The notes beneath the pieces were generated by a model. The model had not been told where the DNA came from. It made no database searches and was given only the letters and a program-made list of their open reading frames with translations. The position numbers and the translations under genes are program-made. A stretch of 60,769 bases of DNA, counting the filler, from Hausera hauseri (lineage: Eukaryota), in assembly GCA_046269625.1 (NCBI GenBank). It is 10 parts of 10 records of this genome, joined end to end, with 100 filler letters (N's around TTAATTAATTAA, not from the genome) between each part and the next. Parts side by side here need not be neighbours in the genome. Positions count along the whole stretch, not along the records: positions 42,511 to 47,613 come from JBJURY010334937.1; positions 47,714 to 51,758 come from JBJURY010796646.1; 8 more parts are not named here. One strand, given 5' to 3'. Of the stretch, positions 1 through 60,769 are shown piece after piece. Positions within the stretch are counted from its first letter, which is position 1; each line of letters opens with the position of its first letter.

Positions 1-448
1 AAAAATATTTACCAAGAATAGGCTGTCACGTCTCAAAGTTCATTTATAAAATTTATACTAGCGGAGTTTGTTTTATTTCGTATTAACGGCGTAAATTAAT
101 AACACAGTTTGATTTGTTATGTAATAGATATTTCAAAATTTTATAATAACGGGGTTTCATATAATCAGGTTATACCGTACTTGTTATTTATAGTCAAATA
201 GTATTTGATTTACTTAACCACAATGATGCAAACATTAAACATCAAAAGTAGTCTAATATTGTCTAATAAATAAAACTATATAGATATCGAATAGTCATAT
301 AAATTATCATACTTATAATTTACGGTCAAATGGTATTTGATCCGGTTTTGTTTATATTCTCACATCAATTTGTTGAACATTACGAATTTGTATTTTTATT
401 TAATTTCTATTTTTTCTCATTGACAAATTTCATATGAATTTTAGTTGC

Positions 449-3400
449 ATGGCACGTCGATCAAATGCCAAATTAAAGCTAGATAAATGTAAAATTGATG
501 ATGATAATAATAATCAACAAATAAATAGTGAAAATGATGGAATTAACAATGGTAATCAATGCAATGATGAAATGAAACCAGATAAAATTATTTTGATGGC
601 ATTTTGTAAACGATATATTGAACATACTAATGGCAAAACGATTGAATTAGTATCGGAATTGAATCAATTACGCCAAATCGACAGTAGTAACGTCGGTAGA
701 GATGCTTATTCACGATTGCTCGTCGAGGAGGAACAGATCAGTCGTAAATTACAGGAAATCCGCCGACAGAATCATTTAATTAGTGAATTTATGGAACAAG
801 GACAGCCAATGGGCCGGCCAAGATTTCATTGGGATTTTTTGTTGTCGGAAATGGTTTGGTTGGCCGATGATTTTGGTCGGGAAAAGGCATGGAAAAGGAT
901 AGCTGCAAAGAAGGTGAATCTATAACAAGAATTGTCGTTGAAATTTTCGATTTCAGCTTGCCAATGCCGTTGTGAAGTCGATCCGAGAGAAAAAGAAGAA
1001 GATCTCGAAGGACGCCAAACAGGAAACGTTCAAAGTCCGACGAAATTGTGCCAGTGTTGCAAAAATCGTTAAAGATTGGTGGCGACAAATGGAGAAGGTG
1101 AAATATTGTCCAGTTTTAGTTGTGTGTTACTCGATAATAAGATCGTGTTGGCCAAACAACAGTTCCGACTGAATGCTAAACGGCAGGAGGCCGTTACGAC
1201 GCATCTGGGCAAAGTGATTGAGACGACGGAGAAATATACGGAATGGTTGACGGAGGATTTGCGACCGACTGGCAGTGGTGATTTGACGGAATATGCGGAT
1301 GATCCGGATTTTCTGGTAGATGCGTTGTTGCCGTTGGTGATTTGTTGAACGTTCGTTGGTAGGTGGAATCGGATGAATTGGACGTGCCGGATGATGAGGA
1401 GACAATTGAGATTGATGAACAGGAACATGATGTTGATGAGGATGATGAGGTTGGGGATTTGTTACGTGAGGCAACGATGGATATTGATACGTTGTTGTCA
1501 ACGTTGCCTGATGAGTATGTATCGTGTGCTGTTAATGGTAATGAGATGGATTGTGTTGGTTGTGACGACGACGATGATGATGATGATTCATTATGGGATG
1601 AGGAGGAAACGATGGTTGAACAAGAGGAATTTGAGGAGAAACATGGTGAAATGAATGATGATAATGAATTGGGAATGTTGGAGAAGGATGCAGAGATGAC
1701 AGTTGATGAATTGATTGGTATGTATAAGGAAAATGATGATGTTGATGAGTTGTTGTCATTATCAAGTAGTGAAATGACGGTATTGGATGATAGTAGTTGT
1801 GATGATGATGCCAATGCAAGTGCCAATGCAAGTGCTGATGAGGATGAATGCTACGGCATAAAATTGAATGCTATTGTCAATGATAACGGCAATAACGATA
1901 GAAATTCCATACGATTGCAGGTTATTAATCTATTCCTATTTCATTTGTTCATTTGCACTAATATCCACCATAGGATGATATCGAATTTCTAACTGAAGCA
2001 GCAATCAGTACACAACCAAAAGGAAACACGATCGAATCTGCAAGTGTGAATATCAAAGTACCGCATCTTATTCGACACACTCTACGAGAATATCAACTCG
2101 TCGGTCTGGATTGGTTAGCGGCCATTTATGAGAAACGATTGAATGGCATTCTGGCTGATGAGATGGGATTGGGCAAAACGATACAGACAATTGCGTTGTT
2201 GGCTTATTTGGCATGTGAACGCAGTATTTGGGGTCCGCATTTAATTGTCGTACCGACGAGTGTCATTTTGAATTGGCAAGTGGAATTTAAGAAGTGGTGT
2301 CCGGGATTTAAATTGTTAACTTATTACGGATCAGCAAAGGAACGGCGCGATAAACGTCGTGGCTGGACAAAAACGAATGCATTCCATGTTTGTATCACAT
2401 CGTATAAATTGGCAATTCAGGATTGTTTGGTATTTCGGAGGAAGAAATGGAAGTATTTGATTTTGGATGAGGTTTTGTAACTGATTTATGGTAATCTATA
2501 ATTCGCTTTTCCATTTGCATTTGCAGGCACAAAATATAAAGAATTTCAAATCCCAGCGCTGGCAAACTTTACTGACATTCAATAGTCAGCGACGTCTGCT
2601 GCTTACTGGGACTCCACTGCAGAACAGTTTGATGGAATTGTGGTCGTTGATGCATTTTCTTATGCCGAATATATTTCAGTCGCATAAGGAGTTTCAGGAA
2701 TGGTTTGGTTCTCCATTGACTGGTAAGTAGGTAATATGCCATGTGTGTGTGTGTGTGTGTGTGTCATGAATGCGCGCTGATGCAGGGGACGAGGGGCGGG
2801 GGGGGGATAATGTCATGATTCCGCATCAGCGTGCCAATTAGACCATACCCGTAATTGTGATTTTATTCATTAATACGAATTCATGCAGGAATGATTGAAG
2901 GCAATGCTGATTACAATGACCAATTAGTAAGACGACTCCATAAAGTTCTACGACCGTTTATCCTACGTCGATTGAAGAAGGACGTTGAAAAGCAAATGCC
3001 AAGGAAGTATGAACATATAATCATGTGCAAATTATCGACCCGGCAGCGATGTCTTTATGATGATTTTATGTCCTTGTCAAGGTACGTTTTGTGTGTGTGT
3101 GCGTGTGTGTGTGTGTGTTTATTGTGATCAATACCCCCCTGCCTCCTTATAACGGGCATTTTACAGCACTCAGGATACACTAACCAATGGACAATTTCTC
3201 AGTATCATCAACATCCTCATGCAACTCAGGAAAGTTTGTAACCATCCAAATTTATTCGAAACTCGACCAACGATATCTCCCTTTCTCGTTTTCGATCAGA
3301 TGAATTTACAATTTCCTTCGGTAGTATTCATCAACGATTTTTATTCCCATGCAGACAATCGTAACCAATTTCCATACTTGTCATCAAATTTCGTTCAAAT

Positions 3401-4489
3401 GGCTCTCGATTTACCGAAATTTGCTGCTGAACGAATATTCGGTTTGAAACCGCGACCGAATTTGATTGAGGAAGTTGATGTCATTCGTGTGGAAGATTGG
3501 GGTATTGTTGTATATTTTATCATCGTCATTGCCATTCGATAGTATCCGTCAACAAATCCTTGTCCGGCCATAAGAACAGCAAGCAGTTTCTATTCCGCAC
3601 CATGTTCACGGCGAATGTTGCGGAGGACAATGGCAAGGCATTGGGAGAAGATGGTAATGTTAAATTGATTTGTGTGTGTATTTTATTGTGTAGCAGAGCC
3701 GGTCGTTTTGGATGCGATTCAATTGTTGGACAGGAGTTTTACTGGTTGTCATGTAGTTAGAGGTATGTGATGGCTAACGTAGGGATGGGGGGTGAGGTGG
3801 GGTGGGTATGGGCGGTGATTAGACTGCGGTGTGTGTGTGTGTGTGTGTGTGGAACAAGTGAATTACCGTGTCATGATGATGATGATTTGCTGTCAACCGA
3901 CTTATTCCATTGTTCCACCAATGGTAAATGCCACACACACACACACACGCACACGCATATTTATGTGACCGTTGTATATTCAGATGCATCAACAAGCAGA
4001 CAGGATCAATTCTTACCGCAACAAATACTCATCAACAGAACATCACAGAGAAGGCAAATTTTAAACAGCATGTCATTCCGAAATGAAATACGCTGTTCTG
4101 TAACATCACCATTCGGTCCTGATGTTGTCGATGCCTTGTCCATAACACCGAATAATCTCGTAACTCTGCCAGGACTTGCTGGTAGGACAGTTGACGAAAT
4201 GTTCGCTGATGTAGCCGATTGGATAAAATTGTAAATTTTATTGTCTGTCTGTGTGTGCAGCTGATTAATCAACGCAATTTTTGTTGCATTAGATTCGTCT
4301 GCTTTGTACCGGCTGCCGTTTCCAATGGTGTAAGGATCAATAAACCCTGCATTTCACGGGTTCGGGAATGCCTTGTCCATGATTGCATTGTGGCATGGAC
4401 GAAGCAATTGACACCGATTGGTTGTTTCCATGTTGTGAATCAGCAACAGGTCCAGTTTCCTGATACTCGACTTATCCAATATGACTGCG
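449..4489 (+). CDS. SRCAP: Domino/SRCAP/p400 (SWR1-family) chromatin-remodelling ATPase, multi-exon, 3'-partial
   Basis: HSA motif HWDFLLSEMVWLADDF, an acidic region, then SNF2 motifs LREYQLVGLDWL, NGILADEMGLGKTIQTI, LILDEAQNIKNFKSQRW, LLLTGTPLQN, MQLRKVCNHPNLF, ending RLIQYDCG. GT-AG introns e.g. 914-956, 1098-1141, 1316-1362, 1921-1973, 2472-2526, 2723-2888. Start codon and later exon borders are approximate; the helicase C-lobe is not in this contig. Confidence 0.92.
2742..2764. repeat. (TG)n microsatellite in a Domino intron (others near 3090, 3830, 3932, 4640)
   Basis: Direct dinucleotide runs. Confidence 0.9.
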
Positions 4490-4689
4490 GTTAGTTGCCA
4501 TATTTCATTTTCTGTGCACAGCAATTCCATATTATGACATGGGAATGTTGTGCACAATTTCCTAAATTTGCGTTCCTTCATTTTCTGTGATTTGCTGCTT
4601 ATTTTCTGTACTTCTATTTGATTTGGAAATACCGGCAACACACACACACACACAGGCACACACACAGATATACATTGGTATGAAACATA

Positions 4690-7600
4690 CAATACAAGGA
4701 CAGGTAACAAAATATGAAAGTAAGTCGTCAGTAAGGCTAGAAAAATTACAGTTAATTACGAGAGGTACTTGAGAATAGTAAGAAAAGGTACAACAGAAAG
4801 GAAGTAAAACCAATAAGGATAGAGAGGATGAAGGTAAGAAAGGCGAATTAAAGCAGCTGCATTTCGAGAACTAAAAGAGCAACAAATTTGTGAGAGAATT
4901 GAGAAAATGAATGATGAGAAAGTTCGATCATTGCTCCTATTGGTAGATGGGAAAAGACTCGTGCATCAGAATCGGATACAGGAAAGAAGAATGAAGGAAA
5001 AGGATAAACCTTTGATACAAGAAGAGGAATTGAAGACGCCGGAACGGAATTTATGTTCCAAAAGTGGAAGTGAAAACAGTGAGTGAAGTGGGGAAAGTGA
5101 ATGCAAAGGAAAAATCAGCAGTTACGAATGCCCGACTGTGAAATTAGATCAGAATGATACAGAAATAATTCGGAATTCAGCATCAGTTGAACCAACTACT
5201 CTGTTCGAGTCAACGAATTAATATTGGAAATATTCGGTTGAAGGCTCAAAAGGAAAAATTATTAATAAAAGAATGTTTGTGACTGGAACAATTGACAAGA
5301 CAGGATATAGTAAGGGTGCCATTGAGCATGGGTATGACTGAGAATCGCACCATAGTATGCTGAGCAAATCCCCGACATGGAATGAGATTTAAATTATAAA
5401 TTGATACCAGCAGATGTGACCATACAGTATTTCGATTAAATTATAAAGGGATATTATTCTTATCCACAGCAGAAATAACAAAAGCCAAAAGGAACATTGA
5501 TAAATCAGAGATGAAACCTCACCTTTATTTCCATACGAAAATTGATTTTATTTATGATTTCCAACAATAAAATATTGACGCAGTGTATCGAGATGTAATA
5601 TTAAATGATTGCAAATTGAATAGGGAGGTAATGAGAAATCGGATAGATTTGTCATCAATAACGGATGGAATGATAAAATATCCAGCCGAATCACCTCAAG
5701 CAGAGAGGAAGTTCGCTCGAACAATGGGTGAAACACTCAAATGAAGAGCAACAACTGACTGTACCATGGAGTTACCTATTTGGTACAAGGAAAAACCACG
5801 TTTATTGCAACCAATCACGCACATATTATCGGATCCGGCTGAAAAACCGTATTTACATCAAAATTGTACATACACTGTCGCCAGCATATCGATTAACCGA
5901 TAACTTATGGATAAGGATGCTGAAAAAGGTGCAGATTACTCCATATCGGCGGATTACTTTGATCAATTTGAAAACGGAACAAACATACAAACCATTAACA
6001 GATCTTGTAAAGATGGGCGTATATTCCGAACAAGATATGGGAAACCATAGACGGATGATGATGTTTCGTCAACACAGACAATGAAAGTGTTAGCTGACCA
6101 CACTGGGAAGGCTAACTGGGAAAATGTGATGGGATTGGACTATGGAAAGAAAATAGCTAAGGATATTCGCAACTGCATGGGGATGGTACATGTGGTTTGG
6201 TCAATTTAACTGTGGATGGCTAGGATTTTACTATATCTTTGCTTTTATAAAATCAATTGTGACCATGGTAACTGAGGGATGGGGTATTAAACAAGCTGCT
6301 GGATGCACGTGGAAAATTATTTATGCATTGATTCCATCCATAGCCAGTTGCTTTTTAATGAAAATGGGGATGGTGAATGGAAGCAGAAGCATATAAATAA
6401 GATTGAGGAGGATGACAATGATGAGGATAAACTTCAGCAGAAAAGGTAAATTCGAAAAATCCTAAATCAATAGAAAAAAATAAAGACATGGAGCCTGATT
6501 ACTGCTGGAAGTAAGAAACGGAGGACATTGTTATTTGATATCGCACAGATGAGGAAATGGAATGAGTATCCAATGGAACAGTCATATTTTATACCTACCA
6601 ATGAATATATGGGCATACATTGTTCAGGCGATATGGATTATTATGATGAGAAATGTGCAAAGCTGATGCTTTATCCATCAGCTGCAAAGGACGCTGCAAT
6701 AACCAGCATAGACGGGGGTAAGGTAATTTGGATAGATGGATATCCTATTGCAGCTATAATTGATACCGGAACATGGGCCTCAATGATTTTATGCAAACAA
6801 CTGCCGGAACAAGTAAAGAAGAAGTTACAGAAACCCACAGAAGACATTACAAATATTTTGAATACAAAATTTATACTTGATCAAATGCGACACAGAAGTC
6901 CTTAACCAGAAATTTAAAGAGGAATTTAGAATAGGTGACGAATTGCTGGCTGAAGCTATACTCGAATGCGATGCGTTAGCAAAATGAAAAGATGTGTGTA
7001 CATTTGGTGACTCAACAAATCCAGTCACACGGAAAAGCAAGGAACGAGAAAAAAGATAGTGGCAGCTACAGCGGAGATTGTGCTCAAAGCTGCAGTAGAA
7101 GGTCGAAACGAAGTAGATGATTATATTGAACCAAACTTAACTTTCATGGACAAGAATGTGCTGTGGTAGCTCATACAATTGATAACATTCGAGAACAATA
7201 AGTAATTGTTCGAATAGCCAATGCCTCTAGTAAACGTAAGTTGATTAGAAAAGAAACAAGAATTGCCTATGTATAGGTAATAAAGCGATGGAAGGCATTA
7301 TTTCAACTGTACAGGAGTTGTCTGAATTCATGGAAAGACAACGACATAAACTGCGAATAGAAGGCTATAATTACTATGGACGCTGCACACACAATGTGTT
7401 ATGTGAATGATGTTATAATCGGTTCAGCTGATTATAACCAGCATAAGGAATATCTCAAACATATGGTAGAGAGATGCACACTTTTAGCAATTGAAATAAG
7501 TTTTAAAAATGCTGACTTTATACGCCATACAGTAAGTAGGGACGGTATTAGTCCACAGATTGGAAAGATCAATAAAATTCAGGATTTTCCAGTCCCAAAG

Positions 7601-7869
7601 GCAGTTAGTGGAGTTCGAAAATTTCTTGGCCTTATTGTCAGCAAATAGCTTCTTCCCTACATTGGTTATTGCAAGCAAAGTGAGCTTATATGGGCACAGA
7701 AGGATAATTTACTGGCTCCACCGATATTAGCTTATGCAGATATGTTGAAACCATATTTTGTAGCTACGGATGCAAGTACGAATTGGAGTAGTTTTATCAC
7801 CAAAATATGAACAAGGACAGGAACATGCTATATCATTCGGAGGACGGAAGCTGAGAAAGCAGGAGAAAA
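4690..7869 (+). mobile_element. Heavily deleted Ty3/Gypsy element (env-before-pol type), apparently inserted in a Domino intron
   Basis: ~5000-5170 (KDKPLIQEEELKT..SGSE) resembles the 43477-43850 element. Then a glycoprotein remnant, protease IDGYPIAAIIDTG (~6730-6770), degenerate RT (CYVNDVII, VSGVRKFLGL) and RNase H (VATDAS ~7760). Left border approximate. Confidence 0.8.
5225..6396 (+). pseudogene. Chuvirus-like envelope glycoprotein remnant
   Basis: GKIINKRMFVTGTIDKTGYSKGA, GVYSEQDMGNHRRMMMF and the TM region WFGQFNCGWLGFYYIFAFIKSIV align by eye with the 10917-12764 glycoprotein; many frameshifts. Confidence 0.75.
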
Positions 7870-7969
7870 NNNNNNNNNNNNNNNNNNNNNNNNNNNNNNN
7901 NNNNNNNNNNNNNTTAATTAATTAANNNNNNNNNNNNNNNNNNNNNNNNNNNNNNNNNNNNNNNNNNNN
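7870..7969. other. Artificial contig linker (N-TTAATTAATTAA-N). Same linker at 20648-20747, 27302-27401, 32859-32958, 37114-37213, 42411-42510, 47614-47713, 51759-51858, 56707-56806
   Basis: Identical 100-nt spacer with stops in all six frames. Confidence 0.99.
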
Positions 7970-10270
7970 TTTTCAGTTGTCGTTTTTTGGTATTTTTTCG
8001 TTTTGCACGAACTCGATAATTTGCTGAATAACCGTGTCTTTAGCTTGTTCAGTTGTAATTCTAATTGTCTTATTCGATATTAGGATTCTTTGTCGTTCAA
8101 CTGGCTGTTCGAGTTGTAGTTTCTTTAGTGTGGTGATTGCACTCGTTTTTGTCTTTAACCTTGACAGTGCGTCGGCGTCGACGTGTTTATTACCAGTTTT
8201 GTATTGGAATTCAATGTTATATTGTGAGATTTCCTCGATCCAACGATTCAGTCTAAATGTTGGGTTAATAGCTCATCCTTTTAATGTCGTAACTGCTTTG
8301 TGGTCGGTTACTATTATAATCTTTTGTCCGTATACATAGACATTAAAATATCGTAGTGCTTCCTTTACGGCTAGCGTTTCTAATTCGGTAAGTGATTAAT
8401 TCTTTTCTGCTTTTTTAACGAGCGTCTATCATAGGCTATTGGATGTTCTAGTTCTTCCTCTTCTTGTTTCTGAGTTAGTTCGTATCCTATGCCTTCTTTA
8501 CTTGCATCTGTTTTAATGATGAATGGTAGATTAAAATCCTGATATCTTATGACTGGTCCGCTTGTCAAAATCGTCTTCATTTCATTGAATGCTTTTTGCT
8601 CCGCTTCTATCCATCTCCATTTAGTTCGTTTTTTGAGTTGACAATACACTGGTGCGTTAATTTTCGAATTGTCTGGTACGTAAGTGGCATAATACCCACA
8701 TAGGCCTAACCAATGCCTTAACTCTTTTTGGTTCTGCGGTTCCATACAATCGGATATTTTGTTTAGTAATGATTAATCTGGTTTAGATCCTCCTTCTTCG
8801 ACTATATGTCCGAGGTATAATACTGCGTTCTGTGCCCATTTACATTTCTTTAGATTTAGTTTTAATCCTGCTTGTTCCAATCGCATGAGTGTATCTTCAA
8901 TGTCCTTTAAGTGTTCTTCTTCTGTTTTTGATGCTGTCATCACGTCGTCTATGTAGGCGAATTCATGATCAAGTCCATAAATATTTTGTTCATCATTCGA
9001 ATAAAAATAGCTGGTCCTGTGGTGATGCCGAAAGGCATAACATTAAATTCGTATACGCCATCGTGTGTTTTGAACGCTGACTTATATCGATCCTCTTCTT
9101 CGATTTCCACTTGCCAGTATCCCGATTGTAAGTCGAGAGTGGTAAACAATTTCGCTCCAGATAGTCTATCTAATGCGTCTTTTACCGGTGATAATGAGAA
9201 CGAGTCCCTCATCATAAGCGTATTTAGCGCCCGATAATATATGCAAAATCGACGTTTCGTAGTTCCTTTCATTTTAACCATAAGTATAGGCGAGTACCAT
9301 GATCGATAGCTGGATCGAATTATGTCGGCCTTTAACATTCGCTCTACCTCCTTAGCTATTTCTGGTTTTAATGAATAAGAGGGTGGATACAATTTGGGCA
9401 TTTTTTGTTCTTCTAGATCGATTTCGTCATTTGAACTGGGTTTCTTCCTCAATGAAATTGTTAATCGTAGGGCCTTGACTCTACCGATGTATTCTTCATT
9501 TTGCGAGATTATCGATCAGTATTTACAGAGTAATTCATGAAATTTACAGTACGCCTCAGGAGAAAATTTGGTTTCAACGTGAGGTGGAAATTCTGCATAA
9601 TTGTATGGTTTTTCCTCTATCGTCACTGCCGATACTCTGCAAGTGTGACCCAAAATAGTGTTAACGTACAATCTTACGGGGATTGGTGCATTGTTGACTA
9701 GTCTTATAGGTATTCGTCCCGTTACTACGATACATAGAATATTGCTAAACGTAAGGTTGAGATCGATATTCCCTTGGGGCTCGAAGTATACTGGCAGATC
9801 CTCGTCCTGTCGAATATGTGCGAAAATTATCATTTCGGTTCTAGGCGGAATGTCTTCATCTACCGGAATCCATACTTCTCCCGATTTCCTTTCCTTTATT
9901 ACTTTTGTACCTTTTATTGGTTCAAGTTCACTTAATTTTCCGATATGCACATCAATCGCTATGCCTGGTATCTGCTTCAATATGTCACATCCTAGTACTA
10001 CATCGTCCGTTAATTGGTCCATTATCGCAAATTTGTGTTGAAGTGCTTGGTCCATCATATAGACAGTAGGAGTCCATTTAAATTTCGGCTTTGATACTTT
10101 TCCAAATGCTCCTACGCTACCTGGGTCTGATGATGCGGGTGGGCATAATTGGTCGCGTAATATAGTTGGTATTGATTCGTATTTCACAAATGACTTTTCC
10201 GATCCTGTGTCGATTAGGGCATATACTTCCCAATCTTCGATGTATATTTTAGCAAAGGGTCTTCCTTCTA
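7970..10270 (-). pseudogene. pol: aspartic protease, dUTPase-like spacer, reverse transcriptase, RNase H
   Basis: PFAKIYIEDWEVYALIDTGS (~10200-10260); WYSPILMVK, LDLQSGYWQV, YEFNVMPFG, AYIDD (~8945-8959); LRHWLGLCGYY, FIIKTDASKEGIG. Confidence 0.93.
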
Positions 10271-10916
10271 CTACCGTTCCAAAACAATTTGCTGCTATCT
10301 TCGACCGTTTTATAGTAGAGACTCTATGTCCGTTTATTGTGATTTCTGGCGATGAGATAATATCTTGCCTTAAATGTCTTAATTCTCCGTTCGGTTACAA
10401 GTCGTTAATTGTTATCTCAGTAACGCGACCGTCGATGAGCGGTTCCTGGGGTAGTGAACTCGAGATTGAACACAGTTTCGGGTTTTCCCAGATCGTTGAT
10501 TTTGATTCAATATAATGCGGTATCCTTTTTGAGTATAATATTCCGTGATCGTTTCCTATTAATCCTTGATTGGTGACATTCATTTTCCGTAGTATCCCAT
10601 ATTGTTTCGTCTTTTCATAAGGATCTTCATAGTCAATGGGTTTGCGGTAGATGTCGGACCTGTACGACACAACAGATTTTTGGTCACAGTCTTCATATAT
10701 TGGCGCAGTCGGTAACTGGCTGGGTATTGGTGTGTTTATCACCGAGTACATCCTATGTATCTTTATTCTGGAATTCCCTTCTCCTCCCTCAGGCTCGTCA
10801 TCGTCTGAATCATCCCTTCGTGTTATTGTTTTCTTGCTTTTACGTCTATACAGAATCGAGGGCCGCCTTCGTCGTTTGCGAGTATAATACCCAACGTGCC
10901 GTTCTTTGTCATTCTT

Positions 10917-12764
10917 TTAGCGATTTTCTTCATAGGACTTGAGCATTTTTCCGAAGGGCGTGATAATTTCAGTCAAAATTTTGCAGGAAAACCTTGTTAG
11001 TGTGAATATTTTGTAGGCGTTGATGATGGCTTGGATCACTTCTTTAATTAGCTGAACTAAAAAATAGATGGCTAAGAATCCCGATGCAGCTTGTCCAAAA
11101 ATTAGACATCTTCCCCAAATCTTATACAATATTTCTAAAGTTACTCCTTGATAGTGATTAGCACCAAGTAGCGATTCCCATTTTGCTTGGAAGCGGGTGT
11201 CATCCATAACCACTGACATGGACCGATTCAGTTTATAAGTTCTCTGTCGCGGAAATGCTAAGAATTGCCTAAAGGCTTCTATGTCCTTTGGCCTATAAAT
11301 TCCTTTATTGGCCGTGTCCTCGAACTTCTCTTCAGATAATCCTTTTATTAAATTTGTCCCAGTTAGTTTACTGGGAGTTTTAGCAGCGCCTGCATTTGGT
11401 AAACTTATCCAGTCGATTCCGATACGTCGAAACATAGGTTCGCCTAAGCTCGTTTTGCATGCTTTTAGTATTGTTGGTTCGGTTGAGTTTGCCAGTAATA
11501 CTCTGGTGAGTGGCATCGCTAGTCTCGGAATATTTTCATAGATGACCGGTAATTCTTGCATACATCTTTTCTCTTCTCCGTTAATCGGTACGTCTCTTTT
11601 CTCGCATTCGTAGGTTAATAGGACTTCCCCAGTAACTCGTCCGAAAACACTTTCTTTCATTGGTATAATTGATGATGCCACTTCTGGTTTGGCATAAATT
11701 AAGGCCAGTTTGGTTCTCATGACCTCAGTATCTAATCTGCAGTCATTTGTTATCATTTTATGATATAGCTCCGCTATTTCGGTTTGTCCTTTGTAATAAA
11801 CATAGTCGTCACGATTTTTGAGGTAATCTTCAATACGTATATCCTGCGTTTTCAAATCGTACGTTTTCATGTAAATATCGGTTTCCGCTAAAAAATGCTT
11901 CGTAGTTTGTGGAATACATAACTACATCGCAACATGTTAACATATCCTTTCTAATAAACTTCAATCCGTGTGCGTCCAATATCAATATCGTCGGTATGGG
12001 ATGTTCTATAACATCTTCCCGCAATCTAGTATTTGTGTGTAATTTATTTGTATAACGTTTTCCGGTTGTCTCATTAAACTTTAACTCTTTGATTTTGATG
12101 AAATTGCAATCTCTCTTAGAAGGTGGCTCCATACCTCGACTGAACTTCGAAATGTGCAAGCACCATCATGAATGTGACACTTTGGATTCTTGGTGAATAG
12201 TTTGGTAACACTATAAAACATTGCTTTCAATAATCTCAACTCGGTTTCGTAAAAATCTACGACTGATATTCCTCCTTCCTTTCCTTTTCCGGTGTCATAT
12301 TCTGCTCCAACACAATAACCGGTGTGCATATTTAGTTTTCCGACTGTCACTTTGTAGGCTGTAATGATTTTGACTTCTTGGGCTTCTAACTCCATGCCGT
12401 CCCAAACCATTTTGCCGGTTAGCTGGGCTCCTAAACAGTGTTGTCTATCCACGTTCATGGGGATTAATGGTGTGGTTGGTTTGATAACTGAAGAATGTCC
12501 ATGCATATTGCTACAATGAAAAACGCTGCGGGATCTCCGTATCATGCATTCGGACGCATCCATTGCGATTAATTCACGCTGTTGATATAATATATACCTT
12601 TTTTCTCTTCTTTCGAGCTTATGAGGTCTCACATCTTCGCATTTTTATTAGTTCATTAGAGAATATTTCTGACCCACCTTAAATTTATCACAGTCGTATA
12701 TGGTAACTGTCCCTAACTGCTTTACTAACATCATTATCGTCAGCAAGTTGATTAACAAACTGGA
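10917..12764 (-). pseudogene. Chuvirus (Jingchuvirales)-like envelope glycoprotein (env)
   Basis: Hydrophobic leader LLINLLTIMMLV, then YDC..YSL, CMIRRSRSVFHCSNMHGHSSV, GEVLLTYEC, CMQELPV, PLTRVL, PMF..W, GIY, and C-terminal TM WGRCLIFGQAASGFLAIYFLVQLIK. Broken into 3-4 ORFs. Confidence 0.82.
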
Positions 12765-15700
12765 TTCGTTTCCTTTATTCGGAGAGATATTTCGTATCAC
12801 GTCTTCTAAGTTATTAGTTCCTTTTATCTTGTCCTCTTTTTCAAATAATTTAGTCCATTTTATTTCTTTGGGTACCCTTTTCGCTGCTTTTCTAGCTAAC
12901 AGGATTGTCTTGACAAATTCATTTTCCCGGAGTGGGTTAGTTCTTACTGCTAAATATATCAAGACTTTCCTTAATTCTTCCATCGTATTGTCTGTCATAA
13001 TTCTGTCGATTACCATTTCGTCAGAGAAGGTACTTTTCGATAATTTAAATCGTGGAGTCTTCATTGTCCGGGCTATATTATATATTAACCTTTCCTTCTC
13101 GGATAATATGTCGCCTTGAAGTCCAGTGAAATTGACTATCCTAATTAAATCTTTTATTAGCTCAATTAGTTCTTCGTTATCTAAACTCGCGGTCGGTACT
13201 GATAGTTGTCTCAACTCCTTAATTAGGTCTGCATTATAATCAATTTCTTTTAATTTTCTCGGTCTTCCGACCGGTTGTTTCGGTTTCATCGGAGGTAAGG
13301 TTTCACTTAGAGGAACTAAATTTTTATCGTATTGCGGATTGCAGTTATCAGTCTGTAGATATTCGAAACACATTGCGGAGTCTTGAATCCCCATAATTTT
13401 TCCACATAATGCTCTGTATGTGCCTTTCTCATGGCTTCATTTTTGGTTTGCTCACTAACTATTATTGCTATTATTCGATTTTCTTCTAGCGGTATAATCC
13501 CTACGTCTACTAAGGATTCTGGCTCGTCTAATATCCTACTCCTGAAACAGAGTCGGTAATTGACCCCTTCTCTACCCTCCTTATCCATTATTCGTTGTTT
13601 TGTATCCGCAACGGTGGTGCAGGTAGTGCATGTAAATTCTTCATCGTCCATTCCTTCAGATGGTACCTTTACTTTAATCTCCGCTTCTGCTTTGTTTTTC
13701 AATATTTTAGAGTATTCTCTTATCAGAAGCTTGGGTACTGCGCTGTATGCGGTGTTTTCACTGAACAGCTTGGTCAAAGTTGAAACCAATTTCCTTAATC
13801 TATATTCATTTATGTTTATTTTCAACACACTGCTCAATTCCCTTTCGGCTATTGTGGAATCAAGTATCATTTGTACGTCAAATTGTGTTTTCTGGCTACC
13901 AATAGGTAACTCATAAATTTGTATTGTAGTTCTCTGACTCTGCTCAGTCAAACCTTGGAGATATTCATCCCACTCGGTATTATTATCTGCGTCAGGTAAC
14001 TCGTAGTTCACTAATGCCGCGTGTCCAACCGGGACTCTTTCGCGTAATTCTCTTAACTGTGGTTGAAAGGTTTTCATAATGGATACCCTAAATCCATCTC
14101 CATTTCCGCACGCTTGCTGTATCAAGGTTATTAATTGGCACATTTCTTCCGGTTGTATCAGAGCTTTTTCCTGATAATTGGTCACTTCCGCAATTTTGTC
14201 TCTGCCATTTTCGTGTAAACTCCGTTTTGTCATTAATTTAAGATTTCATAAGGGAATACTTCATCTTATAAACTTCTGTCTTTCTCAGTAATTCGTTTAA
14301 TTCGCGTTGTATTTTCTCGGAGCGTAACCTGGTTTCTTTTACCAGACGTATCCGATTTATTAGTTTTTCGCTACTACCTCGACAATTTCTGCCATCTCTG
14401 TCAATAATAGGAATAATTTGTGCGTTTCATTTTATACTTCGGCGTCCGGATCTACTGCATCCATTAGCCTGCTTATGAACTTAGCTTCAATGCTCGTCAA
14501 CTGAGGATCATTTGTAATTTTTGTTAGTTCAGTATGGCAATGTATGTCAAAGCCTGGTGTCCATTCTGCTGGATTCTGTAAACATTGTAGTGTTTGTGCC
14601 AGATCAATCCGGTGATCATTGCATATTTCTAATGTTTCTATTTCCTGTGCTGAGATTTCTTTCAATGGTTTCTGCATTAGGTTCTGGATCCCTTCTCAAC
14701 GAATGTTCGCTAATTCTCGCTGAAAATCATTTAGTTTGTTTCTTTTTCGGTAAAATTCCTTCTCTTCTACCATACTATATATCCCTGCCAGTGTTGTTTG
14801 CTCTTAATCCTTACTCATAAATTCAAGTCCTCGGAGTGATTTAAATTTAATTCGTAACTTCGCTTCATCTTTCATCGTACCGATATCTAGTAACATTTCC
14901 TCCAATTGGTGCCTCATTATAGGTTTACTCAGAGCGAATTCTGTTAATCGTTCGTTTGTTACTTCTGCTATGGAAGGTAACAAGTCTGCCCACTTCCTTA
15001 ATTGTTTAGATATTGATGGTGTCGCGTAGATTATTTCGTCTAATGTCCTCAAAGCTTTTTTAGTTCATGATCTGGCCCTCGTACAAATTCTATAATATGT
15101 TTCATGTAGTTGAACTCTTCTTTATACTCGTCTAATTTGAGAAGACAAGAAAGTGTTATTCTCTGTACTTCTAGCTTTTCAGAGTGAATTACACTAATCC
15201 TTAAGTCGTTGATTTTGGTTCGTATTTCATTTTCCCTTTTAATGCGTATTTCCAAATCTAGATATTGTCGAGGATTATCCTTTGTCAGGCTGCACATTGC
15301 TATTAAAGAGGGAATATCAATTGGGTCTATACCCAATATTTATAGGTCAGCATTAGTCAGTTCATATACTGGCTTGTTGTGAAGACAAGGATTTATCGTG
15401 TCTTCGATCTCATGTATCAATCCTTCTAAATTACGTCTTGGGCGTTTCAGTTTTGGGTTGCCTTTTAGCGCGTTTAACAGCCCTTGCGCTTAATTAACCT
15501 GATCGAAGAACGTCTCGTTTCTATTCCTTCATACTTTCGTAAAATCAATTCCTCTCTTCGTCCACCATTTTAATTTCTTCTGCCAACATTCTATCAAGTC
15601 TTGGGATGTTTCTTGGAGTTCGCCAGTTGTGGTTTCTTCCCCTTTCGGAAAGCCGATTTTAAGCTTTTTATACAGCTTCTCTATGAATTGTTGTTCTTTT

Positions 15701-16432
15701 CCGGAAATGTCCAACTGTTTGCTCATCTGCTGGAGTTTTTGTAAGCTCTCCTGTAGCCTTTCGAGATAATACAGTACGTCTCTAATTTTGGTTAGTTCGT
15801 TAGCATTTTTCCAAGACTTTCTAATTTTCCAAATTTTATAGATTTTTCCTCTTCCGATTCCTCTTCACTAAGTGGTAACGGACATATTTCATTAATCTCA
15901 TTGATATTTGAAATATCTGTTGTTTCCAAAACGTTTTGAGTTATAACAGGAGTATTTAGCTCTGCTTCATTTCTTAAAGTGATGATGAAACCTTCCTCCT
16001 TGTCTACATACTTTTAATAGGGAATCGCGAACGAGTTCCTGACCTTCTCCTAAGAGAAGGGCTTCTACCTCTATTCTTTGTTATCTTAAGTATTATTGGT
16101 CCAATAAATTCACTCTCAACCTTGTCTGTTGTTTTATCCTTAATTTGAGACGCTAATTCGGTATCTGCGTCCAAGTCTATACTTGAACACGTAATCGGCT
16201 TTTCTTCTTCCTCCTCTTTCGTCGCTTGATTTAGATTTTTTTTCCTGGCCATGTTAGTATTCTTAGGTGCTATGACTTTTTCGTACTCCGTTTTTGGTTC
16301 TCTTAATCCATGATAAACTTCCATTTGGTGCAGCTTTTCCTCGTACTCCTTCCTAGCCTGGATTACTTGTAGATTATTAGATTCGCCCATATTTCTCAGA
16401 TACCTCCCTAAGTCCTGCATCTCAATAATCAT
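12765..16432 (-). pseudogene. ~3.6 kb accessory coding region between gag and env: helical/coiled-coil region, ubiquitin-like domain (13454-13681), AT-hook (13254-13274)
   Basis: Chain of same-strand ORFs; TVADTKQRIMDKEGREGVNYRLCFRSRILDEPESLVDVGI; PVGRPRK; 5' part conserved with 58914-60769. Confidence 0.75.
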
Positions 16433-16499
16433 ACTTATATCACCTCGTTTTCCATAAATTACTTCTAAGTTATTCTTGATTGTGCTAACTTTACTAGTT

Positions 16500-17560
16500 T
16501 CTGCAAACGATATGCTTCGTGGGTTAGAGCATGATCTAGCTATATGTTCTTTCTTACTTCATGAATAACAAATCAGATTCCCGTCTCGGCCGATCCTTTG
16601 TCGTCCGTCTTCATTTACTGGTGATTTGGGTCTGCCTATTGTTTTGTTTTGAGCTTGTTTATCGATCTCACTATTTCTATTTTCAAAACTCCGATTTTCT
16701 ATATATTGATTTTTATTGCTTCGGTCATTATTTTGATTTCTGTCCAAATCATAACCTGTTTTGCCATAAGGATTATACATATTCCGATTATCATTCCTAT
16801 TATCATATCTCGTACTGCAATTAGGGATATTTTGAGCTCTATTCTCAAAGCCTCGGTCCTTATTATTGTCGTTTAATCTTCTATTGTTTCGGTTCCTATC
16901 CCGATTATCGCAATCATTATTTAGGTCATACCTATCACTCTGTTTAGCGTATCTATCTAATGCCATTTCTAAGTTCTGAGCTAGTTGTAGTGCCGTCTTG
17001 AAATTGTCTGGTCGAGCTAAAATTAGTTGCTTAACTAAAACTCTGGTCCATATACCGTTTATTAATTGCGCTGTCATCATGACATCTAAATTCGGTAGGC
17101 TAGCCTTTTCTGCCACTTCACGTTCCACTTCTGTCTTTGCCTTCGCCGCATTAGCTATCCTTAGCGTACTCACGTAACTATTAGCAAGTTTCTTTAGTGC
17201 GAATGCGAATTGAGTAACCGACTCACTTTTTTGTTGCGTTCTATTCTGAAAGGTCATAAGCTTCTTTTGTGGCGTCACCGTTGGCAATAGTTTACGATTT
17301 AGGGCTCCTACTACAGAGGACCATGATTTCTCCTCATTGTTAGTAAGTTCACTATAGGCGTCTGCAACCAAATTTTTCAAGTATAATGACAGTCATTTAA
17401 TCATAACCTCGGGCGCAAGACTGGCTCCTTCTGCGTGTAATTTATAAGTTCTTAAAAAGTCACTTAGTCCGTCCGGGTCATTATCATATGCCGGTAGGTT
17501 CAAAAAATCGAACGTAAATATATCAAGTTTTTGAGCTACTGCTGGGTTTTCTGCTTCCAT
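16500..17560 (-). pseudogene. gag (retrotransposon gag domain, N/D/R-rich linker, degenerate CCHC knuckle)
   Basis: ATG at 17560; one in-frame TGA; RTQQKSESVTQFAFALKKL major-homology-like region; LICYS..HIARSC. Confidence 0.85.
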
Positions 17561-17920
17561 CTTTCTATCGTTCGGTTTGTCTACTTTAATTCTGGGAGGA
17601 GCTTTGAATTCTTTAACGGAGGTTAGTTCAGTGTCAGATAAACAGTGCTTATCGAATATTTTGTCTTCTATATAAAGTTTATTTCGAGTTTCTCTTTGAT
17701 TACGTTTTTCTATACCTTTTATTAATAAATTCTGATATGAGTTAACTCTATCAATATTTGCTCTCAGTTTAATTTTTACTTAATTTCCCTCTAACCACTT
17801 ATAATCCCAAGTTTAAACTCTTTACTAATAACGTATAACAATTATTTTATGTGAATGGCGCTATTCGCCTGTATGTCTTTAATTGACTCTCAAAAGTAAT
17901 GTCTAGCGAGGCACAAAATG

Positions 17921-17937
17921 TCCTGCTAGGGTCGCCA
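17921..17937 (-). promoter_or_regulatory. Primer-binding site TGGCGACCCTAGCAGGA
   Basis: Lies 2 nt after the LTR end ...GTAACA; identical PBS at 57599-57615; cognate tRNA not certain (Arg/Ser-like 3' end). Confidence 0.88.
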
Positions 17938-17939
17938 AA

Positions 17940-18719
17940 TGTTACAGTTGGGGTGGCCCTTACCGTCTCCCACTATAACAATGTTTTAACTCAATTTAAT
18001 TGCTGTATCAGCAGGTTAGGACTATTCGTTCTCGAATAGTCTGCTTGTGCCTTAAGATTTTAAGTGAGATTAAACTGTAATGCTGGTACTGCCCGCAATA
18101 ACGATGTATGTCTCAAATTATAATCTCTGGTCTTAACTATATATTTTAAGTAGATTTTGAATCCTAGGGGAGTCAAATCGTCTTTAAGAGACGATGCGAA
18201 ACTACATGAGGATTTTAGAACAGCAAAACAAATAATCACTTTTATTGTTTTTATAGAATAACAACTAACTTTAATCAATCACAAGATAGTCAATGTCCAA
18301 TAAGAATAAATTAGTTATAGCTTGAACGACTCTAAAGTCGTCAATGAACTTCTCTCTTCTGTCGTGTTATGACCTACTTACATAGCAGCAAGGTTTTCAA
18401 TACCATATTGATTTACAATTAACTGCAATTCTTTGTTTATACAACAATTACTTACAAATAAAAATTCAATTTTCTTATGTTTTAGGTTTGTATACTTTTC
18501 TTCAATAATTTATTTTGTTCAAAATTGTCAACTTCTCTAATTGAATAATATTTACAATAGTTTCGCATTAAATTTCTTGTTGGTAATTTCCTCACAATTC
18601 GAAATGTTATGTCAATTTTCTCACAACTTATTGTCCTCTTTAATTACTAAATATGTCCATCAGAATTGTTCTGAAGTGAACTGATCAAAAGAACATTTTC
18701 GGACTTATTAAGAGTAACA
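17940..18719 (-). repeat. 5' LTR (~780 bp, TG...CA)
   Basis: 3' end fixed by the PBS; 5' end inferred from TGTTAC at 18719. Confidence 0.65.
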
Positions 18720-19026
18720 TGGAGTTTAAATCTTCAACAAATTGAAAATTTGTAAATCTGTAATTTAAAAGATGATTTATTTTAATGAAATACGTATAAG
18801 TAACTCTGTGCAGTAGCTATTTATTTGTTGAATTTTAAAACTCCATTGATGTAAATAAAAATCAATTTACTAGGTTTTGATCTAAACTATTACGAAAATA
18901 AATACGTTTCACGTGAATTATGCTTATTATCGGTGGTTTCAAATTAAAAGTCGGTAGAGCATTGGAAACTATACAATTCAAGTGGTGAAAAAATTCTGAA
19001 ACATTTCGTTCAATATTATTTCAACG

Positions 19027-19824
19027 TGTCATAGACAGGGTATCGAAAGAAGAAATGTGAGAGAATGTATAGAATGTAAGTGATTGAAATAGAAAATTTA
19101 GAAAATTTATATCGATAAATTATTATAATCAGAATTGGAAATTTATACAAATTGACCTCAAATAATACTGCTCAACAATTAGCGCCTACAGTAATGGCCT
19201 GAAATTGAAATCACTCCGGAATTTACTGTCAAAATTGGAAAACAAACTAATTTAAATCAAATAAATCAAAAATAAATACAATACGAGATTCGTTCGAACA
19301 CCCACGAACCAAGAATGATATAAATACCAGTACGAAAAGTTAAGAATCGAACAGTGCTGAGATTAGTATCAAAATGAACCGAGACAAAATTGATTCAAGA
19401 CTACTGTGGCGAATTGAACTCAGTCATAGAGTCACATTCGTTGCAGTATTTTCAGACGATTATTCTGACCGAATGATTATTTCAGAGGTAGCAAACATGT
19501 GCAGTATTTTAGACTTATTGACGCTGTACGTCGGATAAGTATTCTCTTGTTCTGTTAATAAATAGTTTTCTTTTTAAATTTTCATAGTTTACACTGCCCC
19601 TTAAGAGAGGTTTGAGTAACATTAGGATTAATATCTTACTCAAAATATTTAGATAAGTCGATAATTCATTAACCTGTGCACAGGACCGCACGCAATACAC
19701 GCAAGTTAATTTTCTAGGCAATCGATTAAACGAGAACGTCAATCCCTTCCTACTATTAAATCTTTTAACAGTTTAAGTTATTGTTATAGTTCGGGTGTTG
19801 ATTAGGGTCCACCAAAACATAAAC
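19027..19824 (+). repeat. Probable solo LTR of a related family
   Basis: Shares CACGCA.TACACGCA and TGTTATAGTT.GGTGTTG..TAGGG.CCACC with the LTR at 49655-50410; borders uncertain, no clear TSD. Confidence 0.5.
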
Positions 19825-19909
19825 CCAAGTAGGTAGAACTGTAATCTCCACCGCACTCTTCTAATTGGTCCGCCAACCACTTTTCCCTACCTGATTGGCT
19901 ATTCAGATC

Positions 19910-20647
19910 AGTAGAAGGAAGGGAGCGCACTGGGCCACCCCCCCCCGAGGATTGGAAATCAATATTCAATAATCAATTTTTTAAATTTTTGAATTTTTAA
20001 ATTTTCAAATTTTTTTCAAACTGCACTATTGATTTTTCGAAAGTGGACTATTAATTTTTCGAAAGTGTGCAGCACTATTCGGTGCAAATTTCGAAAATTT
20101 TCCTAAAAATGAAAAATGTGTATTTTTGAATTCTGCATACAATGGTATTGTTCGAAAAAATTTTTCGAAAAAACTTTTTTCGAAATCGAATATCTTTACA
20201 CCGAGTTTTTGAATAATTTTGTTTGGAAAGACAAAAATGTTTAGTTAGTAGTGTAAAAATGGCGGTTCGGTCCCACACCCACCAGGGGGCGGTAATTGAT
20301 AAATCGATTTTGAACATGTACCGATCGATAGTGCACAGTGTGCCTAGCAACGGTGCCGATAGGTACCGTTGCTAAGGGCACTTTCGCACTTTTCACAAAT
20401 TTATCGCTTCACAGTGCCATATTGATCGAATCGATCTGCACTTTGTTCTAGTCGATAGCGCACATGGGTGCACATCGATTGGTGCAATTGCAAGTGTGCA
20501 AAAATCAATAATATTGGATATTTGAAAAATCAAAAACCGATAATTAGCACTCGGGACCGGGTGCAATCGATACTGCACTTGATGTTGTATGTGAATGTGC
20601 AGTTAGAATTTAAATCGATTGATTGGTTTTCGAATAATTCGCAAGTG
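19910..20647 (+). repeat. AGTAG-starting dispersed repeat, possible Polinton-like terminal region
   Basis: ~19910-20230 matches 32528-32830; ~20415-20635 matches the reverse complement of 51925-52170. Confidence 0.75.
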
Positions 20648-20747
20648 NNNNNNNNNNNNNNNNNNNNNNNNNNNNNNNNNNNNNNNNNNNNTTAATTAAT
20701 TAANNNNNNNNNNNNNNNNNNNNNNNNNNNNNNNNNNNNNNNNNNNN

Positions 20748-23700
20748 GATGTGCAAGGGAAGTGGTAAAGTGGTGGTTTGAGGTGTTTGTGGACCTTGTA
20801 TTGCTGGCATGCTGCACATCCCTTGACCCAGATCTGTACATCTGTACGCATAATTGGCCATACAACGTGGCCTGCAGTAGACGAAATGTGGCTTTGAACC
20901 CGGGTGATAAAGAGAGTGAAAATAAGTGAAAGCTGTCTTTTGTAACGATGGGGCAAGAATGATTTTCTTGTTGGTCGAGTTGAAAGTGTCATAGGCGATG
21001 CCATCAATGATTTCAACAGATTCAAACGCTTGGAGAATATCAGATGATGGCTAATAACACCTCAGGATTTCAGATGAAAAGATTGGCTAAACTGTAATTG
21101 AGTTGACCGACCGCGAAAGAAAGTCTGCTACTAGATTTTCGGTGCCTGTGATATATTTCATGGAAAAACTAAATGTCGAAAGGTATGATATTTGTCGTTC
21201 TTGTCTGAGTGATGGCTGTTTTAACGTCATTATGTGAAGTAGAGGCTTATGGTCGGTTTGGATGGTAAATTGACGTGAAAAAGCAAATGCTTGAAATGCT
21301 TCACCGCTAGAATTACAACCAAGAGTTCACGATCGAATGTTGAGTATCGGCTTTTTGGTTGCATGAGCTTTCGGGAATAGAATTCTAATGGTTCATCGAC
21401 GCCATTTGATGTAATATCGCACCAGTTGCTGTGGTTGAGGCATTGGTAATTAATATTAGTTCGGCGTTTGGTTTTGGAAAGGCCAAGATTTTCACAGTTT
21501 TTAGACTTTCACGAAGGCGATCAAATTGGTTTACTAGATCGAGAATCGAATGGATTAATTGTCTTTTCTTCTCAGATGAGAGGTGTGCGAAAAGTGCCGT
21601 TAGTTCGGAGCAGTGTGGCACATATTTATGTACGAAGTGCAATGTACCTAGAAAACTCCTCAAATCGGTAGTAGTACTTGGTAGCGTCACATTTTTTAAT
21701 TGTTGTAAGCGATCAGGCTGGAGCGAATGACCTTCGGGAGTAATTATGTGGCCTAAGAAGTTTACGCATTTCTGGAAGAAATTGCATTTGGTGAAATTAA
21801 TTTGCAGGTTACTTTGATGCAATCTGTAGAAAATAATTCTAAGATGCTCATGATGTTGTTTTATGGAGCTGGAAGCGACTAATATGTCATCTATGTATGG
21901 GTAAGAAAAATTAAGACCAGAAAGAACGGTGTCAATGTGGCGCTGGAAGGTCTGAGATGCACTACGTAGGCCGACAGGCATGAAGATGTATTCATAAAGA
22001 CCAAATGGTGTGATGAGAGCAGTTTTCGTAATGTCATTAGGGCAACAGGAATTTGATGGCAGGCTTTGTGCAGATCAATAGCAGAATAGGTATTGGTGTT
22101 GTTGAGGCTATGAAGAATATCTTTAATGAGTGGTAATGGATTGGCGTCGGTAATAGTCAGGTTGTTTAATTGACGATAGTCACCACATGGCCTATAGGTA
22201 CCATCTTTTTTACCACTGCATGAAGAGGAGAAGCCCAACGCAAATTCGATCTCCGAATGATGCCAGACCTTTCCAGTTGATTAAACTCCTGTTCCACAGC
22301 TTTACATCTGCGTGGCGACAAAGGTCTGACTTTTTGTTTGATCAGCCTCTGATGCTCTGTTACTATGTGATGATAAGTTGTGGATGGAGGCTTGAAGTTG
22401 ACGTCCCTTTTAACTGTGCGAAAGCAAGACGTTGTGACGTATGATTTAATATCGGAGTCTAGAGACAAAAATGAATGAGGCATGTCATTAGAGAGAACGG
22501 CTCCATTGATTGACGAAAAGCAACTGGCATCGCTACTGTCGACGCCTAATTTGGATTTTTGTTTTAGAATGGATTTATGATTGTCGCTCATAATTGAAAT
22601 ATTGCCGACTTTATCGAAAGTTTTTTTATAGATGACGAAGCGCTCAACATGTTAATAGGTGAGTGCAGTGAATTGCTCGCTAAGTTGTCTACGAGACACA
22701 TGTTTGGAGTCGCAATTGAGTTCCTGCTTAAAAGACAGCTGTATTTGCAACTGACTAAAAGATCATGTGCAGCCAGAAAACCTGAGCCTATTATGGGAGA
22801 TTTAATGTTAGCCACGTGGAACTTCCAGACAAACTTATCTGGCAAGTTGGCGAATGTAAAAATCAGATCCGTGGTTCCTGCAATATGCAACGGTTGACCA
22901 CTAGCAGTGAGAAGCGGTGGACAGGAAATCATAGTCGATGTAGGAACGAAGGACAACGGAAGGAGTGAAAAGGGCAGCTCCTGAATCTATAAGAAAGTCG
23001 ATATGTGAAGTATCACTTCATAACAGTGCAACTTTCAACAGAAAGACTGCAGAGGCGGTGTTGAAGCTGCCAGAAGATTGAGTGATATTGTCTGCGCCAG
23101 AATGTGCCGTAAAATCTGGCGGCATTATTAGTTTTTTTGAAGGTTTTGGAGAAAAGGAAGAAGAGAAAGAAAAGCCAGGAGATTTATCGTTGTAATGTTT
23201 ACAACCAGGCACGCTTGATATAGCCTGTGACTGGAACTTGTGGTAGACACAAATAGGGCTGTCCACAGCGTACCGTTTGCTGTAGAACCGACAACCCAAA
23301 AAGCACTTCCTAGCATTCCTTTAAAATAGCGTGTGATAGAAGCAAGTCATGCGTCCGCCAGGTGAAATGGATCGAGAAGAGTATCTGGAAATGCTTCTCT
23401 CCCATGAAGGTCTGTTTTCACTTCGTCGAGGTACATAAAGATTATTTAGTTGGGTAGTAATCGCCGAAATTGACTTCTGTAAGTCGTCAAACTGTTGCTG
23501 CATCATTTGCTATTGTTCAGTAAAAATGTGGTGTCTGTAGTTGGAGCACATCTGGTTGCAGCCGTAATAGGGAGAGAACTTTTGGTATGAAGAATCTCAA
23601 AGGATTTGTCAGCCATTATTGCCAGTTTTTCGATGGCAGTGGACTCATCTACAACGGTGAGTAAGGCTCTGATTGAGGCGGGCAAGGTCAATAAGAAATA

Positions 23701-24200
23701 ACGGCAAATTAAATCCGCGTTATTCGTAGGTGTCACTCCTAGCGCGCAAAGCTGCAGAATGGCTATTTGGAGAAAGTCGGATGGCTTTTGGTTCCTTATC
23801 GCGTGGTCATTAAAATACTTTTGTATTACGTTGTCAATCAAAGGATCCGTGACATGCAGTACAGCTTCACAGAGTGTCTCGTAAGGTGTCGAGGATTGCA
23901 GCAGCTCAAAGATATTTTTAATCTGCTGCTTGACGTTGGCAGGCAGAAGAATTAAGAGGCTATTGGCTCACATAAAAGAGTCAGTGATGTTGTTGGATTT
24001 TAGCCACTGTTGGTGAAATTGGAGCCATGGTTTGCTGGAGTTGATTTATCAAGGAAAAATTCCACACAAGGCAAATTTAACGAAACTCGACCTTGCTGGG
24101 AGTGTGACAAACGACAGATGTTGCCTGTATTCGTAAATTTATCATCCGAGCAAAATGGATTTGGGTCCGATCCATCCCGAAGGCGAAAATGGAGCATAAG
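20748..24200 (-). mobile_element. Decayed Ty3/Gypsy element, CsRn1/Kabuki-like (gag-PR-RT-RH-INT start)
   Basis: CHCC-type gag knuckles (CFYH.., CVYH..), FLIDSGA protease (~22985), WASPLHAV, YRPCGDYRQLN, YPYIDDIL, RNase H, integrase Zn finger (WVKGCAACQQYK). Confidence 0.85.
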
Positions 24201-24868
24201 ATGGATGACTGGACGTTCACGGCAGACAAAAGACAGGAGTGAGTTGACGGGATGTACAGTGATACTTCATTGTGTGAAATAGAAGTTGGCAATGTCGAAT
24301 GAGGAGGATAAAGAGATGTATAGTAGCTGCGCCGTGGCATTGAGTGGAGCATTAATGGTCGTTATGTGTTGATTGTAATTGAAGACAAGGAAGGAGAGTT
24401 GCAGCGAAGCAATTCCAGGAGAATGGTAAAATCCAAAAGGAGTTTGTGCGATTTGCTTCCGTGTTAACAAGAGATATGGGCGTGCAGCCAGGATAACGGT
24501 AGCAAGTGATGATTGGGGTAAAGGAGTATCCAAAGATATTAAGCTGAAAAACCTTTTAAAGTGAAAAATGGTGTGAGCTATGAAGGATTTGTAAATGTGC
24601 AGAACAAGTCCGCACCGGTGGGCGCAAACCAGTAAAAAGAATTTCACCCACCTATGTTTGAATATCTGAGTCCTGGATGTCGAATTTGGCCACATCTGAA
24701 GTGTTTTCCCAAGTGGATCATCCTTGTTGATCAAATGGACGCCGGTCTCGTCGACACCTCTTGAATGTTGATTTTTTTTTTGTTAAATAGATTGTTACCG
24801 AGAGGCTTTGAGAGGATATTGTAAAGAATCGTGACGAATTTGGAGCCCGCTGACTGAATCTCGCTACT

Positions 24869-25295
24869 CTAGACATGGAAAATACTGACAGTGAAGTAAC
24901 CGCCTTTCGCCATGTCCCTCTTCAACAGTGGTCGAATGATTTCATGATTCGTTTTTTTATGATCGTAATCGAGTTTTGACACGAGTGCGCAGAAATTCTT
25001 ATCGGGAATATTGTGGGCAGATATTAGTTTCCACAGAAAGCACTGCTTGATGGCACCCCAATCCAAACTGTGGGCCAGCACGTCGACAGCACTTCTGGCG
25101 TCGAACAATTCGATGTCTGTCTTTTCAATCTCGAAACCTGACAGACAAATTTTCATTGCATCGATTGACGAAATGCTCAGACGAGCAAAGGTCAGGTTTC
25201 CGATTGGTTCTGTTCGGAAAACTCGATAGAGGCCTGGCAACAGATAAACCATAAGTTTAATGTCGTCTTGATTGAGCACCTCTGAGTCTTTAAAC
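24869..25295 (-). pseudogene. INTS3: Integrator complex subunit 3 fragment
   Basis: LLPGLY..F, VLAHSLDWGAIKQCFLWKLISAHNIP, FTVSIF resemble INTS3 (SLDWETFEQYCAWQLFLAHNIP); internal deletion. Confidence 0.72.
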
Positions 25296-25464
25296 AACGA
25301 AATTTTTAGATTTAGCTTTTTTAGACTGTTGCATGTACTATTAGTATTAGGCCATTGTATACCAAAATTGTACTGTTGACGAGGTTGTTGAACTGTACCC
25401 GCACATGGTCTATTTATTTGGATAACTTCTGGACGGTCAATAATTGTGTAGAGTAAATCAGCAC

Positions 25465-26230
25465 TGTCCGAATTGATGATGACTTTATAACGACCGGCAA
25501 CATCCACACCGATTTTATATGACGTGAAACTTTGAGACGGATTGAAATTGAACACAAAAACGACACTGGCTCGATCGAAAACGATAATTTTATCTTCCTC
25601 GCGCTTTCGGATAACAAATGCCTGTGGGGTGCTAACCATTTGTATTTCTCTTCAGTTGTGTTCATGATTCTATCAAAATTATAAAGGAATTTGTATTTGA
25701 GCATCTCGTCATCGACAAGATTCCATTGCCGTCGAACATAATGGTAGCTGTTTCCGTTTCCTACAGGAGGAAAATCGAGCCATTCCGGATGGCCACATTC
25801 GTTACCCATGAAATTCATATAAGCGTCTCCACCGAGACCATGGATTATCAGTCGTATCATTTTATGTAAAGCTATTCCCCGATCGATTACAAGATTGGGT
25901 TCGCCTATCGTGATCATACTCGTGTGCATGTCTTTATCCATCAACCAGAATGCCAAGGTTTTGTCACCAACAAGTGCCTGATCATGTGATTCGGCATAAG
26001 CAATATTCGGTTCGTCATAGCGACGATTAGTGAGGGCAAATACAATACTTCCCATGTCCCAATCTTCATCGGCGTACTTTTTCGTCAGCTCAATTCACTT
26101 ATCCGCTATGGCCATTGCCAATCGATAATCAAACCTGGCACCTCCTTCCGTAATAGGTCTACACAAAGTCGGCATATCGGATACTTCTTCACAAATTGCA
26201 ATAATGAACGGAAATTTTGTTTTCAGAAAG
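25465..26230 (-). pseudogene. GBE1: 1,4-alpha-glucan branching enzyme C-terminal fragment, intronless
   Basis: [57 protein letters not shown]; one stop and a frameshift. Confidence 0.92.
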
Positions 26231-26239
26231 TAATTGGCC

Positions 26240-27301
26240 AACATTAAATATGTCAACGATTTCCTTCAATTTATTAGATGGGATCCCTCTTATTCGGCAA
26301 TACAGATACAGTTCCTCTTCACATGTCAACAAGTTACGAAGTGCATCGAATTGCGGACAATATCCTGTATTTGTATGTGATGCAATCGTGTCAGTGATTA
26401 TTGATTTCCCATTGATGAATGATTCTCCATTTGTTATGTTCTCTTCTCCAATCAGCATTTTAAACACTGTTGTCTTCCCAGCTCCATTAATTCCTAACAG
26501 ACCAAAGCATTCATCATGCTGCACTCTAAATGTGACATTGTTTACTGCTAACACCCTCTTATCAGATGAAATGGAGTCTTTCACAGTTTTGCCAAACCGG
26601 CACAATGCCTTGAAACTTGCATTGTAAATTTTCGTCAATCCAACAACCTTCAATGCATACTTATCAGCCGGATTCTCTCGGACAACTTTCCTTTCCAATG
26701 CAACATCTTCCTCTTCATTTAATATTACTTCATCGTCTTTAATATTGAAAATATAATTTTCCCACAACGTAACATGAATGAGACCGCTCTTGATCAGAAA
26801 TAAAATCAGCGTCCAGCACACGAACAGAATGAGCAAGGAACAGATCTTTCTGTCGGCAATATCCCAAGCAAACACCGTAATCGTAATTTGATGGGAGAAA
26901 ACTGTACATTAAGTAGTTTGATGATGAATCAATAAGTCCTCCACCTAGATCAAATTGCGGCCAAATAAGAAATAATTTCTTCAAAATATCATTAACAGAT
27001 TTCAATGAGGGATCATCCGTTTCTAGCAGATCGAATATAAAGGTGCTGACAGTCCCAATAACTGCAATCAGCCCATGTAACTGTACAGTGCAACAAAGGT
27101 CCTGATAGGTCTTGTAAAGTAGAATGTAAAGATGTACATGTGGGGGATAATGGCAAATCCGTACAGAATCAGTAAATCAATAAAGGCCCCAACATTTTTG
27201 TACCATGTGTACGACTGGTAATAAAATGCAAAAACTACGGCTATAATGATGACTATAGGAATTAAATATTTCACAATATCCCACAGAAATGTTGATATCC
27301 A
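26240..27301 (-). pseudogene. ABCA-subfamily transporter fragment (TM helices + truncated NBD)
   Basis: LYGFAIIP, PQFDLGGGL, ECFGLLGINGAGKTTVFKML, GYCPQFDAL; truncated before the signature motif and Walker B. Confidence 0.9.
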
Positions 27302-27401
27302 NNNNNNNNNNNNNNNNNNNNNNNNNNNNNNNNNNNNNNNNNNNNTTAATTAATTAANNNNNNNNNNNNNNNNNNNNNNNNNNNNNNNNNNNNNNNNNNN
27401 N

Positions 27402-27582
27402 CCGGCCGATTATCGTGTCCATATCACGAACAACCTGCATCATATGTCGCAGATAAGGTTCCCGTGTTCTCCAGTTCTCCTTAGCACGCAGAAGTATCTT
27501 TTCGGAGAACAGTATCGTGCATAATGTAAAGGTCGATCAAGATTGTAAAAGTGACTCCGGAGAACGTTGAACGAGTGATATA
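27402..27582 (+). pseudogene. 3' end of an unknown ORF upstream of pPolB (homolog at ~55630-56070 minus)
   Basis: Conserved ..IKIVKVTPE..RVI* in both copies. Confidence 0.55.
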
Positions 27583-28135
27583 AGTGAATGAGTTCTGTTA
27601 AACGATACATGTCATAATGTTATACCGTAACGAAGCCCATGTATTTATACTGAAATGTAACAAATAAATTATATTGATTCACAAAAAAGTTAGCAAAATT
27701 ATATATGTATTTGTGATTAAATACGGTCAATCAACTTTTTCATTACAATATAAAGCCAAGCAGAAAATACAAGTCCAATGAGGAAATTAATACGTCATGG
27801 TTGTTGCCACTTTCATTTCCACTCATCTTCGATATGTTTTATAGAGACAGATCGGACGAGTAATTCAATATACTCTCGTCTGTTTATTATTCTGGTTTCT
27901 GTCAGTTCACATAGACACTGAACGTCAAACACATATCCAGTCATTATTTCATCTGTTAATTTCCGAATTTTATTCTCAATGTACTCTTCAGTTTAATTTG
28001 TAATATGTAATATGGCTGATATGTTTATACCTGCGTAAAAGAAATAAGTTGGTGTATATCAATTTATTATATAATTTTACTTAATATTAACATTTACTTT
28101 AATTAGTTTTAATTTAGAAATGTAATCAATATCCA

Positions 28136-28792
28136 ATGTATTGCGTATCTCGCATACATGAGGAGGCAGAACAGTGCCATCAACAGATGGCGAAATTTTA
28201 CAGTGTTGGAATGGACACATATCTGTGTCCGACGTGTAATAATATTTCAGCCCAATGTCCGTACCTCGATTTTTATGAGATGCACAAGCATCATCTCGGA
28301 CCGTTTACACGGTCGAAGAAGATGTTGCTAGTGCATTGCCTCATGTACTCAGGGTGCTGTACAAGTAAAGTGTACGACTTTAGTGGTTGTCATAGTGCAA
28401 TGGCGCTATACTATGGCGCCACAACGGTGCACGGTAAACGGGCCTATATTTGTCCCGGTTATTCAATAGTTAATGATGAAATCAACTATGAAGAATTTTA
28501 CAATGAGCGCCAGGACCACTTGAACCAGTTTCACCCGTGGTGCTCCAAAAAACAAATATTAATGGAATCAGCAAAAATCAACAGCATCCCTTCAACAACA
28601 ACAACCAGTAGAAAACGTAAGGCATCAGCAAGTCTGGACAAATACATCAGAACCAGTACCGATCTGCAAGAAGAAGAAGAGCAACAAGAGGATCAGCAGG
28701 AGGAACAGGAAAAGCAGCAGCAAGAGGAACAGATACAACAGGAGCCAGACATTACAGTCAAGTACGATCTGAACAGATCGTACGTTATATAA
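28136..28792 (+). CDS. Cys/His-rich ORF with Q/E-rich tail, directly upstream of pPolB
   Basis: Open 218 aa; homologous remnant (ITVTYDLNRSYV) at 55219-55530 minus. Confidence 0.6.
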   Translation: MYCVSRIHEEAEQCHQQMAKFYSVGMDTYLCPTCNNISAQCPYLDFYEMHKHHLGPFTRSKKMLLVHCLMYSGCCTSKVYDFSGCHSAMALYYGATTVHGKRAYICPGYSIVNDEINYEEFYNERQDHLNQFHPWCSKKQILMESAKINSIPSTTTTSRKRKASASLDKYIRTSTDLQEEEEQQEDQQEEQEKQQQEEQIQQEPDITVKYDLNRSYVI

Positions 28793-28800
28793 AAGCGAAC

Positions 28801-31800
28801 ATGTCCGCGACAACAACAACAACGCAATTGAGTCATGTTCCGCAAAATGTACGCAACTGGTTAGAATCGGAAGTGGACAAATTCCAACATCATCGCTGCA
28901 AAGTGCAGTATTATGCACTTGCAGAATTCGAAAACATTGAAGGTGACAGAAAACAATGGTACCTGCCACATCGAGCTGTGCCATATACCAAGAATTTTAT
29001 CATTGAGATTGGCGAAAAACTCGAGGAGAAAATCGCCAACTGTTTGGAAAAAGGTAGTGGATGGCGAATTATACGAATTGTCACCCTCGGCTTTACAATA
29101 ACAAAGTCGAGTGACATGATTTACTTGTCGGACAGATTATTCATACGGGCACCTGCAGCTCTGAAGCAGTCTCTGGCAGTAATGAATGTAAAAAATACTG
29201 ACAAAGAATACTGTTTAATTTACAGTATTCTGGCTGTGCTAAAATACGACCAAGTGGATAGACATAGTTCATATTGTCCAAATCAGTATCGGCAGTATTT
29301 TTCCGAATTGGACTTTGATGAATGTTGGATGCCGATGAAATTGAAAACCATTCCGACTTTTGAACGATGTAACCGGATGCTGTCAATTAACGTGTTCCTG
29401 TACAACACAGTCGTAGAAATACCGGTAGATAAAGAGATTTACAAGAATCATCATGTGGACGTAATCTATAGAAGTCGGAACCCGAATGGCCGCCCAATAA
29501 ATTTGATACTGTTAGAGAAAAAGGATGGGGAAAAATTCCATTACGTGGCCGTGACAAATTTAGACAGATTGTTGAACATGGAACATGACCAGTTTATCAA
29601 AAAAGAAATACGATGCAAATGGTGTCCTGTATGTCTACACGGCTTCAGATCACAAACAACATGGGAAAAACTTGTGACGTTGTGCAGACAAAATGCAACA
29701 GGAACAACAATGTATGTCATGCCAGTATAAAAGGAGCTGAGGTTCAGTGACTGGTCCAAAACTGACAGTCCGGCATACGTTGTTTATGCTGATATTGAGG
29801 CAATCCTACTACAGCACAACATATATGATCAAAAGCATATTCCAGATGCCGTCGGCATGCTGGTTGTCACAATAAAAGCTGCGGGTCAACTGCAATATTA
29901 CGTTTTTCATGGCTGGAACTGCGTACGCGATTTCATGCATCAGTTGGAAACAATAGTAGAAACGGAAGTCACATCCTGGTACAGTAGAAATAGCAATAAA
30001 CCCTTGATGTGGACAGATGAAGATGAAAGCCTGAAGTTTGCAGCCACCGATGAATGTTACCTGTGCCACAAAATATTACTGTTCAATGCACAGGAACGGC
30101 TCGTACCGGATCACGATCATTTTACCGGTTGATATTTGGGAGCAGCAAACAATTCGTGCAATTTGGCAAGGCGTGTGCGGCCATTCCTGCCGGTGATTTT
30201 TCATAACTTCCGGGTTATTATTGTTACCATATTTTAAAATGGGCCATAAACGAATTTCCGCACTGGTAACTGTCCATTATCCCAACAACAATATAGGAGC
30301 ACCTGTCCCTGTTAGAACACTTAAACCAGTTCCATGTACGGTTTCTTAACTCATTGCAGTTCCTCAATGAGTCATTAAGAAAGCTCATAAGTGCCTTATC
30401 GGATGTGCCGATAACGCTGACGCAGTTCCCTGCGCATATTTCACGCAGCAAAGGCATATTCCAATATGACTTTGCTGGGTCGTACGAGCGACTTCAGAAA
30501 ACAGATGAATTGCCGCCACAATATACCGGAATCACAGAGGACTAGTACCACAGAGCGCAGGAAGCATGGACAGAGTTCGGATGCAGAAACATGTTGGAGT
30601 ACATGCTCCAGTACCTGAAACTGAACGTGTACTTGTTAGTCGATGTGTTTCAGGTATTTCGTGCTAAGGCGGTGGTGGAAGACAGGCTGGAGCCGCTAAA
30701 CTTTACTCCATATTGGAGATGAGTTGGGCATCGGCACTAATGTCGCTGGACAGGGAAATTGAGCTCTTGCAAGACCCGAAAACGTACCGACTATTTAATG
30801 TTGGTATTCGTGGTAGCATGAGATTTGTCAACAAGCATCACGTAACCAGCGATGGCGATGATACAACGTCAATGTTGTACATCGATATTAATAACTTGTA
30901 CGGCTGGGCGCTTTCGCAACCCTTGCCGTACGGTTAATTTGAATGCATAATGGACAAACAAGAACTGAATACTTTGCTGGACAGTCTTCCAGCAGCAGAA
31001 GCAAACACGACAGAAAGCAGCTCAGTTGGATACCTAATGGAGGTGGACCTTTTGGTACCAGATGAGCTGCATGACGCTCTAGACGATTACCCGTGGCACC
31101 AATTAGCCAATGTCCGCCCGACTCAAAAGTAAAGAAACTGCTCATGACGCATGAACTAAAATCGCATTACGTGGTCCATTGGTGTCTACTTCAGTTTTAC
31201 ATGCAGATCTGTGTACGCGTCACACAGCTGCATTGCGCAATTCGCTTCAATCAGGCGCCGATATTCAAGGCATACATTGACGAAAATTTGGAGAAACAAG
31301 CCGCAGCTTGTACAAAGTTCTAAAAGGACTACTACAAGTTGAAAAATAATTCTCTCTACGGCAAAACAGTAGAGAACTTCAAAAAGCGATTCAATGTGAG
31401 CCTATGTAACAACGAAAATAGGCTGGTTATGTACACCAGCAAGGCTCAGTTCAGGCGATCAATGCACATTACCGATAAACTGGTTGCGGTGCTGCTAAAC
31501 CGGGAAGAAGTCGTTCTGGACCGGCCAGTTACATCGAACAAGTAGTATTGAACTTGAGCAAGTTGAGAATGTACTTGGCACGTTACCAGCAAATGTTCGA
31601 CGGCTGTGAGATCAGTATCGTTGCCGGTTACACAGACAGCTTTTTTTGAGCTGAAAAACGTCAATCGTGAACAACTACTGCGGCAAATTATGGCAGATGG
31701 ACTACTGGACACGTCAAATTATCCGCCGAATCATCCGCTGTACAGCAACGTCATCATGAACAAAATCGGCTGCTTCAAGGATGAAAGTGAAGGTCAGGTT

Positions 31801-32106
31801 CAGTATCGGGAATGGTTATTCCTGCGCCCAAAGTGCTACAGTCTTCTGATGGACTGTGGACTGAAAATTCGGGCAAAAGGAGTCCAGCTGAGGCAGACGG
31901 AGATCGACCATGGTGATTATCGCCGTATCTATAAAGAAGAAGAAGGATAATCAAAGGCTGTTGTGTCTTAAACGATCATCCGATCAATTGTGCATCAGCT
32001 TTATACGGTAACGAATAGAAAAGTCGCTTTATCATGCGATGATGATAAACGTAATTGGGTGGGGCGAAATAAGAGTTTGGCACATGGACATTGGAGGTTG
32101 AAATAA
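28801..32106 (+). pseudogene. Protein-primed family B DNA polymerase (Polinton/adintovirus-like), near full length, decayed
   Basis: YADIEA, CYLC..DHDHFTG (endonuclease VII-like), VIFHN, KGIF.Y, YIDINNLYGWAL, KNNSLYGKT, degenerate motif C, LRPKCY, DDKR. Confidence 0.9.
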
Positions 32107-32527
32107 AACACGTTCGGTGGTGTCAGATTAAATCAGATACAGGAAATTCAATATGGTCTGGATATTGTAACAATTATTGACAATGATTATCTTTTGTACA
32201 TTGTTTTATTTTAATGTTAATAACGTACTTTGGTCAGTGTCTTTTGTGTTTTATTTTCGGTTACGTAACCTGTTATTATTAAGTAAGAGAAGGTAAAAGT
32301 AAAACAATAACCTTGCACGAGAAAACAAAATATGTAACTCGAATACATGTATTTATTGATCGGAGGAAAACTAAAATCACAAAAGCACTCAAAGTAAGTC
32401 AGTTAAATCATAGTAAACTTCTCCATTTTCCATATTGGGGATTTGACGCCGCTCCTTTCCTTGAATCTTTTGAGCTTCAGTGTCAGGTAGCCTTTAGCTC
32501 CTTCCGGTGGCAAAACTGCTGCTGCTG

Positions 32528-32858
32528 AGTAGAAGAAAGGCAGCGCACTGCCCCAACCTCCCAGGATTGATTATCAATATTTAATAATTAATTTTTTTAA
32601 ATTTTTAAATTTTTTAAATTTTGAATTTTCAAAAAGTGCAATATTGATTTTTTGAAAGTGCACTATTCGGTGCAAATTTTGAATATTATCGAAAAAATAA
32701 AAAATGTGTATTTTTGAATTCTGTACACGATGGTATTGTTCGAAAAAATTTTCGAAAAAATTTTTTTCAAACTCGAATATCTTTCACCGAGTTTTCGAAT
32801 AATTTTGGCTGGAAAACCACAAATGTTCAATTTTTCGAGCTCTATCGAATGGAATATG
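32528..32858 (+). repeat. Second copy of the AGTAG-starting repeat
   Basis: AGTAGAAG..CAGCGCACTG..AGGATTG followed by collinear similarity to 19910-20230. Confidence 0.8.
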
Positions 32859-32958
32859 NNNNNNNNNNNNNNNNNNNNNNNNNNNNNNNNNNNNNNNNNN
32901 NNTTAATTAATTAANNNNNNNNNNNNNNNNNNNNNNNNNNNNNNNNNNNNNNNNNNNN

Positions 32959-33450
32959 GATATATCGTTAGTAAAAGGTATATTAAAAATATTCGCCGAT
33001 CGAACAATGCAAAATGGTAAATCTCACATCGTCGTGCATAGGATTCTCCACGGTTGTCAGTATCCTTTTGCATATCGATTCGATTTTCTCATGTCGTGCT
33101 GTCTTACGGCCGACCTACGTATCCAAGAGTTCTTTGGACAAACTCACCAGTTCGATATATGTTGTCTGGTTTACAACAAATCTTGTCTGCTTGATGTTTC
33201 CCGACACACAGCGGTAATCGATCTGTTTGTTATTAAGCCATTGAATACGCACCAATCCCTTAACTGTTTCCGCGTGGCAATACCAACACTATTTGTATCA
33301 TGTTGGTCGACATATTTCCAATCTCTACTTAGCAATGCCAGTATACCGTGTTTTGGTTGTGATGCAAAAGCGTTCGAACTGATACATTTGTATTGAATCT
33401 TTTGTGCTAAATCTAAAGTCCTAAACCTTTGAAGGTTTATATTATCCTGA
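32959..33450 (-). pseudogene. Possible TOR kinase HEAT-region fragment
   Basis: Weak by-eye resemblance only (DTNSVGIA..L..FNG; ICKRIL..DDVRFTIL). Confidence 0.3.
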
Positions 33451-33599
33451 ATTAAAAGGAATTGATTGATCTGGCTATTTATGAGGTTGGAATGTGATAA
33501 ACCTTTGGATTTTGATTCTTTAGCAGACGCGGAACTAATCGTTTTATCCAAAAAATTCTTTTACTAATAATATCGTAAAGAAAGTGCCATTGGTCTCGA

Positions 33600-35945
33600 C
33601 GTTTTTTATCGTTGTCATTAAGTAGGTTTATCACGGCGGAAAACTAACTCCATCGGTTTGTCGTTGTCAAGACCTTTCTACATCTATCAAATTTGCGAGT
33701 TTAGGACGGGAATTTGAACGGCTGTTGACAGGATCAATCGGTTTAATTTTGTCAATTAAAAATCGACGAGATGTTATAGTAGAATAAAGTTCTTTGTACT
33801 CTGGAGTATTTCCAACCGTCTTTAATTTTGCTGAACTTCTTCCTTCATTCGATTTCGACATATTTTCTGACAACTGCGAGTTGCCGCGCGTTGGTGGTCG
33901 TTCAGATTCTACTTCTGTTGCAATTAAACGTTTGTTAAGGTATGTTCCTGTTGTGGCCGGGCGGTTAATGGTGGGATTTTTTGCAAAAAGCCAAACACCT
34001 TTTTCAATGGTTTGAGCTATGAGTTCCAACCGTGAAAATAAAGCCCGTTCTTTAGGCCAGCCGACTTTTGATAAAATGGATATGTCCAATAAATTACTTT
34101 CCGGCGATTCATCCATCGGAACAGAGCATTTTTCTTTACAAATTTCTAATGGTATTTCAATCAGAGGATTAGCTATTTCAGATATAATACTTTCAGGCAT
34201 CTCATCAAGAAGAAACGAATATGCTTCATTTAAAATAGTATCATCAATTTCAACTATTTCCGGATCTACCGTCGGATTCTTATCTGTGATTTCTTTGGCT
34301 TTCGTTGAATTACTACTTTCATTTGATACTTTCTCTTTCTCGATTACACAAATCTGAATGTTATCGGGAAGCGGATCTATCTTAGTTGTATTGTTTTTTC
34401 ACCAATTCAATGATGGTGTCTTTAAACTCAAGACATGAATCGTTTATAATTGCGAGTTCTGTGCGAGTAGCATATATATTGTGAGTATTTCGATATACCT
34501 TTAAGAAGACTTAAATCATGACGACCAGGAATCCACCACGAAGGTAAATCATTAGTTCCTTCGCATAATTTTATGCGCTCTTGAAGTTCCGGATGGCGAA
34601 GAATCTCATTGCGTATTTTTGAAATTAGATAGATTTTGACCAAGCACATATTTGCACGTTCAGAAGATATATTTTCAATTTCTATATTATGTTCATCTTC
34701 AAAAACAAATGGATACTTTTGACATATCTTTTGACACATTGTATAAAAGGCTTTAAAGTACACTGTTAGGTATTCATCGGATTTCCGTGGTAAATTACTT
34801 ACATTTCGAAAGTTTTTCCAAACGATTTCATCACTATTTGGCAATTTGTTAATTCGAAAAGAATTGATGGCTCGATAAAATTCAGTTTCCTCTCTTCTAG
34901 ACTATTTTGTTGTTCTATATTCATTCAAACTTCCAGAATCCTGATGACCACTGTCAATTAAATGTCCATTAGATCAAATTTTATGTTTCTTTGATTCTTT
35001 CTGTCTCCATAACTTTTGAAACCAACCTATGATCTTACGAAGTCTGATATTCAGTTCAGAATTAGAAAGGAAGTCATCTTTCCTATCAAATTCAGTTTTA
35101 GATTTTTCTGAATCTTTGGAATCAAAGGAATCATCCTTATCCTGAGTGCATTCAAGAATATCTGAAACTGGTTGTTTCTTTGAATATTTATTGGACCCGG
35201 AATCGTTTTGGTCAACCGGATAGCTGGACCCTGACAACCAATCAGAAAAACCAATACAAGTATCCTTAAATATATCATCATATTTCTCCCAACCATGCTT
35301 GAAAATGCCAAGTAAAAGGCATTTGTCAACCGTTGAATTCCACCAACTTGGCAAATGTTCATTATCAAGAAAGGTGAATGATTTGAGATCTGGAAAATGT
35401 GGAATTTCGCGATAATCGACATTAGACAGAATAAGTTTAGCACGATCACCACCAACAATTTCATGATTTAAAAAGTAGAGAAATTGAATTCGATGAAGCA
35501 GTTTATGACTGTTACGCTGGATATGTTTTCGGAAGTTCGAACAAACAAGTATTGAAAATTCAGGATCAGTCTCGTTGTTATCACCATTTGCGTTAAGTGG
35601 TGTTGATATATTGGTGAAAACATCTGGTTGCTCTTCGTCAATATTACTGTCTTCACAACTTTCCGTAATCTTTTTTTGACTTTTAACTTCTTCCTTTTTA
35701 TTCGCAACCGAATTACATTCTTCCAGTCCTCTTAGACTCCGTCCACCTCTTGAAACTGGAGCTGGATATCGTAAATGCAGTTTCATTGCTGTCGAATCTG
35801 ATTCAGGTTGTAAAAGATCTTCAGTAAAACTGTATATTCGATAATCACCAGAGTAATGCCGATCAGCATATTGCAGTATCTGCCTGCAAAGTGATTCCTT
35901 GTTATTTGATAGAACTAATTCGAAAAATCGTTTTAGTCGCATTTC
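33600..35945 (-). pseudogene. CHD6-9/Kismet C-terminal region fragment, intronless
   Basis: WWNSTVDKCLLLGIFKHGWEKYD, LPSWWIPGRHDLSLLKG, WPKERALFSRLELI; stops and frameshifts. Confidence 0.85.
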
Positions 35946-36185
35946 TAAATCGGGAACCTAGCTGTCTTGAAATAATTCACAAAATGACGGATGTTCTCGA
36001 GGATTCGGCACGTAGGGTAACGCATAAAATCGTACGAATTCTGTACTTTTGCTTAATTTTGCACCTCTGATTTCCAGAAATTCGCGGAACCCTTGCACTG
36101 ACAACAATTTCGCTTCATTATTCTCAAAATTATGTTTAATTGGAAAAATGGCAAAATAGATTTGGCGATAAAATCCCACTTCTCA
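35945..36185 (-). pseudogene. ARMC9: ARMC9 (LisH domain-containing) N-terminal fragment
   Basis: IYFAIFP..FLEIRGAKLSKSTEFVRFYALPYVPNPREHPSFCELFQDS. Confidence 0.8.
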
Positions 36186-36799
36186 CACCATTGTTGTTTC
36201 ATAACGAATGTTTTATTAAGAACAATAAGAATTTATTTCAAATTAAAAAAAAACTAATTGATTGCCAGTAAAATCGTTATGTCATATTCACACGTATATA
36301 CAAAAGTATTTATATACAGTCTGAGAATTTCGTGATAATATTTGATAAATATTTTCTTTTTGTCAGAACATCAATTCATTTTGGCAATTAAAGCCTGATG
36401 CATATCTTTGTTTTGGCAGAACATTATATTGAATCTCGACCAAAGAGATATTTAAATTCGGATTGTTGTGGTCCTGATGAAATATTCCGACACGACGAGA
36501 TAGAACACCAAAACGCATCAATTCGTCGGCAAGTGTAAAACAAGTAATAGTAAAAAGGAAATTTGTATTTACTGTTAACATAAATTAAAATAAACACGGA
36601 AGCACGATCTCGTTGGGCACAACACATGGTTAAAATATTTTCTCTGCTTTGTGCTATTACAGTAGGGTTCCAATGTCGAAAATGCTTAAGTGCATATTGT
36701 GGTAGTTAGAGTGTGGTTGCACTAGGGGGATTAGCGTGTCTATGGGAGGACTTTCCCCACAATGTGACTATACTTTGTTGATGTGATTTGCATGTGAAG

Positions 36800-37113
36800 A
36801 TAGTCAATTTTACCGTAGACCAAATAAGGTCTCTTATGGAAAGAAATTGAATATAAGGAACATGAGTGTCATAGCTTATGTAGATCACGGAAAATCGGCA
36901 TTGACGGACTCCTTGGTGAGTAAAGCGGAAATCATGTCTGGTGCGAAAGCTGGAGATTTCAGATTTACATATACCAGAAAGGACGAGCAGGAAATGTGTA
37001 TTACTATAGAGTCAATGGCAATACCTCTTTACAATGAAATGGATGACAATTTCCTAAAAGACGTCAGAGCTATGCAGAAAGTCGTTTTGGCAGATGATGA
37101 TTCCAATTACAAT
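36800..37113 (+). pseudogene. EEF2: Elongation factor 2 5' fragment (pseudogene)
   Basis: [44 protein letters not shown]; lost ATG, frameshift, mutated G1 motif. Confidence 0.88.
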
Positions 37114-37213
37114 NNNNNNNNNNNNNNNNNNNNNNNNNNNNNNNNNNNNNNNNNNNNTTAATTAATTAANNNNNNNNNNNNNNNNNNNNNNNNNNNNNNN
37201 NNNNNNNNNNNNN

Positions 37214-39922
37214 TTTGCTGCGTAACCTTGGATAAATCTTCTGTAGTAGTTGCAGATCCCTAAGAAGCTTCTCAAATTCTTGACACATTTGGGTCTCTCA
37301 AAGGACTTAATTGCTTCTAGTTTTAATGGATCTGTCTGTATCCCTTTGTCGTTCACTATGTGTCCTAAAAATTTTACTTCTTTCTTGAGGACGTGGCATT
37401 TCTCTAGGTTTATTCTGAGACCTGCTTGCTGATCCTCTGCAATACATTTTCTAGTATCCTATAATGCTCTTCTAGAGTCTTAGAGAAGATTAGTATATCA
37501 TCTAGATATACCACTGTTTGTTCAATGTCCCCAAGTACTTTATTCATTAGTTTTTGGAAGGTGCCCGGGATTGCTGCTATACCAAATGGCATCCTGTTCA
37601 TACAGAACTGCCCTAATTTTGTTGAAAAGGCCGTCTTCAATTTGGAATCTTCTTCTAACTCGACTTGATAGTATGCATTCCCTAGGTCGATTGACGTGAA
37701 AAACTTGGTCCCGTATAGCCTGTTTAATATCTCTACCGCGTTAGGCATGGGGAAGACCTGTCGTTCTGTTATAAGATTCAGCTGTCTAAAGTCCAGACAT
37801 ATTCTGACATCATTCTTGTCTTTCTTCCGTGCACATATAATTGGTGTATTCCATGCTGAGTTACATGGCTTGATAATATCGTTTTTCCATAGATTTCGGA
37901 TGGTTTCGTCAATCTTTTTTTCTAGGTTTACTGGTTGCCTGTGAGGTTTGATATTGACCGGCGCTCCTGTCGTGTCTATTCGGTGTTTGATGAGGGATGT
38001 GCACCCTATGTCCCAGTTGTCGGCCATAAATACCTCTGGGTATTTTTGTATAATGTTGAGTAGATCTTTGTCGTCACTCACCTGAAGGGCTTCCTTCGGC
38101 CTGTTGACTCGTTCTTGGTTACTCACTTTACGGCCGAACTTAGCTTCCAGGTTGCATATATCTTGCTGTAATGTTCCCGTTTCCATGCGTTTCCATCCCA
38201 GTTCTATTCCGAATGCCTTTTGCAGGTCAACGACACCTATTATTTCTGGGCGTAATTCCGACACTACCAGAAATGTAACAAGTCTCCTTAGACCCTTGAT
38301 TTCTACGTATGTTGTAAGTGTGCTAAGGCAATCTAAGGGGCTATTGTTCGCGCATTGTAGTGTGGTATCTGATTTCTCTATGTGTGTGTTTGCAAGTTTA
38401 TCCACGATCTTTTCGCTTATGACGTTTACCATGGCTCCCGTGTCAATAAGCAATCTTCCCATCTGTCTTGTATCTTTAATTTGATTCCTGGTCGTCCATT
38501 AAACTTCCCGTATGATATCTGTTCGACATACAAATCGTCTAGCGTGAAGATCTGCGTATTGTTCCCACTTTCCTCTATTCCGTTGAAGGATACTTCCTGA
38601 AAATTTTCCGTTTTCATAAATTTCCGTACTTTTTCCTGTGTCCTTTTATCCATCGCTATACCTCCGTGTCCCCTTCTTCCTGATCCGTCTATATTGTTTG
38701 ATATACTACTACTATTATAAATAACGATATTTTGGGAGACTAAATCTATTGTAGTGCCCCGATTTGCTCCATTTCCATCGAGGCTCTGTATTTGGGGCAA
38801 CTGGCTCCTGATTGGATTCTGTTTCTTCCTCCTCTACGTTTGCAACTTCCTCCGTGTTCTGTACATATTATGCCCGGACCTTCTTTCTTCTTTGTATGTA
38901 TTTCATCCTGGATCTCTTCTCCCCTCCAGCCTGGTGTATCACTCCTTTTCGGTATGTCCCCTATGGTGACATCTTGCACAGCTAAGGTTAACACAATTTT
39001 GCCTGATGTGCCCTAGCTGACTACATCCATAGCAGCTTATTGGTTTTCTTTCGGGACACTGCCTGCATATGTGTCCTTCTTTTGCGCATCCAAAGCATTT
39101 AATCGATCTCTGTGTGGTGCACGTTCTGCTTGTATGTTCTTCATTCTGGCACGTCCAACACTTTAATCTACTATTTGGTGGTCTAGTAGGGGTCATGTTG
39201 ATTCTAGGAACGGGTTTCCTGATATTTTGTGTTGCCACTTCCTGGTAGCCTTTTCTACCGATCCCCGGATACTCCTTGACAGTGTTGACTTCTTCTGTAT
39301 TAATCTTCACCTCGTGTATCTTCCCTATTTTCTCCTTCATTGTTTCCGCGTCTCGTTTATCACTGAGGCATATTTCGCTTCTCATCTCTCTATTGTTACA
39401 ACATTGGAACAATAGTTCCTCTTTTAGAGCCTCGCGTGAAAGATTGTGTTTCATGATTTTATCGAGAAGTTTCTCGATTATCTCAATTTAAGCTTCCGGT
39501 TCCTCTCCATTCATTCTGTACTCGAGCGCTTCTTTTAGATCTTCGCATAGCGTTGAGGATCGGGCGAAAGATTTGCGTAGTCGGTTTTGGTATCCCATTA
39601 TCCTTGCATCTACTACTTCGTATCTTTCTAGTGCATCTTCCTGCAACGGGCATTCGACCATGATTTCCTCTTTCGCCGCCGGAGTGTTCATATATTTAAA
39701 GAATTTTTCACAGTCTTTAATGAACTTCTCTACGTCGTCGCCTTTCCTGAATTTGTTGGGAAACAACTGGTTCGAGAAAATGTTTATTGTGGCGTAAGTC
39801 GACATGTTGGCAGCGTGCACATCCACGCAATCCACCTCGTCGCCCAGCTTGGGTAGGGTTGGAAAATACCCGCCCTCTGGTATGTCTGTTGAGTCATAAT
39901 TGGATCGTTTGAAATTACTCAT
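37214..39922 (-). mobile_element. Decayed Ty3/Gypsy element (gag with multiple CCHC knuckles, PR, RT)
   Basis: CWTC..HTSRTC, CFGC..HICRQC, CYGC..HIRQNC; LIDTGA; IDLGNAYYQV; VYLDDILI; LRSFLGICNYYRRF. Possible tRNA-Ser-like PBS at ~39831-39846. Confidence 0.9.
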
Positions 39923-40060
39923 TGAAAAGTAAACATCAATTGTAGAAAAATTTTATTGTAATCAAAGATACTTATTTGGAAACAAAAATTCTAAATTCAA
40001 ATTATACTTTTAATTGTAGGGGGATTGGAGGACACCAGGCCAATATAAATATCCTATCTT

Positions 40061-40140
40061 GAGACCCCCCAGGATTGGAAATCGATAATCAATGTTTTAT
40101 ATGGGAAAAATTTGGAAATCAATATTTTTTATTTGATCGA
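40061..40140 (+). repeat. Diverged copy of the CCCCAGGATTGGAAATC repeat motif beside pPolB
   Basis: Matches the ~19940-19980 and ~32555-32600 segments. Confidence 0.5.
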
Positions 40141-40353
40141 TTGGCGTGGTCATGGCTTCAGTATTCCCACCCCCAAAAAATCAATTGGCCTCGTCGTGGT
40201 TTCACTATTCCTACTCCCAATTGGTTTAAATTTTGCAAAGTTGATATAAATACGTCTGTGAAAGTCACTTGTGAATAAAAATGTGTACTGACGAAACATA
40301 AGACAAAGAAGTCTGTACAAATACTTATTAATATAACAAATACAATCAAATAT

Positions 40354-42410
40354 TTACACTTTTGTACAATAATGTCCATATGCGACACTTTTTTTCGATA
40401 TCCAGTGTCGTTTGTCGTCGAATGGATCTAGCGCTTTCTTTTTTATACTGATCGTCATCAGTTGATGGTTTTTGGTGCCAATCCGTTCTTGATCGACAAT
40501 TGTCCCACATCCATTCTCATACGCTTGCAAGTAGTTATCAAAGTGCAAATCGGTTTGTTTCAGATTGATACCCTTGCATTTGAGCACTGGTTTGGTTTGG
40601 GTTTTGAGGGCATACGATTTTGGTCTTAGGAAAATGGCTTCTTCGTATTTTGCACTACCCTTACTTTCATCCTTAAATTTTTTAATTACCGAAGCGAAAC
40701 GGGTAGAATAAAGAGGGTCTGTAGTGTCATAGTTAGAAGTGTCCAACTGCTCATTTACTATCATTGCCGGTAAGAGCTGAGATCGCAGACCTACACTACG
40801 ACACTCAAGAAAGAAACTATCAGTATCACCAGCAACAATATTAAGTTCACAATTGAACTGATGTCTGTATGATTCTAACCCTATGTATTTCAATTCATAC
40901 ATTCTCAACTTGGAAAGATCAAGTACAGCCTGGCCGATGTATGATGGTCTGTCTAATATCACAATGTCTTTGTCAAGGAGAACAGCAACAAAATCATAGT
41001 CAATTATAATACTCTCTTTAAACTGGGCATTACTAGCATATGTCACAAAATTTTTAGCATTGTTACATAGTCTCAAGTTGGACCATTTTAAGAGGTTTTC
41101 GACTGTCTTACCATATAATCTATTGTTCTTGAGCTTAAAGAAGTCTTTTTCAAAAGGATTTTTCGCTGCAGCCCTCTTAGCAGTGTTTAGATCAATGTAA
41201 TCCTTAAAGACATAGCCTTTTGTCAAACTCAACAGCCCGATGAACCTTTTCAACTATAAGGCCTAAATCTATGTACAATTGTAAGAGGCAATAATGAACC
41301 ACATAGTTTGACTTCCGCTCATGAGTAAGAAGCAATTTCTTAACTTTTGAACCTGGTGGACATTGGTTCATTTTGGTTAGAGGCAGTTTGTCAAACTTAT
41401 CATGTTTGTCTGCTGGAATGCTTAAGTCAACTTCAAAGACCAAACCTCGTTTTTCTTTAACACAGTCAATGTAAGGTAATTGTTGGATCAGACTAGCCAA
41501 GACGTCCTCATCATAAATCCAAGTCAGATTCGCAAATGGCAAAAGTTGAGATAAAGCCCAGCCATATAAGTTATTTACATCTATATACAAAGGACTGGTG
41601 CTTTCATCTGTTACAGTCCTATGCTTATTTACAAAAGTAATGCCACTGCGAATACTTGACTAAAAGAAGTGATGCATCTCAGGATCCTGGATAAGCTCGA
41701 TCTTGCAAGGACTGGTTTCCAATGCTATGGCCCAACGTAAACCTGTAATTGAGACAAAGTTAGCAGCCTCTAAACCATCTTGCAACTTAACCTCCTTTCT
41801 GAATCTTTCAAAGACATCATACAACAATTAGACGTCAAGCTTTATATATATCAACATATAATCTAACAGACAGTTGCAACTGTATTTGGACCAAACCAAT
41901 TATGATTCTTCGTAATCACTGTCGCTAACATCATTCCATTTTGCTGGTAAGTCGTTAATTGACTGCAATTCACTAAAAGATTTGGCTGCAGTATATGGGA
42001 AAATCCCTTTTTCCTTAATTATGTCAGAAGGGAAGGCTGACTAAGTCAATGGGTAGTTATCTAAGTTTGAAGCTAAAGTCTTAAGTGAAGCTGGCAAAAA
42101 TTGCAATGAGTCGAGAAATCGAATAAACACAGACTTTTTACCAGAACATTGTATATTTGCCCTCATGGTTAGAAATTTCTTTGTCGTTTGTGGAATCACA
42201 CTCAAGTCCCAATTTTTGAATTTACTTACTGCATGTTTTAAGATATGATGGAGATCATAGCCACACAAATTATGGAAAATTACAGGTAAATTATATCTAA
42301 TATTACGAGCCAAGTTACACTTGTTGCATGCAGGGCCTAAGAATTTATCTGAAACATGACAGTGATCTCTAACAAATTGAAAACTGGTTTCATGACAAAG
42401 GTAACATTCT
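40354..42410 (-). pseudogene. Protein-primed family B DNA polymerase, diverged subfamily, 5'-truncated
   Basis: VIFHNL.GYD, FLDSLQF, YIDVNNLYGWAL, KLKNNRLYGKT, AGDTDSFF, LRPKSY, FDDKR. Confidence 0.92.
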
Positions 42411-42852
42411 NNNNNNNNNNNNNNNNNNNNNNNNNNNNNNNNNNNNNNNNNNNNTTAATTAATTAANNNNNNNNNNNNNNNNNNNNNNNNNNNNNNNNNN
42501 NNNNNNNNNNTACATTTTCAAATTAAAGTTTTAATTTAAATTTAAAAATGTTTCTAATTTAAATTTAGAATTTCTGTTCTCAATTATATCCTCACAATGC
42601 TCTTGCGGCAATTTCTATGTTTCTCTCTATCTCTTCTTGATTCGGGTTTACACCCTTCATTACCATTATTTTGTATAAAAGATAAGATATAGCTGTTACA
42701 ATTTTACGTCGAGATATACCGGTTCCCATCATTCTCGACAAAATATCTTTTTCTTGGATTTCATTTATCCTCTCGTTCGTGGGGATTTCTGCAAATTGTT
42801 CACTAATCTTTGCAATTTCATTCCTTATAGCTTGCATTAGTGAATCCGGTAT

Positions 42853-43407
42853 TTAGAGATTAGTATTAAACTCAACGAATGCATTATGCATTCTTGCTAG
42901 CAAGGAATGTAGTAATTTTGCCAATGATACATTATCTGCACCATATTCATCTTCTGTTGTTAGAAATCTTCGAAAGACTTCGTCATCTCTAGCTTTTCTA
43001 CCTTTCAACTGATAAAGTTTCGTCGTTCCTTTTGGTCTGCCACGGTTTTTTTTATCTGTTTGCATTTGTTCTGATATAGGCATATTCACTCCCGTTTCTA
43101 TTTTTTGAGCTTCATGCTGATGTTCAGTTTTCTGTATCTCTTTTCGCCTAACATCAGTGACAATTTCGTCAATTATTTCTTGTTCAGACTGTTTATAAGT
43201 AATACACACAGGATTGTATCGATTTTCCCAGATACCTACTTCATACAAGGTTTCGTATTCCAGCAGAGTGCGTCCATAGAAACGCAACTCTATTTTTCCT
43301 CGAGGCTGGATAATCCCATTGATATTATTTTTCAATGTCATTATCTTATCCAACGACTTCATTCTTAGAACATGAAAATCTTGGTTGTACTGTTGCAGCG
43401 TAACCAT
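42853..43407 (-). CDS. Accessory ORF fragment with ubiquitin-like domain (43195-43410) and AT-hook (43030-43044)
   Basis: DKIMTLKNNI..IELRFYGRTLLEYETLYEVGI; NRGRPKG. Confidence 0.7.
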   Translation of the reverse strand: MVTLQQYNQDFHVLRMKSLDKIMTLKNNINGIIQPRGKIELRFYGRTLLEYETLYEVGIWENRYNPVCITYKQSEQEIIDEIVTDVRRKEIQKTEHQHEAQKIETGVNMPISEQMQTDKKNRGRPKGTTKLYQLKGRKARDDEVFRRFLTTEDEYGADNVSLAKLLHSLLARMHNAFVEFNTNL

Positions 43408-44033
43408 TACTTCAGGGTCTTCTCCTAGTGTCCTTACTCTACCCGCATATCGATAAATTATATACCGTACGATGTTCTAGTATGTGCTTGTACGCGCAGA
43501 ATATATTAGCAGTAAATCCAGTAAATTAGCAAATTGTTGATGGCTAAATGTTGGCAATAGTAGCATAGACAGATCTTGTCTAAACCGAGTGCCATCGATT
43601 AGTTCTTGGTTAACATAGCTAGATATTTTCCAAACTATTTCTACGCCATCCTGATTTAAATTTACAGATGAAGACTCATAACTTGGGGATTTTTCTTTTA
43701 TTTTCTTTTTTCTGATCCTTTTTATCTTTTCTTTGGGTTCACTTTCTCCACTTGACTCACTTTTTTCACTTCCACTTCCAGAAGGTAAGTTAAGTTCCAG
43801 AGTCTTTAGTTCTTCTTTTTGTATCAAAGGTTTATCCTTCTTCTTAACCCTTTTTTCTCAGTATCCGATTCTCATACGGGAGTTTTTTTGGGTCTACCAA
43901 TAGGAGAAATAACTGAACTTTTATCATTTATTTTTTGTCTTTTCTCACAGGTTTGTTGCTCCTTTAATTCCAGGTATAGCTGTTTTAATTTGGTTAACTT
44001 ATCTTTCTCCTCTGTCGTATTGGTTTTACTTTC

Positions 44034-45050
44034 TTATAATTTAAATCTGATCTTCTGTTGTAACTTTTCAGTTGTTTCCTCGGGCTCTGTATCCGTAGTT
44101 TCGTGCTCATTATTCGTATCAGATATATTGCCTACGATGTCGACATTCTTTTTCTTTTGACTTGACTGTCCTTGATTAGGGCAAGTACGAGCCATATGTC
44201 CGTATTTTTGACATGCAAAACATAATGGCTGTCCGTTCTGGTTAACCGTTGGTTTTCTCATCGCAGATTTTTGAGGTTGGTCTTGTTGCCACGTAACCTT
44301 TTTTGTTGTTGCCCCGTTTGATTCTGAATTTTATAAAACGGTTTTTGAAAATTTTTCTTTGACTGAAGGCTTTTCATCTTTTTATCATCAATTTTTTGAG
44401 GCTTTTTGGTACTTTTTAATCTTTTACAGTACTGCTCAATTTTTCTAGCCTTACTGACAGCTTTCTTATATGTGTCAGGGTCAGCAACAATAATATAATT
44501 TTGTATTTCCTTAGTAACTCCATAACAAAATTGAGCCAGAAGAGCGTCTTCTCTTATATCATCATCTGCGTAGGCTCTCTGACCCAATTTCTGAATGGCA
44601 CATGCATATTCCTGCACACTTTCACCTTTTCTCTGACGTCACCTGTAAAACTCTCAAATTCGACATTTTCCTGATGGGTCTACTAAAAGTCTTTCTTTCA
44701 GGGAGTCCTTAAGGCCAGCTCAATCAGCTTTGTCATCATTCGTAAGCTGAGCGTAAGCAGTAAGTGCTATTCCTTTAAGATGCAAGGGAAAACGTTGTAT
44801 CCTAAGCTCATCTGACCAAGCAAAAACTCACTATAATCTTGGTCCGGTTTTCCTTTAAACTTATTCATCGGAAGGACCATTGTACTAGTCGTACTTGAGC
44901 CAGTTTCTATTCCAGAGCTAGACACTGGGTTTCTTTCTATATTTGTGTTTGGTTCAGCCAAGGGGTTTTCGTCTGATTCAGAACTACTCCTTGCTGAATC
45001 AGTACGTGAAGTTGTGGTGCTAGCGTTAATTCTACTTCGAGTGTTATACG
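44034..45050 (-). pseudogene. gag with CCHC zinc knuckle
   Basis: KFKGKPDQDY, major-homology-like region, CX2CX4HX4C. Confidence 0.85.
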
Positions 45051-45060
45051 CGAGTGTGAT

Positions 45061-45078
45061 TCCTTACTCGGGGCACCA
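45061..45078 (-). promoter_or_regulatory. Primer-binding site TGGTGCCCCGAGTAAGGA (elongator tRNA-Met-like)
   Basis: Lies 1 nt after the LTR end ...TATCA; resembles the complement of the tRNA-Met(e) 3' end ..CGGGGCACCA. Confidence 0.8.
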
Positions 45079-45079
45079 G

Positions 45080-45734
45080 TGATAAGTTTAGAGGTTAAGA
45101 TTTATTTCTGTTATTACGACCTTAAACTTATACACTTTACTTAATACTAGATAAAATATGGGGTTTTTCCTTTTCCCTAGACTAAGAATTAATTATTCTT
45201 ATAAGCAACCTGTGGGGTTGCCTTAGACTTTTATTAGACCTTAATGTGAGTACCGTTCAGGAGGGACACTGACGGTTTACCCCTTACTTAGAAGAATTTA
45301 CACATCCGGCAATTTACAGGGCCGGAATACCAAAACGGGGAATATTTTAAGGTTAATTATACCTTAGTATCAAATATTACTTAAAGTTATTTCAAACAAA
45401 GTTACTCTAAAAATATATATTAATCTAATAAAATAAAAGAACAAATAATACAGAAATTAAAAGCAAGAATCAAAAATCTTACACGTGTTGTAGTATAACA
45501 TAACGTAGAACCAAAATGAATAATCAGATTACGTCAAATTGTTAATGTTAAAATGACTGAACATGCGAGTATATATACTAAATTGATGTTGACACATTTG
45601 AAGGCGAAAATTTACATTCAATTAAAATGAATAAAAAAAATAAAAGTCAATTCAATTCATGACAAAAAAAACAAAAACCAATTTAAATTTTCACGAATGT
45701 TTATTTTGTAGATCGATTGAACAATCACTGTACA
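45080..45734 (-). repeat. LTR (655 bp, TG...CA), bounded by a PPT and a PBS
   Basis: Starts TGTACAG right after the PPT and ends TATCA right before the PBS. Confidence 0.85.
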
Positions 45735-45748
45735 TCTTCTCCCTCCTT
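45735..45748 (-). promoter_or_regulatory. Polypurine tract AAGGAGGGAGAAGA
   Basis: Pure purine run abutting the LTR TG. Confidence 0.85.
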
Positions 45749-45915
45749 AGATGAAGCTGTCCTCAGCTTCAAGGGATAGGTTTTGAGGATACCATTGGAA
45801 TATTTGTAATTGGCGGAGTCTATCCGCAACCATTGATTTCCCTTTCGAATCTTCTTTTTGAGGGTAACTGTTTTTCGAGTAATTCTCTTCTTTTATAAGC
45901 GTTTTGTTAAATCGA

Positions 45916-46656
45916 CTAGAATAGATTATTAAAATCAGTGGCAGAGAGCGGTTGATTGATAGTTGATTGGTTAAAGATAGGTGTTCCAGAGGTAACAGGT
46001 GTTTTAGAGGTCTCACCAATGTCCATCGATTCGCATTTGGAATTATTTGTCAAAGCCATCATCAAAAATTGTTCATTATGGAGTAAGATTTCGTTTACGG
46101 TTGATGTTGATTGGTCTGATTGAGATTGATTGGGTAGTTTTTGGAGATTTCCTTTTTCGATTTTATATTCGTTGATAGAGTTATAAATCTTCAGTATTGT
46201 TGCAGCTTTCTCCATGGTACGTAGAGTGTACACAATATTGTTAAATTTCATTAGGACTTGCTTATGGATCAATGTTTTCTCTGAATTTATTTCTGGATGA
46301 TATAATAGATCCTTAATTCCTAGTATTGCATTGGTATCAAAAAGGTCGAGGTGTAGGTTTGTGTTATAAATATCAATTCGAACTATCATCTTCCCATTAA
46401 GCTCTTTTCTAATAAGGGATCTAATTTGATAGGCATCTGTCCGTCCGGTTAAATCTATTTCTTTCAATCCGGTAATCAAGCTGTTATAATTGTCAATTCG
46501 GTCACGCGGAGTAACAAGTTTGTCCAAAATAATATTGCCTTCAAGATCCGTAATGGTTAATTCTACAAGGGTTGCCTCCTTATTGCGTAATGAGGTTAGG
46601 AGGAAGGCAAAATTCGTTGCTAGTATAACTATCTGATTTTTTGATCTTAGCGGCAA
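45916..46656 (-). CDS. 3' accessory ORF fragment with a REX4/ISG20-like DEDDh exonuclease fold (probably catalytically altered)
   Basis: LVELTITDLEGNIILDKLVTPRDRIDNYNSLITGL...LNGKMIV; the ExoI DxE motif is not evident (ILATNF). Confidence 0.65.
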   Translation of the reverse strand: MPLRSKNQIVILATNFAFLLTSLRNKEATLVELTITDLEGNIILDKLVTPRDRIDNYNSLITGLKEIDLTGRTDAYQIRSLIRKELNGKMIVRIDIYNTNLHLDLFDTNAILGIKDLLYHPEINSEKTLIHKQVLMKFNNIVYTLRTMEKAATILKIYNSINEYKIEKGNLQKLPNQSQSDQSTSTVNEILLHNEQFLMMALTNNSKCESMDIGETSKTPVTSGTPIFNQSTINQPLSATDFNNLF

Positions 46657-47793
46657 TCTGAAAAAGGATGTTCCGGCTGTGAGCTGATCACCATTGGATA
46701 AATTTGGGGGATTATCGTCTTTTCACACTTGATCTGAGGGAAGGTTTCTCTTCGCGTGACTTCAATGTATATTATCCGAGATGGGCCTCCACAAGTTCGT
46801 AGAATGATTGTCACATTTCGATAAAACTTCTTATCCAAGCGAATCGTAGTATAATCTATGACATCCAAAGTGTCGGTAAAATCATTTAGATGTGCTCGAC
46901 TTTTTACTTGAAGATTGCCTTTTGCTGCAGATATAAAGACTGACATAGTTCGACTGGAAATGCCGATTAAACCTGACAATTTTGTAGAAGCGTTAGGTAG
47001 CTTCATAATCAGTCCGGCTCTTTGATGGAGGAGATGACCTTTTAATTGTTTGGTATGTGATTTGCTTTACCGTAATAGACATAATCTTTATTGTCTGTTT
47101 GATTCAGATTGCTGTAATAAAAAGATTTAGTTCTGTCCACAACTTCAAATCCTTCTTGAACTAAAAAGAAATAAACACATGTTAACCAAGAAGATTTGAG
47201 AAAAGGAATACGAATNNNNNNNNNNACTCTTATTCAGTTTATAATTTTTGTAAGTCGCGAGAAATTTAGTATATTGGTTCTGTATCTTTGTACAGTAATA
47301 CACAGTTACATCTCTTGCTCGACAATCTTGTCGTTTACTTGTTCGATTTTTACTACTGAGAGGAGTTAATGGACAATCTTGCTATTCAGGATTAGTCGGC
47401 TTCTTAGCCGATGGTTTCTTTCTTGACGGACAATTTTGCCGTTTAGAGGTTTGTAGAATTTCATTATTAGGCGCATTTATATTCCCTGTTAACTCACCTT
47501 GTGAGTCTTTTCTTAAAAGTCTTAATTGATTTAACATTTCTCTTATTCTACGTTGCCGCCGTTTTATTTTTGACCAATAGATCGTTAAAGGCAACACTAT
47601 GGCTAGTAATATTNNNNNNNNNNNNNNNNNNNNNNNNNNNNNNNNNNNNNNNNNNNNTTAATTAATTAANNNNNNNNNNNNNNNNNNNNNNNNNNNNNNN
47701 NNNNNNNNNNNNNACGTGGCGAAGCTAGGTAATGAAGCCGCTACCACCGTTATTATATGTACAGAAACCATCTGAAGATGAGATAGAACAAAA

Positions 47794-49662
47794 TGGCTAA
47801 TCTTACAGATTAGTCCCAGATGGCCGAAATACTCGGATACTAGCCGTAAACTATAGAGAAAAGAATGTGGGATTGTATTTCCCGATCGAGGTGTCCATCA
47901 GGAATACTAATGGAGATGATATTATGAATAAAATAATCGCACCTTGGGCTAGGATAAAAGATACCTTCGCCGACGTTACTGGAATCACCAAGCCGCAGCT
48001 TGAAAAGGGAAAAGATTTTTTGGAGGTCTAAGAAGATATAAGCCATTGCTTATATGGATATATTGTTACAGGATTTTGAGTACACGAAGCGTTGGAGCGA
48101 CTAGGAATTAGGCAGGAATATATAGCCGGAATTCGAGAAGTGAACCGTAACCCAGCAGTCGTGTGTCAAGTTGATACTTCGATGCGGAAAAGAGGTTTCC
48201 TACTTCCGTCAGCATCTCGCGAATCACAATTCAGACTGATGCTAGAAGCCATGTATGGCGAACGATTCAAATTCCCTAAGCTGACGACAGCAAATCAAAG
48301 GACCAAATTTATAAAAGATATCTATGACTCGTTACGATGAGACCACGAGTGAAAAACCAAAATTCATATGCAAAACGCAATATCCGACAATAACCCCAAA
48401 ATCCTGATACAAAAATTCCAAAAACGGTTTAGCGAATATCCTAGTTATCGACAAATCAAACCACGAGGACATAACCGATTTCGAGTAACAATCCATAACA
48501 GCCCAATAGAAGTCCGGAACAACCAACAGAAACCATCAACCAGTAAAGCCCAAGGAGTGACAATAAAAGACGATAATTTAGAGAAACCGAAGAGGCAAAA
48601 GCAAAGACCTCCTTTTTGGATTAAATCAATAAAAAGAGAAGCAAGACCAGCAAAGGCCCTGTGACAGATAATCTAATCCCGGAAGAACCCATGAACGATC
48701 AGAAAGAAATACCAAATCGCGAGAAAAGGAAAGAAAATGGAGAAAAACAGTTGGAAATTACTAAATCTAAATCACTTAAGACGGAGGTCAACGTTCTTCG
48801 GAAAAACTGGCAAGAGGATACCCCGATCATAGTTACAGAATTCGGCCAGGTGAAAGAATATAAAATAATCTTTGTTATGGCCGAGTACTATAGCAAAGGA
48901 AAAATTATAGAGGCCATATTTTACGTGTCCACTGTTTTTAGAAGGATAGTCAGTGGAAATGGATATGACAAAGTAGATACTACGATCGGCAGATATCTAG
49001 CCCCGATATTTCAGTCGAAAAGTAGTACTAATAGATTGACAATTCCAGTGGATACCCAAGTTAGAGTTAAATTAAAAAGGCAATACAAAAAGACTGGAAT
49101 ACCCGATCTGGACAGGCAAAAGGTAGTAGAATAAACCCTAGTCTCGGTTTCAGATGATCCAAAGAAAAGCTCAATAGACCCCAAACAAAAACGATTATAC
49201 GGATACTTATACCAAGATAAAAAGTGACTGGTATTCGAGAGAATAGAAGTAGATGAAAACCTTGTAGACATAGAGGCAGCGGAGAAAGATGAATGTCCCG
49301 TATGCGACGCGGATCTCTACCAAGGATATGTAATATTGGACAACAAAGATTGCAGTTATAAATATTGCCGATACTGTTTGGAAACGTGGACCCTGAAAAA
49401 TGGAAAAACTACCTGCCCAGTATGCAGAGCCGAAGCTACAAGGCCAAGATACTACTCGAATGGAGAGAACAAGAAAATAGTAGAGATATTGCCCAAACAG
49501 GCCACTACGTCCTATCATATTGACTTGCAATCACCGTCAAACAAAACGGATTCGGAAGAGGACTTACGTGGACGAATGGACAGATTACGCAGAGTACGCG
49601 GCACCTCTACTGACGCAATGGGCACATCCGAGAGTGCCGTTCAGGGAGGAGAAATGTTATGA
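47794..49662 (+). pseudogene. Retroelement 3' accessory ORF (decayed) ending in a RING finger (49294-49425)
   Basis: 48661-49662 is one frame with two stops; CPVC-x16-CSY-KYCRYC-..W..-CPVCR; 5' extent approximate. Confidence 0.72.
49643..49654 (+). promoter_or_regulatory. Polypurine tract AGGGAGGAGAAA
   Basis: Purine run immediately before TGTTA. Confidence 0.8.
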
Positions 49663-50410
49663 AATGGCCGTTACAGAGAATAATTGAAAATGGAAACCGA
49701 AACCAAAACTGAAACCAAACCAATATTACATAGAAAAATCAATTTGAAAATTAGAATAATGTAAATAGTGTAGAACGGAAGCTGAACAACAATGGTTTAA
49801 TCATAATCAGTTTAATTGTATGGCCAAATTACGAAATATCCGGCGATAAATAATTGTAAATAAACTAGGATTATTGAAAATGATTTAATTGAAATGAGAA
49901 ACGGTTGTAAATAAACGGATCTCTACGACCATATAAGTCGATGTACAGAGACAGTAGTTGTCATTGTTAATCAGTCAGTATTCTACCAAATTCAGTCAGC
50001 ATTATTCAGAGGGTCCAAGATACCGAAAGACTTGACGATTTGTTTTCGAATCATTTACTTATTAATCGAAGCTTACTTGTGTTGCTGAACTGACATTCTC
50101 GTTATTGGTACGGTATAGTTATTGCTGTTAAATAAATTTTGTTGTATCTTAAAATCTACTATAGTTTTCCGTCACTCCTTACGAAGGACTTGCACCGCAC
50201 TAAGTTTTAAAATCGTTTTAAAAAGTTATAGTTAAGTTGAGGATTTTTTAATTTACGCAATCACTGCACGCAGTACACGCATCATAAAATAGTGCAAACA
50301 TTCTAACGTGAACGCTAGAACTTATCTGCTTAAATAATATTATCTCAAACTCGAATTTTACTCACTGTTATAGTTGGGTGTTGGATAGGGCCCACCTTCA
50401 ACTGCTAACA
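49655..50410 (+). repeat. 3' LTR (756 bp, TGTTA...TAACA)
   Basis: Inverted TGTTA/TAACA termini, upstream PPT, and a terminal motif shared with the other LTRs here. Confidence 0.82.
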
Positions 50411-50479
50411 TTATTAAATAATGTTTGGATCTTAAATTTCTTTGAATCCTATTATTATTGCAACAACCGTGGGGAAACT

Positions 50480-51090
50480 TTTCTGGGATACGGTGCACTT
50501 TCTAGTGCACTTGTGGTACTCCTTTACTCTTCACTACCACCAACTTGTACTTCCTTATCTTACATTTGTTTTTTCTTTGCAAGCTGCTGCATATTATCCG
50601 CCTGTGTCTCCTTGAACTGTCTCTATTTCTTTTTGTGCTTTTCCTAGAGGCTGCTGGACAAGTTTTCATTGTTTTAACACAGGCGAAATATTACTTTCGC
50701 CTGCTGTTCCACTTTGGCTCTCAGTCCTTCAGCAAAATATCTTTGTTCCTCATGTGCCTTTGAGATTGGGCCAGCTGTTCTTTCAATTTGCTCATTTCAA
50801 CGAAATCCTCAGTTGGCCGCGGCTTTGCCTGTATTTTGAATTTCTTGTCGAGGTTCACGTGGAACTGCGAATCTTTTGTATTGTCTAACATCATTATCTC
50901 AATTGATGTTTCGGCTTTCATCTTTGGATTGACATACTTTTTCGTAGGTCATATTCCTTTTGACATTTTCTTTTGTTTTTGTCCGTAATGGAAATACGCT
51001 CTTGCGTACTGCTGCAATTTCAACAGCCTTTATTAATTCTTCCAATCGACACTTCGCTATCCGACGCTGAATGGTTTCCTGCAAACAAGT
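50480..51090 (-). pseudogene. Unidentified decayed K/E-rich coding remnant
   Basis: Overlapping ORFs 50721-51084 with coding-like composition; no recognisable motif. Confidence 0.3.
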
Positions 51091-51681
51091 AGAAGTGAGC
51101 TATCCATCTCACTTCCCAAAAAGTGCCGAGATCGGCTTGGGACCAAGTTTTCTCCACCTATCTCGCAATTCTGAACATTTTATGTTTTGCAGTCGGAGAC
51201 CACCACCAGCCGGAAGCACATGTCATATGTCGCACATGTCGCCGGCGGAAATCGGTAGAGCTCAATAAGGCGAGAAAAATTTTACAGCGCGGCGAAAGTC
51301 CAAAATTTTACTGTACGGCGCTAGAAGCAAAATAAACAAAACAGGAAATATTTTATGAGAAACAATGCACGAGTTACGAATTGCGCAGTGTTCGGTGCAA
51401 ATGTCAAATCAGTGTCGAGAAATCGAATGACTACAATGTCAACGTTGTCTGACCATGGGAACAAGGAAAAAATAAATGGGGATAATTCAAACTCTAAAAA
51501 TTTCCCGTTGTCAAGTCTGCTGGTTGTGGAAATGGGTTGAGCACGTAGAACATCAGTAGTTGAGTATTTCCTATTATAGCAGCCTCACGATCAAACCAAT
51601 GGATACCGGTGAAGCATGTATCGAAATGGAACGAAAAGCATTGATAAAAGTCAAAATCATCTTCATCATCCTCGTTCTTTA

Positions 51682-51758
51682 GTTCGTTCGTTCGTTCGTT
51701 CGTTCGTTCGTTCGTTCGTTCGTTTGTTTGTTCGTTCGTTCGTTCGTTCGTTCGTTCG
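51682..51758. repeat. (GTTC)n tetranucleotide microsatellite
   Basis: Direct tandem repeat at the contig end. Confidence 0.97.
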
Positions 51759-51924
51759 NNNNNNNNNNNNNNNNNNNNNNNNNNNNNNNNNNNNNNNNNN
51801 NNTTAATTAATTAANNNNNNNNNNNNNNNNNNNNNNNNNNNNNNNNNNNNNNNNNNNNATTGATATTATTGATTTGCATTTTATAGCGGAAGAGCTTATG
51901 CGAAGTCTGCCTCAGTAGGCAATT

Positions 51925-52170
51925 ATTTCAAATCCAATCAACATATTTAAAATCTATATTTAAAATTTCATTCACATAGTGCATCATGTGCGCTTTCGAT
52001 TGCACCGGGTGCCATTCCCTAATCATCAATATTGCGTTTATCGAAAATCCGATATTATTGACTTTTGCAAACTTGCACATATGATGCACACCTGCACAGT
52101 ACACAGATACATGTGAACTGATGTGCACTATAGATTAGCATTTTGTTCTGATCGATTCGATCAATACCGC
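51925..52170 (-). repeat. Internal segment of the AGTAG repeat family
   Basis: Reverse complement resembles 20415-20635. Confidence 0.7.
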
Positions 52171-52479
52171 ATGTGAGGTTCTTCATAATCTACTAATTCC
52201 TTTTTGACAAATGAAATCTCTAAATCACAATGAGAATTTTTTAAATATGGTCTAACGGCTAAAACCCAAAAGCTTTATTTATTCACATATTTAAACAAAA
52301 ATCTTAATTTCCTAACCAAATTACCCATAGGATGAATGTGGGCACCACATCACTCCCGCTGGCAAAGTTTGGTTGCCTGTGGGAACCCATCCGGAGTCAT
52401 CTGGGATCCTAAATTCTGCACAGTCAACGAAAGCATCTCTCCAATGTTCAGCCCTGTTATGTTTGGAATTTACGATCAT

Positions 52480-53220
52480 CTAAAATCGTGCTTGCATTCC
52501 AACGTCTCCAATATCTAACATAGATACGTCAATATCAACAGTCCACTTATGTATTTGGCGTAAAACCAGTGAGTCCGATGTAACTGGTCTATTACATGAT
52601 TGAGTGGTATCACCTATGTGATTCAGTATATTCTCAGAAATAATCATTGGCGTATCTGGATCCTCGACAAATTGCTTAGCTGGCTCCCTTGAAATACAAA
52701 TCGGTTCCTGAGCACGATCTGAAGATTCGATATTTTCCAGGATTACAGGATTACTCGCAGGTACTGTATCTAAATTCTCCTGATTGCTTGAATGTTGTTT
52801 TTGTTCGCTTTGATCAATCGACGAAATTGCAGAAGATTCAGTTATTGTTGTAAATAGAGTCTGAATGCATTTTTCGTTTGTTATATTTAAGAGGAAATTC
52901 TGAGCTCTGTTATATGGATCGTCTGTATCGACAATACTTTCCAGTCCATTTAGTGTTTTCAGAAACTTTATTGGAACAAGGAAGAGGAAAGACAGAGCTC
53001 TGTCCATTGGACTCGTTGATAGTCTTTTTGACCACCTGTAATATATCAACATCCAAGGCAATGCGCTACCGTTTTTGAGAAAAAATAGCGCGCATTCAAA
53101 ATACTGTGGGTTTCCAGAAACAACGGTTTCTGGTAACCCACTTCTGACACCAATGTGGTATGTAGTATATTTCATTAATTTATTTAATGTGGAGGCTGCA
53201 GTAAGGAATTCCGGTAGCAA
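52480..53220 (-). CDS. Unknown ORF downstream of pPolB (probably continues, frameshifted, to ~52280)
   Basis: 246-aa open frame; C-terminal CGAHIHP motif duplicated at ~53400. Confidence 0.45.
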   Translation of the reverse strand: MLPEFLTAASTLNKLMKYTTYHIGVRSGLPETVVSGNPQYFECALFFLKNGSALPWMLIYYRWSKRLSTSPMDRALSFLFLVPIKFLKTLNGLESIVDTDDPYNRAQNFLLNITNEKCIQTLFTTITESSAISSIDQSEQKQHSSNQENLDTVPASNPVILENIESSDRAQEPICISREPAKQFVEDPDTPMIISENILNHIGDTTQSCNRPVTSDSLVLRQIHKWTVDIDVSMLDIGDVGMQARF

Positions 53221-53570
53221 TAATAATAATGATTAGACATTAACCAAATATCAAACAAAAATCACGAATTGATTGATATTGCATATATCCTTTGAAAAGC
53301 GAAAACTATTTATTTACCAAATTAAAATTGACAATCAACTTGGCATTGGAGTATCTAAACAACTGTCTTAATATATACAGATCGCCTATTGGGTGAATGT
53401 GGGCACCACAGTCGGACCCTACTATCGATCCCACGCGGTCATAGCAGACGCTCGGCCGTGCCCGAACAAAATGGACCAAAGGGCACCTGCCGCCATGGGC
53501 ACCACTACTGCGCTCTGTGATATTCTTCTTCTGTGATACCGGGCCATTGCGGTGATAATCCCTCTGTCGT

Positions 53571-55250
53571 CTAAAGCCGGTCGTGCGATATTGCAAAGTC
53601 ATACGAGAATATACCTTTGCTACGAGCAATATGTGTGGGGAACTGAGTCAATGTTAGCGGCAGATTTGGCAAGGCATTTACCATCTTTGCCAGAGATTCA
53701 TTGACAAATTGCAATGAATCAAGGAAGCGTGCCTGGAACCGGTTAATACGAGCAGACAGTGTCAGGTATTTCTCCATCGTAGTCGGAATTATGGATAGTT
53801 CCTTGTGTGGAAATCCGTTTATGGCCGATTTTAAAATATGGTGACAATCAACCCCGGAAGTTATGAAAAATCACCGGCAGGAATGGCAGCACAAACCTTG
53901 CCAAATTGCATGGATTGCATGCTGCTCCGAGATATCGTCCGATAAAATGGACGTAATTCGATACGAGCCGTTCTAATGCATAAAACGGTAATATTTCGTG
54001 GCTCAGGCAACATTCATCTGTGACTGCAAACGTCAGGCATTCACTTTATCTATCCACATCAAAAGTTTATTGCTATTTCTACTGTACAAGGATGCGATTT
54101 TTTTCTTTACTATAATTTCCAACTGCTGCAGAAAATTACGTACACAGTTCCAACCATGGAAAACGTAATACTACGGTTATCCGGCGATTTTTGTTGGTAC
54201 TAGCAACATACCCACAGCAGTTGGAATGTGCTTTTGATAGTATACATTGTGTCGTGGTAGAACGGCTTCAATATCGGCATACATCACATATACCGGGCTG
54301 TCCGTTTTTGATCAGTCACTGAATTTCAAACTTCTTTTTGACTGGCATAACATACATTGTGGTTCCTGAAGAAGTTTGCCTGTACAGAGATACGTGCTTT
54401 TCCCATCCCTCATTTGACCGGAATCCATGCAGACACACGGGACACCATTTGCAGCTTATACGCTTTTTGATGAACTGGTCATGGTCCATGTTCAACGATC
54501 TGTCCAAATTGGTCACGGCCGTGTAGTGAAACTTTTTATCGTTCTCCAATAGCAACAAATTTACTAGGTGTCCAACTGGATTTCGACTGCGGTAAATTAT
54601 GTCCTAGGTAAATTATGTCCTACACCGGTACCTCTACAATTGTGTTGAACCGGAACACGTAGACTGCCAGTGTCGGATTACGCCGTTCAAAAGCCGGAAT
54701 GGTTTTGAGTTTTATCGGCATCTAACACTCGTCGTAGTCTAATTCTGAGAAATACTTACTGTACTGTTTTGGACAATTTGCATGATGTCTGGACACTTGA
54801 TCATATTTCACTATGACCAGAATGCTGTAAATAAAGCAATATTCTTCGTTAGTGTTTTGTACATTCACTACCACCAGAGACTGCATTAAGGATACAGGTG
54901 TCGGTATGAATGAACGTCTGGACAGGTAAATCATGTCACTCGTCTTGGTCAGAATAAAGCCGAGAGTGACAATCTTTACAATTCGCGAACCACTGTCCTT
55001 TTCGGTGTAGTTGGCGAATTTTTCGTCAAGATTTTGGCCTAGATAGGCAATAAAATCCTCAGAATATGGTACGGCTTAATGTGACAGGTACCATTGTTTC
55101 CTGTCACCCCGCAGATTTTCAAATTCTGCAAGTGCATAATATAGCACTTTGCAGTGGTGTTGTTGAAATTTTGCCATCTCTGATTTCAACCAGTTACGCA
55201 CATTAGCAGGTACATCCTTCAATTGTGTTGCTGTTTTCGCCGACAGGTCA
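53571..55250 (-). pseudogene. pPolB N-terminal half, close paralog of 28801-30500; polymerase domain deleted
   Basis: NMDHDQFIKK..CKWCPVCLHGFRS, FLDSLQF, KGIFSYDF. Confidence 0.9.
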
Positions 55251-56806
55251 CCTTTATGTCCACGTACGATCTGTTCAGGTCGTACGTGACAGTAATGGGA
55301 GGTTTACGTTCCTGCTGCTGATGCTGACTTCTGTTGTTTTGAAAGTGTTCCTTAAGGCTTGCTAATTCTTGACGTTTCTTGCTGCTGCTTCTTACTGCGT
55401 CCATTAATATTTCCTTTTTCGATCTCTGAAACTAATTTAAGTTGTCTTTGTGGTTGATGTAGAATTGTTTACAGTTGACTTGTGTCTCAACTATATAACA
55501 ACCGGTGCATACATAGGCCCGTTTACTACATCTTTTGTTGTTGTTGTTGTTGTTACATTTCAGTATAAATACTTGTGCTTTTTTACGGTATGACATTACT
55601 ACATGTCCCATCTAACAGAACTCATTCGTTTATATCACTCGTTTGAAGGTCTCCGGAGTCACCTTTACAATCTTGATCAACCTTTACATGATGCACGATA
55701 CTTTTCTCCCGAAGCGATACTCCGGCGTGCTGATGAGAATTGGAGGGTACGAGAACCTTATTAACGACATATGAAGCAGCTTGTTGGTGTCATTGATATG
55801 ATATTCGATCAGTTGTTTCGAACCTATCGGAAATTGGCGTTATTACTATGCGGTGGATGGCAATCCATGTCAAATACGGTTTGTGGAAGAGTTTGTCAAA
55901 GGTGATTACATTCCAATGTGGCAGTCAGCAAATCGGATTTGTTTCAAGCAACATTGCAATGTAACTAATTCCGATGGACTCGTTCTTTCTCCTGCTGAAT
56001 TGATTAATGCGTGTGGTTTGTGTGGTGTTGATGGTGGTGCTCCAATTTTATCAATATTGGAGAATCTGGTTTAGTTGTACTACATAAATAGAAAAAAGTT
56101 TGATATGGACTTGATTGAGCTTCCGTAAGTCAAACAACATGAACATTATGCAAATAAAGATGTAGTCATTTGACCAATTTAATTGACAACAAAACAAAAA
56201 TGATCATGGGTAAAGTTACATAAAAGCAGATAATAATCAGTAATTCTACAACACACACAGAGAGGAAGGGTCGATTGTTTTGATGCGACAGAATATTTAA
56301 ATACAATTATCGATCGTTAATGTCTATTTAGAGACTTTGAGGATTACTCTATGTGCACTATGTACGAAAGTGTATTGATTTTCTATTTGGTTTTACTTTA
56401 AAAAGACCATTGTTTCTGGCCATTGATCGATATACAAATAACTTTAATCTATCTGTGAAGTACATATATATTACATTGTGTGCCATACATCTTATCATTG
56501 TCCGACCATTCAATTCGTCGATTAACTTAAGTGTTTGTGTGTGTCCGTGTGCTAGCAATCTGTCACGTTATGTTTCATTTCTTCATTGTCAACACACACA
56601 CACACTTCATCGCTGAGCGAATAAATCTTGAGACAATAATGTGACAATCAGTCTCCTTGTGAATAATAGCAGTAGTAGTACTCAATTAGGAGCTCGTCGT
56701 CGTCGTNNNNNNNNNNNNNNNNNNNNNNNNNNNNNNNNNNNNNNNNNNNNTTAATTAATTAANNNNNNNNNNNNNNNNNNNNNNNNNNNNNNNNNNNNNN
56801 NNNNNN

Positions 56807-57081
56807 CAATATAATTTTTCATCGTCCCTTAAGGACGATTTGCACTACACTAAGGGTAAAATCTTACTTAAATTCTGTAGCTAGGTTGAGAGAATCTAAC
56901 TTAAGACACGCAGTTTTATTGCACGCAGTACCGGAATCAAAAATTAATTTCTTTTTTATAAACCTTAAGGCACAATCAGATTATTCGAGAACGAGTAATC
57001 CTAACCTACTCATAGAGCGAATCTAAATTGGAATTAATATTGTTATAGTGGGAGAATGTAAGGGCCACCCTAACTATAACA
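56807..57081 (+). repeat. 3' part of an LTR with no PBS following
   Basis: Ends TGTTATAGTGGGAGA..TAAGGGCCACCCTAACTATAACA, nearly the same as the 17940 LTR end. Confidence 0.75.
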
Positions 57082-57083
57082 AC

Positions 57084-57596
57084 TGTATATAAATGTCAAT
57101 AATGCTAATAAAACGAGAATCAAGTTCAATAATAAAGCTCATGGAAAACTATATATACCCAAGAAAAACTGGTCCAAGTCAGAACAGCATTTCAGAGTAA
57201 ACGAAGGAGAATAAACCGGAATTTTTCAACTTGCAAAGAGAGACTAACATTAATTGATTCCTGTTTTATTCGAGTGACGAATCTGTATACGTTGTGTTAT
57301 TAAAGGGTATATTTGATTTCGTTGTTTTTAAATTCCATATAGTTTTCCCATCGCATCTTAAAAGCGATTTGACGACTTTAGGAGTAAAATATTTACTTAA
57401 ACTACATAGTTAAGAGGAGAAATTGGTAACGTGACGCAAGCACCTACATTCAGTACACGCAAGAGTTCTAAAGAAATTAACTATAAGTAAAGCACAAACA
57501 GTCTATTCCATAATGATGGACCGTACCTGCATAAAAATCGATTTAAACATTGTTATATAGAGGTAGATTGCGTAAAGGCCACCCCAATATATAACA
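57084..57596 (+). repeat. 5' LTR of a paralogous giant Gypsy copy
   Basis: Ends ATAACA before the PBS; 5' border uncertain. Confidence 0.65.
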
Positions 57597-57598
57597 TT

Positions 57599-57615
57599 TG
57601 GCGACCCTAGCAGGA
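57599..57615 (+). promoter_or_regulatory. Primer-binding site TGGCGACCCTAGCAGGA
   Basis: Identical to 17921-17937. Confidence 0.88.
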
Positions 57616-57919
57616 CATTTTGTACCTCGTTAGACTTTACTGTTGAGAGATAAATAAATACATACCGGTGAACAACGCCATTGACACCGAGTAATTTGAT
57701 ATAGCTGTAACTGAAAATTAAATAGGGTATATAGGCTATCAAACAGGGGATAAATAAACGATCAAATTTGAGAACAAATATTGATAAATCAAAAGCAAAC
57801 GTTCAAATTGGGAAAATAGAATCGAGTTAGACGTCATCGAGCAAAACGAGCAATTTAAAATCCCATTTGAGAAAAACCAAATCAATAAAGCAAACTTAGG
57901 GATAATTTACGCAACTAAT

Positions 57920-60769
57920 ATGGCAACGGATAACCCACCAGTAGCGCAGAAACCGGACATATTTACTTTTGATTCTCTGAATCTGCCGGCATATGTCGGT
58001 GACCCGGACGGACTTAATGAATTTTTGAGAACTTATAAATTGCATGCAGGTGCTAGCCTTGCTCTGAAGTGATAATTAATCGCTTGTCGTTGTATTTGAA
58101 AAATTTAGCCGCCGAGGCTTATAGCGAACTCACAAATGATGAAAAGAAATCTTGGTCATCCCTGGTAAAAGCATTAAACCGTAAATTACTACCGACGGTA
58201 ACACCACAGCAGAAGCTTTTGGCATTTCAGAATAGAGTACAACAAAAGGGTGAATCAGTAACCCAGTTCACATTCGCGTTGAAGAAGCTTTCTAACAGTT
58301 ATATAAACACACTGAGGATAGCCAATGTAGCTAGAGCCAAAACAGATGCGGAACGCGACGCCGCAGAAAACGCAACACCGCCAGACCTAGACGTTACGAT
58401 GACGACTCAATTAATTCATGGTATTTGGTCCCGAGATTTAGTTAAACAATTGATTTTGGCTAGACCTGGGAATTTTGAAGGAACTTTACAACTAGCCCAA
58501 GATTGGGAAATGGCACTCGACAGATATGTCAGACATAAAGATAGAAATAATGATCGATATGACCGTAATGATCAAAATTGGAATGACAGTCGTGGAAGAG
58601 ATGATAGACGATTTAATGGAAATAGAAATTATGATAATAGAAATAGTAACAACGATTACCGAAATAGTCAAAACAATAGTTATGTTAACGACCGAAATAT
58701 AAATAAGACAAATTTAACCCCGAATAGAATTCGAGGAAATTACAAAGGTCCTAACTATTCAAATCGCAATAATGATAATCGGAATAATAATAACCGAAGA
58801 AATACAGATAATGCTCAAAGTTTGCCGAACCAGTATAATAGAAGTATAAATAGACCTAAGTCACCTGTGAACGAAGACGGTCGACAAAGAGTCGGCAGAA
58901 ATGGAAATTTGGTTTGTTTCACTTCGGAGAAGAAGGACATATTCCAAGGTTATGTCCAAACTCACGTAGCGTTTCATTTACTGAGCCTAATAAGACTAGT
59001 ATGATTAAAGTTAACGAAAATTTAGAAGCAAAGTATGGTGTCCGTGGAGACACAGGTACTATTATTGATATACAAGACTTGCGAAAATTTCTAAATGTTC
59101 AGCCTGAGACTACTAACCCACAAATTCTAATTGCCAGAAAAGAATATGGGGACAAGCTGAGACTACTAGAAGTATATCATGGTTTAGCAAAACCAGAAAC
59201 TGACTATAAGCATGCGATAGCACTCAAGCGAATGGATATGACACGGAAAAAGAATGTTCCGATAAGTAATAAAATATCTGATAAACCAAAAACCTCGACA
59301 GAAGTCGACTTAGATGCACAGCCTAAGTTCATGGCTGAAAAAGTAGATAAATCTACCGATGACGATACAGCAGAAAAAAATTCATGGAGCCATTAATACT
59401 TAAAATGACGAAAAATAGAGGTCGTAGCCCTTCTTTAGAAACGATACGTAGAAGTCGTTCGCGTTTGCATATAACTGGAGAGAAAATAGAAGAAACAGAA
59501 AATACGAACATAGCTGTAGATAGCGACGTAGAGTCTAGCTTAAATACACCAGAAATCGGTCTATTCGTACCTACAGAGGTAAAAGAATCTACAGAGTCAA
59601 TTAACGAAGTTAACGAGATTTGCCCAGTTCCCACTAATGAGGAAGAAACGGTAAATATTGCTGATTTTGATTCAAGGAGATGGAAAGTTCGACGTTCGTG
59701 AAAAAACGCAGATGAGTTAAAGAAAATGAGAAATAAATGTCACAATTTAGAAATACTACAGCAAAATTTAGAAAGGCTTAAGCAGATTTGCGAGCAAGTA
59801 GATATATCCGGAAAAGAGCAACAGTTTGCTGAGAAGTTATATAAAAGTTTGAAATTATGCAGTGAAGGAAAACTTGACGAAGCGATCGACTTAGGACAAC
59901 CTGAAGAGGTATCCCCTGAAACATTGTTAAAATGGGAGCATGAATTAGAATCATGGATTAAAAGTGGAGTCGAATTTTCGGAAGGATGGAGCAAAAATGA
60001 AGATATTGTTGACGTGAAAGTCACTAAAGCTCAGACGTTATTGTCTACCTTGGAAACAAACCCATAATAAAGCGCATAATAAATGAAATTTGTTGTGCAA
60101 TGATTAATCGGCTTAGAGAAAAACCGGTTAGTAATCGAAGTAATATCGATTTAGAAATACTGGGTGTAGACCCAGTGGATAGTCCTCCCCTTATGTAGGT
60201 GATAAAAATTGCTTTTACCGTACCTAAACAATATACAAATTTTGAGAACCAAATCAAAACCGAAAATGAAAAGCGAGCACAGATTTATAGCTTGAGAAAC
60301 CGAATTATGTTCCCGAACCATGAGGATACCAAATACGTAGTAAAAGCTTGCCTCATAGAACTTGACGAGTACAAGGACGAGTTCGGGTACATCAGCCGGG
60401 TTATGAACTTTATTAAGGGCCCAGATGACAAATTAAAGGACGCATATAAAATGCTAGACGAGGCTATTATGGCAAAGCCAATAATCGCCAATCAATTGTC
60501 GGAATGGTCCGAATTAGTAACGCGACTAAGTAAATTAGTAGAAAACTGTAGGAAAGAATTTCCAGAGAGTGAGCCTCTATAAAGAAACAGTTAGAAGAAA
60601 GTGCATGTAATTTAGACACAATAAAGGCGGAAATAGACGTTCGAATTCAATTCAAAGCATTACAACGACTAAATTTTATGAAGAAGAAACAAGAAGCAAC
60701 GATATTAGAAGATATCTATAAAATGGTCAAAGAGACGAATTTTACAGCAAAGAGAAATATGACTTGCAA
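57920..60769 (+). mobile_element. gag + accessory region of a paralog of the 7970-18719 element (cut by the window end)
   Basis: Collinear matches: ALNRKLLPTVTPQ, RPKSPVNEDGRQR, EVYHGL, KNRGRSPSL, DISGKEQQF.EKLYK, LDEYK.EF. Confidence 0.9.

Follow-up and report, generated by a model that had tools for sequence, protein, structure and literature searches.

Does the gene order of a decayed retroelement, in which an envelope glycoprotein (env) lies ahead of the protease and reverse transcriptase (RT), reflect the rearrangement of a single copy or an old architecture shared by different families? An env placed ahead of pol genuinely departs from the usual retroviral order, and the question is raised by an element at the end of the first contig of the DNA analysed here. 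The window, i.e. the whole stretch of 60,769 nucleotides, consists of ten contigs, all of them short, with an N44-TTAATTAATTAA-N44 linker between neighbours, and represents eukaryotic DNA rich in LTR retrotransposons; no tRNA genes were found in it. We refer to the element on the plus strand of contig 1 as element A, to the element with a primer binding site (PBS) at 17937 as element B, and to the 43.5 kb element as element C. Element A is very probably an inactive copy, damaged by many deletions, from a repeated Ty3/gypsy family with GAG-ENV-POL order; remnants of a gB-type glycoprotein lie upstream of protease (PR), RT and RNase H, and its active ancestor likely encoded them as one polyprotein. 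The env-before-pol order is itself already published (PMC13524379, PMC6431247).

A decayed element downstream of a host gene

The features recognized on contig 1 are as follows.

404..4489, plus strand: exons of a host SNF2 helicase gene (Pfam HSA 404-922, SNF2 1974-2477)
4718..5175, plus strand: C-terminal scrap of gag and post-gag region (blastn matches to 44467-43628 in three collinear blocks, 90%, 76% and about 70% identical)
5231..5323, plus strand: short remnant of the N-terminal half of the glycoprotein (own profile 144-173 of 679; blastp to relatives, best E 0.005)
5337..6366, plus strand: predicted gB-type class III fusion glycoprotein, C-terminal 55%, with membrane anchor (own profile 283-640 of 679)
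6367..6725, plus strand: acidic tail and coding linker, from anchor to protease (translation; open frame 6474-6905; frame change inside)
6726..7047, plus strand: aspartic protease (Pfam RVP 6729-6881; POL profile 27-135; frame change near 6900)
7103..7297, plus strand: protease-RT linker (weak POL profile match 165-229, E 0.017)
7370..7780, plus strand: C-terminal half of RT and start of RNase H (POL profile 431-593, E 4e-19)
7779..7869, plus strand: RNase H fragment stopped by the contig end (POL profile 595-624; N linker from 7870)

The host gene, which we take to be of the domino/SRCAP type, has its last visible exon end at 4489, directly followed by GT as read from the sequence, and element A thus probably lies in an intron, in sense orientation. 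An AC repeat at 4630-4675 between the gene and the element is bridged by no contig piece among those listed.

The initial annotation had placed the start of the env region at 5225 and described glycoprotein remnants followed by a transmembrane segment, and both points agree well with our analysis. The first piece, at 5231-5323, scored 6 bits against a profile built from 12 intact relatives, a value equalled in 1 of 300 shuffles. Pfam family PF24664 (the Monjiviricetes fusion glycoprotein, a family of glycoproteins of negative-strand RNA viruses) was matched at 5379-5843 (profile 259-423, E 9.5e-8, with stops read as X) and, in a different frame, at 5869-6360 (profile 429-601, E 3.2e-13), and two hydrophobic peaks at about 6200-6370 mark the membrane anchor in the same pattern as in element B. 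Against our own profile, the region 5337-6366 gave E values of 8e-33 and 8e-30, interrupted by in-frame stops and frame changes, and about half of the glycoprotein has been deleted. Its first frame is 33-36% identical to the best relatives (E down to 3e-39) and is closer to these than to the glycoprotein of element B.

Between the end of the anchor and the protease lie about 350-385 nt, or about 130 residues, a distance that spans 33-316 residues in the relatives. The gap previously described as a spacer of some 330 nt is therefore present, but since the frame 6474-6905 is open into the protease it represents a coding linker rather than a non-coding spacer; its segment 6384-6519 is sparsely covered by other copies. 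Because anchor and protease stand in different frames in element A, the claim of a single frame rests on the relatives and on element B. Downstream, the order of IIDTG protease, RT and RNase H was read correctly in the initial annotation, with the reservation that RT is present only as its C-terminal half and that RNase H is cut. The IIDTG motif lies at 6756-6770 (Pfam RVP, E 0.004), YVND at 7400 is followed by the thumb, and TDAS at 7766 marks the start of RNase H; the jump of the POL profile from 229 to 431 corresponds to a deletion of about 200 N-terminal RT residues. The region 7370-7780 is 30-37% identical to env-first polyproteins. Taken as a whole, element A carries env (glycoprotein to 6366) upstream of protease-RT (protease from 6726) on the same strand and within less than 2 kb. 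Stops and frame changes break its ORFs, and parts of gag, glycoprotein and RT have been deleted. This copy, truncated at its 5' side and reaching the contig end inside RNase H, has neither integrase nor an LTR or PBS.

The family to which this copy belongs is repeated. Contigs of two public runs (X1 and X2) stack on 4750-7869, whereas the host part shows no such pile. X1 contributed 4257 records, most of them 85-95% alike, which gave a depth of 44-34334 in element bins versus 9-12 in covered host bins, a summed depth that denotes a repeated family and not a copy number, X1 being possibly the window's own source. The same depth profile was obtained from 487 records in X2. The glycoprotein part and the pol part are repeated to the same extent. 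Joints linking the glycoprotein part to the linker or the protease were seen in other contigs at 5 of the 12 listed, each of the five in one contig with a short side of 24-36 letters, two of which reach 30.

Two further elements and their relation to element A

Two other elements of the window, both on the minus strand, are needed to interpret element A.

7997..17937, minus strand: element B (PBS at 17937, gag, ubiquitin-like domain, AT-hook-like motif, signal-like stretch, glycoprotein, linker, protease, RT, RNase H, start of integrase)
42511..45078, minus strand: element C (PBS at 45078, gag, post-gag region, AT-hook-like motif, Bcl-2-like pre-env domain at the contig end)

Element B preserves a single reading frame of 1496 codons from 13436 to 8949, which leads from before env into RT and contains 12 stops; a full gag precedes env and integrase follows RNase H. 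A hydrophobic signal-like stretch is found before the glycoprotein in element B and in its relatives in the databases (numbered P0001 onwards and described below). The pre-env ORF of element B (13319-14245, minus strand) carries the ubiquitin-like domain, a weak match (Pfam E 0.007), and gave no match to the Bcl-2-like profile discussed below (125 of 500 shuffles scored as high). AT-hook-like GRP motifs occur in the pre-env part of elements B and C and in relatives P0003, P0004, P0005 and P0151. A second member of the B family lies at 56807-60769 on the plus strand, with the same 19-nt PBS (57599), a gag 55% identical and 64-76% nucleotide identity to element B; its contig ends before the position of env.

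The claimed homology between the glycoproteins of elements A and B was borne out by a tblastn comparison of the B protein encoded at 10920-11921 with the window, which returned 23.9% identity over 264 columns at 5457-6167 (E 1.9e-13) and a second match of 21% at 5878-6333 (E 1.4e-5). Local alignments of the two glycoproteins scored 139 and 91, and neither score was reached in any of 1000 shuffles. With 24% identity in the glycoprotein, A and B represent separate families; they are 27% identical in the RT thumb and their primer sites differ, so that env-before-pol is common to at least two distant families, as had been proposed. Element A is a distant cousin of element B.

The upstream part of element A leads to element C instead. 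Three collinear blocks (4718-4747, 4798-5115 and 5094-5175) match element C, the best of them 4798-5115 against 44035-43724 with 76% identity over 319 nt (E 3e-58), and what is left of gag in element A amounts to a 30-nt scrap of the gag end plus the post-gag region. The stretch 4690-5224 gave no blastn match to the 17.9 kb and 57 kb elements. The assignment of this part to a tRNA-Met-primed lineage distinct from that of the 17.9 kb element is thus upheld as regards the lineage, whereas the primer itself is only compatible with tRNA-Met: the PBS at 45078 differs by 1 mismatch in 12 from tRNA-Met ends and equally from two unassigned ends in the supplement to PMC13524379, which leaves tRNA-Met as a compatible, not a proven, primer of element C. 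The PBS of element B resembles tRNA-Arg ends in the same supplementary list.

Env is absent from the contig of element C, which stops ahead of any env. Nevertheless, the C family looks env-first independently of the join within element A, because the best matches of its gag are the gag-to-env relatives P0008 (E 2e-18) and P0021 (E 7e-10), and because its last 260 coding bases match the pre-env domain of P0001, P0006 and P0015 (17.9 bits, 0 of 500 shuffles). The Bcl-2-like stretch of element C (42595-42852, minus strand) was assigned through the profile of these three relatives, in which the Pfam Bcl-2 match is itself weak or absent (E 0.001 in P0006, 0.2 and none). A ubiquitin-like domain that had been suspected by eye in element C received no support from Pfam or PDB sequences, and direct comparison of the post-gag ORFs of B and C revealed no similarity.

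Upstream of the PBS of element C, two ORFs lie at 45916-47066 on the minus strand; one, of 268 residues, is without a Pfam match and resembles a DEDD-type exonuclease by eye. A weak relative of it was located at 47837-48160 (tblastn E 0.016) on a contig that also carries a RING finger at 49228-49662.

Element A is likely to belong to the family of element C, the two parts having been brought together by a deletion joined near 5176-5225. The alternative is a chimera, in which recombination, nesting or misassembly joined 4718-5175, derived from the C family, to an env-pol part that stems from a third family; the gene order would be right in either case. This we regard as unlikely, even though the join skips at least 1.1 kb of the continuation of C together with the start of the glycoprotein, is bridged by no listed contig piece, and involves a contig of C that stops short of env. 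Against it, the pieces lie on the same strand and in the order expected of an internal deletion, other deletions have affected gag, glycoprotein and RT, the flanks of the join both stand at high depth in both runs, and element C appears env-first on its own by its gag and pre-env domain.

Relatives, published elements and the age of the env-first order

Word-based homolog searches with the B glycoprotein returned nothing at near or longer lengths, and a scan of viral contigs with the env-first glycoprotein alignment returned no relative, while a HMMER search of 1.84 billion representatives with the same B query succeeded and yielded 402 relatives. Among the best 150 of these 402, the majority are stand-alone proteins of about 650 residues. 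Eighteen relatives, chosen as top or longest among the best 150, were scanned for domains: 10 of the 18 have PF24664 followed by an aspartic protease in one protein (E<=0.001), five of them with RT-RNase H as well, and 2 of the 18 carry PF24664 after integrase or DUF5641; the remaining proteins stop at the glycoprotein or have other domains, P0008 showing a weak protease match. Three of five further cluster members scanned (P0151, P0154 and P0156) also have the env-first order. Gag marks precede the glycoprotein in P0005 and P0012, and integrase follows RNase H in relatives. Because intact database relatives share the env-first layout, the order in element A is no one-off rearrangement, in keeping with the initial annotation.

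Several relatives have features of their own. At least two protease-like domains follow env in tandem in P0003, P0004, P0005, P0012 and P0151, the last of which has 4844 residues, a size like that of the planarian element Burro, with ankyrin and zinc-finger matches. P0002, an env-first polyprotein, carries the label of a hypothetical protein from a metagenome-assembled Flavobacteriaceae genome and is likely an animal contig binned wrongly. In P0133 the PF24664 glycoprotein is fused after immunoglobulin domains.

In a glycoprotein tree of 42 rows, A and B fall within a 15-row clade (97/95) that takes in every one of the 10 env-first polyproteins; the 2 env-after-pol proteins and the stand-alone proteins lie outside it. 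Within this env-first clade both belong to a starred 10-row clade (100/98), in which they are not sisters, and as both are long branches their placement inside it is unsure. None of the branches of the RT-thumb tree is starred, and the two rows from the window are long ones. The order PR-RT-RNase H is present in element A, and its pol is probably of the gypsy type. An AlphaFold model of the intact relative P0006, a fold prediction made on this relative and not on the element A copy, had a pLDDT of 82.9 and returned herpesvirus gB at all top ranks shown (best E 3.5e-14), so that the glycoprotein family of element A is, by predicted fold, a class III fusogen of the gB type.

These relationships qualify the description of element A as an "independent" copy: it represents a separate family but not a separate origin, since the position of both glycoproteins in the supported env-first clade argues for one old lineage and not for two inventions. 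That the A and B families gained env ahead of pol separately appears improbable to us. Such a history would fit their low identities in glycoprotein and RT thumb, their failure to group as sisters, and the occurrence of GAG-ENV-POL elements in several POL clades across phyla (PMC13524379); it conflicts with their shared place in the starred clade and with pre-env modules of both families that are shared with the same relatives. The landing by chance of a chuvirus-like endogenous viral glycoprotein fragment beside an env-less gypsy pol, for which the negative-strand viral affinity of PF24664 and the predominance of stand-alone proteins among the best 150 of the 402 relatives might be invoked, is highly improbable given that the closest relatives are polyproteins of the env-first kind, that the stand-alone proteins fall outside the clade of these polyproteins, that the anchor-protease distance falls inside the range of the relatives, and that the glycoprotein part is repeated as much as the pol part.

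The active ancestor of element A likely made one polyprotein. Judging from the anatomy and from class III fusogens, the hydrophobic signal-like stretch before the glycoprotein may thread the chain into the ER as an internal signal, the anchor would bring it back to the cytoplasm, and the protease would then free RT, RNase H and integrase; the trimeric fusogen could coat budding particles and allow cell-to-cell passage into the germ line. The copy described here makes none of these products. In Drosophila, particles of gypsy, which carries another env type, can enter neighbouring cells, according to the discussion in PMC13524379.

The closest published counterparts are the errantiviruses described by Chary and Hayashi (eLife 2026; PMC13524379), in which, as presented there, env is exclusively of the gB type in Nematoda, Bryozoa and Platyhelminthes and the order is GAG-ENV-POL, in several clades, a distribution read there as ancient. 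By term counts and rows, the elements tabulated number 36 for nematodes, 10 for bryozoans and 9 for flatworms, and the flatworm rows are Macrostomum, Prostheceraeus and Schmidtea. The families of the window share with these elements the gene order, the gB-type fusogen, occurrence in many copies and varied tRNA primers, and probably also a gypsy-type pol with RT-RNase H-integrase. The nearest group appears to be that of Schmidtea mediterranea (Platyhelminthes C1a): by eye, the N-terminal half of the B glycoprotein resembles the six Schmidtea rows in its pattern of cysteines and motifs and is unlike the ten nematode and ten bryozoan rows shown. In contrast to the listed elements, element A is inactive, with LTRs, integrase and most of gag missing, and it would thus fail the "intact" ORF filter of PMC13524379, a filter that defines the listed elements and not the lineage. 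Its gene order and type of env place element A in the GAG-ENV-POL lineage, as a decayed and not an intact element. Since the env-first order is published for three phyla, this copy adds a data point and no new principle.

Burro, or GYPSM1, of planarians (Arkhipova and Yushenova 2019; PMC6431247) is described as carrying an env that is mononegavirus-like and stands, in frame, after gag and before protease, ubiquitin-like and Bcl-2-like domains ahead of env, and an extra protease-RT linker, with an ORF1 of 4873 residues, an internal region of up to 25 kb, and MATH, BIR and ankyrin domains. The apparent likeness lies in env between gag and protease, in the one frame that leads from before env into RT in element B and from glycoprotein to protease in 10 of the 18 relatives scanned (broken in A), in the extra linker between protease and RT, and in the pre-env domains, of which the weak ubiquitin-like match belongs to B and the Bcl-2-like one, assigned through relatives, to C, the region being deleted in A. 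In size the elements differ, with a gag-to-env distance of about 3 kb in B versus the ORF1 of Burro, and about 10 kb from PBS to the start of integrase in B versus its internal region. No MATH, BIR or ankyrin domains were detected by Pfam in the window ORFs scanned, and the identification of element A as Burro was rejected on these two grounds.

Other systems are more distant. Flipped env and pol in non-canonical endogenous retroviruses of nematodes, credited in PMC13524379 to Sacco et al. (2022), share ENV before POL in a metavirus, and the nematode env rows in the eLife supplement are by eye unlike the window glycoproteins. Mosquito BEL/Pao elements with a chuvirus-like glycoprotein (Dezordi et al. 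2020; PMC7642597) have the same glycoprotein family in an LTR retrotransposon, as reported there, but belong to a different retrotransposon family from the window elements; P0055, which has a BEL/Pao-type domain before its glycoprotein, falls outside the clade of the window glycoproteins.

The present data add two families only 24-27% alike in one genome and signs of a compact Burro-like pre-env kit, as well as a possible extension of the host range if the host is a parasitic flatworm. Our search of the literature on gag-env-pol retrotransposons, subscription papers being outside its scope, returned PMC13524379 as the sole match; searches on enveloped gypsy elements of monogeneans or neodermatans returned none, and those on viral elements of parasitic flatworms none with the env-first order. 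We suggest, tentatively and with somewhat less than even confidence, that if the host is a parasitic flatworm these are the first gB-type env-first errantiviruses that we find reported beyond free-living flatworms in the phylum, comprising two or more deeply separated, repeated families that use different primers and keep a compact Burro-type kit before env (ubiquitin-like, AT-hook, Bcl-2-like). If true, the Burro lineage and its anti-cell-death cargo would be older than the split of parasitic flatworms from planarians, and enveloped retroelements with the ability to pass from one cell to another would be present in a fish parasite.

Other elements of the window

Further elements and gene pieces lie elsewhere in the window. 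At 24270-27176 (minus strand), fragments of host genes that are unrelated to one another (ABC transporter, alpha-amylase C-terminal domain and Ints3) adjoin each other upstream of a gypsy element at about 24400-20800. Fragments of a protein-primed DNA polymerase B (PF03175) at 40354-42454 (minus strand), possibly from a Polinton-like element, lie upstream of an env-less gypsy element at 39952-37214. A 1.8 kb repeat with 75% identity is shared by 28750-30560 and 53508-55297 and includes long ORFs (28621-29730) without a Pfam match, and 27407-27663 is repeated at 55550-55807.

Follow-up and report, generated by a model that had tools for sequence, protein, structure and literature searches.

Contig JBJURY010017787.1 of Hausera hauseri (assembly GCA_046269625.1) carries what is most probably a decayed, multi-copy Ty3/gypsy element built as gag, accessory region, chuvirus-type env, protease (PR), reverse transcriptase (RT) and RNase H, of a likely Burro-like, env-before-pol kind and likely expressed as one long polyprotein. 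The element is a new example of an unusual but published layout, not a new kind of element. The window analyzed here is the whole stretch of 60,769 nucleotides, ten contigs joined by N spacers; the element lies entirely within the contig at 7970-20647, on the minus strand.

The element and its state

Read along the minus strand, this contig presents an LTR, a primer-binding site (PBS), gag, about 3.7 kb of extra coding DNA (16500-12755, the accessory region, X), a chuvirus-type glycoprotein (G), PR, RT and RNase H (Table 1). A first-pass annotation had proposed just this order, on one contig and one strand, and Pfam matches, a capsid profile and the reading of the LTR and PBS confirm it. That env sits between gag and pol is established by the positions of the PF24664 matches together with the capsid profile of relatives. 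The same annotation spoke of a "giant" element of more than 11 kb with some 3.6 kb of accessory sequence. Here, the accessory figure stands close to the ~3.7 kb measured, while "giant" has to be dropped: 10.75 kb of sequence is present, and the whole element is estimated at ~13 kb. The contig stops at 7970, ahead of the integrase and the 3' LTR; relatives encode an integrase following RNase H, that is, past this edge.

This copy cannot make the element's proteins. Its ORFs are not intact, with at least 12 in-frame stops and about 8 frame changes counted from the frame map. This bears, of course, on the copy and not on the family. As a marker for placing the host, a glycogen branching enzyme fragment shows 68-75% identity to most of its listed matches, whether these are from insects, flatworms or a nematode, and in a tree it has a long branch without a firm position.

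Table 1. Features of the element and of its second copy, in window coordinates
Feature	Position	Strand	Basis or remark
5' LTR	17940..18719	-	TGTTAC at 18719, GTAACA ending 17940; 3' end firm, 5' end 18719 or ~18445
PBS, likely tRNA-Arg	17920..17937	-	begins 2 nt past LTR; same in second copy
gag with capsid, N/R-rich linker and zinc knuckle, interrupted by stops	16500..17560	-	capsid profile; comparison with second copy
Broken accessory block of ~880 codons, charged and likely helical, without family assignment	13850..16500	-	no Pfam match above cutoff; 16546-14909 compared with second copy
Three-helix + ubiquitin-fold module, common to related polyproteins	13466..13840	-	profile of relatives, shuffles, structure model, Foldseek
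GRPRK motif, then helical segment at the relatives' Bcl-2-like position	12760..13280	-	motif comparison; profile tests
env: chuvirus/Monjiviricetes-type (gB-like, class III) glycoprotein, broken	10870..12755	-	PF24664; hydropathy; relatives
Basic/acidic tail + linker, in frame with env and PR	10398..10870	-	frame map; no Pfam family match
Aspartic protease + conserved spacer	9519..10394	-	PF00077 E 6e-5; spacer profile of relatives E 1.2e-9
Ty3/gypsy reverse transcriptase, broken	8776..9515	-	PF00078, E 2e-17 and 1e-10
Connection + RNase H; contig edge before integrase	7970..8772	-	PF17919 E 2e-19, PF17917
Diverged second copy with LTR ends, PBS, gag and the start of the accessory block	56807..60769	+	64-76% DNA identity; collinear protein matches to 14740

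The Ty3/gypsy backbone

LTR ends of the form TG...CA followed by a tRNA PBS are a Ty3/gypsy (Metaviridae) feature and are found here, where the 5' LTR alone lies inside the contig. The LTR ends of the second copy match the 5' LTR at 72-76%. The alternative 5' boundary is the limit of that alignment, and the depth of related contigs drops to flank level above ~18545, near the LTR 5' end. The first 8 nt of the PBS are complementary to the 3' end of tRNA-Arg(UCG/UCU) as listed in the supplement of PMC13524379.

A Pfam search of ORFs returned nothing for gag. Three relatives supplied a capsid profile, however, that hits 16562-17392 at E 1.7e-7 in a set of 689 six-frame ORFs, and a zinc-knuckle pattern, broken by a stop, can be read by eye near 16570-16520. 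Against the second copy, gag is 55-78% identical, with pN well below pS.

The order PR-RT-RNase H, with RT and RNase H of gypsy type, is a further feature of the Metaviridae. The RT is 43-54% identical to that of env-before-pol relatives; a tree of 17 RT sequences, none a labelled reference, gives the element a position that lacks support. The spacer between PR and RT occupies the place of Burro's dUTPase-like domain, and neither Pfam nor PDB returned a match identifying it as a dUTPase. A metagenome scan with the RT yielded 10 loci at 40-49% identity, none with a match to the gag, accessory or G pieces.

The glycoprotein

The env, first annotated as chuvirus-like, belongs to the chuvirus/Monjiviricetes family by Pfam. 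PF24664 matches at 12081-12644 (E 6e-11) and 10917-11921 (E 7e-39); when stops are read as X, the match spans nearly the full profile, from position 6 (~12752) to 622 of 653. Hydropathy predicts an internal signal-like stretch (12755-12705) and a membrane anchor (~11105-11055), and a putative chuvirus/gB-type ectodomain lies between them.

A full HMMER search found 404 relatives of G at E<=0.001, overturning the weak blanks of word-based searches, in which the largest G piece had no match. The closest are env-before-pol polyproteins, at 31-35% identity and E 1e-53 to 1e-42. A protease lies downstream of G in the same protein in 7 of the 9 best matches, and in 10 of 19 matches scanned among the 150 listed, five of which carry RT as well; the same layout recurs in P0278 and in three of five cluster members examined. 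Searches of viral contigs for a relative of G, and of PDB sequences with G, gave none. In the G tree, the element falls within a set of 21 rows (96% local support) that contains all 16 polyprotein rows, while both named chuviruses fall outside. This is, of course, a midpoint-rooted FastTree with long branches, made from 57 of 142 usable rows and with just those two named chuviruses. Because its closest relatives are env-before-pol polyproteins and the named chuviruses lie outside their group, this env was likely inherited within that group rather than freshly captured.

The region between gag and env

The first half of the accessory region is under purifying selection: between the two copies, 16546-14909 is 35-61% identical, with pN of 0.23-0.40 against pS of 0.56-0.76. 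The accessory block gave nothing above cutoff in Pfam. A captured viral N, P or M protein was considered for this region and rejected, no Pfam match of that sort being found.

The accessory region also holds a ubiquitin-fold module. A profile of four relatives matches it at E 2.4e-7 among 689 ORFs, scoring 26.1 bits against 14.4 for the best of 500 shuffles. The structure model has a pLDDT of 77, and Foldseek takes it to ubiquitin, ISG15 and SUMO folds (E 2.5e-4). A single-sequence fold of 13319-14245 reached a pLDDT of only 36.

Nearer to env stands a GRPRK motif, which we take to be AT-hook-like and which occurs in 4 of 13 relatives. A candidate Bcl-2-like domain lies immediately before env in relatives and in one other contig of the window, contig 7, which matches the relatives' Bcl-2-like profile at E 9e-5. 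That profile found no significant match in the pre-env segment of the element itself (E 1.2; hhalign E 0.09), and a four-row profile did not find Bcl-2 in the PDB. In relative P0126 the signal is weak: its Pfam match falls short of the cutoff (E 1e-3), and Bcl-xL comes up at E 0.01.

Weighing other explanations

How the element is expressed admits two answers. From 13436 to 8952, a single frame runs through the end of the accessory region, most of env, the tail, PR and RT, save isolated stops and one shifted stretch; env is in frame with pol, the last env piece, tail, PR and RT being interrupted by isolated stops alone. Related contigs mostly lack the stop that closes env here (12 contigs; 299 of 305 in depth), and relatives carry env and Pol within one unbroken protein. 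The path from gag to the accessory block crosses several frame shifts, over which we infer one continuous ORF beginning with gag. The same element might instead express gag, the accessory region and env-pol as separate ORFs through frameshifting or splicing, which we consider rather unlikely. Several relatives (P0123, P0271, P0274, P0278) do start after gag, and frame changes separate gag from the accessory region in both copies in the window; against this, P0125, P0128, P0132, P0135 and P0142 run unbroken from gag-like sequence into G, and Burro ORF1 is one frame (PMC6431247).

The origin and unity of the element can also be read otherwise. The first-pass annotation held that this lineage had captured its chuvirus-like fusogen independently. 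G is indeed distant from all its matches (35-37% identity at best, with blank word-based searches), named chuvirus G proteins do match it (E 1.5e-17 and 1.8e-17), and GAG-ENV-POL elements are not monophyletic by POL in the account of PMC13524379. The far better scores of G from env-before-pol polyproteins, their grouping in the G tree and the ubiquitin-like module that they share upstream of G run against a fresh capture, which is improbable. A nested insertion that brought the accessory region and env into one copy, or an assembly chimera that did so, is still less probable. In its favor, none of the contigs listed for run X1 reaches across the entire element. Against it, the contig contains no repeat or inner LTR; an even, A-rich strand bias extends from gag through X and env to pol (500-nt bins, A at 0.35-0.43); the second copy continues from gag into X; and contig 1 of the window has another env-then-pol element. 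Other contigs bridge the X/env (12447-12717) and tail/PR (10291-10519) junctions, related contigs together cover the entire span, and inner bins reach 1,690-42,349 in summed depth versus 10-57 in the flank; run X1 may be the source sample and is not independent. The check for nesting proposed at the outset thus gave no sign of it, with no inner LTR, a second copy, and related contigs over the full span. On these sequences, the element is multi-copy and is replicated as a gag-X-env-pol unit. Hardly any weight attaches to a BEL/Pao element of Anakin type, for all that capture of a chuvirus-type G is documented there (PMC10084718). The RT and RNase H are of gypsy type, no BEL-specific Pfam family appears in 18 ORFs, and the best PDB matches of the RT are Ty3 RT (E 2e-28, in a list without any BEL RT), so the gypsy assignment first made is upheld. 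The sole match bearing DUF5641, a domain that we presume to be BEL-type, sits outside the element's G group.

Known systems with the same layout

The first-pass annotation held the lineage to be possibly undescribed. That is not supported: the layout has been published for planarian Burro, and also for elements of nematodes, bryozoans and flatworms. In Burro/GYPSM1, one frame encodes Gag, a ubiquitin-like and a BCL2 part, a mononegavirus-type Env and Pol (Arkhipova and Yushenova, 2019, PMC6431247, where Grohme 2018 and Jurka 2007 are cited). Burro and the element have in common Gag, a ubiquitin/SUMO-like cargo, an in-frame mononegavirus-type env, PR, spacer, RT and RNase H; a candidate counterpart of Burro's Bcl-2-like domain stands before env in the relatives and in another contig of the window. 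Burro exceeds 30 kb, whereas ~13 kb is estimated here; Burro has two or three zinc knuckles against the one seen here; and its MATH, BIR and ankyrin cargo was not found by Pfam searches of the element's ORFs. Kinship with Burro, judged by layout and cargo alone, is likely.

GAG-ENV-POL gypsy elements of Nematoda, Bryozoa and Platyhelminthes, the "ancient errantiviruses" of Chary and Hayashi (2026, PMC13524379), likewise combine a Ty3/gypsy POL with a gB/chuvirus (HSV/gB)-type env before pol. The estimate of ~13 kb is within or near their 8.9-13.5 kb from LTR to LTR (from the 14 rows that give LTR coordinates, out of 30 for nematodes, bryozoans and flatworms). Those elements are intact, whereas the one here is decayed and includes a long accessory block. 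Sacco et al. (2022), cited in the same paper, reportedly describe similar nematode ERVs, metaviruses in which the gene for an RNA-virus glycoprotein precedes pol. Anakin (Dezordi 2023, PMC10084718; also Dezordi 2020) carries the same glycoprotein family on an LTR retroelement whose backbone is BEL/Pao, in contrast to the gypsy backbone here, where env precedes pol.

A proposed life cycle

An LTR transcript primed by tRNA-Arg would yield a putative Gag-X in the cytosol. The internal signal would direct Env into the ER, the membrane anchor would bring the tail and Pol back to the cytosol, and the chain would then be cut by signal peptidase and the element's own protease. Putative enveloped particles may cross between cells via class III fusion. 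Likely targets of the ubiquitin-like part and, in relatives, of the Bcl-2-like part would be the ubiquitin and cell-death pathways of the host, a role proposed for Burro as well.

What the element means

With this element, a published group gains one more member, decayed and divergent. The element also connects two papers: cargo known from Burro (ubiquitin-like, BCL2) appears in metagenome polyproteins and in this animal, and goes unmentioned in the main text of the 2026 survey (PMC13524379), where the words "Burro", "ubiquitin" and "Bcl" are absent. If the host lies outside flatworms, nematodes and bryozoans, the gag-env-pol layout would have a wider host range.

Tentatively, and with more doubt than confidence, one might go further. 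Burro-like proviruses may be not a planarian oddity, but an old and widespread group of enveloped gypsy elements made as a single polyprotein, in which env is preceded by a conserved cassette that modulates the host (helical and ubiquitin-like, AT-hook-like, Bcl-2-like). This animal, from a lineage sparse in databases, might then hold up to three deeply diverged families, one with a conserved accessory protein of ~880 residues that belongs to no known family.

Gene order of the main element

The main element, a decayed Ty3/gypsy copy, carries the order LTR-PBS-gag-accessory-glycoprotein-PR-RT-RH on one strand of a single contig, an arrangement proposed in the first-pass annotation and confirmed by sequence, profile and Pfam evidence. 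Here, some 3.7 kb of coding DNA separates gag from the glycoprotein (G). The latter belongs to Pfam PF24664 (Monjiviricetes fusion) and matches positions 6-622 of the 653 in the profile. It opens with a signal-like stretch and has a membrane anchor close to its end; Pfam matches to PR, RT and RNase H follow it. The best PDB matches of the RT are to Ty3 (E 2e-28), far above those to HIV. The gag gave no match in a Pfam search, and was found by a capsid profile made from three relatives (E 1.7e-7 in a search of 689 six-frame ORFs). Over its first 8 nt, the PBS is complementary to the tRNA-Arg 3' end given in the supplement of PMC13524379.

This copy is dead: a manual count gave no fewer than a dozen in-frame stops, and some eight changes of frame. 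Its contig ends ahead of integrase, and the complete element would be about 13 kb in size.

Features of the main element and of other sequences in the window
Feature	Position	Strand	Remark
Main element	7970-20647	-	span of the contig holding it, the second of ten joined by N spacers
LTR 3' end	17940	-	PBS begins 2 nt after it
LTR 5' end	18719 or about 18445	-	perfect 6-nt inverted end, or second-copy comparison and depth profile
Accessory part aligned to second copy	16546-14909	-
Module shared with relatives	13840-13466	-
Common frame	13436-8952	-	accessory end, most of env, tail, PR, RT
Flanking repeat	19814-20647		very high depth; also in contigs 4 and 9
Second copy	56807-60769	+	LTR and PBS, then gag, into accessory block
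Tandem LTR 3' ends	56807-57597	+	two of one family, mutually diverged; PBS after the second; may be an insertion beside a related LTR
Contig 1 element	5250-7869	+	env-PR-RT-RH
Contig 7 element	42511-44900	-	capsid, zinc knuckle, GRP motif
ORF resembling in pattern a stretch of relative P0135	45919-46722	-
Run-together gene pieces	21000-27301	-	ABC transporter, glycogen branching enzyme, Ints3
Type B DNA polymerase-like ORF	40357-41659	-	weak PF03175
Type B DNA polymerase-like ORF	28621-29727	+
Long inverted match	28808-30560 and 53508-55242

The evidence says that this gene order is real. An inner repeat was looked for in the contig and none was found, and the stretch from gag through RT is uniformly rich in A on its coding strand. 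The second copy repeats the left part of the order. In run X1, a set of contigs carrying related copies, 37,739 contigs fall on the stretch, most of them 80-95% alike, and cover all 30 of 30 bins; summed depth is 1,690-42,349 in the inner bins versus 10-57 in the flank, a depth that is not a copy number, in a run that is possibly the source sample. In other copies, single contigs bridge the accessory/env and tail/PR borders; among those listed in the run, none spans the whole element.

Relatives of the glycoprotein

Word-based homolog searches found no relatives of G; a full HMMER search gave 404 proteins at E<=0.001. From 150 listed matches, 19 were picked by rank or length for a domain scan. 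A protease follows G in the same chain in 10 of these 19, five of which have RT as well; G stands alone in five, Pol parts lie ahead of it in two, and DUF5641 and Ig domains precede it in one each. The chain of G then protease occurs in seven of the nine best HMMER matches, and the cluster members P0271, P0274 and P0278 are further unbroken G-PR-RT-RH-IN chains.

Of 142 usable rows, 57 went into a FastTree tree of G: the window, every one of the 16 polyprotein rows and the 40 best of the rest. Here, the window falls within a 21-row set that contains all 16 polyprotein rows (96% local support, on a midpoint-rooted tree with long branches); two named chuvirus proteins are placed outside it, as is the protein linked to DUF5641. 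The tree supports, short of proof, the view that env was probably inherited within an env-before-pol group. A 17-row RT tree gave the window no supported place.

Several relatives have features of their own. In P0121, P0123, P0125 and P0271, env and RT are separated by protease-like domains numbering two to four or more, and several of these proteins have a long C-terminal extension beyond integrase. P0271 matches ankyrin and C2H2 as well. P0122 (HBK71150.1), an env-pol retroelement polyprotein, is recorded as a hypothetical protein from a Flavobacteriaceae MAG, a bacterial genome into which animal DNA was probably binned.

Membership in a published class

The main element belongs to an already known kind of element, and its host is an animal. 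Gypsy elements ordered GAG-ENV-POL with a gB-type env are published from Nematoda, Bryozoa and Platyhelminthes by Chary and Hayashi 2026 (PMC13524379), who cite Sacco 2022. In their supplement, 14 of the 30 rows examined for those phyla have LTR coordinates, spanning 8.9-13.5 kb under a filter that left out LTR pairs more than 14 kb apart. In arthropods, the accessible text of Dezordi 2023 (PMC10084718) describes gypsy fragments near such glycoproteins and no clear capture; the accessible text of PMC10309623 holds nothing on a layout with env between gag and pol.

The suggestion that the lineage was possibly undescribed is therefore not borne out. Of the interpretation offered with it, the gypsy-type RT and the PF24664 env ahead of pol stand; an independent capture of env is not supported by the G tree. 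The element shows the tested Ty3/gypsy features, and those tested for the GAG-ENV-POL, gB-type class as well apart from intactness, this copy being broken. Compared by description, the main element is like Burro, the planarian gypsy-like element of PMC6431247, in layout and cargo, and unlike it in size and in MATH/BIR/ankyrin cargo. Because of these differences and a non-significant Bcl-2 match, in a comparison drawn from published descriptions, we do not file it as Burro.

The accessory region

Where the accessory region aligns to the second copy, pN is 0.23-0.40 against pS of 0.56-0.76, values which show purifying selection on this part. Some 880 codons past the zinc knuckle gave no family match in Pfam. 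Further on, a module is common to the main element and four relatives. A profile of those four, picked by eye and with the window sequence left out, finds it at E 2.4e-7 (next ORF 0.35), scoring 26.1 bits where 500 shuffles reached at most 14.4. In the PDB, the alignment of five rows has matches to ISG15 and ubiquilin (E 5e-5), and a model with three helices and a beta-grasp (pLDDT 77) retrieves ubiquitin-family folds in Foldseek.

Relatives P0121, P0126, P0135 and P0278 have a Bcl-2-like segment directly before env; direct Bcl-2 matches of P0126 are weak (E 1e-3 in Pfam, under the cutoff, and E 0.01 to Bcl-xL). At this position, the main element gave no significant match to the relatives' Bcl-2-like profile (E 1.2 and 0.09), and a four-row profile retrieved no Bcl-2 from the PDB.

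Other sequences in the window

The contig 1 element is separate and far more decayed (PF24664 at E 3e-8 and 6e-13); its G is only 24% identical to that of the main element, and it lies directly downstream of exons of an SNF2-type host gene with introns. The contig 7 element is probably the group's third member. It matches the relatives' Bcl-2-like profile (E 9e-5), and a stretch of it looks ubiquitin-like by eye (E 0.35 to the profile); its contig ends ahead of where env would start. By eye, the ORF resembling P0135 has the look of a DEDD-type exonuclease, and Pfam gave no support for this. The run-together gene pieces are decayed and seemingly intronless, and may be captured mRNA fragments; after them, on the same strand, come an A-run and, past it, gag-like and RT sequence. 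The type B DNA polymerase-like ORFs and the inverted match are possibly Polinton-like elements.

Proposed expression and function

The common frame is interrupted by isolated stops and one shifted stretch, and the env-closing stop is absent from most related contigs. From these features and the unbroken relatives, we infer that the element was made as one polyprotein. Gag and the accessory domains would be produced in the cytosol, an internal signal would direct Env to the ER, and the membrane anchor would return the tail and Pol to the cytosol; the parts would then be cut from one another by signal peptidase together with the protease of the element. A tRNA-Arg would prime reverse transcription. 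For the protein family of Env, class III fusion is established according to PMC13524379, and it is predicted by family for the main element. PMC6431247 proposes that ubiquitin-like and Bcl-2-like parts act against host defences; such a role is putative here.

Follow-up and report, generated by a model that had tools for sequence, protein, structure and literature searches.

The closest described relatives of the locus analysed here are the Burro elements of planarians, which, in the portion of PMC6431247 consulted, combine Gag, a Ubi2/SUMO-like domain, a BCL2-like domain, an in-frame Env and a protease. The IAP region of Burro1 is said, in a second-hand account in the consulted part of PMC13465017, to protect stem cells from apoptosis. 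Elements with the gene order GAG-ENV-POL and a gB-type Env are reported in the sections used of PMC13524379 for Nematoda, Bryozoa and Platyhelminthes.

The stretch of DNA analysed here (the window; 60,769 nucleotides from Hausera hauseri, assembly GCA_046269625.1) consists of ten contigs joined by N's, and is made up for the most part of decayed mobile elements. The element of interest, referred to below as the 43-kb element, lies on the minus strand of positions 42511-47613 (JBJURY010334937.1), and the stretch in question is decayed Gag-to-Env cargo from a GAG-ENV-POL Ty3/gypsy element. A second lineage, the 13-kb element, is present elsewhere in the window, and the features of both are collected in Table 1.

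Other contents of the window include three related contigs (28750-30560, 53508-55297 and 40354-41659) that by eye carry protein-primed DNA polymerase B genes of Polinton/adintovirus-like type, with a DNA_pol_B_2 match (E 1e-4) at 40357-41253. Another gypsy element, distinct from the two above, occupies 37410-39952 (minus strand); it shows three CCHC matches, a protease and an RT, with no Env in between. A RING finger ORF at 49228-49662 (plus strand; E 1e-7) is possibly the accessory cargo of another element, and host-like gene pieces at 404-2480 (plus) and 24869-26908 (minus) give HSA, SNF2, Ints3-like, amylase and ABC transporter matches.

A dead copy and its unbroken relative

The copy in the window is dead, as it carries stops, frameshifts and an inserted repeat. 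A single minus-strand frame spans 43857 to 42595. Two in-frame stops (read as X) interrupt it, one at 43477-43479, inside the domain that precedes the ubiquitin-like (Ubl) domain, and the other at 42853-42855. Both were overlooked in the original prediction.

The candidate 5' LTR begins with TG after a purine tract (45748-45735) and ends with CA at 45081-45080; the adjoining PBS is one that we take to belong to an elongator tRNA-Met-like primer. Because the purine tract precedes it, an upstream copy likely uses this same LTR at its 3' end. An ORF at 45916-46722 (minus strand) resembles ISG20-type 3'-5' exonucleases (PDB E 0.004 and 0.01). A purine tract and then the LTR (from 45734) come after it, which makes it a likely 3' accessory gene of that upstream copy, the two copies sharing the LTR in tandem. 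One LTR candidate and one PBS were seen on 42511-47613, and the contig does not contain the element's 3' LTR. The extent of gag was set by tblastn with residues 5-191 of the relative P0003, described below, plus the knuckle region. Its Pfam matches are Ty3_capsid (E 1e-4) and zf-CCHC (E 3e-5), the capsid and CCHC of a GAG-ENV-POL errantivirus Gag, and an Arc capsid match was obtained at E 0.007.

At the other end, the frame runs into a distinct and far more abundant repeat. Summed contig depth in the public run X1, which is not equivalent to copy number, steps from 2,371-32,462 across 42601-42760 to 122,462-565,382 across 42529-42600. Contigs with loose ends at 42596 number 124 in X1 and 7 in a second public run, X2, the majority loose end being purine-rich on the element strand. 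The repeat starts with TG, and we infer that it is the inserted LTR of another family; a role as the element's own 3' LTR was rejected, as it is unlike the element's LTR (score reached by 153 of 500 shuffles). Through the insertion the contig lost BH2, Env and the hydrophobic stretch between them, and gained the stop codon at 42592-42594, where P0003 reads on in frame. Position 42592, given in the original prediction as the end of the feature, thus sits within the inserted repeat and was rejected as a natural ORF end.

A homologue search with the protein of the window copy came back empty, and locus scans of viral and metagenome contigs gave no relative. A search of 1.84 billion protein representatives returned two matches, P0003 and P0004. 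P0003, a single sequence from a contig of 4786 bases, is 1130 residues long, 74% identical to the query and encoded in one unbroken frame; used as a query itself, it returned only itself and no shorter homologue. Its order is capsid, CCHC (residue 197), a small helical domain, Ubl (473-522), RGRPK (585), a second helical domain (612-760), a hydrophobic stretch (~784-802, with a modest hydropathy peak of 1.77) and, just after it, a gB-type Env (Monjiviricetes_fusion 793-980, E 6e-19). Identity to the window copy is 87% (71/82) in the Bcl-2 part, 74% (53/72) in the Ubl and 69% (44/64) in the pre-Ubl domain. In 42595-42760, third codon positions account for 8 of the 11 majority differences listed (p 0.009). 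Of the 8 near-fixed ORF differences among the 40 of 1050 rows shown, only 2 are so placed, as expected for decay of the window copy.

A second copy of the 43-kb family is found on contig 1, with 76% DNA identity to 43724-44035 (the gag tail). Here, P0003 residue 389 abuts residue 878 at ~5172 (residues 280-389 followed by 878-941), showing that the cargo has been deleted. Pfam matches to Monjiviricetes_fusion (E 1e-8) and then to RVP protease (E 0.002) are present, and beyond the protease the text looks RT-like by eye, yet gives no tblastn match, and the contig stops short of integrase. On the question raised in the original prediction, whether env and PR follow the cassette, Env does follow in frame in P0003, and the contig 1 copy, with its cargo deleted, has Env plus protease.

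Table 1. Positions of the element features discussed in the text, counted along the window.
Feature	Position	Strand	Basis or remark
Outer end of a distinct, far more abundant repeat (likely LTR)	42511..42596	-	Depth step; loose-ended contigs
Likely Bcl-2-like helical domain, cut short of BH2	42597..42939	-	Via P0003 counterpart; in-frame stop 42853-42855
Basic segment with RGRPK AT-hook-like motif (43044-43030)	42976..43074	-	Conservation against P0003
Integral Ubl, no C-terminal di-glycine	43200..43413	-	Pfam, protein search, PDB profile, P0004 HMM
~65-aa domain, family unassigned, helical by eye	43419..43611	-	Directly before Ubl; homologous to 13700-13900
gag: capsid and single CCHC knuckle, disrupted by stops and frameshifts	44181..44922	-	Pfam; tblastn with P0003
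PBS	45061..45078	-	Elongator tRNA-Met-like (assumed)
Candidate 5' LTR (TG...CA)	45080..45734	-	Boundaries inferred from end signals
Second copy of 43-kb family, contig 1	4782..6881	+	Gag tail, mid-Env, protease
13-kb element: gB-type Env, protease, RT, GAG-ENV-POL order	8952..12698	-	Pfam
13-kb element: GRPRK (13268), helical region, hydrophobic stretch before Env	12699..13280	-	Motif scan, hydropathy
13-kb element: homologous helical domain and Ubl	13451..13900	-	Pfam ubiquitin, E 8.5e-4; alignment tests

The ubiquitin-like domain, its neighbours and the second lineage

A Ubl-like segment was predicted after the gag CCHC knuckle, and is present. Ubiquitin is the sole Pfam match of the window Ubl, at an E-value (0.051) too weak to pass the cutoff, and the match is backed by P0004, a polyubiquitin-like protein of six Ubl repeats (E 2e-10 in the search above), and by a three-row Ubl profile that found Ubl domains in 12 of 14 PDB match rows (best E 0.026). 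The 13-kb element has the stronger Pfam match (Table 1). An HMM of the P0004 repeats, applied to 3465 six-frame windows, ranked the 43-kb Ubl at the top, a result that is circular, and the 13-kb Ubl next (E 0.11). Each of these lines is weak and all are concordant, and by sequence the domain matches the ubiquitin fold.

The original prediction went further, and proposed engagement of the ubiquitin pathway. The C-terminal di-glycine of a conjugatable modifier is missing from the Ubl of the window copy, of P0003 and of the 13-kb element, and the position of ubiquitin Ile44 is occupied by Arg or His in the 43-kb lineage and by Cys in the 13-kb element. The lack of the di-glycine and, in the 43-kb lineage, of a hydrophobic residue at the Ile44 position argues against classic use of that pathway.

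The domain directly before the Ubl has no credible Pfam match. Together with the Ubl it forms a module of ~130 residues that aligns almost without gaps over 127 columns between the two lineages, a score reached by none of 2000 shuffles (z 6.6-9.3), and the pre-Ubl domain by itself is likewise beyond all 2000 shuffles (z 4.0); the module boundaries were fixed post hoc, by inspection, and shuffle scores of this sort can be inflated by helical periodicity. The pre-Ubl and Ubl windows are also reciprocal best non-self matches among 929 real-frame windows, with scores of 108, 92 and 91 versus 68, 59 and 69 for the best unrelated windows. To judge from these alignments, the part truly shared by the two lineages reaches upstream of the Ubl, beyond the feature as first delimited.

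The motif RGRPK, said to lie about 50 residues past the Ubl, is real, whereas the spacing is not: in the 43857-42595 frame it follows the quoted Ubl motif by 62 residues. Its segment shares 30 of 33 residues (91%) with P0003, versus 39% and 56% for two linkers, and the AT-hook core RGRP with basic flanks is present in both copies. GRP[RK] arises in 0.4% of 20,000 ORF shuffles, and four of the five six-frame matches to it in the window fall in the 43-kb and 13-kb elements, two in each. The second match of each element is after or near the knuckle, at 43898 (minus) in the 43-kb element, where it is kept in P0003 (residue 307), and at 16636 (minus) in the 13-kb element. The 13-kb motif GRPRK (13268) is without the first Arg and without the flanks. 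A Pfam search for AT_hook with both 27-aa pieces returned no family at E 10.

For the helices after the motif, a loose likeness to 12850-13050 had been reported, of which no local or profile test found any trace: BLASTP gave E 6.4, local scores were reached by 196 and 1057 of 2000 shuffles, the helices were not reciprocal best among the 929 windows, and the profile-profile comparison that had been suggested as a check returned an hhalign probability of 0.2%. Pairwise BLASTP of the whole cassette between lineages gave nothing significant. A single global alignment, with GRP and YDC as anchors, gave a score that 15 of 2000 shuffles reached, and the helices may be remotely homologous. The 13-kb helical region has no Bcl-2 match by Pfam, HMM or hhalign. 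Thus, the view that the same cassette recurs in a second lineage holds for a Ubl followed by GRP[RK] in the same place, and is not supported for the helices beyond it.

The 13-kb cassette is divided between two reading frames. Between its Gag and the helical-Ubl module there are ~700 extra residues (14249-16000, minus strand), with no Pfam match for two pieces in 14249-15600, and a relative of its 5' end and gag, at 72-76% DNA identity, is found at 56807-60769 (plus strand). PBS and gag had both been described as different between the two lineages. The PBS candidates do differ; the gags are distant yet homologous (25% identity, E 8e-9). It is conceivable, as a tentative suggestion, that planarian GAG-ENV-POL elements ancestrally had the helical-plus-Ubl module as their core cargo, that the Bcl-2-like domain, anchored by the Env signal, doubles as the missing matrix, and that in the 13-kb lineage this domain has either been replaced or diverged past recognition.

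The likely Bcl-2-like domain

For the helical domain that follows RGRPK, no Bcl-2 signal comes from the window copy by itself (HMM 1.0 bits), and the assignment is made through its counterpart in P0003. Bcl-2 leads the Pfam matches of the isolated P0003 domain, at E 0.0029 and with positions 5-100 of the 100 in the profile covered; the score of 18.5 bits is below the Pfam gathering cutoff of 31.4. With full-length P0003 the Bcl-2 match (E 0.055) does not outrank a spurious one to PDH_C (E 0.025); the weak Pfam matches to ASFV_360, PDH_C, HAUS6_N and divDNAB were dismissed as chance.

A reference set was assembled from 127 loci fetched by a BH1/BH2 motif, from which 33 long and diverse frames were chosen by eye, all 33 matching Pfam Bcl-2. 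Locus L001:341-898 of the viral collection, a Bcl-2 protein that by eye is close to vertebrate Bcl-2, was excluded. When an alignment of the two copies was compared by hhalign with these 33 natural Bcl-2 proteins, the match was rated at 61% (E 8e-5), and the 65 aligned columns hold BH1 to BH2 in register. With the Bcl-2 HMM the P0003 domain scored 15.1 bits, more than any of 500 shuffles or any of 455 decoys from the window, in a test that is partly circular because the reference was chosen by a motif containing BH2. Removal of BH2 lowers the score to 0.8 bits, reached by 185 of the 500 shuffles, such that the signal hangs on BH2.

BH2 itself (W-x4-GGW) is at P0003 residue 741 with canonical spacing, and is missing from the window copy through the insertion. 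The NWGR of BH1 is aligned in register with its Trp and Gly lost, and a basic residue is kept at the BH1 arginine position of the P0003 domain. Loss of the BH1 Gly may spoil BH3 binding. No Bcl-2 came up at E 10 when the helical domain was searched against PDB sequences. AlphaFold models of it, built from shallow alignments, are of low confidence (pLDDT 37.6 and 33.1), too low for the empty Foldseek result at E 0.001 with the second of them to carry weight. Nevertheless, the segment after RGRPK in the 43-kb lineage quite probably has a Bcl-2 fold, a judgement to which the report of the same domain at this position in Burro contributes.

Interpretation and comparison with known systems

The reading to which we incline, if only somewhat, is that the element is a compact Burro relative, the intact form of which would set the likely Bcl-2-like domain on host membranes, helping the producing cell to survive. 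The hydrophobic stretch (P0003 ~784-802) would act as an internal signal that sends Env into the ER lumen, leaving the N-terminal part tail-anchored. Such an arrangement would let the Env signal double as the anchor of the Bcl-2-like domain, and would tie Gag to Env-bearing membranes. The Bcl-2-like domain might bind or decoy helices of the host Bcl-2 family, the Ubl, which could not be conjugated, might serve for docking or as a spacer, and RGRPK could bind nucleic acid or aid nuclear import.

Some viral Bcl-2-fold proteins bind other host signalling proteins. A rather unlikely alternative is a Bcl-2 fold with no anti-apoptotic role, serving as a membrane-proximal, matrix-like scaffold that links Gag to Env-bearing membranes, or as a binder of host signalling proteins. 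The degenerate BH1, the position of the domain directly before the hydrophobic stretch, and the helical region of similar length but no Bcl-2 signal in the same place of the 13-kb lineage would all fit a scaffold. A canonically spaced BH2 and the basic residue at the BH1 arginine position are less easily accounted for in this way, as are the several apoptosis-related domains mentioned for Burro relatives in the consulted portion of PMC6431247.

The original prediction saw instead a clade-defining Ubl, AT-hook and helical module for chromatin tethering and ubiquitin-pathway engagement, which we regard as improbable. RGRPK does fall in the best-conserved segment, GRP[RK] does occur twice in each element, and the Ubl is homologous between lineages. 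However, no homology of the post-hook helices is detectable across lineages, the 13-kb motif is reduced, Pfam finds no AT_hook, the Ubl has no di-glycine, and the module is in Gag-Env, distant from integrase and adjoining a likely membrane anchor. Least probable is that the helical domain has no relationship to Bcl-2 and that W-x4-GGW arose by chance, as the dependence of the whole signal on BH2, the poor AlphaFold models and the PDH_C comparison might suggest, since the profile is covered almost in full, BH1 and BH2 are in register, and an independent BCL2-like call has been made at the matching Burro position (PMC6431247, in the portion consulted).

Returning to the inclination towards a Burro-like element, P0003 has the Burro-type order of a Ubi/SUMO-like domain, a BCL2-like domain (by a match scoring below the cutoff) and an in-frame Env. 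In the part of PMC6431247 consulted, Burro/GYPSM1 likewise has an N-terminal Gag with CCHC, then Ubi2/SUMO-like and BCL2-like domains, and an in-frame Env between gag and pol, and its cargo is tied to apoptosis and ubiquitination, as is the cargo here by domain type. Compared with the Burro figures given there, P0003 is far more compact, with Env from ~residue 810 versus a Burro ORF1 of 4,873-5,140 residues, has one knuckle versus two to three, and, unlike the giant Burro ORF, has no MATH, BIR, ankyrin, RING or SMC match. The element is thus classed as a likely relative, in compact form, of the planarian Burro elements rather than as Burro itself.

Smed_errantivirus_1-6, with an Env of HSV/gB type and a cysteine pattern of type C1a, have the same gene order and a Monjiviricetes-type fusion protein (PMC13524379, in the sections used). 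In the eLife Env table in those sections, Schmidtea rows are the only ones to contain three short motifs of the P0003 Env, with 3, 4 and 4 occurrences (PMC13524379), and from these Env motifs alone a planarian host is judged likely. The likeness to the Smed errantiviruses is one of gene order and short motifs; their Gag-Env cargo goes undescribed in the sections used, where the terms 'ubiquitin' and 'AT-hook' are absent (PMC13524379).

At the level of single domains, the Ubl has the same fold sequence pattern as integral (type II) Ubls, such as those of ubiquilin and RAD23, and as SUMO-like domains. The helical domain shares with cellular and viral members of the Bcl-2 family (PF00452) the helix pattern by eye, the BH2 W-x4-GGW, the BH1 position and a trailing hydrophobic stretch, and differs from them in a BH1 without Trp-Gly, a BH3-to-BH1 span that by eye is shorter, and its place in a Gag-Env polyprotein.

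Neither the pre-Ubl domain nor the RGRPK segment is mentioned for Burro in the portion of PMC6431247 consulted, and no published description of either was found in the literature searched, though figures and supplements of further papers may show them. The cargo layout being already published for Burro, the gain is incremental; the small new points are the pre-Ubl domain common to both lineages and the basic segment with its high conservation. Should the Bcl-2-like domain prove to block cell death, these elements would have another anti-apoptotic device besides the IAP region reported for Burro1. Compared with a polyprotein of 5,000 residues, the compact element isolates the minimal Burro cargo, namely the Ubl, the basic motif and the likely Bcl-2-like domain, in a form that is far easier to work with.

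Follow-up and report, generated by a model that had tools for sequence, protein, structure and literature searches.

What use would an LTR retrotransposon have for an exonuclease-like gene whose catalytic residues have all been replaced? To our knowledge, few animal LTR retrotransposons carry accessory genes beyond env. The locus that raises this question lies in 60,769 nucleotides of Hausera hauseri DNA (assembly GCA_046269625.1), here called the window, which consists of 10 separate pieces joined by N spacers. The gene, which we refer to as the cargo gene, is in the piece at 42511-47613. An initial annotation of this DNA had described an exonuclease-like pattern there, and we found it in 45919-46722 on the minus strand. 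In minus-strand order, the piece runs from the end of a membrane-anchor ORF through the cargo gene, a PPT, an LTR-like stretch and a PBS to a broken gag. The features of this piece, and one of the next, are as follows ("dead" meaning without catalytic residues).

47386-47613, minus strand: end of the upstream ORF, with a hydrophobic stretch and a basic tail, truncated at the piece edge
about 45919-47146, minus strand: the whole broken cargo gene, with its start near 47146
46734-47146, minus strand: predicted N-terminal jelly-roll (AlkB/cupin-like DSBH) domain, from the family profile, in register
46168-46668, minus strand: ISG20/REX4-like DEDDh domain, from phmmer against the PDB and the family profile
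46618-46620, 46612-46614, 46360-46362, 46222-46224 and 46207-46209, minus strand: replaced catalytic positions, from the alignment
45747-46167, minus strand: C-terminal tail down to 45919, variable and of low complexity, then more stop-free sequence, from the reading frame
45735-45748, minus strand: PPT of 14 purines, then TG, from the sequence
45080-45734, minus strand: the one LTR-like stretch, TG...CA, of about 655 bp, lying between PPT and PBS
45061-45078, minus strand: PBS, beginning TGG one base beyond the LTR end, from the sequence
44034-45060, minus strand: broken gag, with a Ty3 capsid-like piece and a CCHC zinc knuckle, from Pfam
42853-43407, minus strand: ORF in which one stretch weakly resembles ubiquitin (E 0.06-0.08 when compared with the Ubl of 13319-14245)
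47801-48337, plus strand: second dead DEDDh copy, in the next piece (66 bits versus 4.1 for the best shuffle)

The piece belongs to a Ty3/gypsy LTR element: PPT, TG...CA LTR, PBS and zinc-knuckle gag are all present in it. We take the PBS at 45061-45078 to match the elongator tRNA-Met. In Pfam, the gag matched Ty3_capsid at E 1e-4, which is below the cut-off, and zf-CCHC at E 3e-5. It had been proposed that a chain of ORFs ends at the PPT and that the LTR heads a gag-Ubl element; both proposals held in part. The final stop of the cargo-side stop-free chain does overlap the PPT; the chain itself is a single gene, interrupted by a stop and by frameshifts around 47040 and 46720, since the family profile (see below) matches two upstream stop-free stretches in register (E 0.011 and 0.41). 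Likewise, a broken zinc-knuckle gag does follow the LTR, and it is the Ubl that is weak there, with no ubiquitin match in Pfam or the PDB for 42853-43407. The LTR is not that of the clearer gag-Ubl-env element at 7970-20647, to which it has no blastn match and from which it differs in PBS.

At 5.1 kb, the piece holds one LTR, is without pol and ends short of env, and no second copy of the LTR at 45080-45734 occurs within the window. One LTR shared by a 3' end and a 5' start implies either tandem elements or a collapsed repeat assembly. Over 319 nt, the region beyond gag has 76% identity with the piece at 1-7869, in which a gB-like env remnant comes after the shared region. The piece at 42511-47613 is a multicopy repeat, with 13,411 and 1,217 matching contigs in two public runs that each cover 30 of 30 bins, most of the contigs being less than 95% alike; the better of the two runs may be where the window comes from. 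The gag side had 10-30 times the contig depth of the cargo side; contig depth is unfit for ranking the parts. In run X2, three contigs diverge from the sequence immediately upstream of the PPT, which hints at other 3' ends closed by this LTR as well. The pairing of the ORF with this LTR elsewhere, expected by the initial annotation, was not directly seen: among the 16 of 14,728 pieces listed, no contig bridges cargo and LTR.

The translation of 45919-46722(-) includes TLVELTITDLEGNIILDKLVTPRDRIDNYNSLITGL. When the 177 residues encoded at 46150-46680 were compared by phmmer with 177,635 PDB sequences, only ISG20 (E 0.0019) and ISG20L2 (E 0.0054) were recovered at E<=10. Pfam RNase_T (PF00929), the check put forward at the outset, gave no match for the window protein; among 23 relatives it matched 10 above the cut-off and 2 below, and 11 were without a match, including all 6 dead rows. 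A profile built from these relatives, with the window row excluded, recovered the window domain at E 6e-36 among 2,444 window peptides and matched ISG20L2 at E 1e-26. Judged from these comparisons, the window stretch is a decayed member of a DEDDh family on the ISG20/REX4 branch.

The relatives came from a full HMMER scan of 1.84 billion representatives, which returned 32 matches, 23 of them alignable as one family; all 23 are unnamed proteins from metagenome and run assemblies. The nine left out of the alignment were two spurious matches, a C2-domain protein (P0013) and a repeat (P0021), and seven cellular-type or other DEDDh proteins (P0014, P0017, P0022, P0026, P0027, P0033 and P0034). A tree comparison took in six of these seven as 8 rows, with P0017 split into four domains; P0027 and P0034 were too short for it. 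In this tree, the element-borne rows form one group separate from the cellular-type rows (99/92). Word-index searches with the window protein found no relatives at near or longer lengths, no relatives turned up in viral contigs or phages, and a search of metagenome contigs with the window protein alone also gave none. As an observation apart, P0017 (804 aa), which lies outside the element family, has four tandem REX4-like DEDDh domains of apparently mixed catalytic state.

For structure, we relied on the relative P0005, whose AlphaFold model (pLDDT 84, pTM 0.74) has two domains; the fold results are those of P0005, the single-sequence model of the window domain reaching only pLDDT 40. P0005 residues 176-344 superimposed on ISG20 with Z 19.5 and rmsd 2.4 over 161 residues, in line with the REX4/ISG20-type resemblance noticed earlier and with the PDB matches to ISG20 and ISG20L2. 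The next best structural matches were ISG20L2, Pan2, the PolC exonuclease and SDN1; RNase D gave Z 9.6, against 19.5 for ISG20, and SARS-CoV-2 ExoN ranked 47th with Z 9.3. On this model, the closest structural kin are the cellular ISG20, ISG20L2, Pan2 and SDN1, not viral ExoN. A homodimer prediction for P0005 scored 0.00, which is uninformative in either direction.

In the window, the N-terminal domain is in two pieces, 47045-47146 and 46734-47009, split by a stop and a frameshift. Its family profile scored 14.1 bits on the window, as the window's top match, versus 4.7 for the best of 300 shuffles. Read from the full P0005 model, residues 1-138 form a double-stranded beta-helix that matches ALKBH6 with Z 11.6 over 137 residues, Ofd2 with Z 10.7 over 130 and cupins with Z 10.7 over about 94. 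In the PDB, Foldseek likewise returned cupins, and its matches in viral models included replicases of plant viruses as well as proteins annotated as AlkB; the fold matches include metal-free cupins, that of CENP-C among them, and an ESM Atlas search with the N-domain gave no usable match. Only P36, N37 and one His (74) are conserved at >=80% in this domain, and neither the HxD...H iron ligands nor the 2OG-binding Arg forms a conserved column in the family, the register being taken from sequence. We therefore predict a non-catalytic domain: a jelly-roll with AlkB oxygenases and cupins as its nearest folds and no HxD...H set or other metal ligand conserved.

We then considered the catalytic state of the DEDDh domain. 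The first DxE had been reported as replaced. It is gone, and not it alone, since all five of the window's catalytic positions are replaced, by A, N, T, L and K. Chance decay would replace all five codons with a probability of about 7e-4 at 10% divergence and 1e-2 at 20%, so that decay of the window copy is an unlikely cause. Of the 23 relatives, 17 are catalytically intact-looking or truncated and 6 are without the catalytic residues. The ExoI D and E are each present in 16 of 17 intact-type rows versus 0 of 7 dead rows, and the general-base His in 14 of 14 versus 0 of 5; the remaining catalytic positions are kept in 16 of 17 (D or E allowed) and 14 of 14 intact relatives. All six dead relatives have lost the ExoI and ExoII acids and the His, and a Glu is retained at the last catalytic position in three dead rows. 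In five of the six, the ORF is unbroken over its full length of 417-609 aa, and identity to the window copy is 21-29%. The pseudo-nuclease suspected by the initial annotation thus finds company: judged by these residues, the catalytic loss is inherited and common to unbroken relatives, and is not just decay of the window copy.

Was catalysis lost once or several times? A tree of the DEDDh domain placed six of the seven dead rows together (89/93), and we considered a single dead clade; this was rejected once the catalytic columns were removed. With those columns dropped, a single origin of loss had a p-AU of 0.00096 (16 rows) or 0.0015 (21 rows), and the tree forces at least three state changes. 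These results indicate that catalysis, as read from its residues, was lost at least three separate times in the family. The window copy and dead P0006 pair on each domain separately (83/92; SH 91), a pairing to be read as a long-branch join with unstarred support; they have A-x-N and T in common at the catalytic sites. Branches of the dead rows are long (1.2-2.9), which fits relaxed selection.

What the dead domains have kept bears on what they could bind. A conserved Leu of a loop with RNA contacts in ISG20L2 (PMC10899777) is present in 15 of 15 intact rows and changed in 7 of 7 dead rows. Met14 and Arg53, reported as the 2'-OH readers behind the RNA preference of ISG20 (PMC9157404), are not conserved in the family: the first position has F, C or Y, and the second has E, G, N, D and others, with R in 1 of 24 rows. 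Because neither the loop Leu nor the Met14/Arg53 equivalents are kept, the dead pocket may not hold RNA. The dead domains have no clear extra basicity. All 7 dead rows retain P214, R215, D238 and G276, an agreement to be read with the enrichment of shared motifs that comes from recruiting relatives with a dead window query.

Where do the relatives reside? A metagenome scan with a closer alignment yielded four loci (L001-L004) from 90 candidate stretches, all four catalytically intact. In L001 and L004, the cargo ORF lies behind a single frame of more than 3000 aa that combines fusion glycoprotein, PR, RT, RH and IN; the fusion protein is gB/chuvirus-like, the aspartic protease domain occurs two or three times, and the tail is membrane-anchored. 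The gB/chuvirus-like env is upstream of pol (E 9e-84 and 5e-94), and PR-RT-RH-IN order is present in both. By eye, and unscored, we likened the ORF end at 47386-47613(-) to the membrane-anchored C-terminus of these polyproteins. A PPT+TG lies 98 nt beyond the cargo stop in L003, and a shorter purine run with TG, seen by eye, comes after the cargo ORF of L002; the PPT match in L001 falls inside an ORF, and none was found after the cargo ORF of L004. Two intact relatives therefore sit behind the env-pol of gB-type errantiviruses, and one or two others sit just before a PPT. The element context of outside relatives comes from intact-type loci. With the window gene lying just before PPT and LTR, the claim that this is LTR-element cargo stands. 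The GAG-ENV-POL errantivirus order is reported for nematodes, bryozoans and flatworms by Chary and Hayashi (PMC13524379).

The second dead copy, at 47801-48337(+), has two in-frame stops and no DNA similarity to the first. It lies upstream of a RING ORF (E 1.4e-7), after which comes a PPT+TG at 49643-49654. Its piece, 47714-51758(+), is another LTR element's 3' end, with two further ORFs at 48353-48664 and 48625-49134; the RING-finger ORF at 49228-49662(+) ends at the PPT and is a possible E3 ligase cargo beside a pseudo-nuclease.

Taken together, we read the window gene as the decayed remains of an LTR accessory gene, likely from a lineage in which the protein worked without cutting, probably by binding nucleic acid or silencing proteins so as to blunt small-RNA defence, a reading to which we give an even chance. 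The family keeps or repeatedly loses its catalytic residues, and therefore a non-cutting job is likely. The ancestral protein would have been a Mg-dependent 3'-5' exonuclease joined to a jelly-roll binding module; the binding role would be what selection keeps, and hence catalysis could be dropped again and again. The cargo ORF would be expressed separately from gag-env-pol; the window copy is broken and does not encode the full protein. The likeliest purpose would be interference with the host's small-RNA or RNA-decay defence. The target is the least secure part of this reading: by analogy with SDN1 and with dead DEDD proteins in the piRNA pathway, this machinery is possible at somewhat under even chances, and RNA or primer of the element itself is distinctly less probable. 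ISG20L2 is inactivated by single substitutions at its catalytic residues (PMC10899777), small RNAs bound to Argonaute are trimmed by SDN1 (PMC6123492), repeated catalytic loss in Dis3L2/Ssd1 marks a nuclease-independent RNA-binding role (PMC8097288), and dead DEDD proteins act in the piRNA pathway (PMC5408684). A more specific version, which we hold only tentatively and as unlikely in full, is that enveloped errantiviruses of invertebrates carry a dedicated anti-silencing gene, a dead AlkB-like reader plus an ISG20-like exonuclease, that would trim host piRNAs or siRNAs or, when disarmed, decoy small RNAs or their trimmers. The gene would then be an accessory gene in the style of retroviruses, used by an animal retrotransposon in an arms race with its host.

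A doubtful but serious alternative is that the protein serves replication of the element. When active, it would trim RNA ends or clear them away (on genomic RNA, primer tRNA, or residual RNA and single-stranded DNA); when dead, it would protect those ends against 3'-5' nucleases of the host. Carriage of the gene in cis by retroelements and loss of the RNA-versus-DNA specificity residues speak for this, as does the 3'-end processing of element RNA proposed for bdelloid DEDDy ORFs by Rodriguez et al. (PMC5408684). However, most gypsy elements do without such a protein (the piece at 7970-20647 ends short of its element's 3' end), and a core step is unlikely to tolerate at least three losses of catalysis.

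Could the dead forms simply be drifting out under weak constraint, the kept motifs reflecting fold inertia and search bias? All dead rows are on long branches, both window copies are broken, the RNA-contact loop is eroded and the synonymous signal is weak (in the 40 rows listed out of 846, synonymous variants make up 4 of 7 for the DEDDh domain and 0 of 3 for the N-domain). Drift would nevertheless have to leave five unbroken dead ORFs at 21-29% identity, and stop-free divergence to that extent needs protein selection; the ExoI acids were also lost together while other motifs stay. We consider it improbable.

Quite improbable as well is a dead form that acts as a protein-binding scaffold, or as a dominant-negative partner of host or element nucleases, without nucleic-acid contact. 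All 7 dead rows hold on to the family-specific P-R and D residues, absent in ISG20, yet have lost those of the pocket, and metal-free cupins (CENP-C) are among the fold matches; against these stand the lack of a known partner and the fact that both folds otherwise act on nucleic acid. Recent capture of a host REX4/ISG20L2 mRNA fragment without a role can be set aside as very improbable: the piece at 20748-27301 does combine RT with host-gene fragments, but capture is contradicted by the separate element-borne group and by an in-register N-domain that is missing from REX4/ISG20L2-like matches, and the ISG20 similarity is marginal (E 0.002).

How does the non-cutting accessory protein that we favor compare with known systems? 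Enzyme cargo is a known kind, because bdelloid DEDDy ORFs and an orchid AlkB ORF have already been described. The bdelloid Juno/Vesta ORF3 (Rodriguez et al. 2017, PMC5408684) resembles our cargo in being a stand-alone ORF, placed after pol and before the 3' LTR, for a DEDD 3'-5' exonuclease. It is DEDDy (RNase D/mut-7-like), with catalysis intact, no true env and sometimes a GDSL partner (PMC5408684); the cargo family, in contrast, joins an ISG20/REX4 DEDDh to a DSBH, sits in gB-env elements and lost catalysis repeatedly. Intact relatives have H-x4-D and so do not carry the DEDDy motif. The orchid Ty3/gypsy AlkB ORF (PMC9289625) is similarly an extra ORF of 2-oxoglutarate oxygenase fold; it is an active m6A demethylase in plants, whereas the cargo N-domain is without HxD...H and is fused to an exonuclease (PMC9289625).

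Cellular enzymes give the closest comparison: ISG20, ISG20L2, REX4, SDN1 and Pan2 share with the intact relatives the fold and the D-E-D/E-H-D set (PMC10899777, PMC9157404, PMC6123492). These ISG20-type enzymes are cellular and without a DSBH, whereas the window lineage is without the five catalytic residues and the family without Met14/Arg53. Maelstrom, EXD1 and Exuperantia (DEDD-derived), as well as Ssd1/Dis3L2, kept the fold and lost catalysis in repeated independent losses, as the cargo did (PMC5408684, PMC8097288). Those pseudonucleases are host proteins of other branches or folds with RNA binding shown, and none is known to be element-borne (PMC5408684, PMC8097288). Arenavirus NP and nidovirus ExoN are likewise viral captures of DEDDh, with immune evasion in arenaviruses (10.1101/2021.02.01.429129); these viral proteins are zinc-finger-bearing, active and structurally farther, and the cargo family is without conserved zinc ligands (10.1101/2021.02.01.429129).

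The errantiviruses with HSV/gB-type env (PMC13524379) have env before pol, an order also seen in L001, L004 and two other window pieces. The main text of that paper contains no 'exonuclease', 'DEDD', 'cupin' or 'ubiquitin', and the 3' accessory region is undescribed there. In the open literature, with PMC13524379 covered by its main text, we found no ISG20-type DEDDh cargo, DSBH-DEDDh fusion or repeated disarming in LTR elements. What appears new is the DSBH-DEDDh fusion as LTR cargo and its repeated disarming. The AlkB/cupin-like N-domain, the errantivirus context, the intact relatives and the bdelloid DEDDy precedent had all been missed initially. These results show that errantivirus 3' regions harbor unannotated retrovirus-like accessory genes, and they add the DSBH-plus-DEDDh architecture and repeated pseudo-enzyme evolution within mobile elements. 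Within the family, a compact protein occurs naturally in both an intact and a disarmed version, each in unbroken ORFs, so that the two lend themselves to direct comparison in vitro and in silencing reporters.

Several further observations concern related elements and the other pieces. In the single frames at 2-9037 of L001 and 1-9621 of L004, env lies within the frame and the post-integrase region has repeated beta-rich units and a membrane anchor. Extra small accessory ORFs, coiled-coil-looking, lie at 9207-9875 and 11418-11681 in L001 and at 11571-12008 in L004; Pfam gave no match for the two that were scanned. The pieces at 7970-20647(-) and 56807-60769(+) hold related decayed GAG-ENV-POL elements with LTR end and PBS in common, in which a Ubl comes just before the gB-type fusion protein, apparently as in L001. 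At 1-7869, exons of an SNF2-type helicase, recognized by eye, precede a decayed gB-env/PR/RT element that is related to the piece at 42511-47613. At 20748-27301, an RT/RNase H remnant lies beside fragments of alpha-amylase, Integrator subunit 3 and an ABC transporter. The pieces at 27402-32858, 37214-42410 and 51859-56706 hold related remnants of a protein-primed PolB and an endonuclease VII-like protein (polinton/adintovirus-like), and at 37214-42410 the PolB-type remnant adjoins a gypsy gag-PR-RT remnant. Finally, 32959-37113(-) contains a broken coding sequence of a CHD-type chromatin remodeller with no obvious introns, possibly a retrocopy.

Follow-up and report, generated by a model that had tools for sequence, protein, structure and literature searches.

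In a 60,769-nucleotide stretch of Hausera hauseri DNA (hereafter designated the window; ten contigs joined by spacers), we found that the RING-finger ORF on contig 8 (47714-51758) also encodes a DEDDh-like domain of the DnaQ/ISG20/RNase T type, which the sequence-only reading had missed. The ORF is a decayed 3′ accessory gene that belongs to an LTR retrotransposon present in many copies. Its intact protein is best regarded, tentatively and with somewhat less than even confidence, as one that would bind RNA or RNPs and ubiquitinate host defence proteins there. Contig 8 carries the following features.

47714..49662, plus strand: decayed accessory ORF, delimited by tblastn and blastp to the homologue P0003; the 5′ end is cut by the contig edge
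47822..48349, plus strand: DEDDh-type exonuclease-like domain without the ExoI and ExoII acidic residues
48350..48864, plus strand: basic low-complexity linker holding the frame change (identity drop, match gap, and composition of P0003 421-597)
48865..49260, plus strand: conserved domain that matches no known family (about residues 598-740 of P0003; 27-60% identity per 30-residue block)
49294-49425, plus strand: RING-HC finger, C-x2-C-x16-C-x-Y-x2-C-x2-C-x11-C-x2-C
49643-49654, plus strand: polypurine tract (PPT) of 12 purines, read through by the ORF
49655-50410, plus strand: 3′ LTR of 756 nt, TG...CA, with no primer site after it
50411..51013, no strand: low-copy flank after the LTR (depth in run X1; one 749-nt contig without differences)

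The decay noted by the sequence-only reading, which had given an ORF of about 600 codons, stands: the coding stretch is split over two frames, the switch falling somewhere from about 48600 to 48700, and its aligned part contains seven internal stops (at 47798, 48029, 48077, 48338, 48350, 49132, and 49225). The extent does not, the ORF being larger and starting beyond the contig edge; the ATG at 47794, where the range given in that reading begins, opens a frame that closes after six codons. Alignment to P0003 covers residues 211-870 (211-495 at 36% and 537-870 at 43% identity) and begins at the contig edge, so that about 210 residues are absent from the window. As had been claimed, the ORF reads through the PPT into the LTR, within which its stop codon (49660-49662) lies, and a PPT directly before a TG...CA LTR is the arrangement expected at the 3′ end of an LTR retrotransposon.

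An intact homologue was found by a HMMER search with the C-terminal frame against 1.84 billion representatives. Only one of the 92 matches fell below 1e-10, namely P0003 (E 4e-72), and the remaining 91 were centred on the RING, leaving P0003 as the only full-length match. P0003 is a stop-free protein of 870 aa, encoded on one 16,242-bp contig and forming a cluster of one, and its C-terminal 8 residues are the peptide encoded by the PPT and LTR start of contig 8. A Pfam scan of P0003 revealed no integrase or other pol domain, which suggests that the pseudonuclease-RING gene is likely a separate ORF. Word-indexed homologue searches returned nothing with the two window frames and only P0003 itself with P0003 as the query; since P0003 was missed although it fits their length range, these blanks carry little weight. 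No related loci were found in the metagenome, viral, or prokaryote collections. In the N-terminal part of P0003, an oxygenase-like barrel considered at one stage had no Pfam match, and comparison of this part with the ORF upstream on contig 7 scored 15.7, below the shuffled maximum of 22.5.

The RING-HC pattern with Tyr replacing His, as originally read, was confirmed at the listed position, where zf-RING_2 scored 32.1 bits against a cut-off of 27.3 and zf-C3HC4 scored 19.2, below its cut-off of 21. The ligands on contig 8 are seven Cys residues with Tyr as the fourth ligand, a position occupied by His in 89 of the 91 proteins bearing the RING pattern. The check proposed there, whether other copies retain the His, comes out positive for the intact relative, P0003 having all eight C3HC4 ligands including the canonical His (zf-C3HC4, 30.8 bits against 21); in the genomic copies of run X1, the position lies outside the differences listed. 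Identity between contig 8 and P0003 reaches 53-70% in the RING block, as compared with 18-37% at the linker ends and in the tail. RING fingers contact E2 enzymes through a hydrophobic residue after the first Cys, a helix Trp, a Pro, and an Arg that follows the last Cys; the contig-8 RING and P0003 both retain the corresponding Val, Trp, Pro, and Arg. The P0003-type RING has these contact residues, from which E2 binding and ligase activity appear likely.

The DEDDh-like domain was assigned from several concordant matches. Residues 246-345 of P0003 matched DnaQ and PolC exonucleases in a PDB sequence search, and a two-sequence profile (A1) gave six PDB matches, five of them DEDDh enzymes (DnaQ, ISG20L2, PolC, SDN1, and ISG20; best E 0.0015). 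Further matches were to PHROG 192 (E 1e-4), four NCBIfam DnaQ/PolC models (E 0.004-0.011), and a plasmid 3′-5′ exonuclease (E 0.06). In the Atlas, the first match was RNase_T (0.93; 169 shared features, one short of the number usual for true members, 170), with 21 of 30 matches in the RNase_T set, and the second was an arenavirus nucleoprotein cluster (0.91). These matches are individually weak, all below curated cut-offs, and cover mainly the first 90-100 residues of the domain, and Pfam RNase_T found no match in P0003, but their concordance argues for homology to the DnaQ/RNase T fold, as judged from sequence profiles, the predicted structures (pLDDT 31 and 39) being unusable. For the conserved domain at P0003 598-740, there was no Pfam or PDB match and no usable Atlas match.

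A conserved ExoI D-x-E or ExoII Asp is absent or unconserved in P0003, the contig-8 copy, and the contig-7 ORF described below. The loss of the acidic residues is not a matter of decay, because the intact P0003 also lacks them. Around ExoIII (H-x4-D), the C-terminal part of the domain aligns unreliably, and no His/Asp pair is conserved between the two homologues; an H-x4-D string in P0003, considered as ExoIII, stands at the wrong position and is absent from the contig-8 copy. In Maelstrom-type proteins, loss of the DEDD residues need not mean loss of all nuclease activity.

In the preferred reading, the body upstream would be a Ty3/gypsy element of gag-env(gB)-pol order, as LTR homology and the primer site suggest, and the accessory protein would be translated as a separate ORF. 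Its nuclease-like domain may bind RNA or decoy the partners of host nucleases, by analogy to inactive DEDD proteins, and the RING would recruit a host E2, leading to ubiquitination of whatever is bound; that the targets are host defence factors is the weakest step. A more specific version is possible but doubtful: a disarmed host-type antiviral exonuclease fold would guide the RING of a dedicated, RNA-directed ubiquitin ligase carried by enveloped gag-env-pol retroelements of an invertebrate, such that small-RNA or RNA-decay defence factors are degraded, in a parasite-side mirror of PML.

The pseudonuclease-RING gene is a variant of known LTR accessory ORFs. Juno and Vesta, LTR retrotransposons of bdelloid rotifers, carry a DEDDy ORF3 with intact catalytic residues (PMC5408684), which, according to the portion of that source used here, likewise places a DnaQ-superfamily exonuclease domain in an additional ORF that comes after pol and before the 3′ LTR. 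However, their ORF3 is RNase D-like, intact (DEED), and described there without a RING, whereas the domain of contig 8 and P0003 is RNase T/ISG20-like, has lost its acidic residues, and is fused to a RING; its DEDDh-type matches and lost residues set it apart from the rotifer DEDDy ORF3. The same portion reports that inactive DEDD derivatives retain RNA binding (PMC5408684). Maelstrom and EXD1, as far as the partial accounts go, also use an inactive DEDD fold for RNA binding, but are host proteins. No LTR-borne pseudonuclease-RING ORF was found in the literature searched, a scope that excludes Repbase and Dfam entries.

A second LTR family, on contig 7, holds a pseudonuclease in the same slot.

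45916..46722, minus strand: divergent, RING-less DEDDh-like pseudonuclease ORF that takes the 3′ slot of this second family
45748-45735, minus strand: purine tract, followed by an LTR (45734-45080), then a primer site (45078) and gag

P0003 finds the contig-7 domain at E 1e-6, and the contig-7 ORF is ISG20-like. The order of pseudonuclease ORF, PPT, LTR, primer site, and gag is probably a head-to-tail tandem junction. Its LTR is unrelated to that of contig 8 (z -0.1), and its gag region shows 76% identity over 319 nt to the contig-1 element, which has a gB-type env before the protease. If contig 7 is indeed such a tandem, a 3′ pseudonuclease cargo, though not the RING version, would be physically tied to a gag-env-pol lineage. 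Since this family has the pseudonuclease without a RING, the RING is presumably not needed for the core function of the slot. Upstream of this second pseudonuclease ORF, a transmembrane-like segment followed by a basic stretch was noted (47388-47612, minus strand).

These observations also bear on a rival explanation, serious although on the doubtful side, in which the protein serves the element's own RNA or particle cycle (export, localisation, packaging, or budding). The pseudonuclease would then hold on to genomic RNA, and the RING would modify Gag or factors involved in trafficking. The same anatomy would fit, and Cer1 of C. elegans has an accessory protein needed for genomic RNA export, as stated in the part of PMC10309623 consulted. 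Retention of the pseudonuclease without the RING in the contig-7 family points in the same direction. Against it, viral RING proteins usually act on host factors.

The sequence-only reading had further linked the RING ORF to the Ubl/env element, here located on contig 2, while calling the link unproven, and proposed that it would form a mobile ubiquitin toolkit with the ubiquitin-like domain (Ubl) encoded there.

17940..18719, minus strand: 5′ LTR of the gag-Ubl-env-pol element, with a primer site at about 17937-17920
13472..13678, minus strand: internal ubiquitin-like domain of this element, without a di-glycine
10917..12644, minus strand: gB-type (Monjiviricetes fusion) env of this element, upstream of protease and RT

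The RT of this element is closest to Ty3. The contig-8 LTR is homologous to its 5′ LTR (432 of 634 aligned bases, 68%; z 11.2 against 100 shuffles); with this one included, four of the five other LTR stretches compared are homologous to it (z 8.0-12.1, 66-68% identity under lenient gap scoring). The LTR relationship behind the earlier claim is thus borne out; the terminal motif is shared only with variable spacing, at three places, and gave no match at fixed spacing with up to three mismatches. A contig from run X2 that matches the contig-8 LTR end (21 differences in about 150 nt) reads on into the primer site that contigs 2 and 10 use; dispersed multiple copies (X1) and a related LTR followed by a primer site (X2) are what a retrotransposon leaves. 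The primer site resembles Arg-type tRNA ends and is also used by annelid, collembolan, and rotifer elements; because unrelated elements use it, the site is weak evidence and was rejected as a family marker. The combination of LTR end and primer site had no match in viral contigs.

Joint action of the RING ORF and the Ubl within one element is, on this evidence, unlikely. It would be favoured by the LTR homology, by the recurrence of this primer site behind a related LTR in X2, and by the length of the P0003 contig (16,242 bp), close to the size expected for a gag-Ubl-env-pol-ORF element. However, an LTR identity of 68% is that of a different family rather than of near-identical LTRs, the primer site is shared too widely, and no DNA in the window joins the RING ORF to pol or to the Ubl, the two lying on separate contigs and contig 8 beginning inside the ORF. 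Ubiquitin-type conjugation needs a di-glycine; by this established chemistry, the contig-2 Ubl, being internal and without a di-glycine, could presumably not be conjugated like ubiquitin. As its score (16.5 bits) is also below the Pfam cut-off (25.4), the step to a ubiquitin toolkit complete in itself is not warranted. For a contig-7 ORF that resembled a Ubl (42856-43476), the resemblance was likewise not supported, and the description of the 3′ slot as vacated by env is an assumption about history. Collectively, it may be concluded, at the level of the clade only, that the RING element and the contig-2 Ubl/env element appear to be sister families and not one element.

Other LTR elements were seen in the window. 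At about 19025-19815 (plus strand, contig 2) lies an LTR related to that of the RING element (66%, z 10.7); no PPT was seen ahead of it, its orientation is opposite to that of the Ubl/env 5′ LTR, and it is probably a solo LTR. At 56807-57596 (plus strand, contig 10), two LTR ends stand in tandem (57081 and 57596), and a primer site and gag come after the second alone. A further element of gag-env(gB)-protease-RT type, also decayed, occupies about 4600-7869 (plus strand, contig 1); it is inserted behind a host gene region that, as read by eye, contains introns and is SNF2/Domino-like.

The nearest described relatives of these bodies lack the 3′ gene, as far as their accounts extend. The AIR1 domain label usually matches CCHC knuckles. 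In the giant gypsy-like planarian element Burro/GYPSM1, a Ubl and then a mononegavirus-like env stand between gag and pol, as in the contig-2 element, and interference with host ubiquitination has already been proposed (PMC6431247). In the part of that source used, its extra domains are in the polyprotein or upstream, its 'RING' is an AIR1 label, and no 3′ pseudonuclease-RING ORF is described; conversely, no BIR, MATH, BCL2, or ankyrin domain was found in the contig-2 ORFs scanned, which cover part of the stretches. Errantiviruses of GAG-ENV-POL order with an HSV/gB-type env are known from Nematoda, Bryozoa, and Platyhelminthes (PMC13524379) and resemble contigs 1 and 2 in gene order and env type, the LTRs of the contig-2 element, which is of this type, being related to the LTR of the contig-8 RING element. 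The available text of the survey discusses no accessory 3′ ORF, the words 'exonuclease', 'accessory', and 'ubiquitin' each having no occurrence in it (PMC13524379).

RING and DEDDh modules also occur in other genetic parasites and in hosts. ICP0, IE2, and PE38, to which the sequence-only reading had pointed, are viral RING E3 ligases; the likeness lies in the use of a RING-HC finger by a genetic parasite, and no specific homology was shown. The arenavirus NP similarly carries a DEDDh domain in a genetic parasite but, in the part of PMC7968707 used, is an active nuclease not fused to a RING, again with no specific homology shown. PML, in the PML/Plex9 comparison, combines a RING and a DEDDh domain in one protein (PMC10123124, in part), but is there a host gene restricting retroelements, whereas the combination found here is element-borne with the RING at the C-terminus. 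From this precedent, the ORF might be a self-limiting or host-protective module restraining its own or competing retroelements, as PML and PML-like DEDDh proteins restrict L1, partly via the proteasome (PMC10123124, same portion). We consider this very unlikely, since the gene is multicopy, tied to a PPT and LTR in two homologues, and without a fixed host locus, its domain order and flanking domains are unlike those of PML, and the searches gave no sequence link to PML.

The copy status of the ORF was examined in run X1, in which 6,319 contig pieces aligned to contig 8 at at least 80% likeness; their summed depth should not be read as a copy number, and the window may itself derive from X1. 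Across the 15 bins of the ORF (47714-49693), this depth ranged from 602 to 22,303. Three bins in the 5′ part of the LTR had 27-69, the end of the LTR was again high, and four bins of the flank (50486-51013) had 27-102. The depth was also high in the last flank bins (51014-51650), which belong to another repeat; the last part of this flank repeat (51014-51758), where the contig stops, is a (GTTC)n microsatellite. Up to 58 X1 contigs differ from the contig-8 copy at one place, among the 40 of 891 differences listed. At the stop at 48029, 99% of the X1 depth (57 contigs) reads otherwise, and this stop is therefore private to the contig-8 copy; the other internal stops and the RING His position are outside the 40 listed. 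Among the X1 copies, the ORF is better conserved than the 5′ part of the LTR; this is compatible with selection without being a measure of it. Nor is selection measured by the codon positions (14/7/9) of the 30 ORF differences with the best support, which reflect the decay of the contig-8 copy.

Because many diverged copies exist in public contigs, the RING ORF is element cargo and not an adjacent host pseudogene, in agreement with the original claim and with the PPT/LTR peptide at the end of P0003. That the ORF is instead a host mRNA taken up by the element, or a neighbouring host pseudogene, and travels as a functionless passenger has a parallel on contig 3 in host-gene pieces beside an RT, but is highly improbable, as no host-type full-length homologue was found among the 1.84 billion representatives, the sole homologue ends on that peptide and has an open 870-aa frame, the Cys residues are conserved across 57% divergence, and the DNA is better conserved among copies than the LTR 5′ part.

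The window contigs carry fragments of several retroelements together with animal host genes. On contig 3 (24869-26908, minus strand), adjoining alpha-amylase C-terminal, Ints3 HEAT, and ABC-transporter pieces lie directly upstream of the RT and look like a stacked host-mRNA capture. Two contigs share about 2.3 kb at 70-83% identity (27407-30560 and 53508-55807), and a DNA polymerase B match was found at 40354-41250; these are possibly Polinton-like.

In two LTR families of the window, the pseudonuclease occupies the same 3′ slot, which points to an accessory function common to the whole lineage. If the counter-defence reading is true, the gene would have been built stepwise, the pseudonuclease first and the RING later in one branch, and with the RNA-targeted ligase a Metaviridae lineage would possess a counter-defence gene of the Vif/ICP0 kind. 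Counter-defence proteins are known for few animal LTR elements, and the conserved pseudonuclease-RING fusion is a concrete, testable candidate: P0003 is an intact natural protein, and its RING and its nuclease-like domain lend themselves to separate assays.
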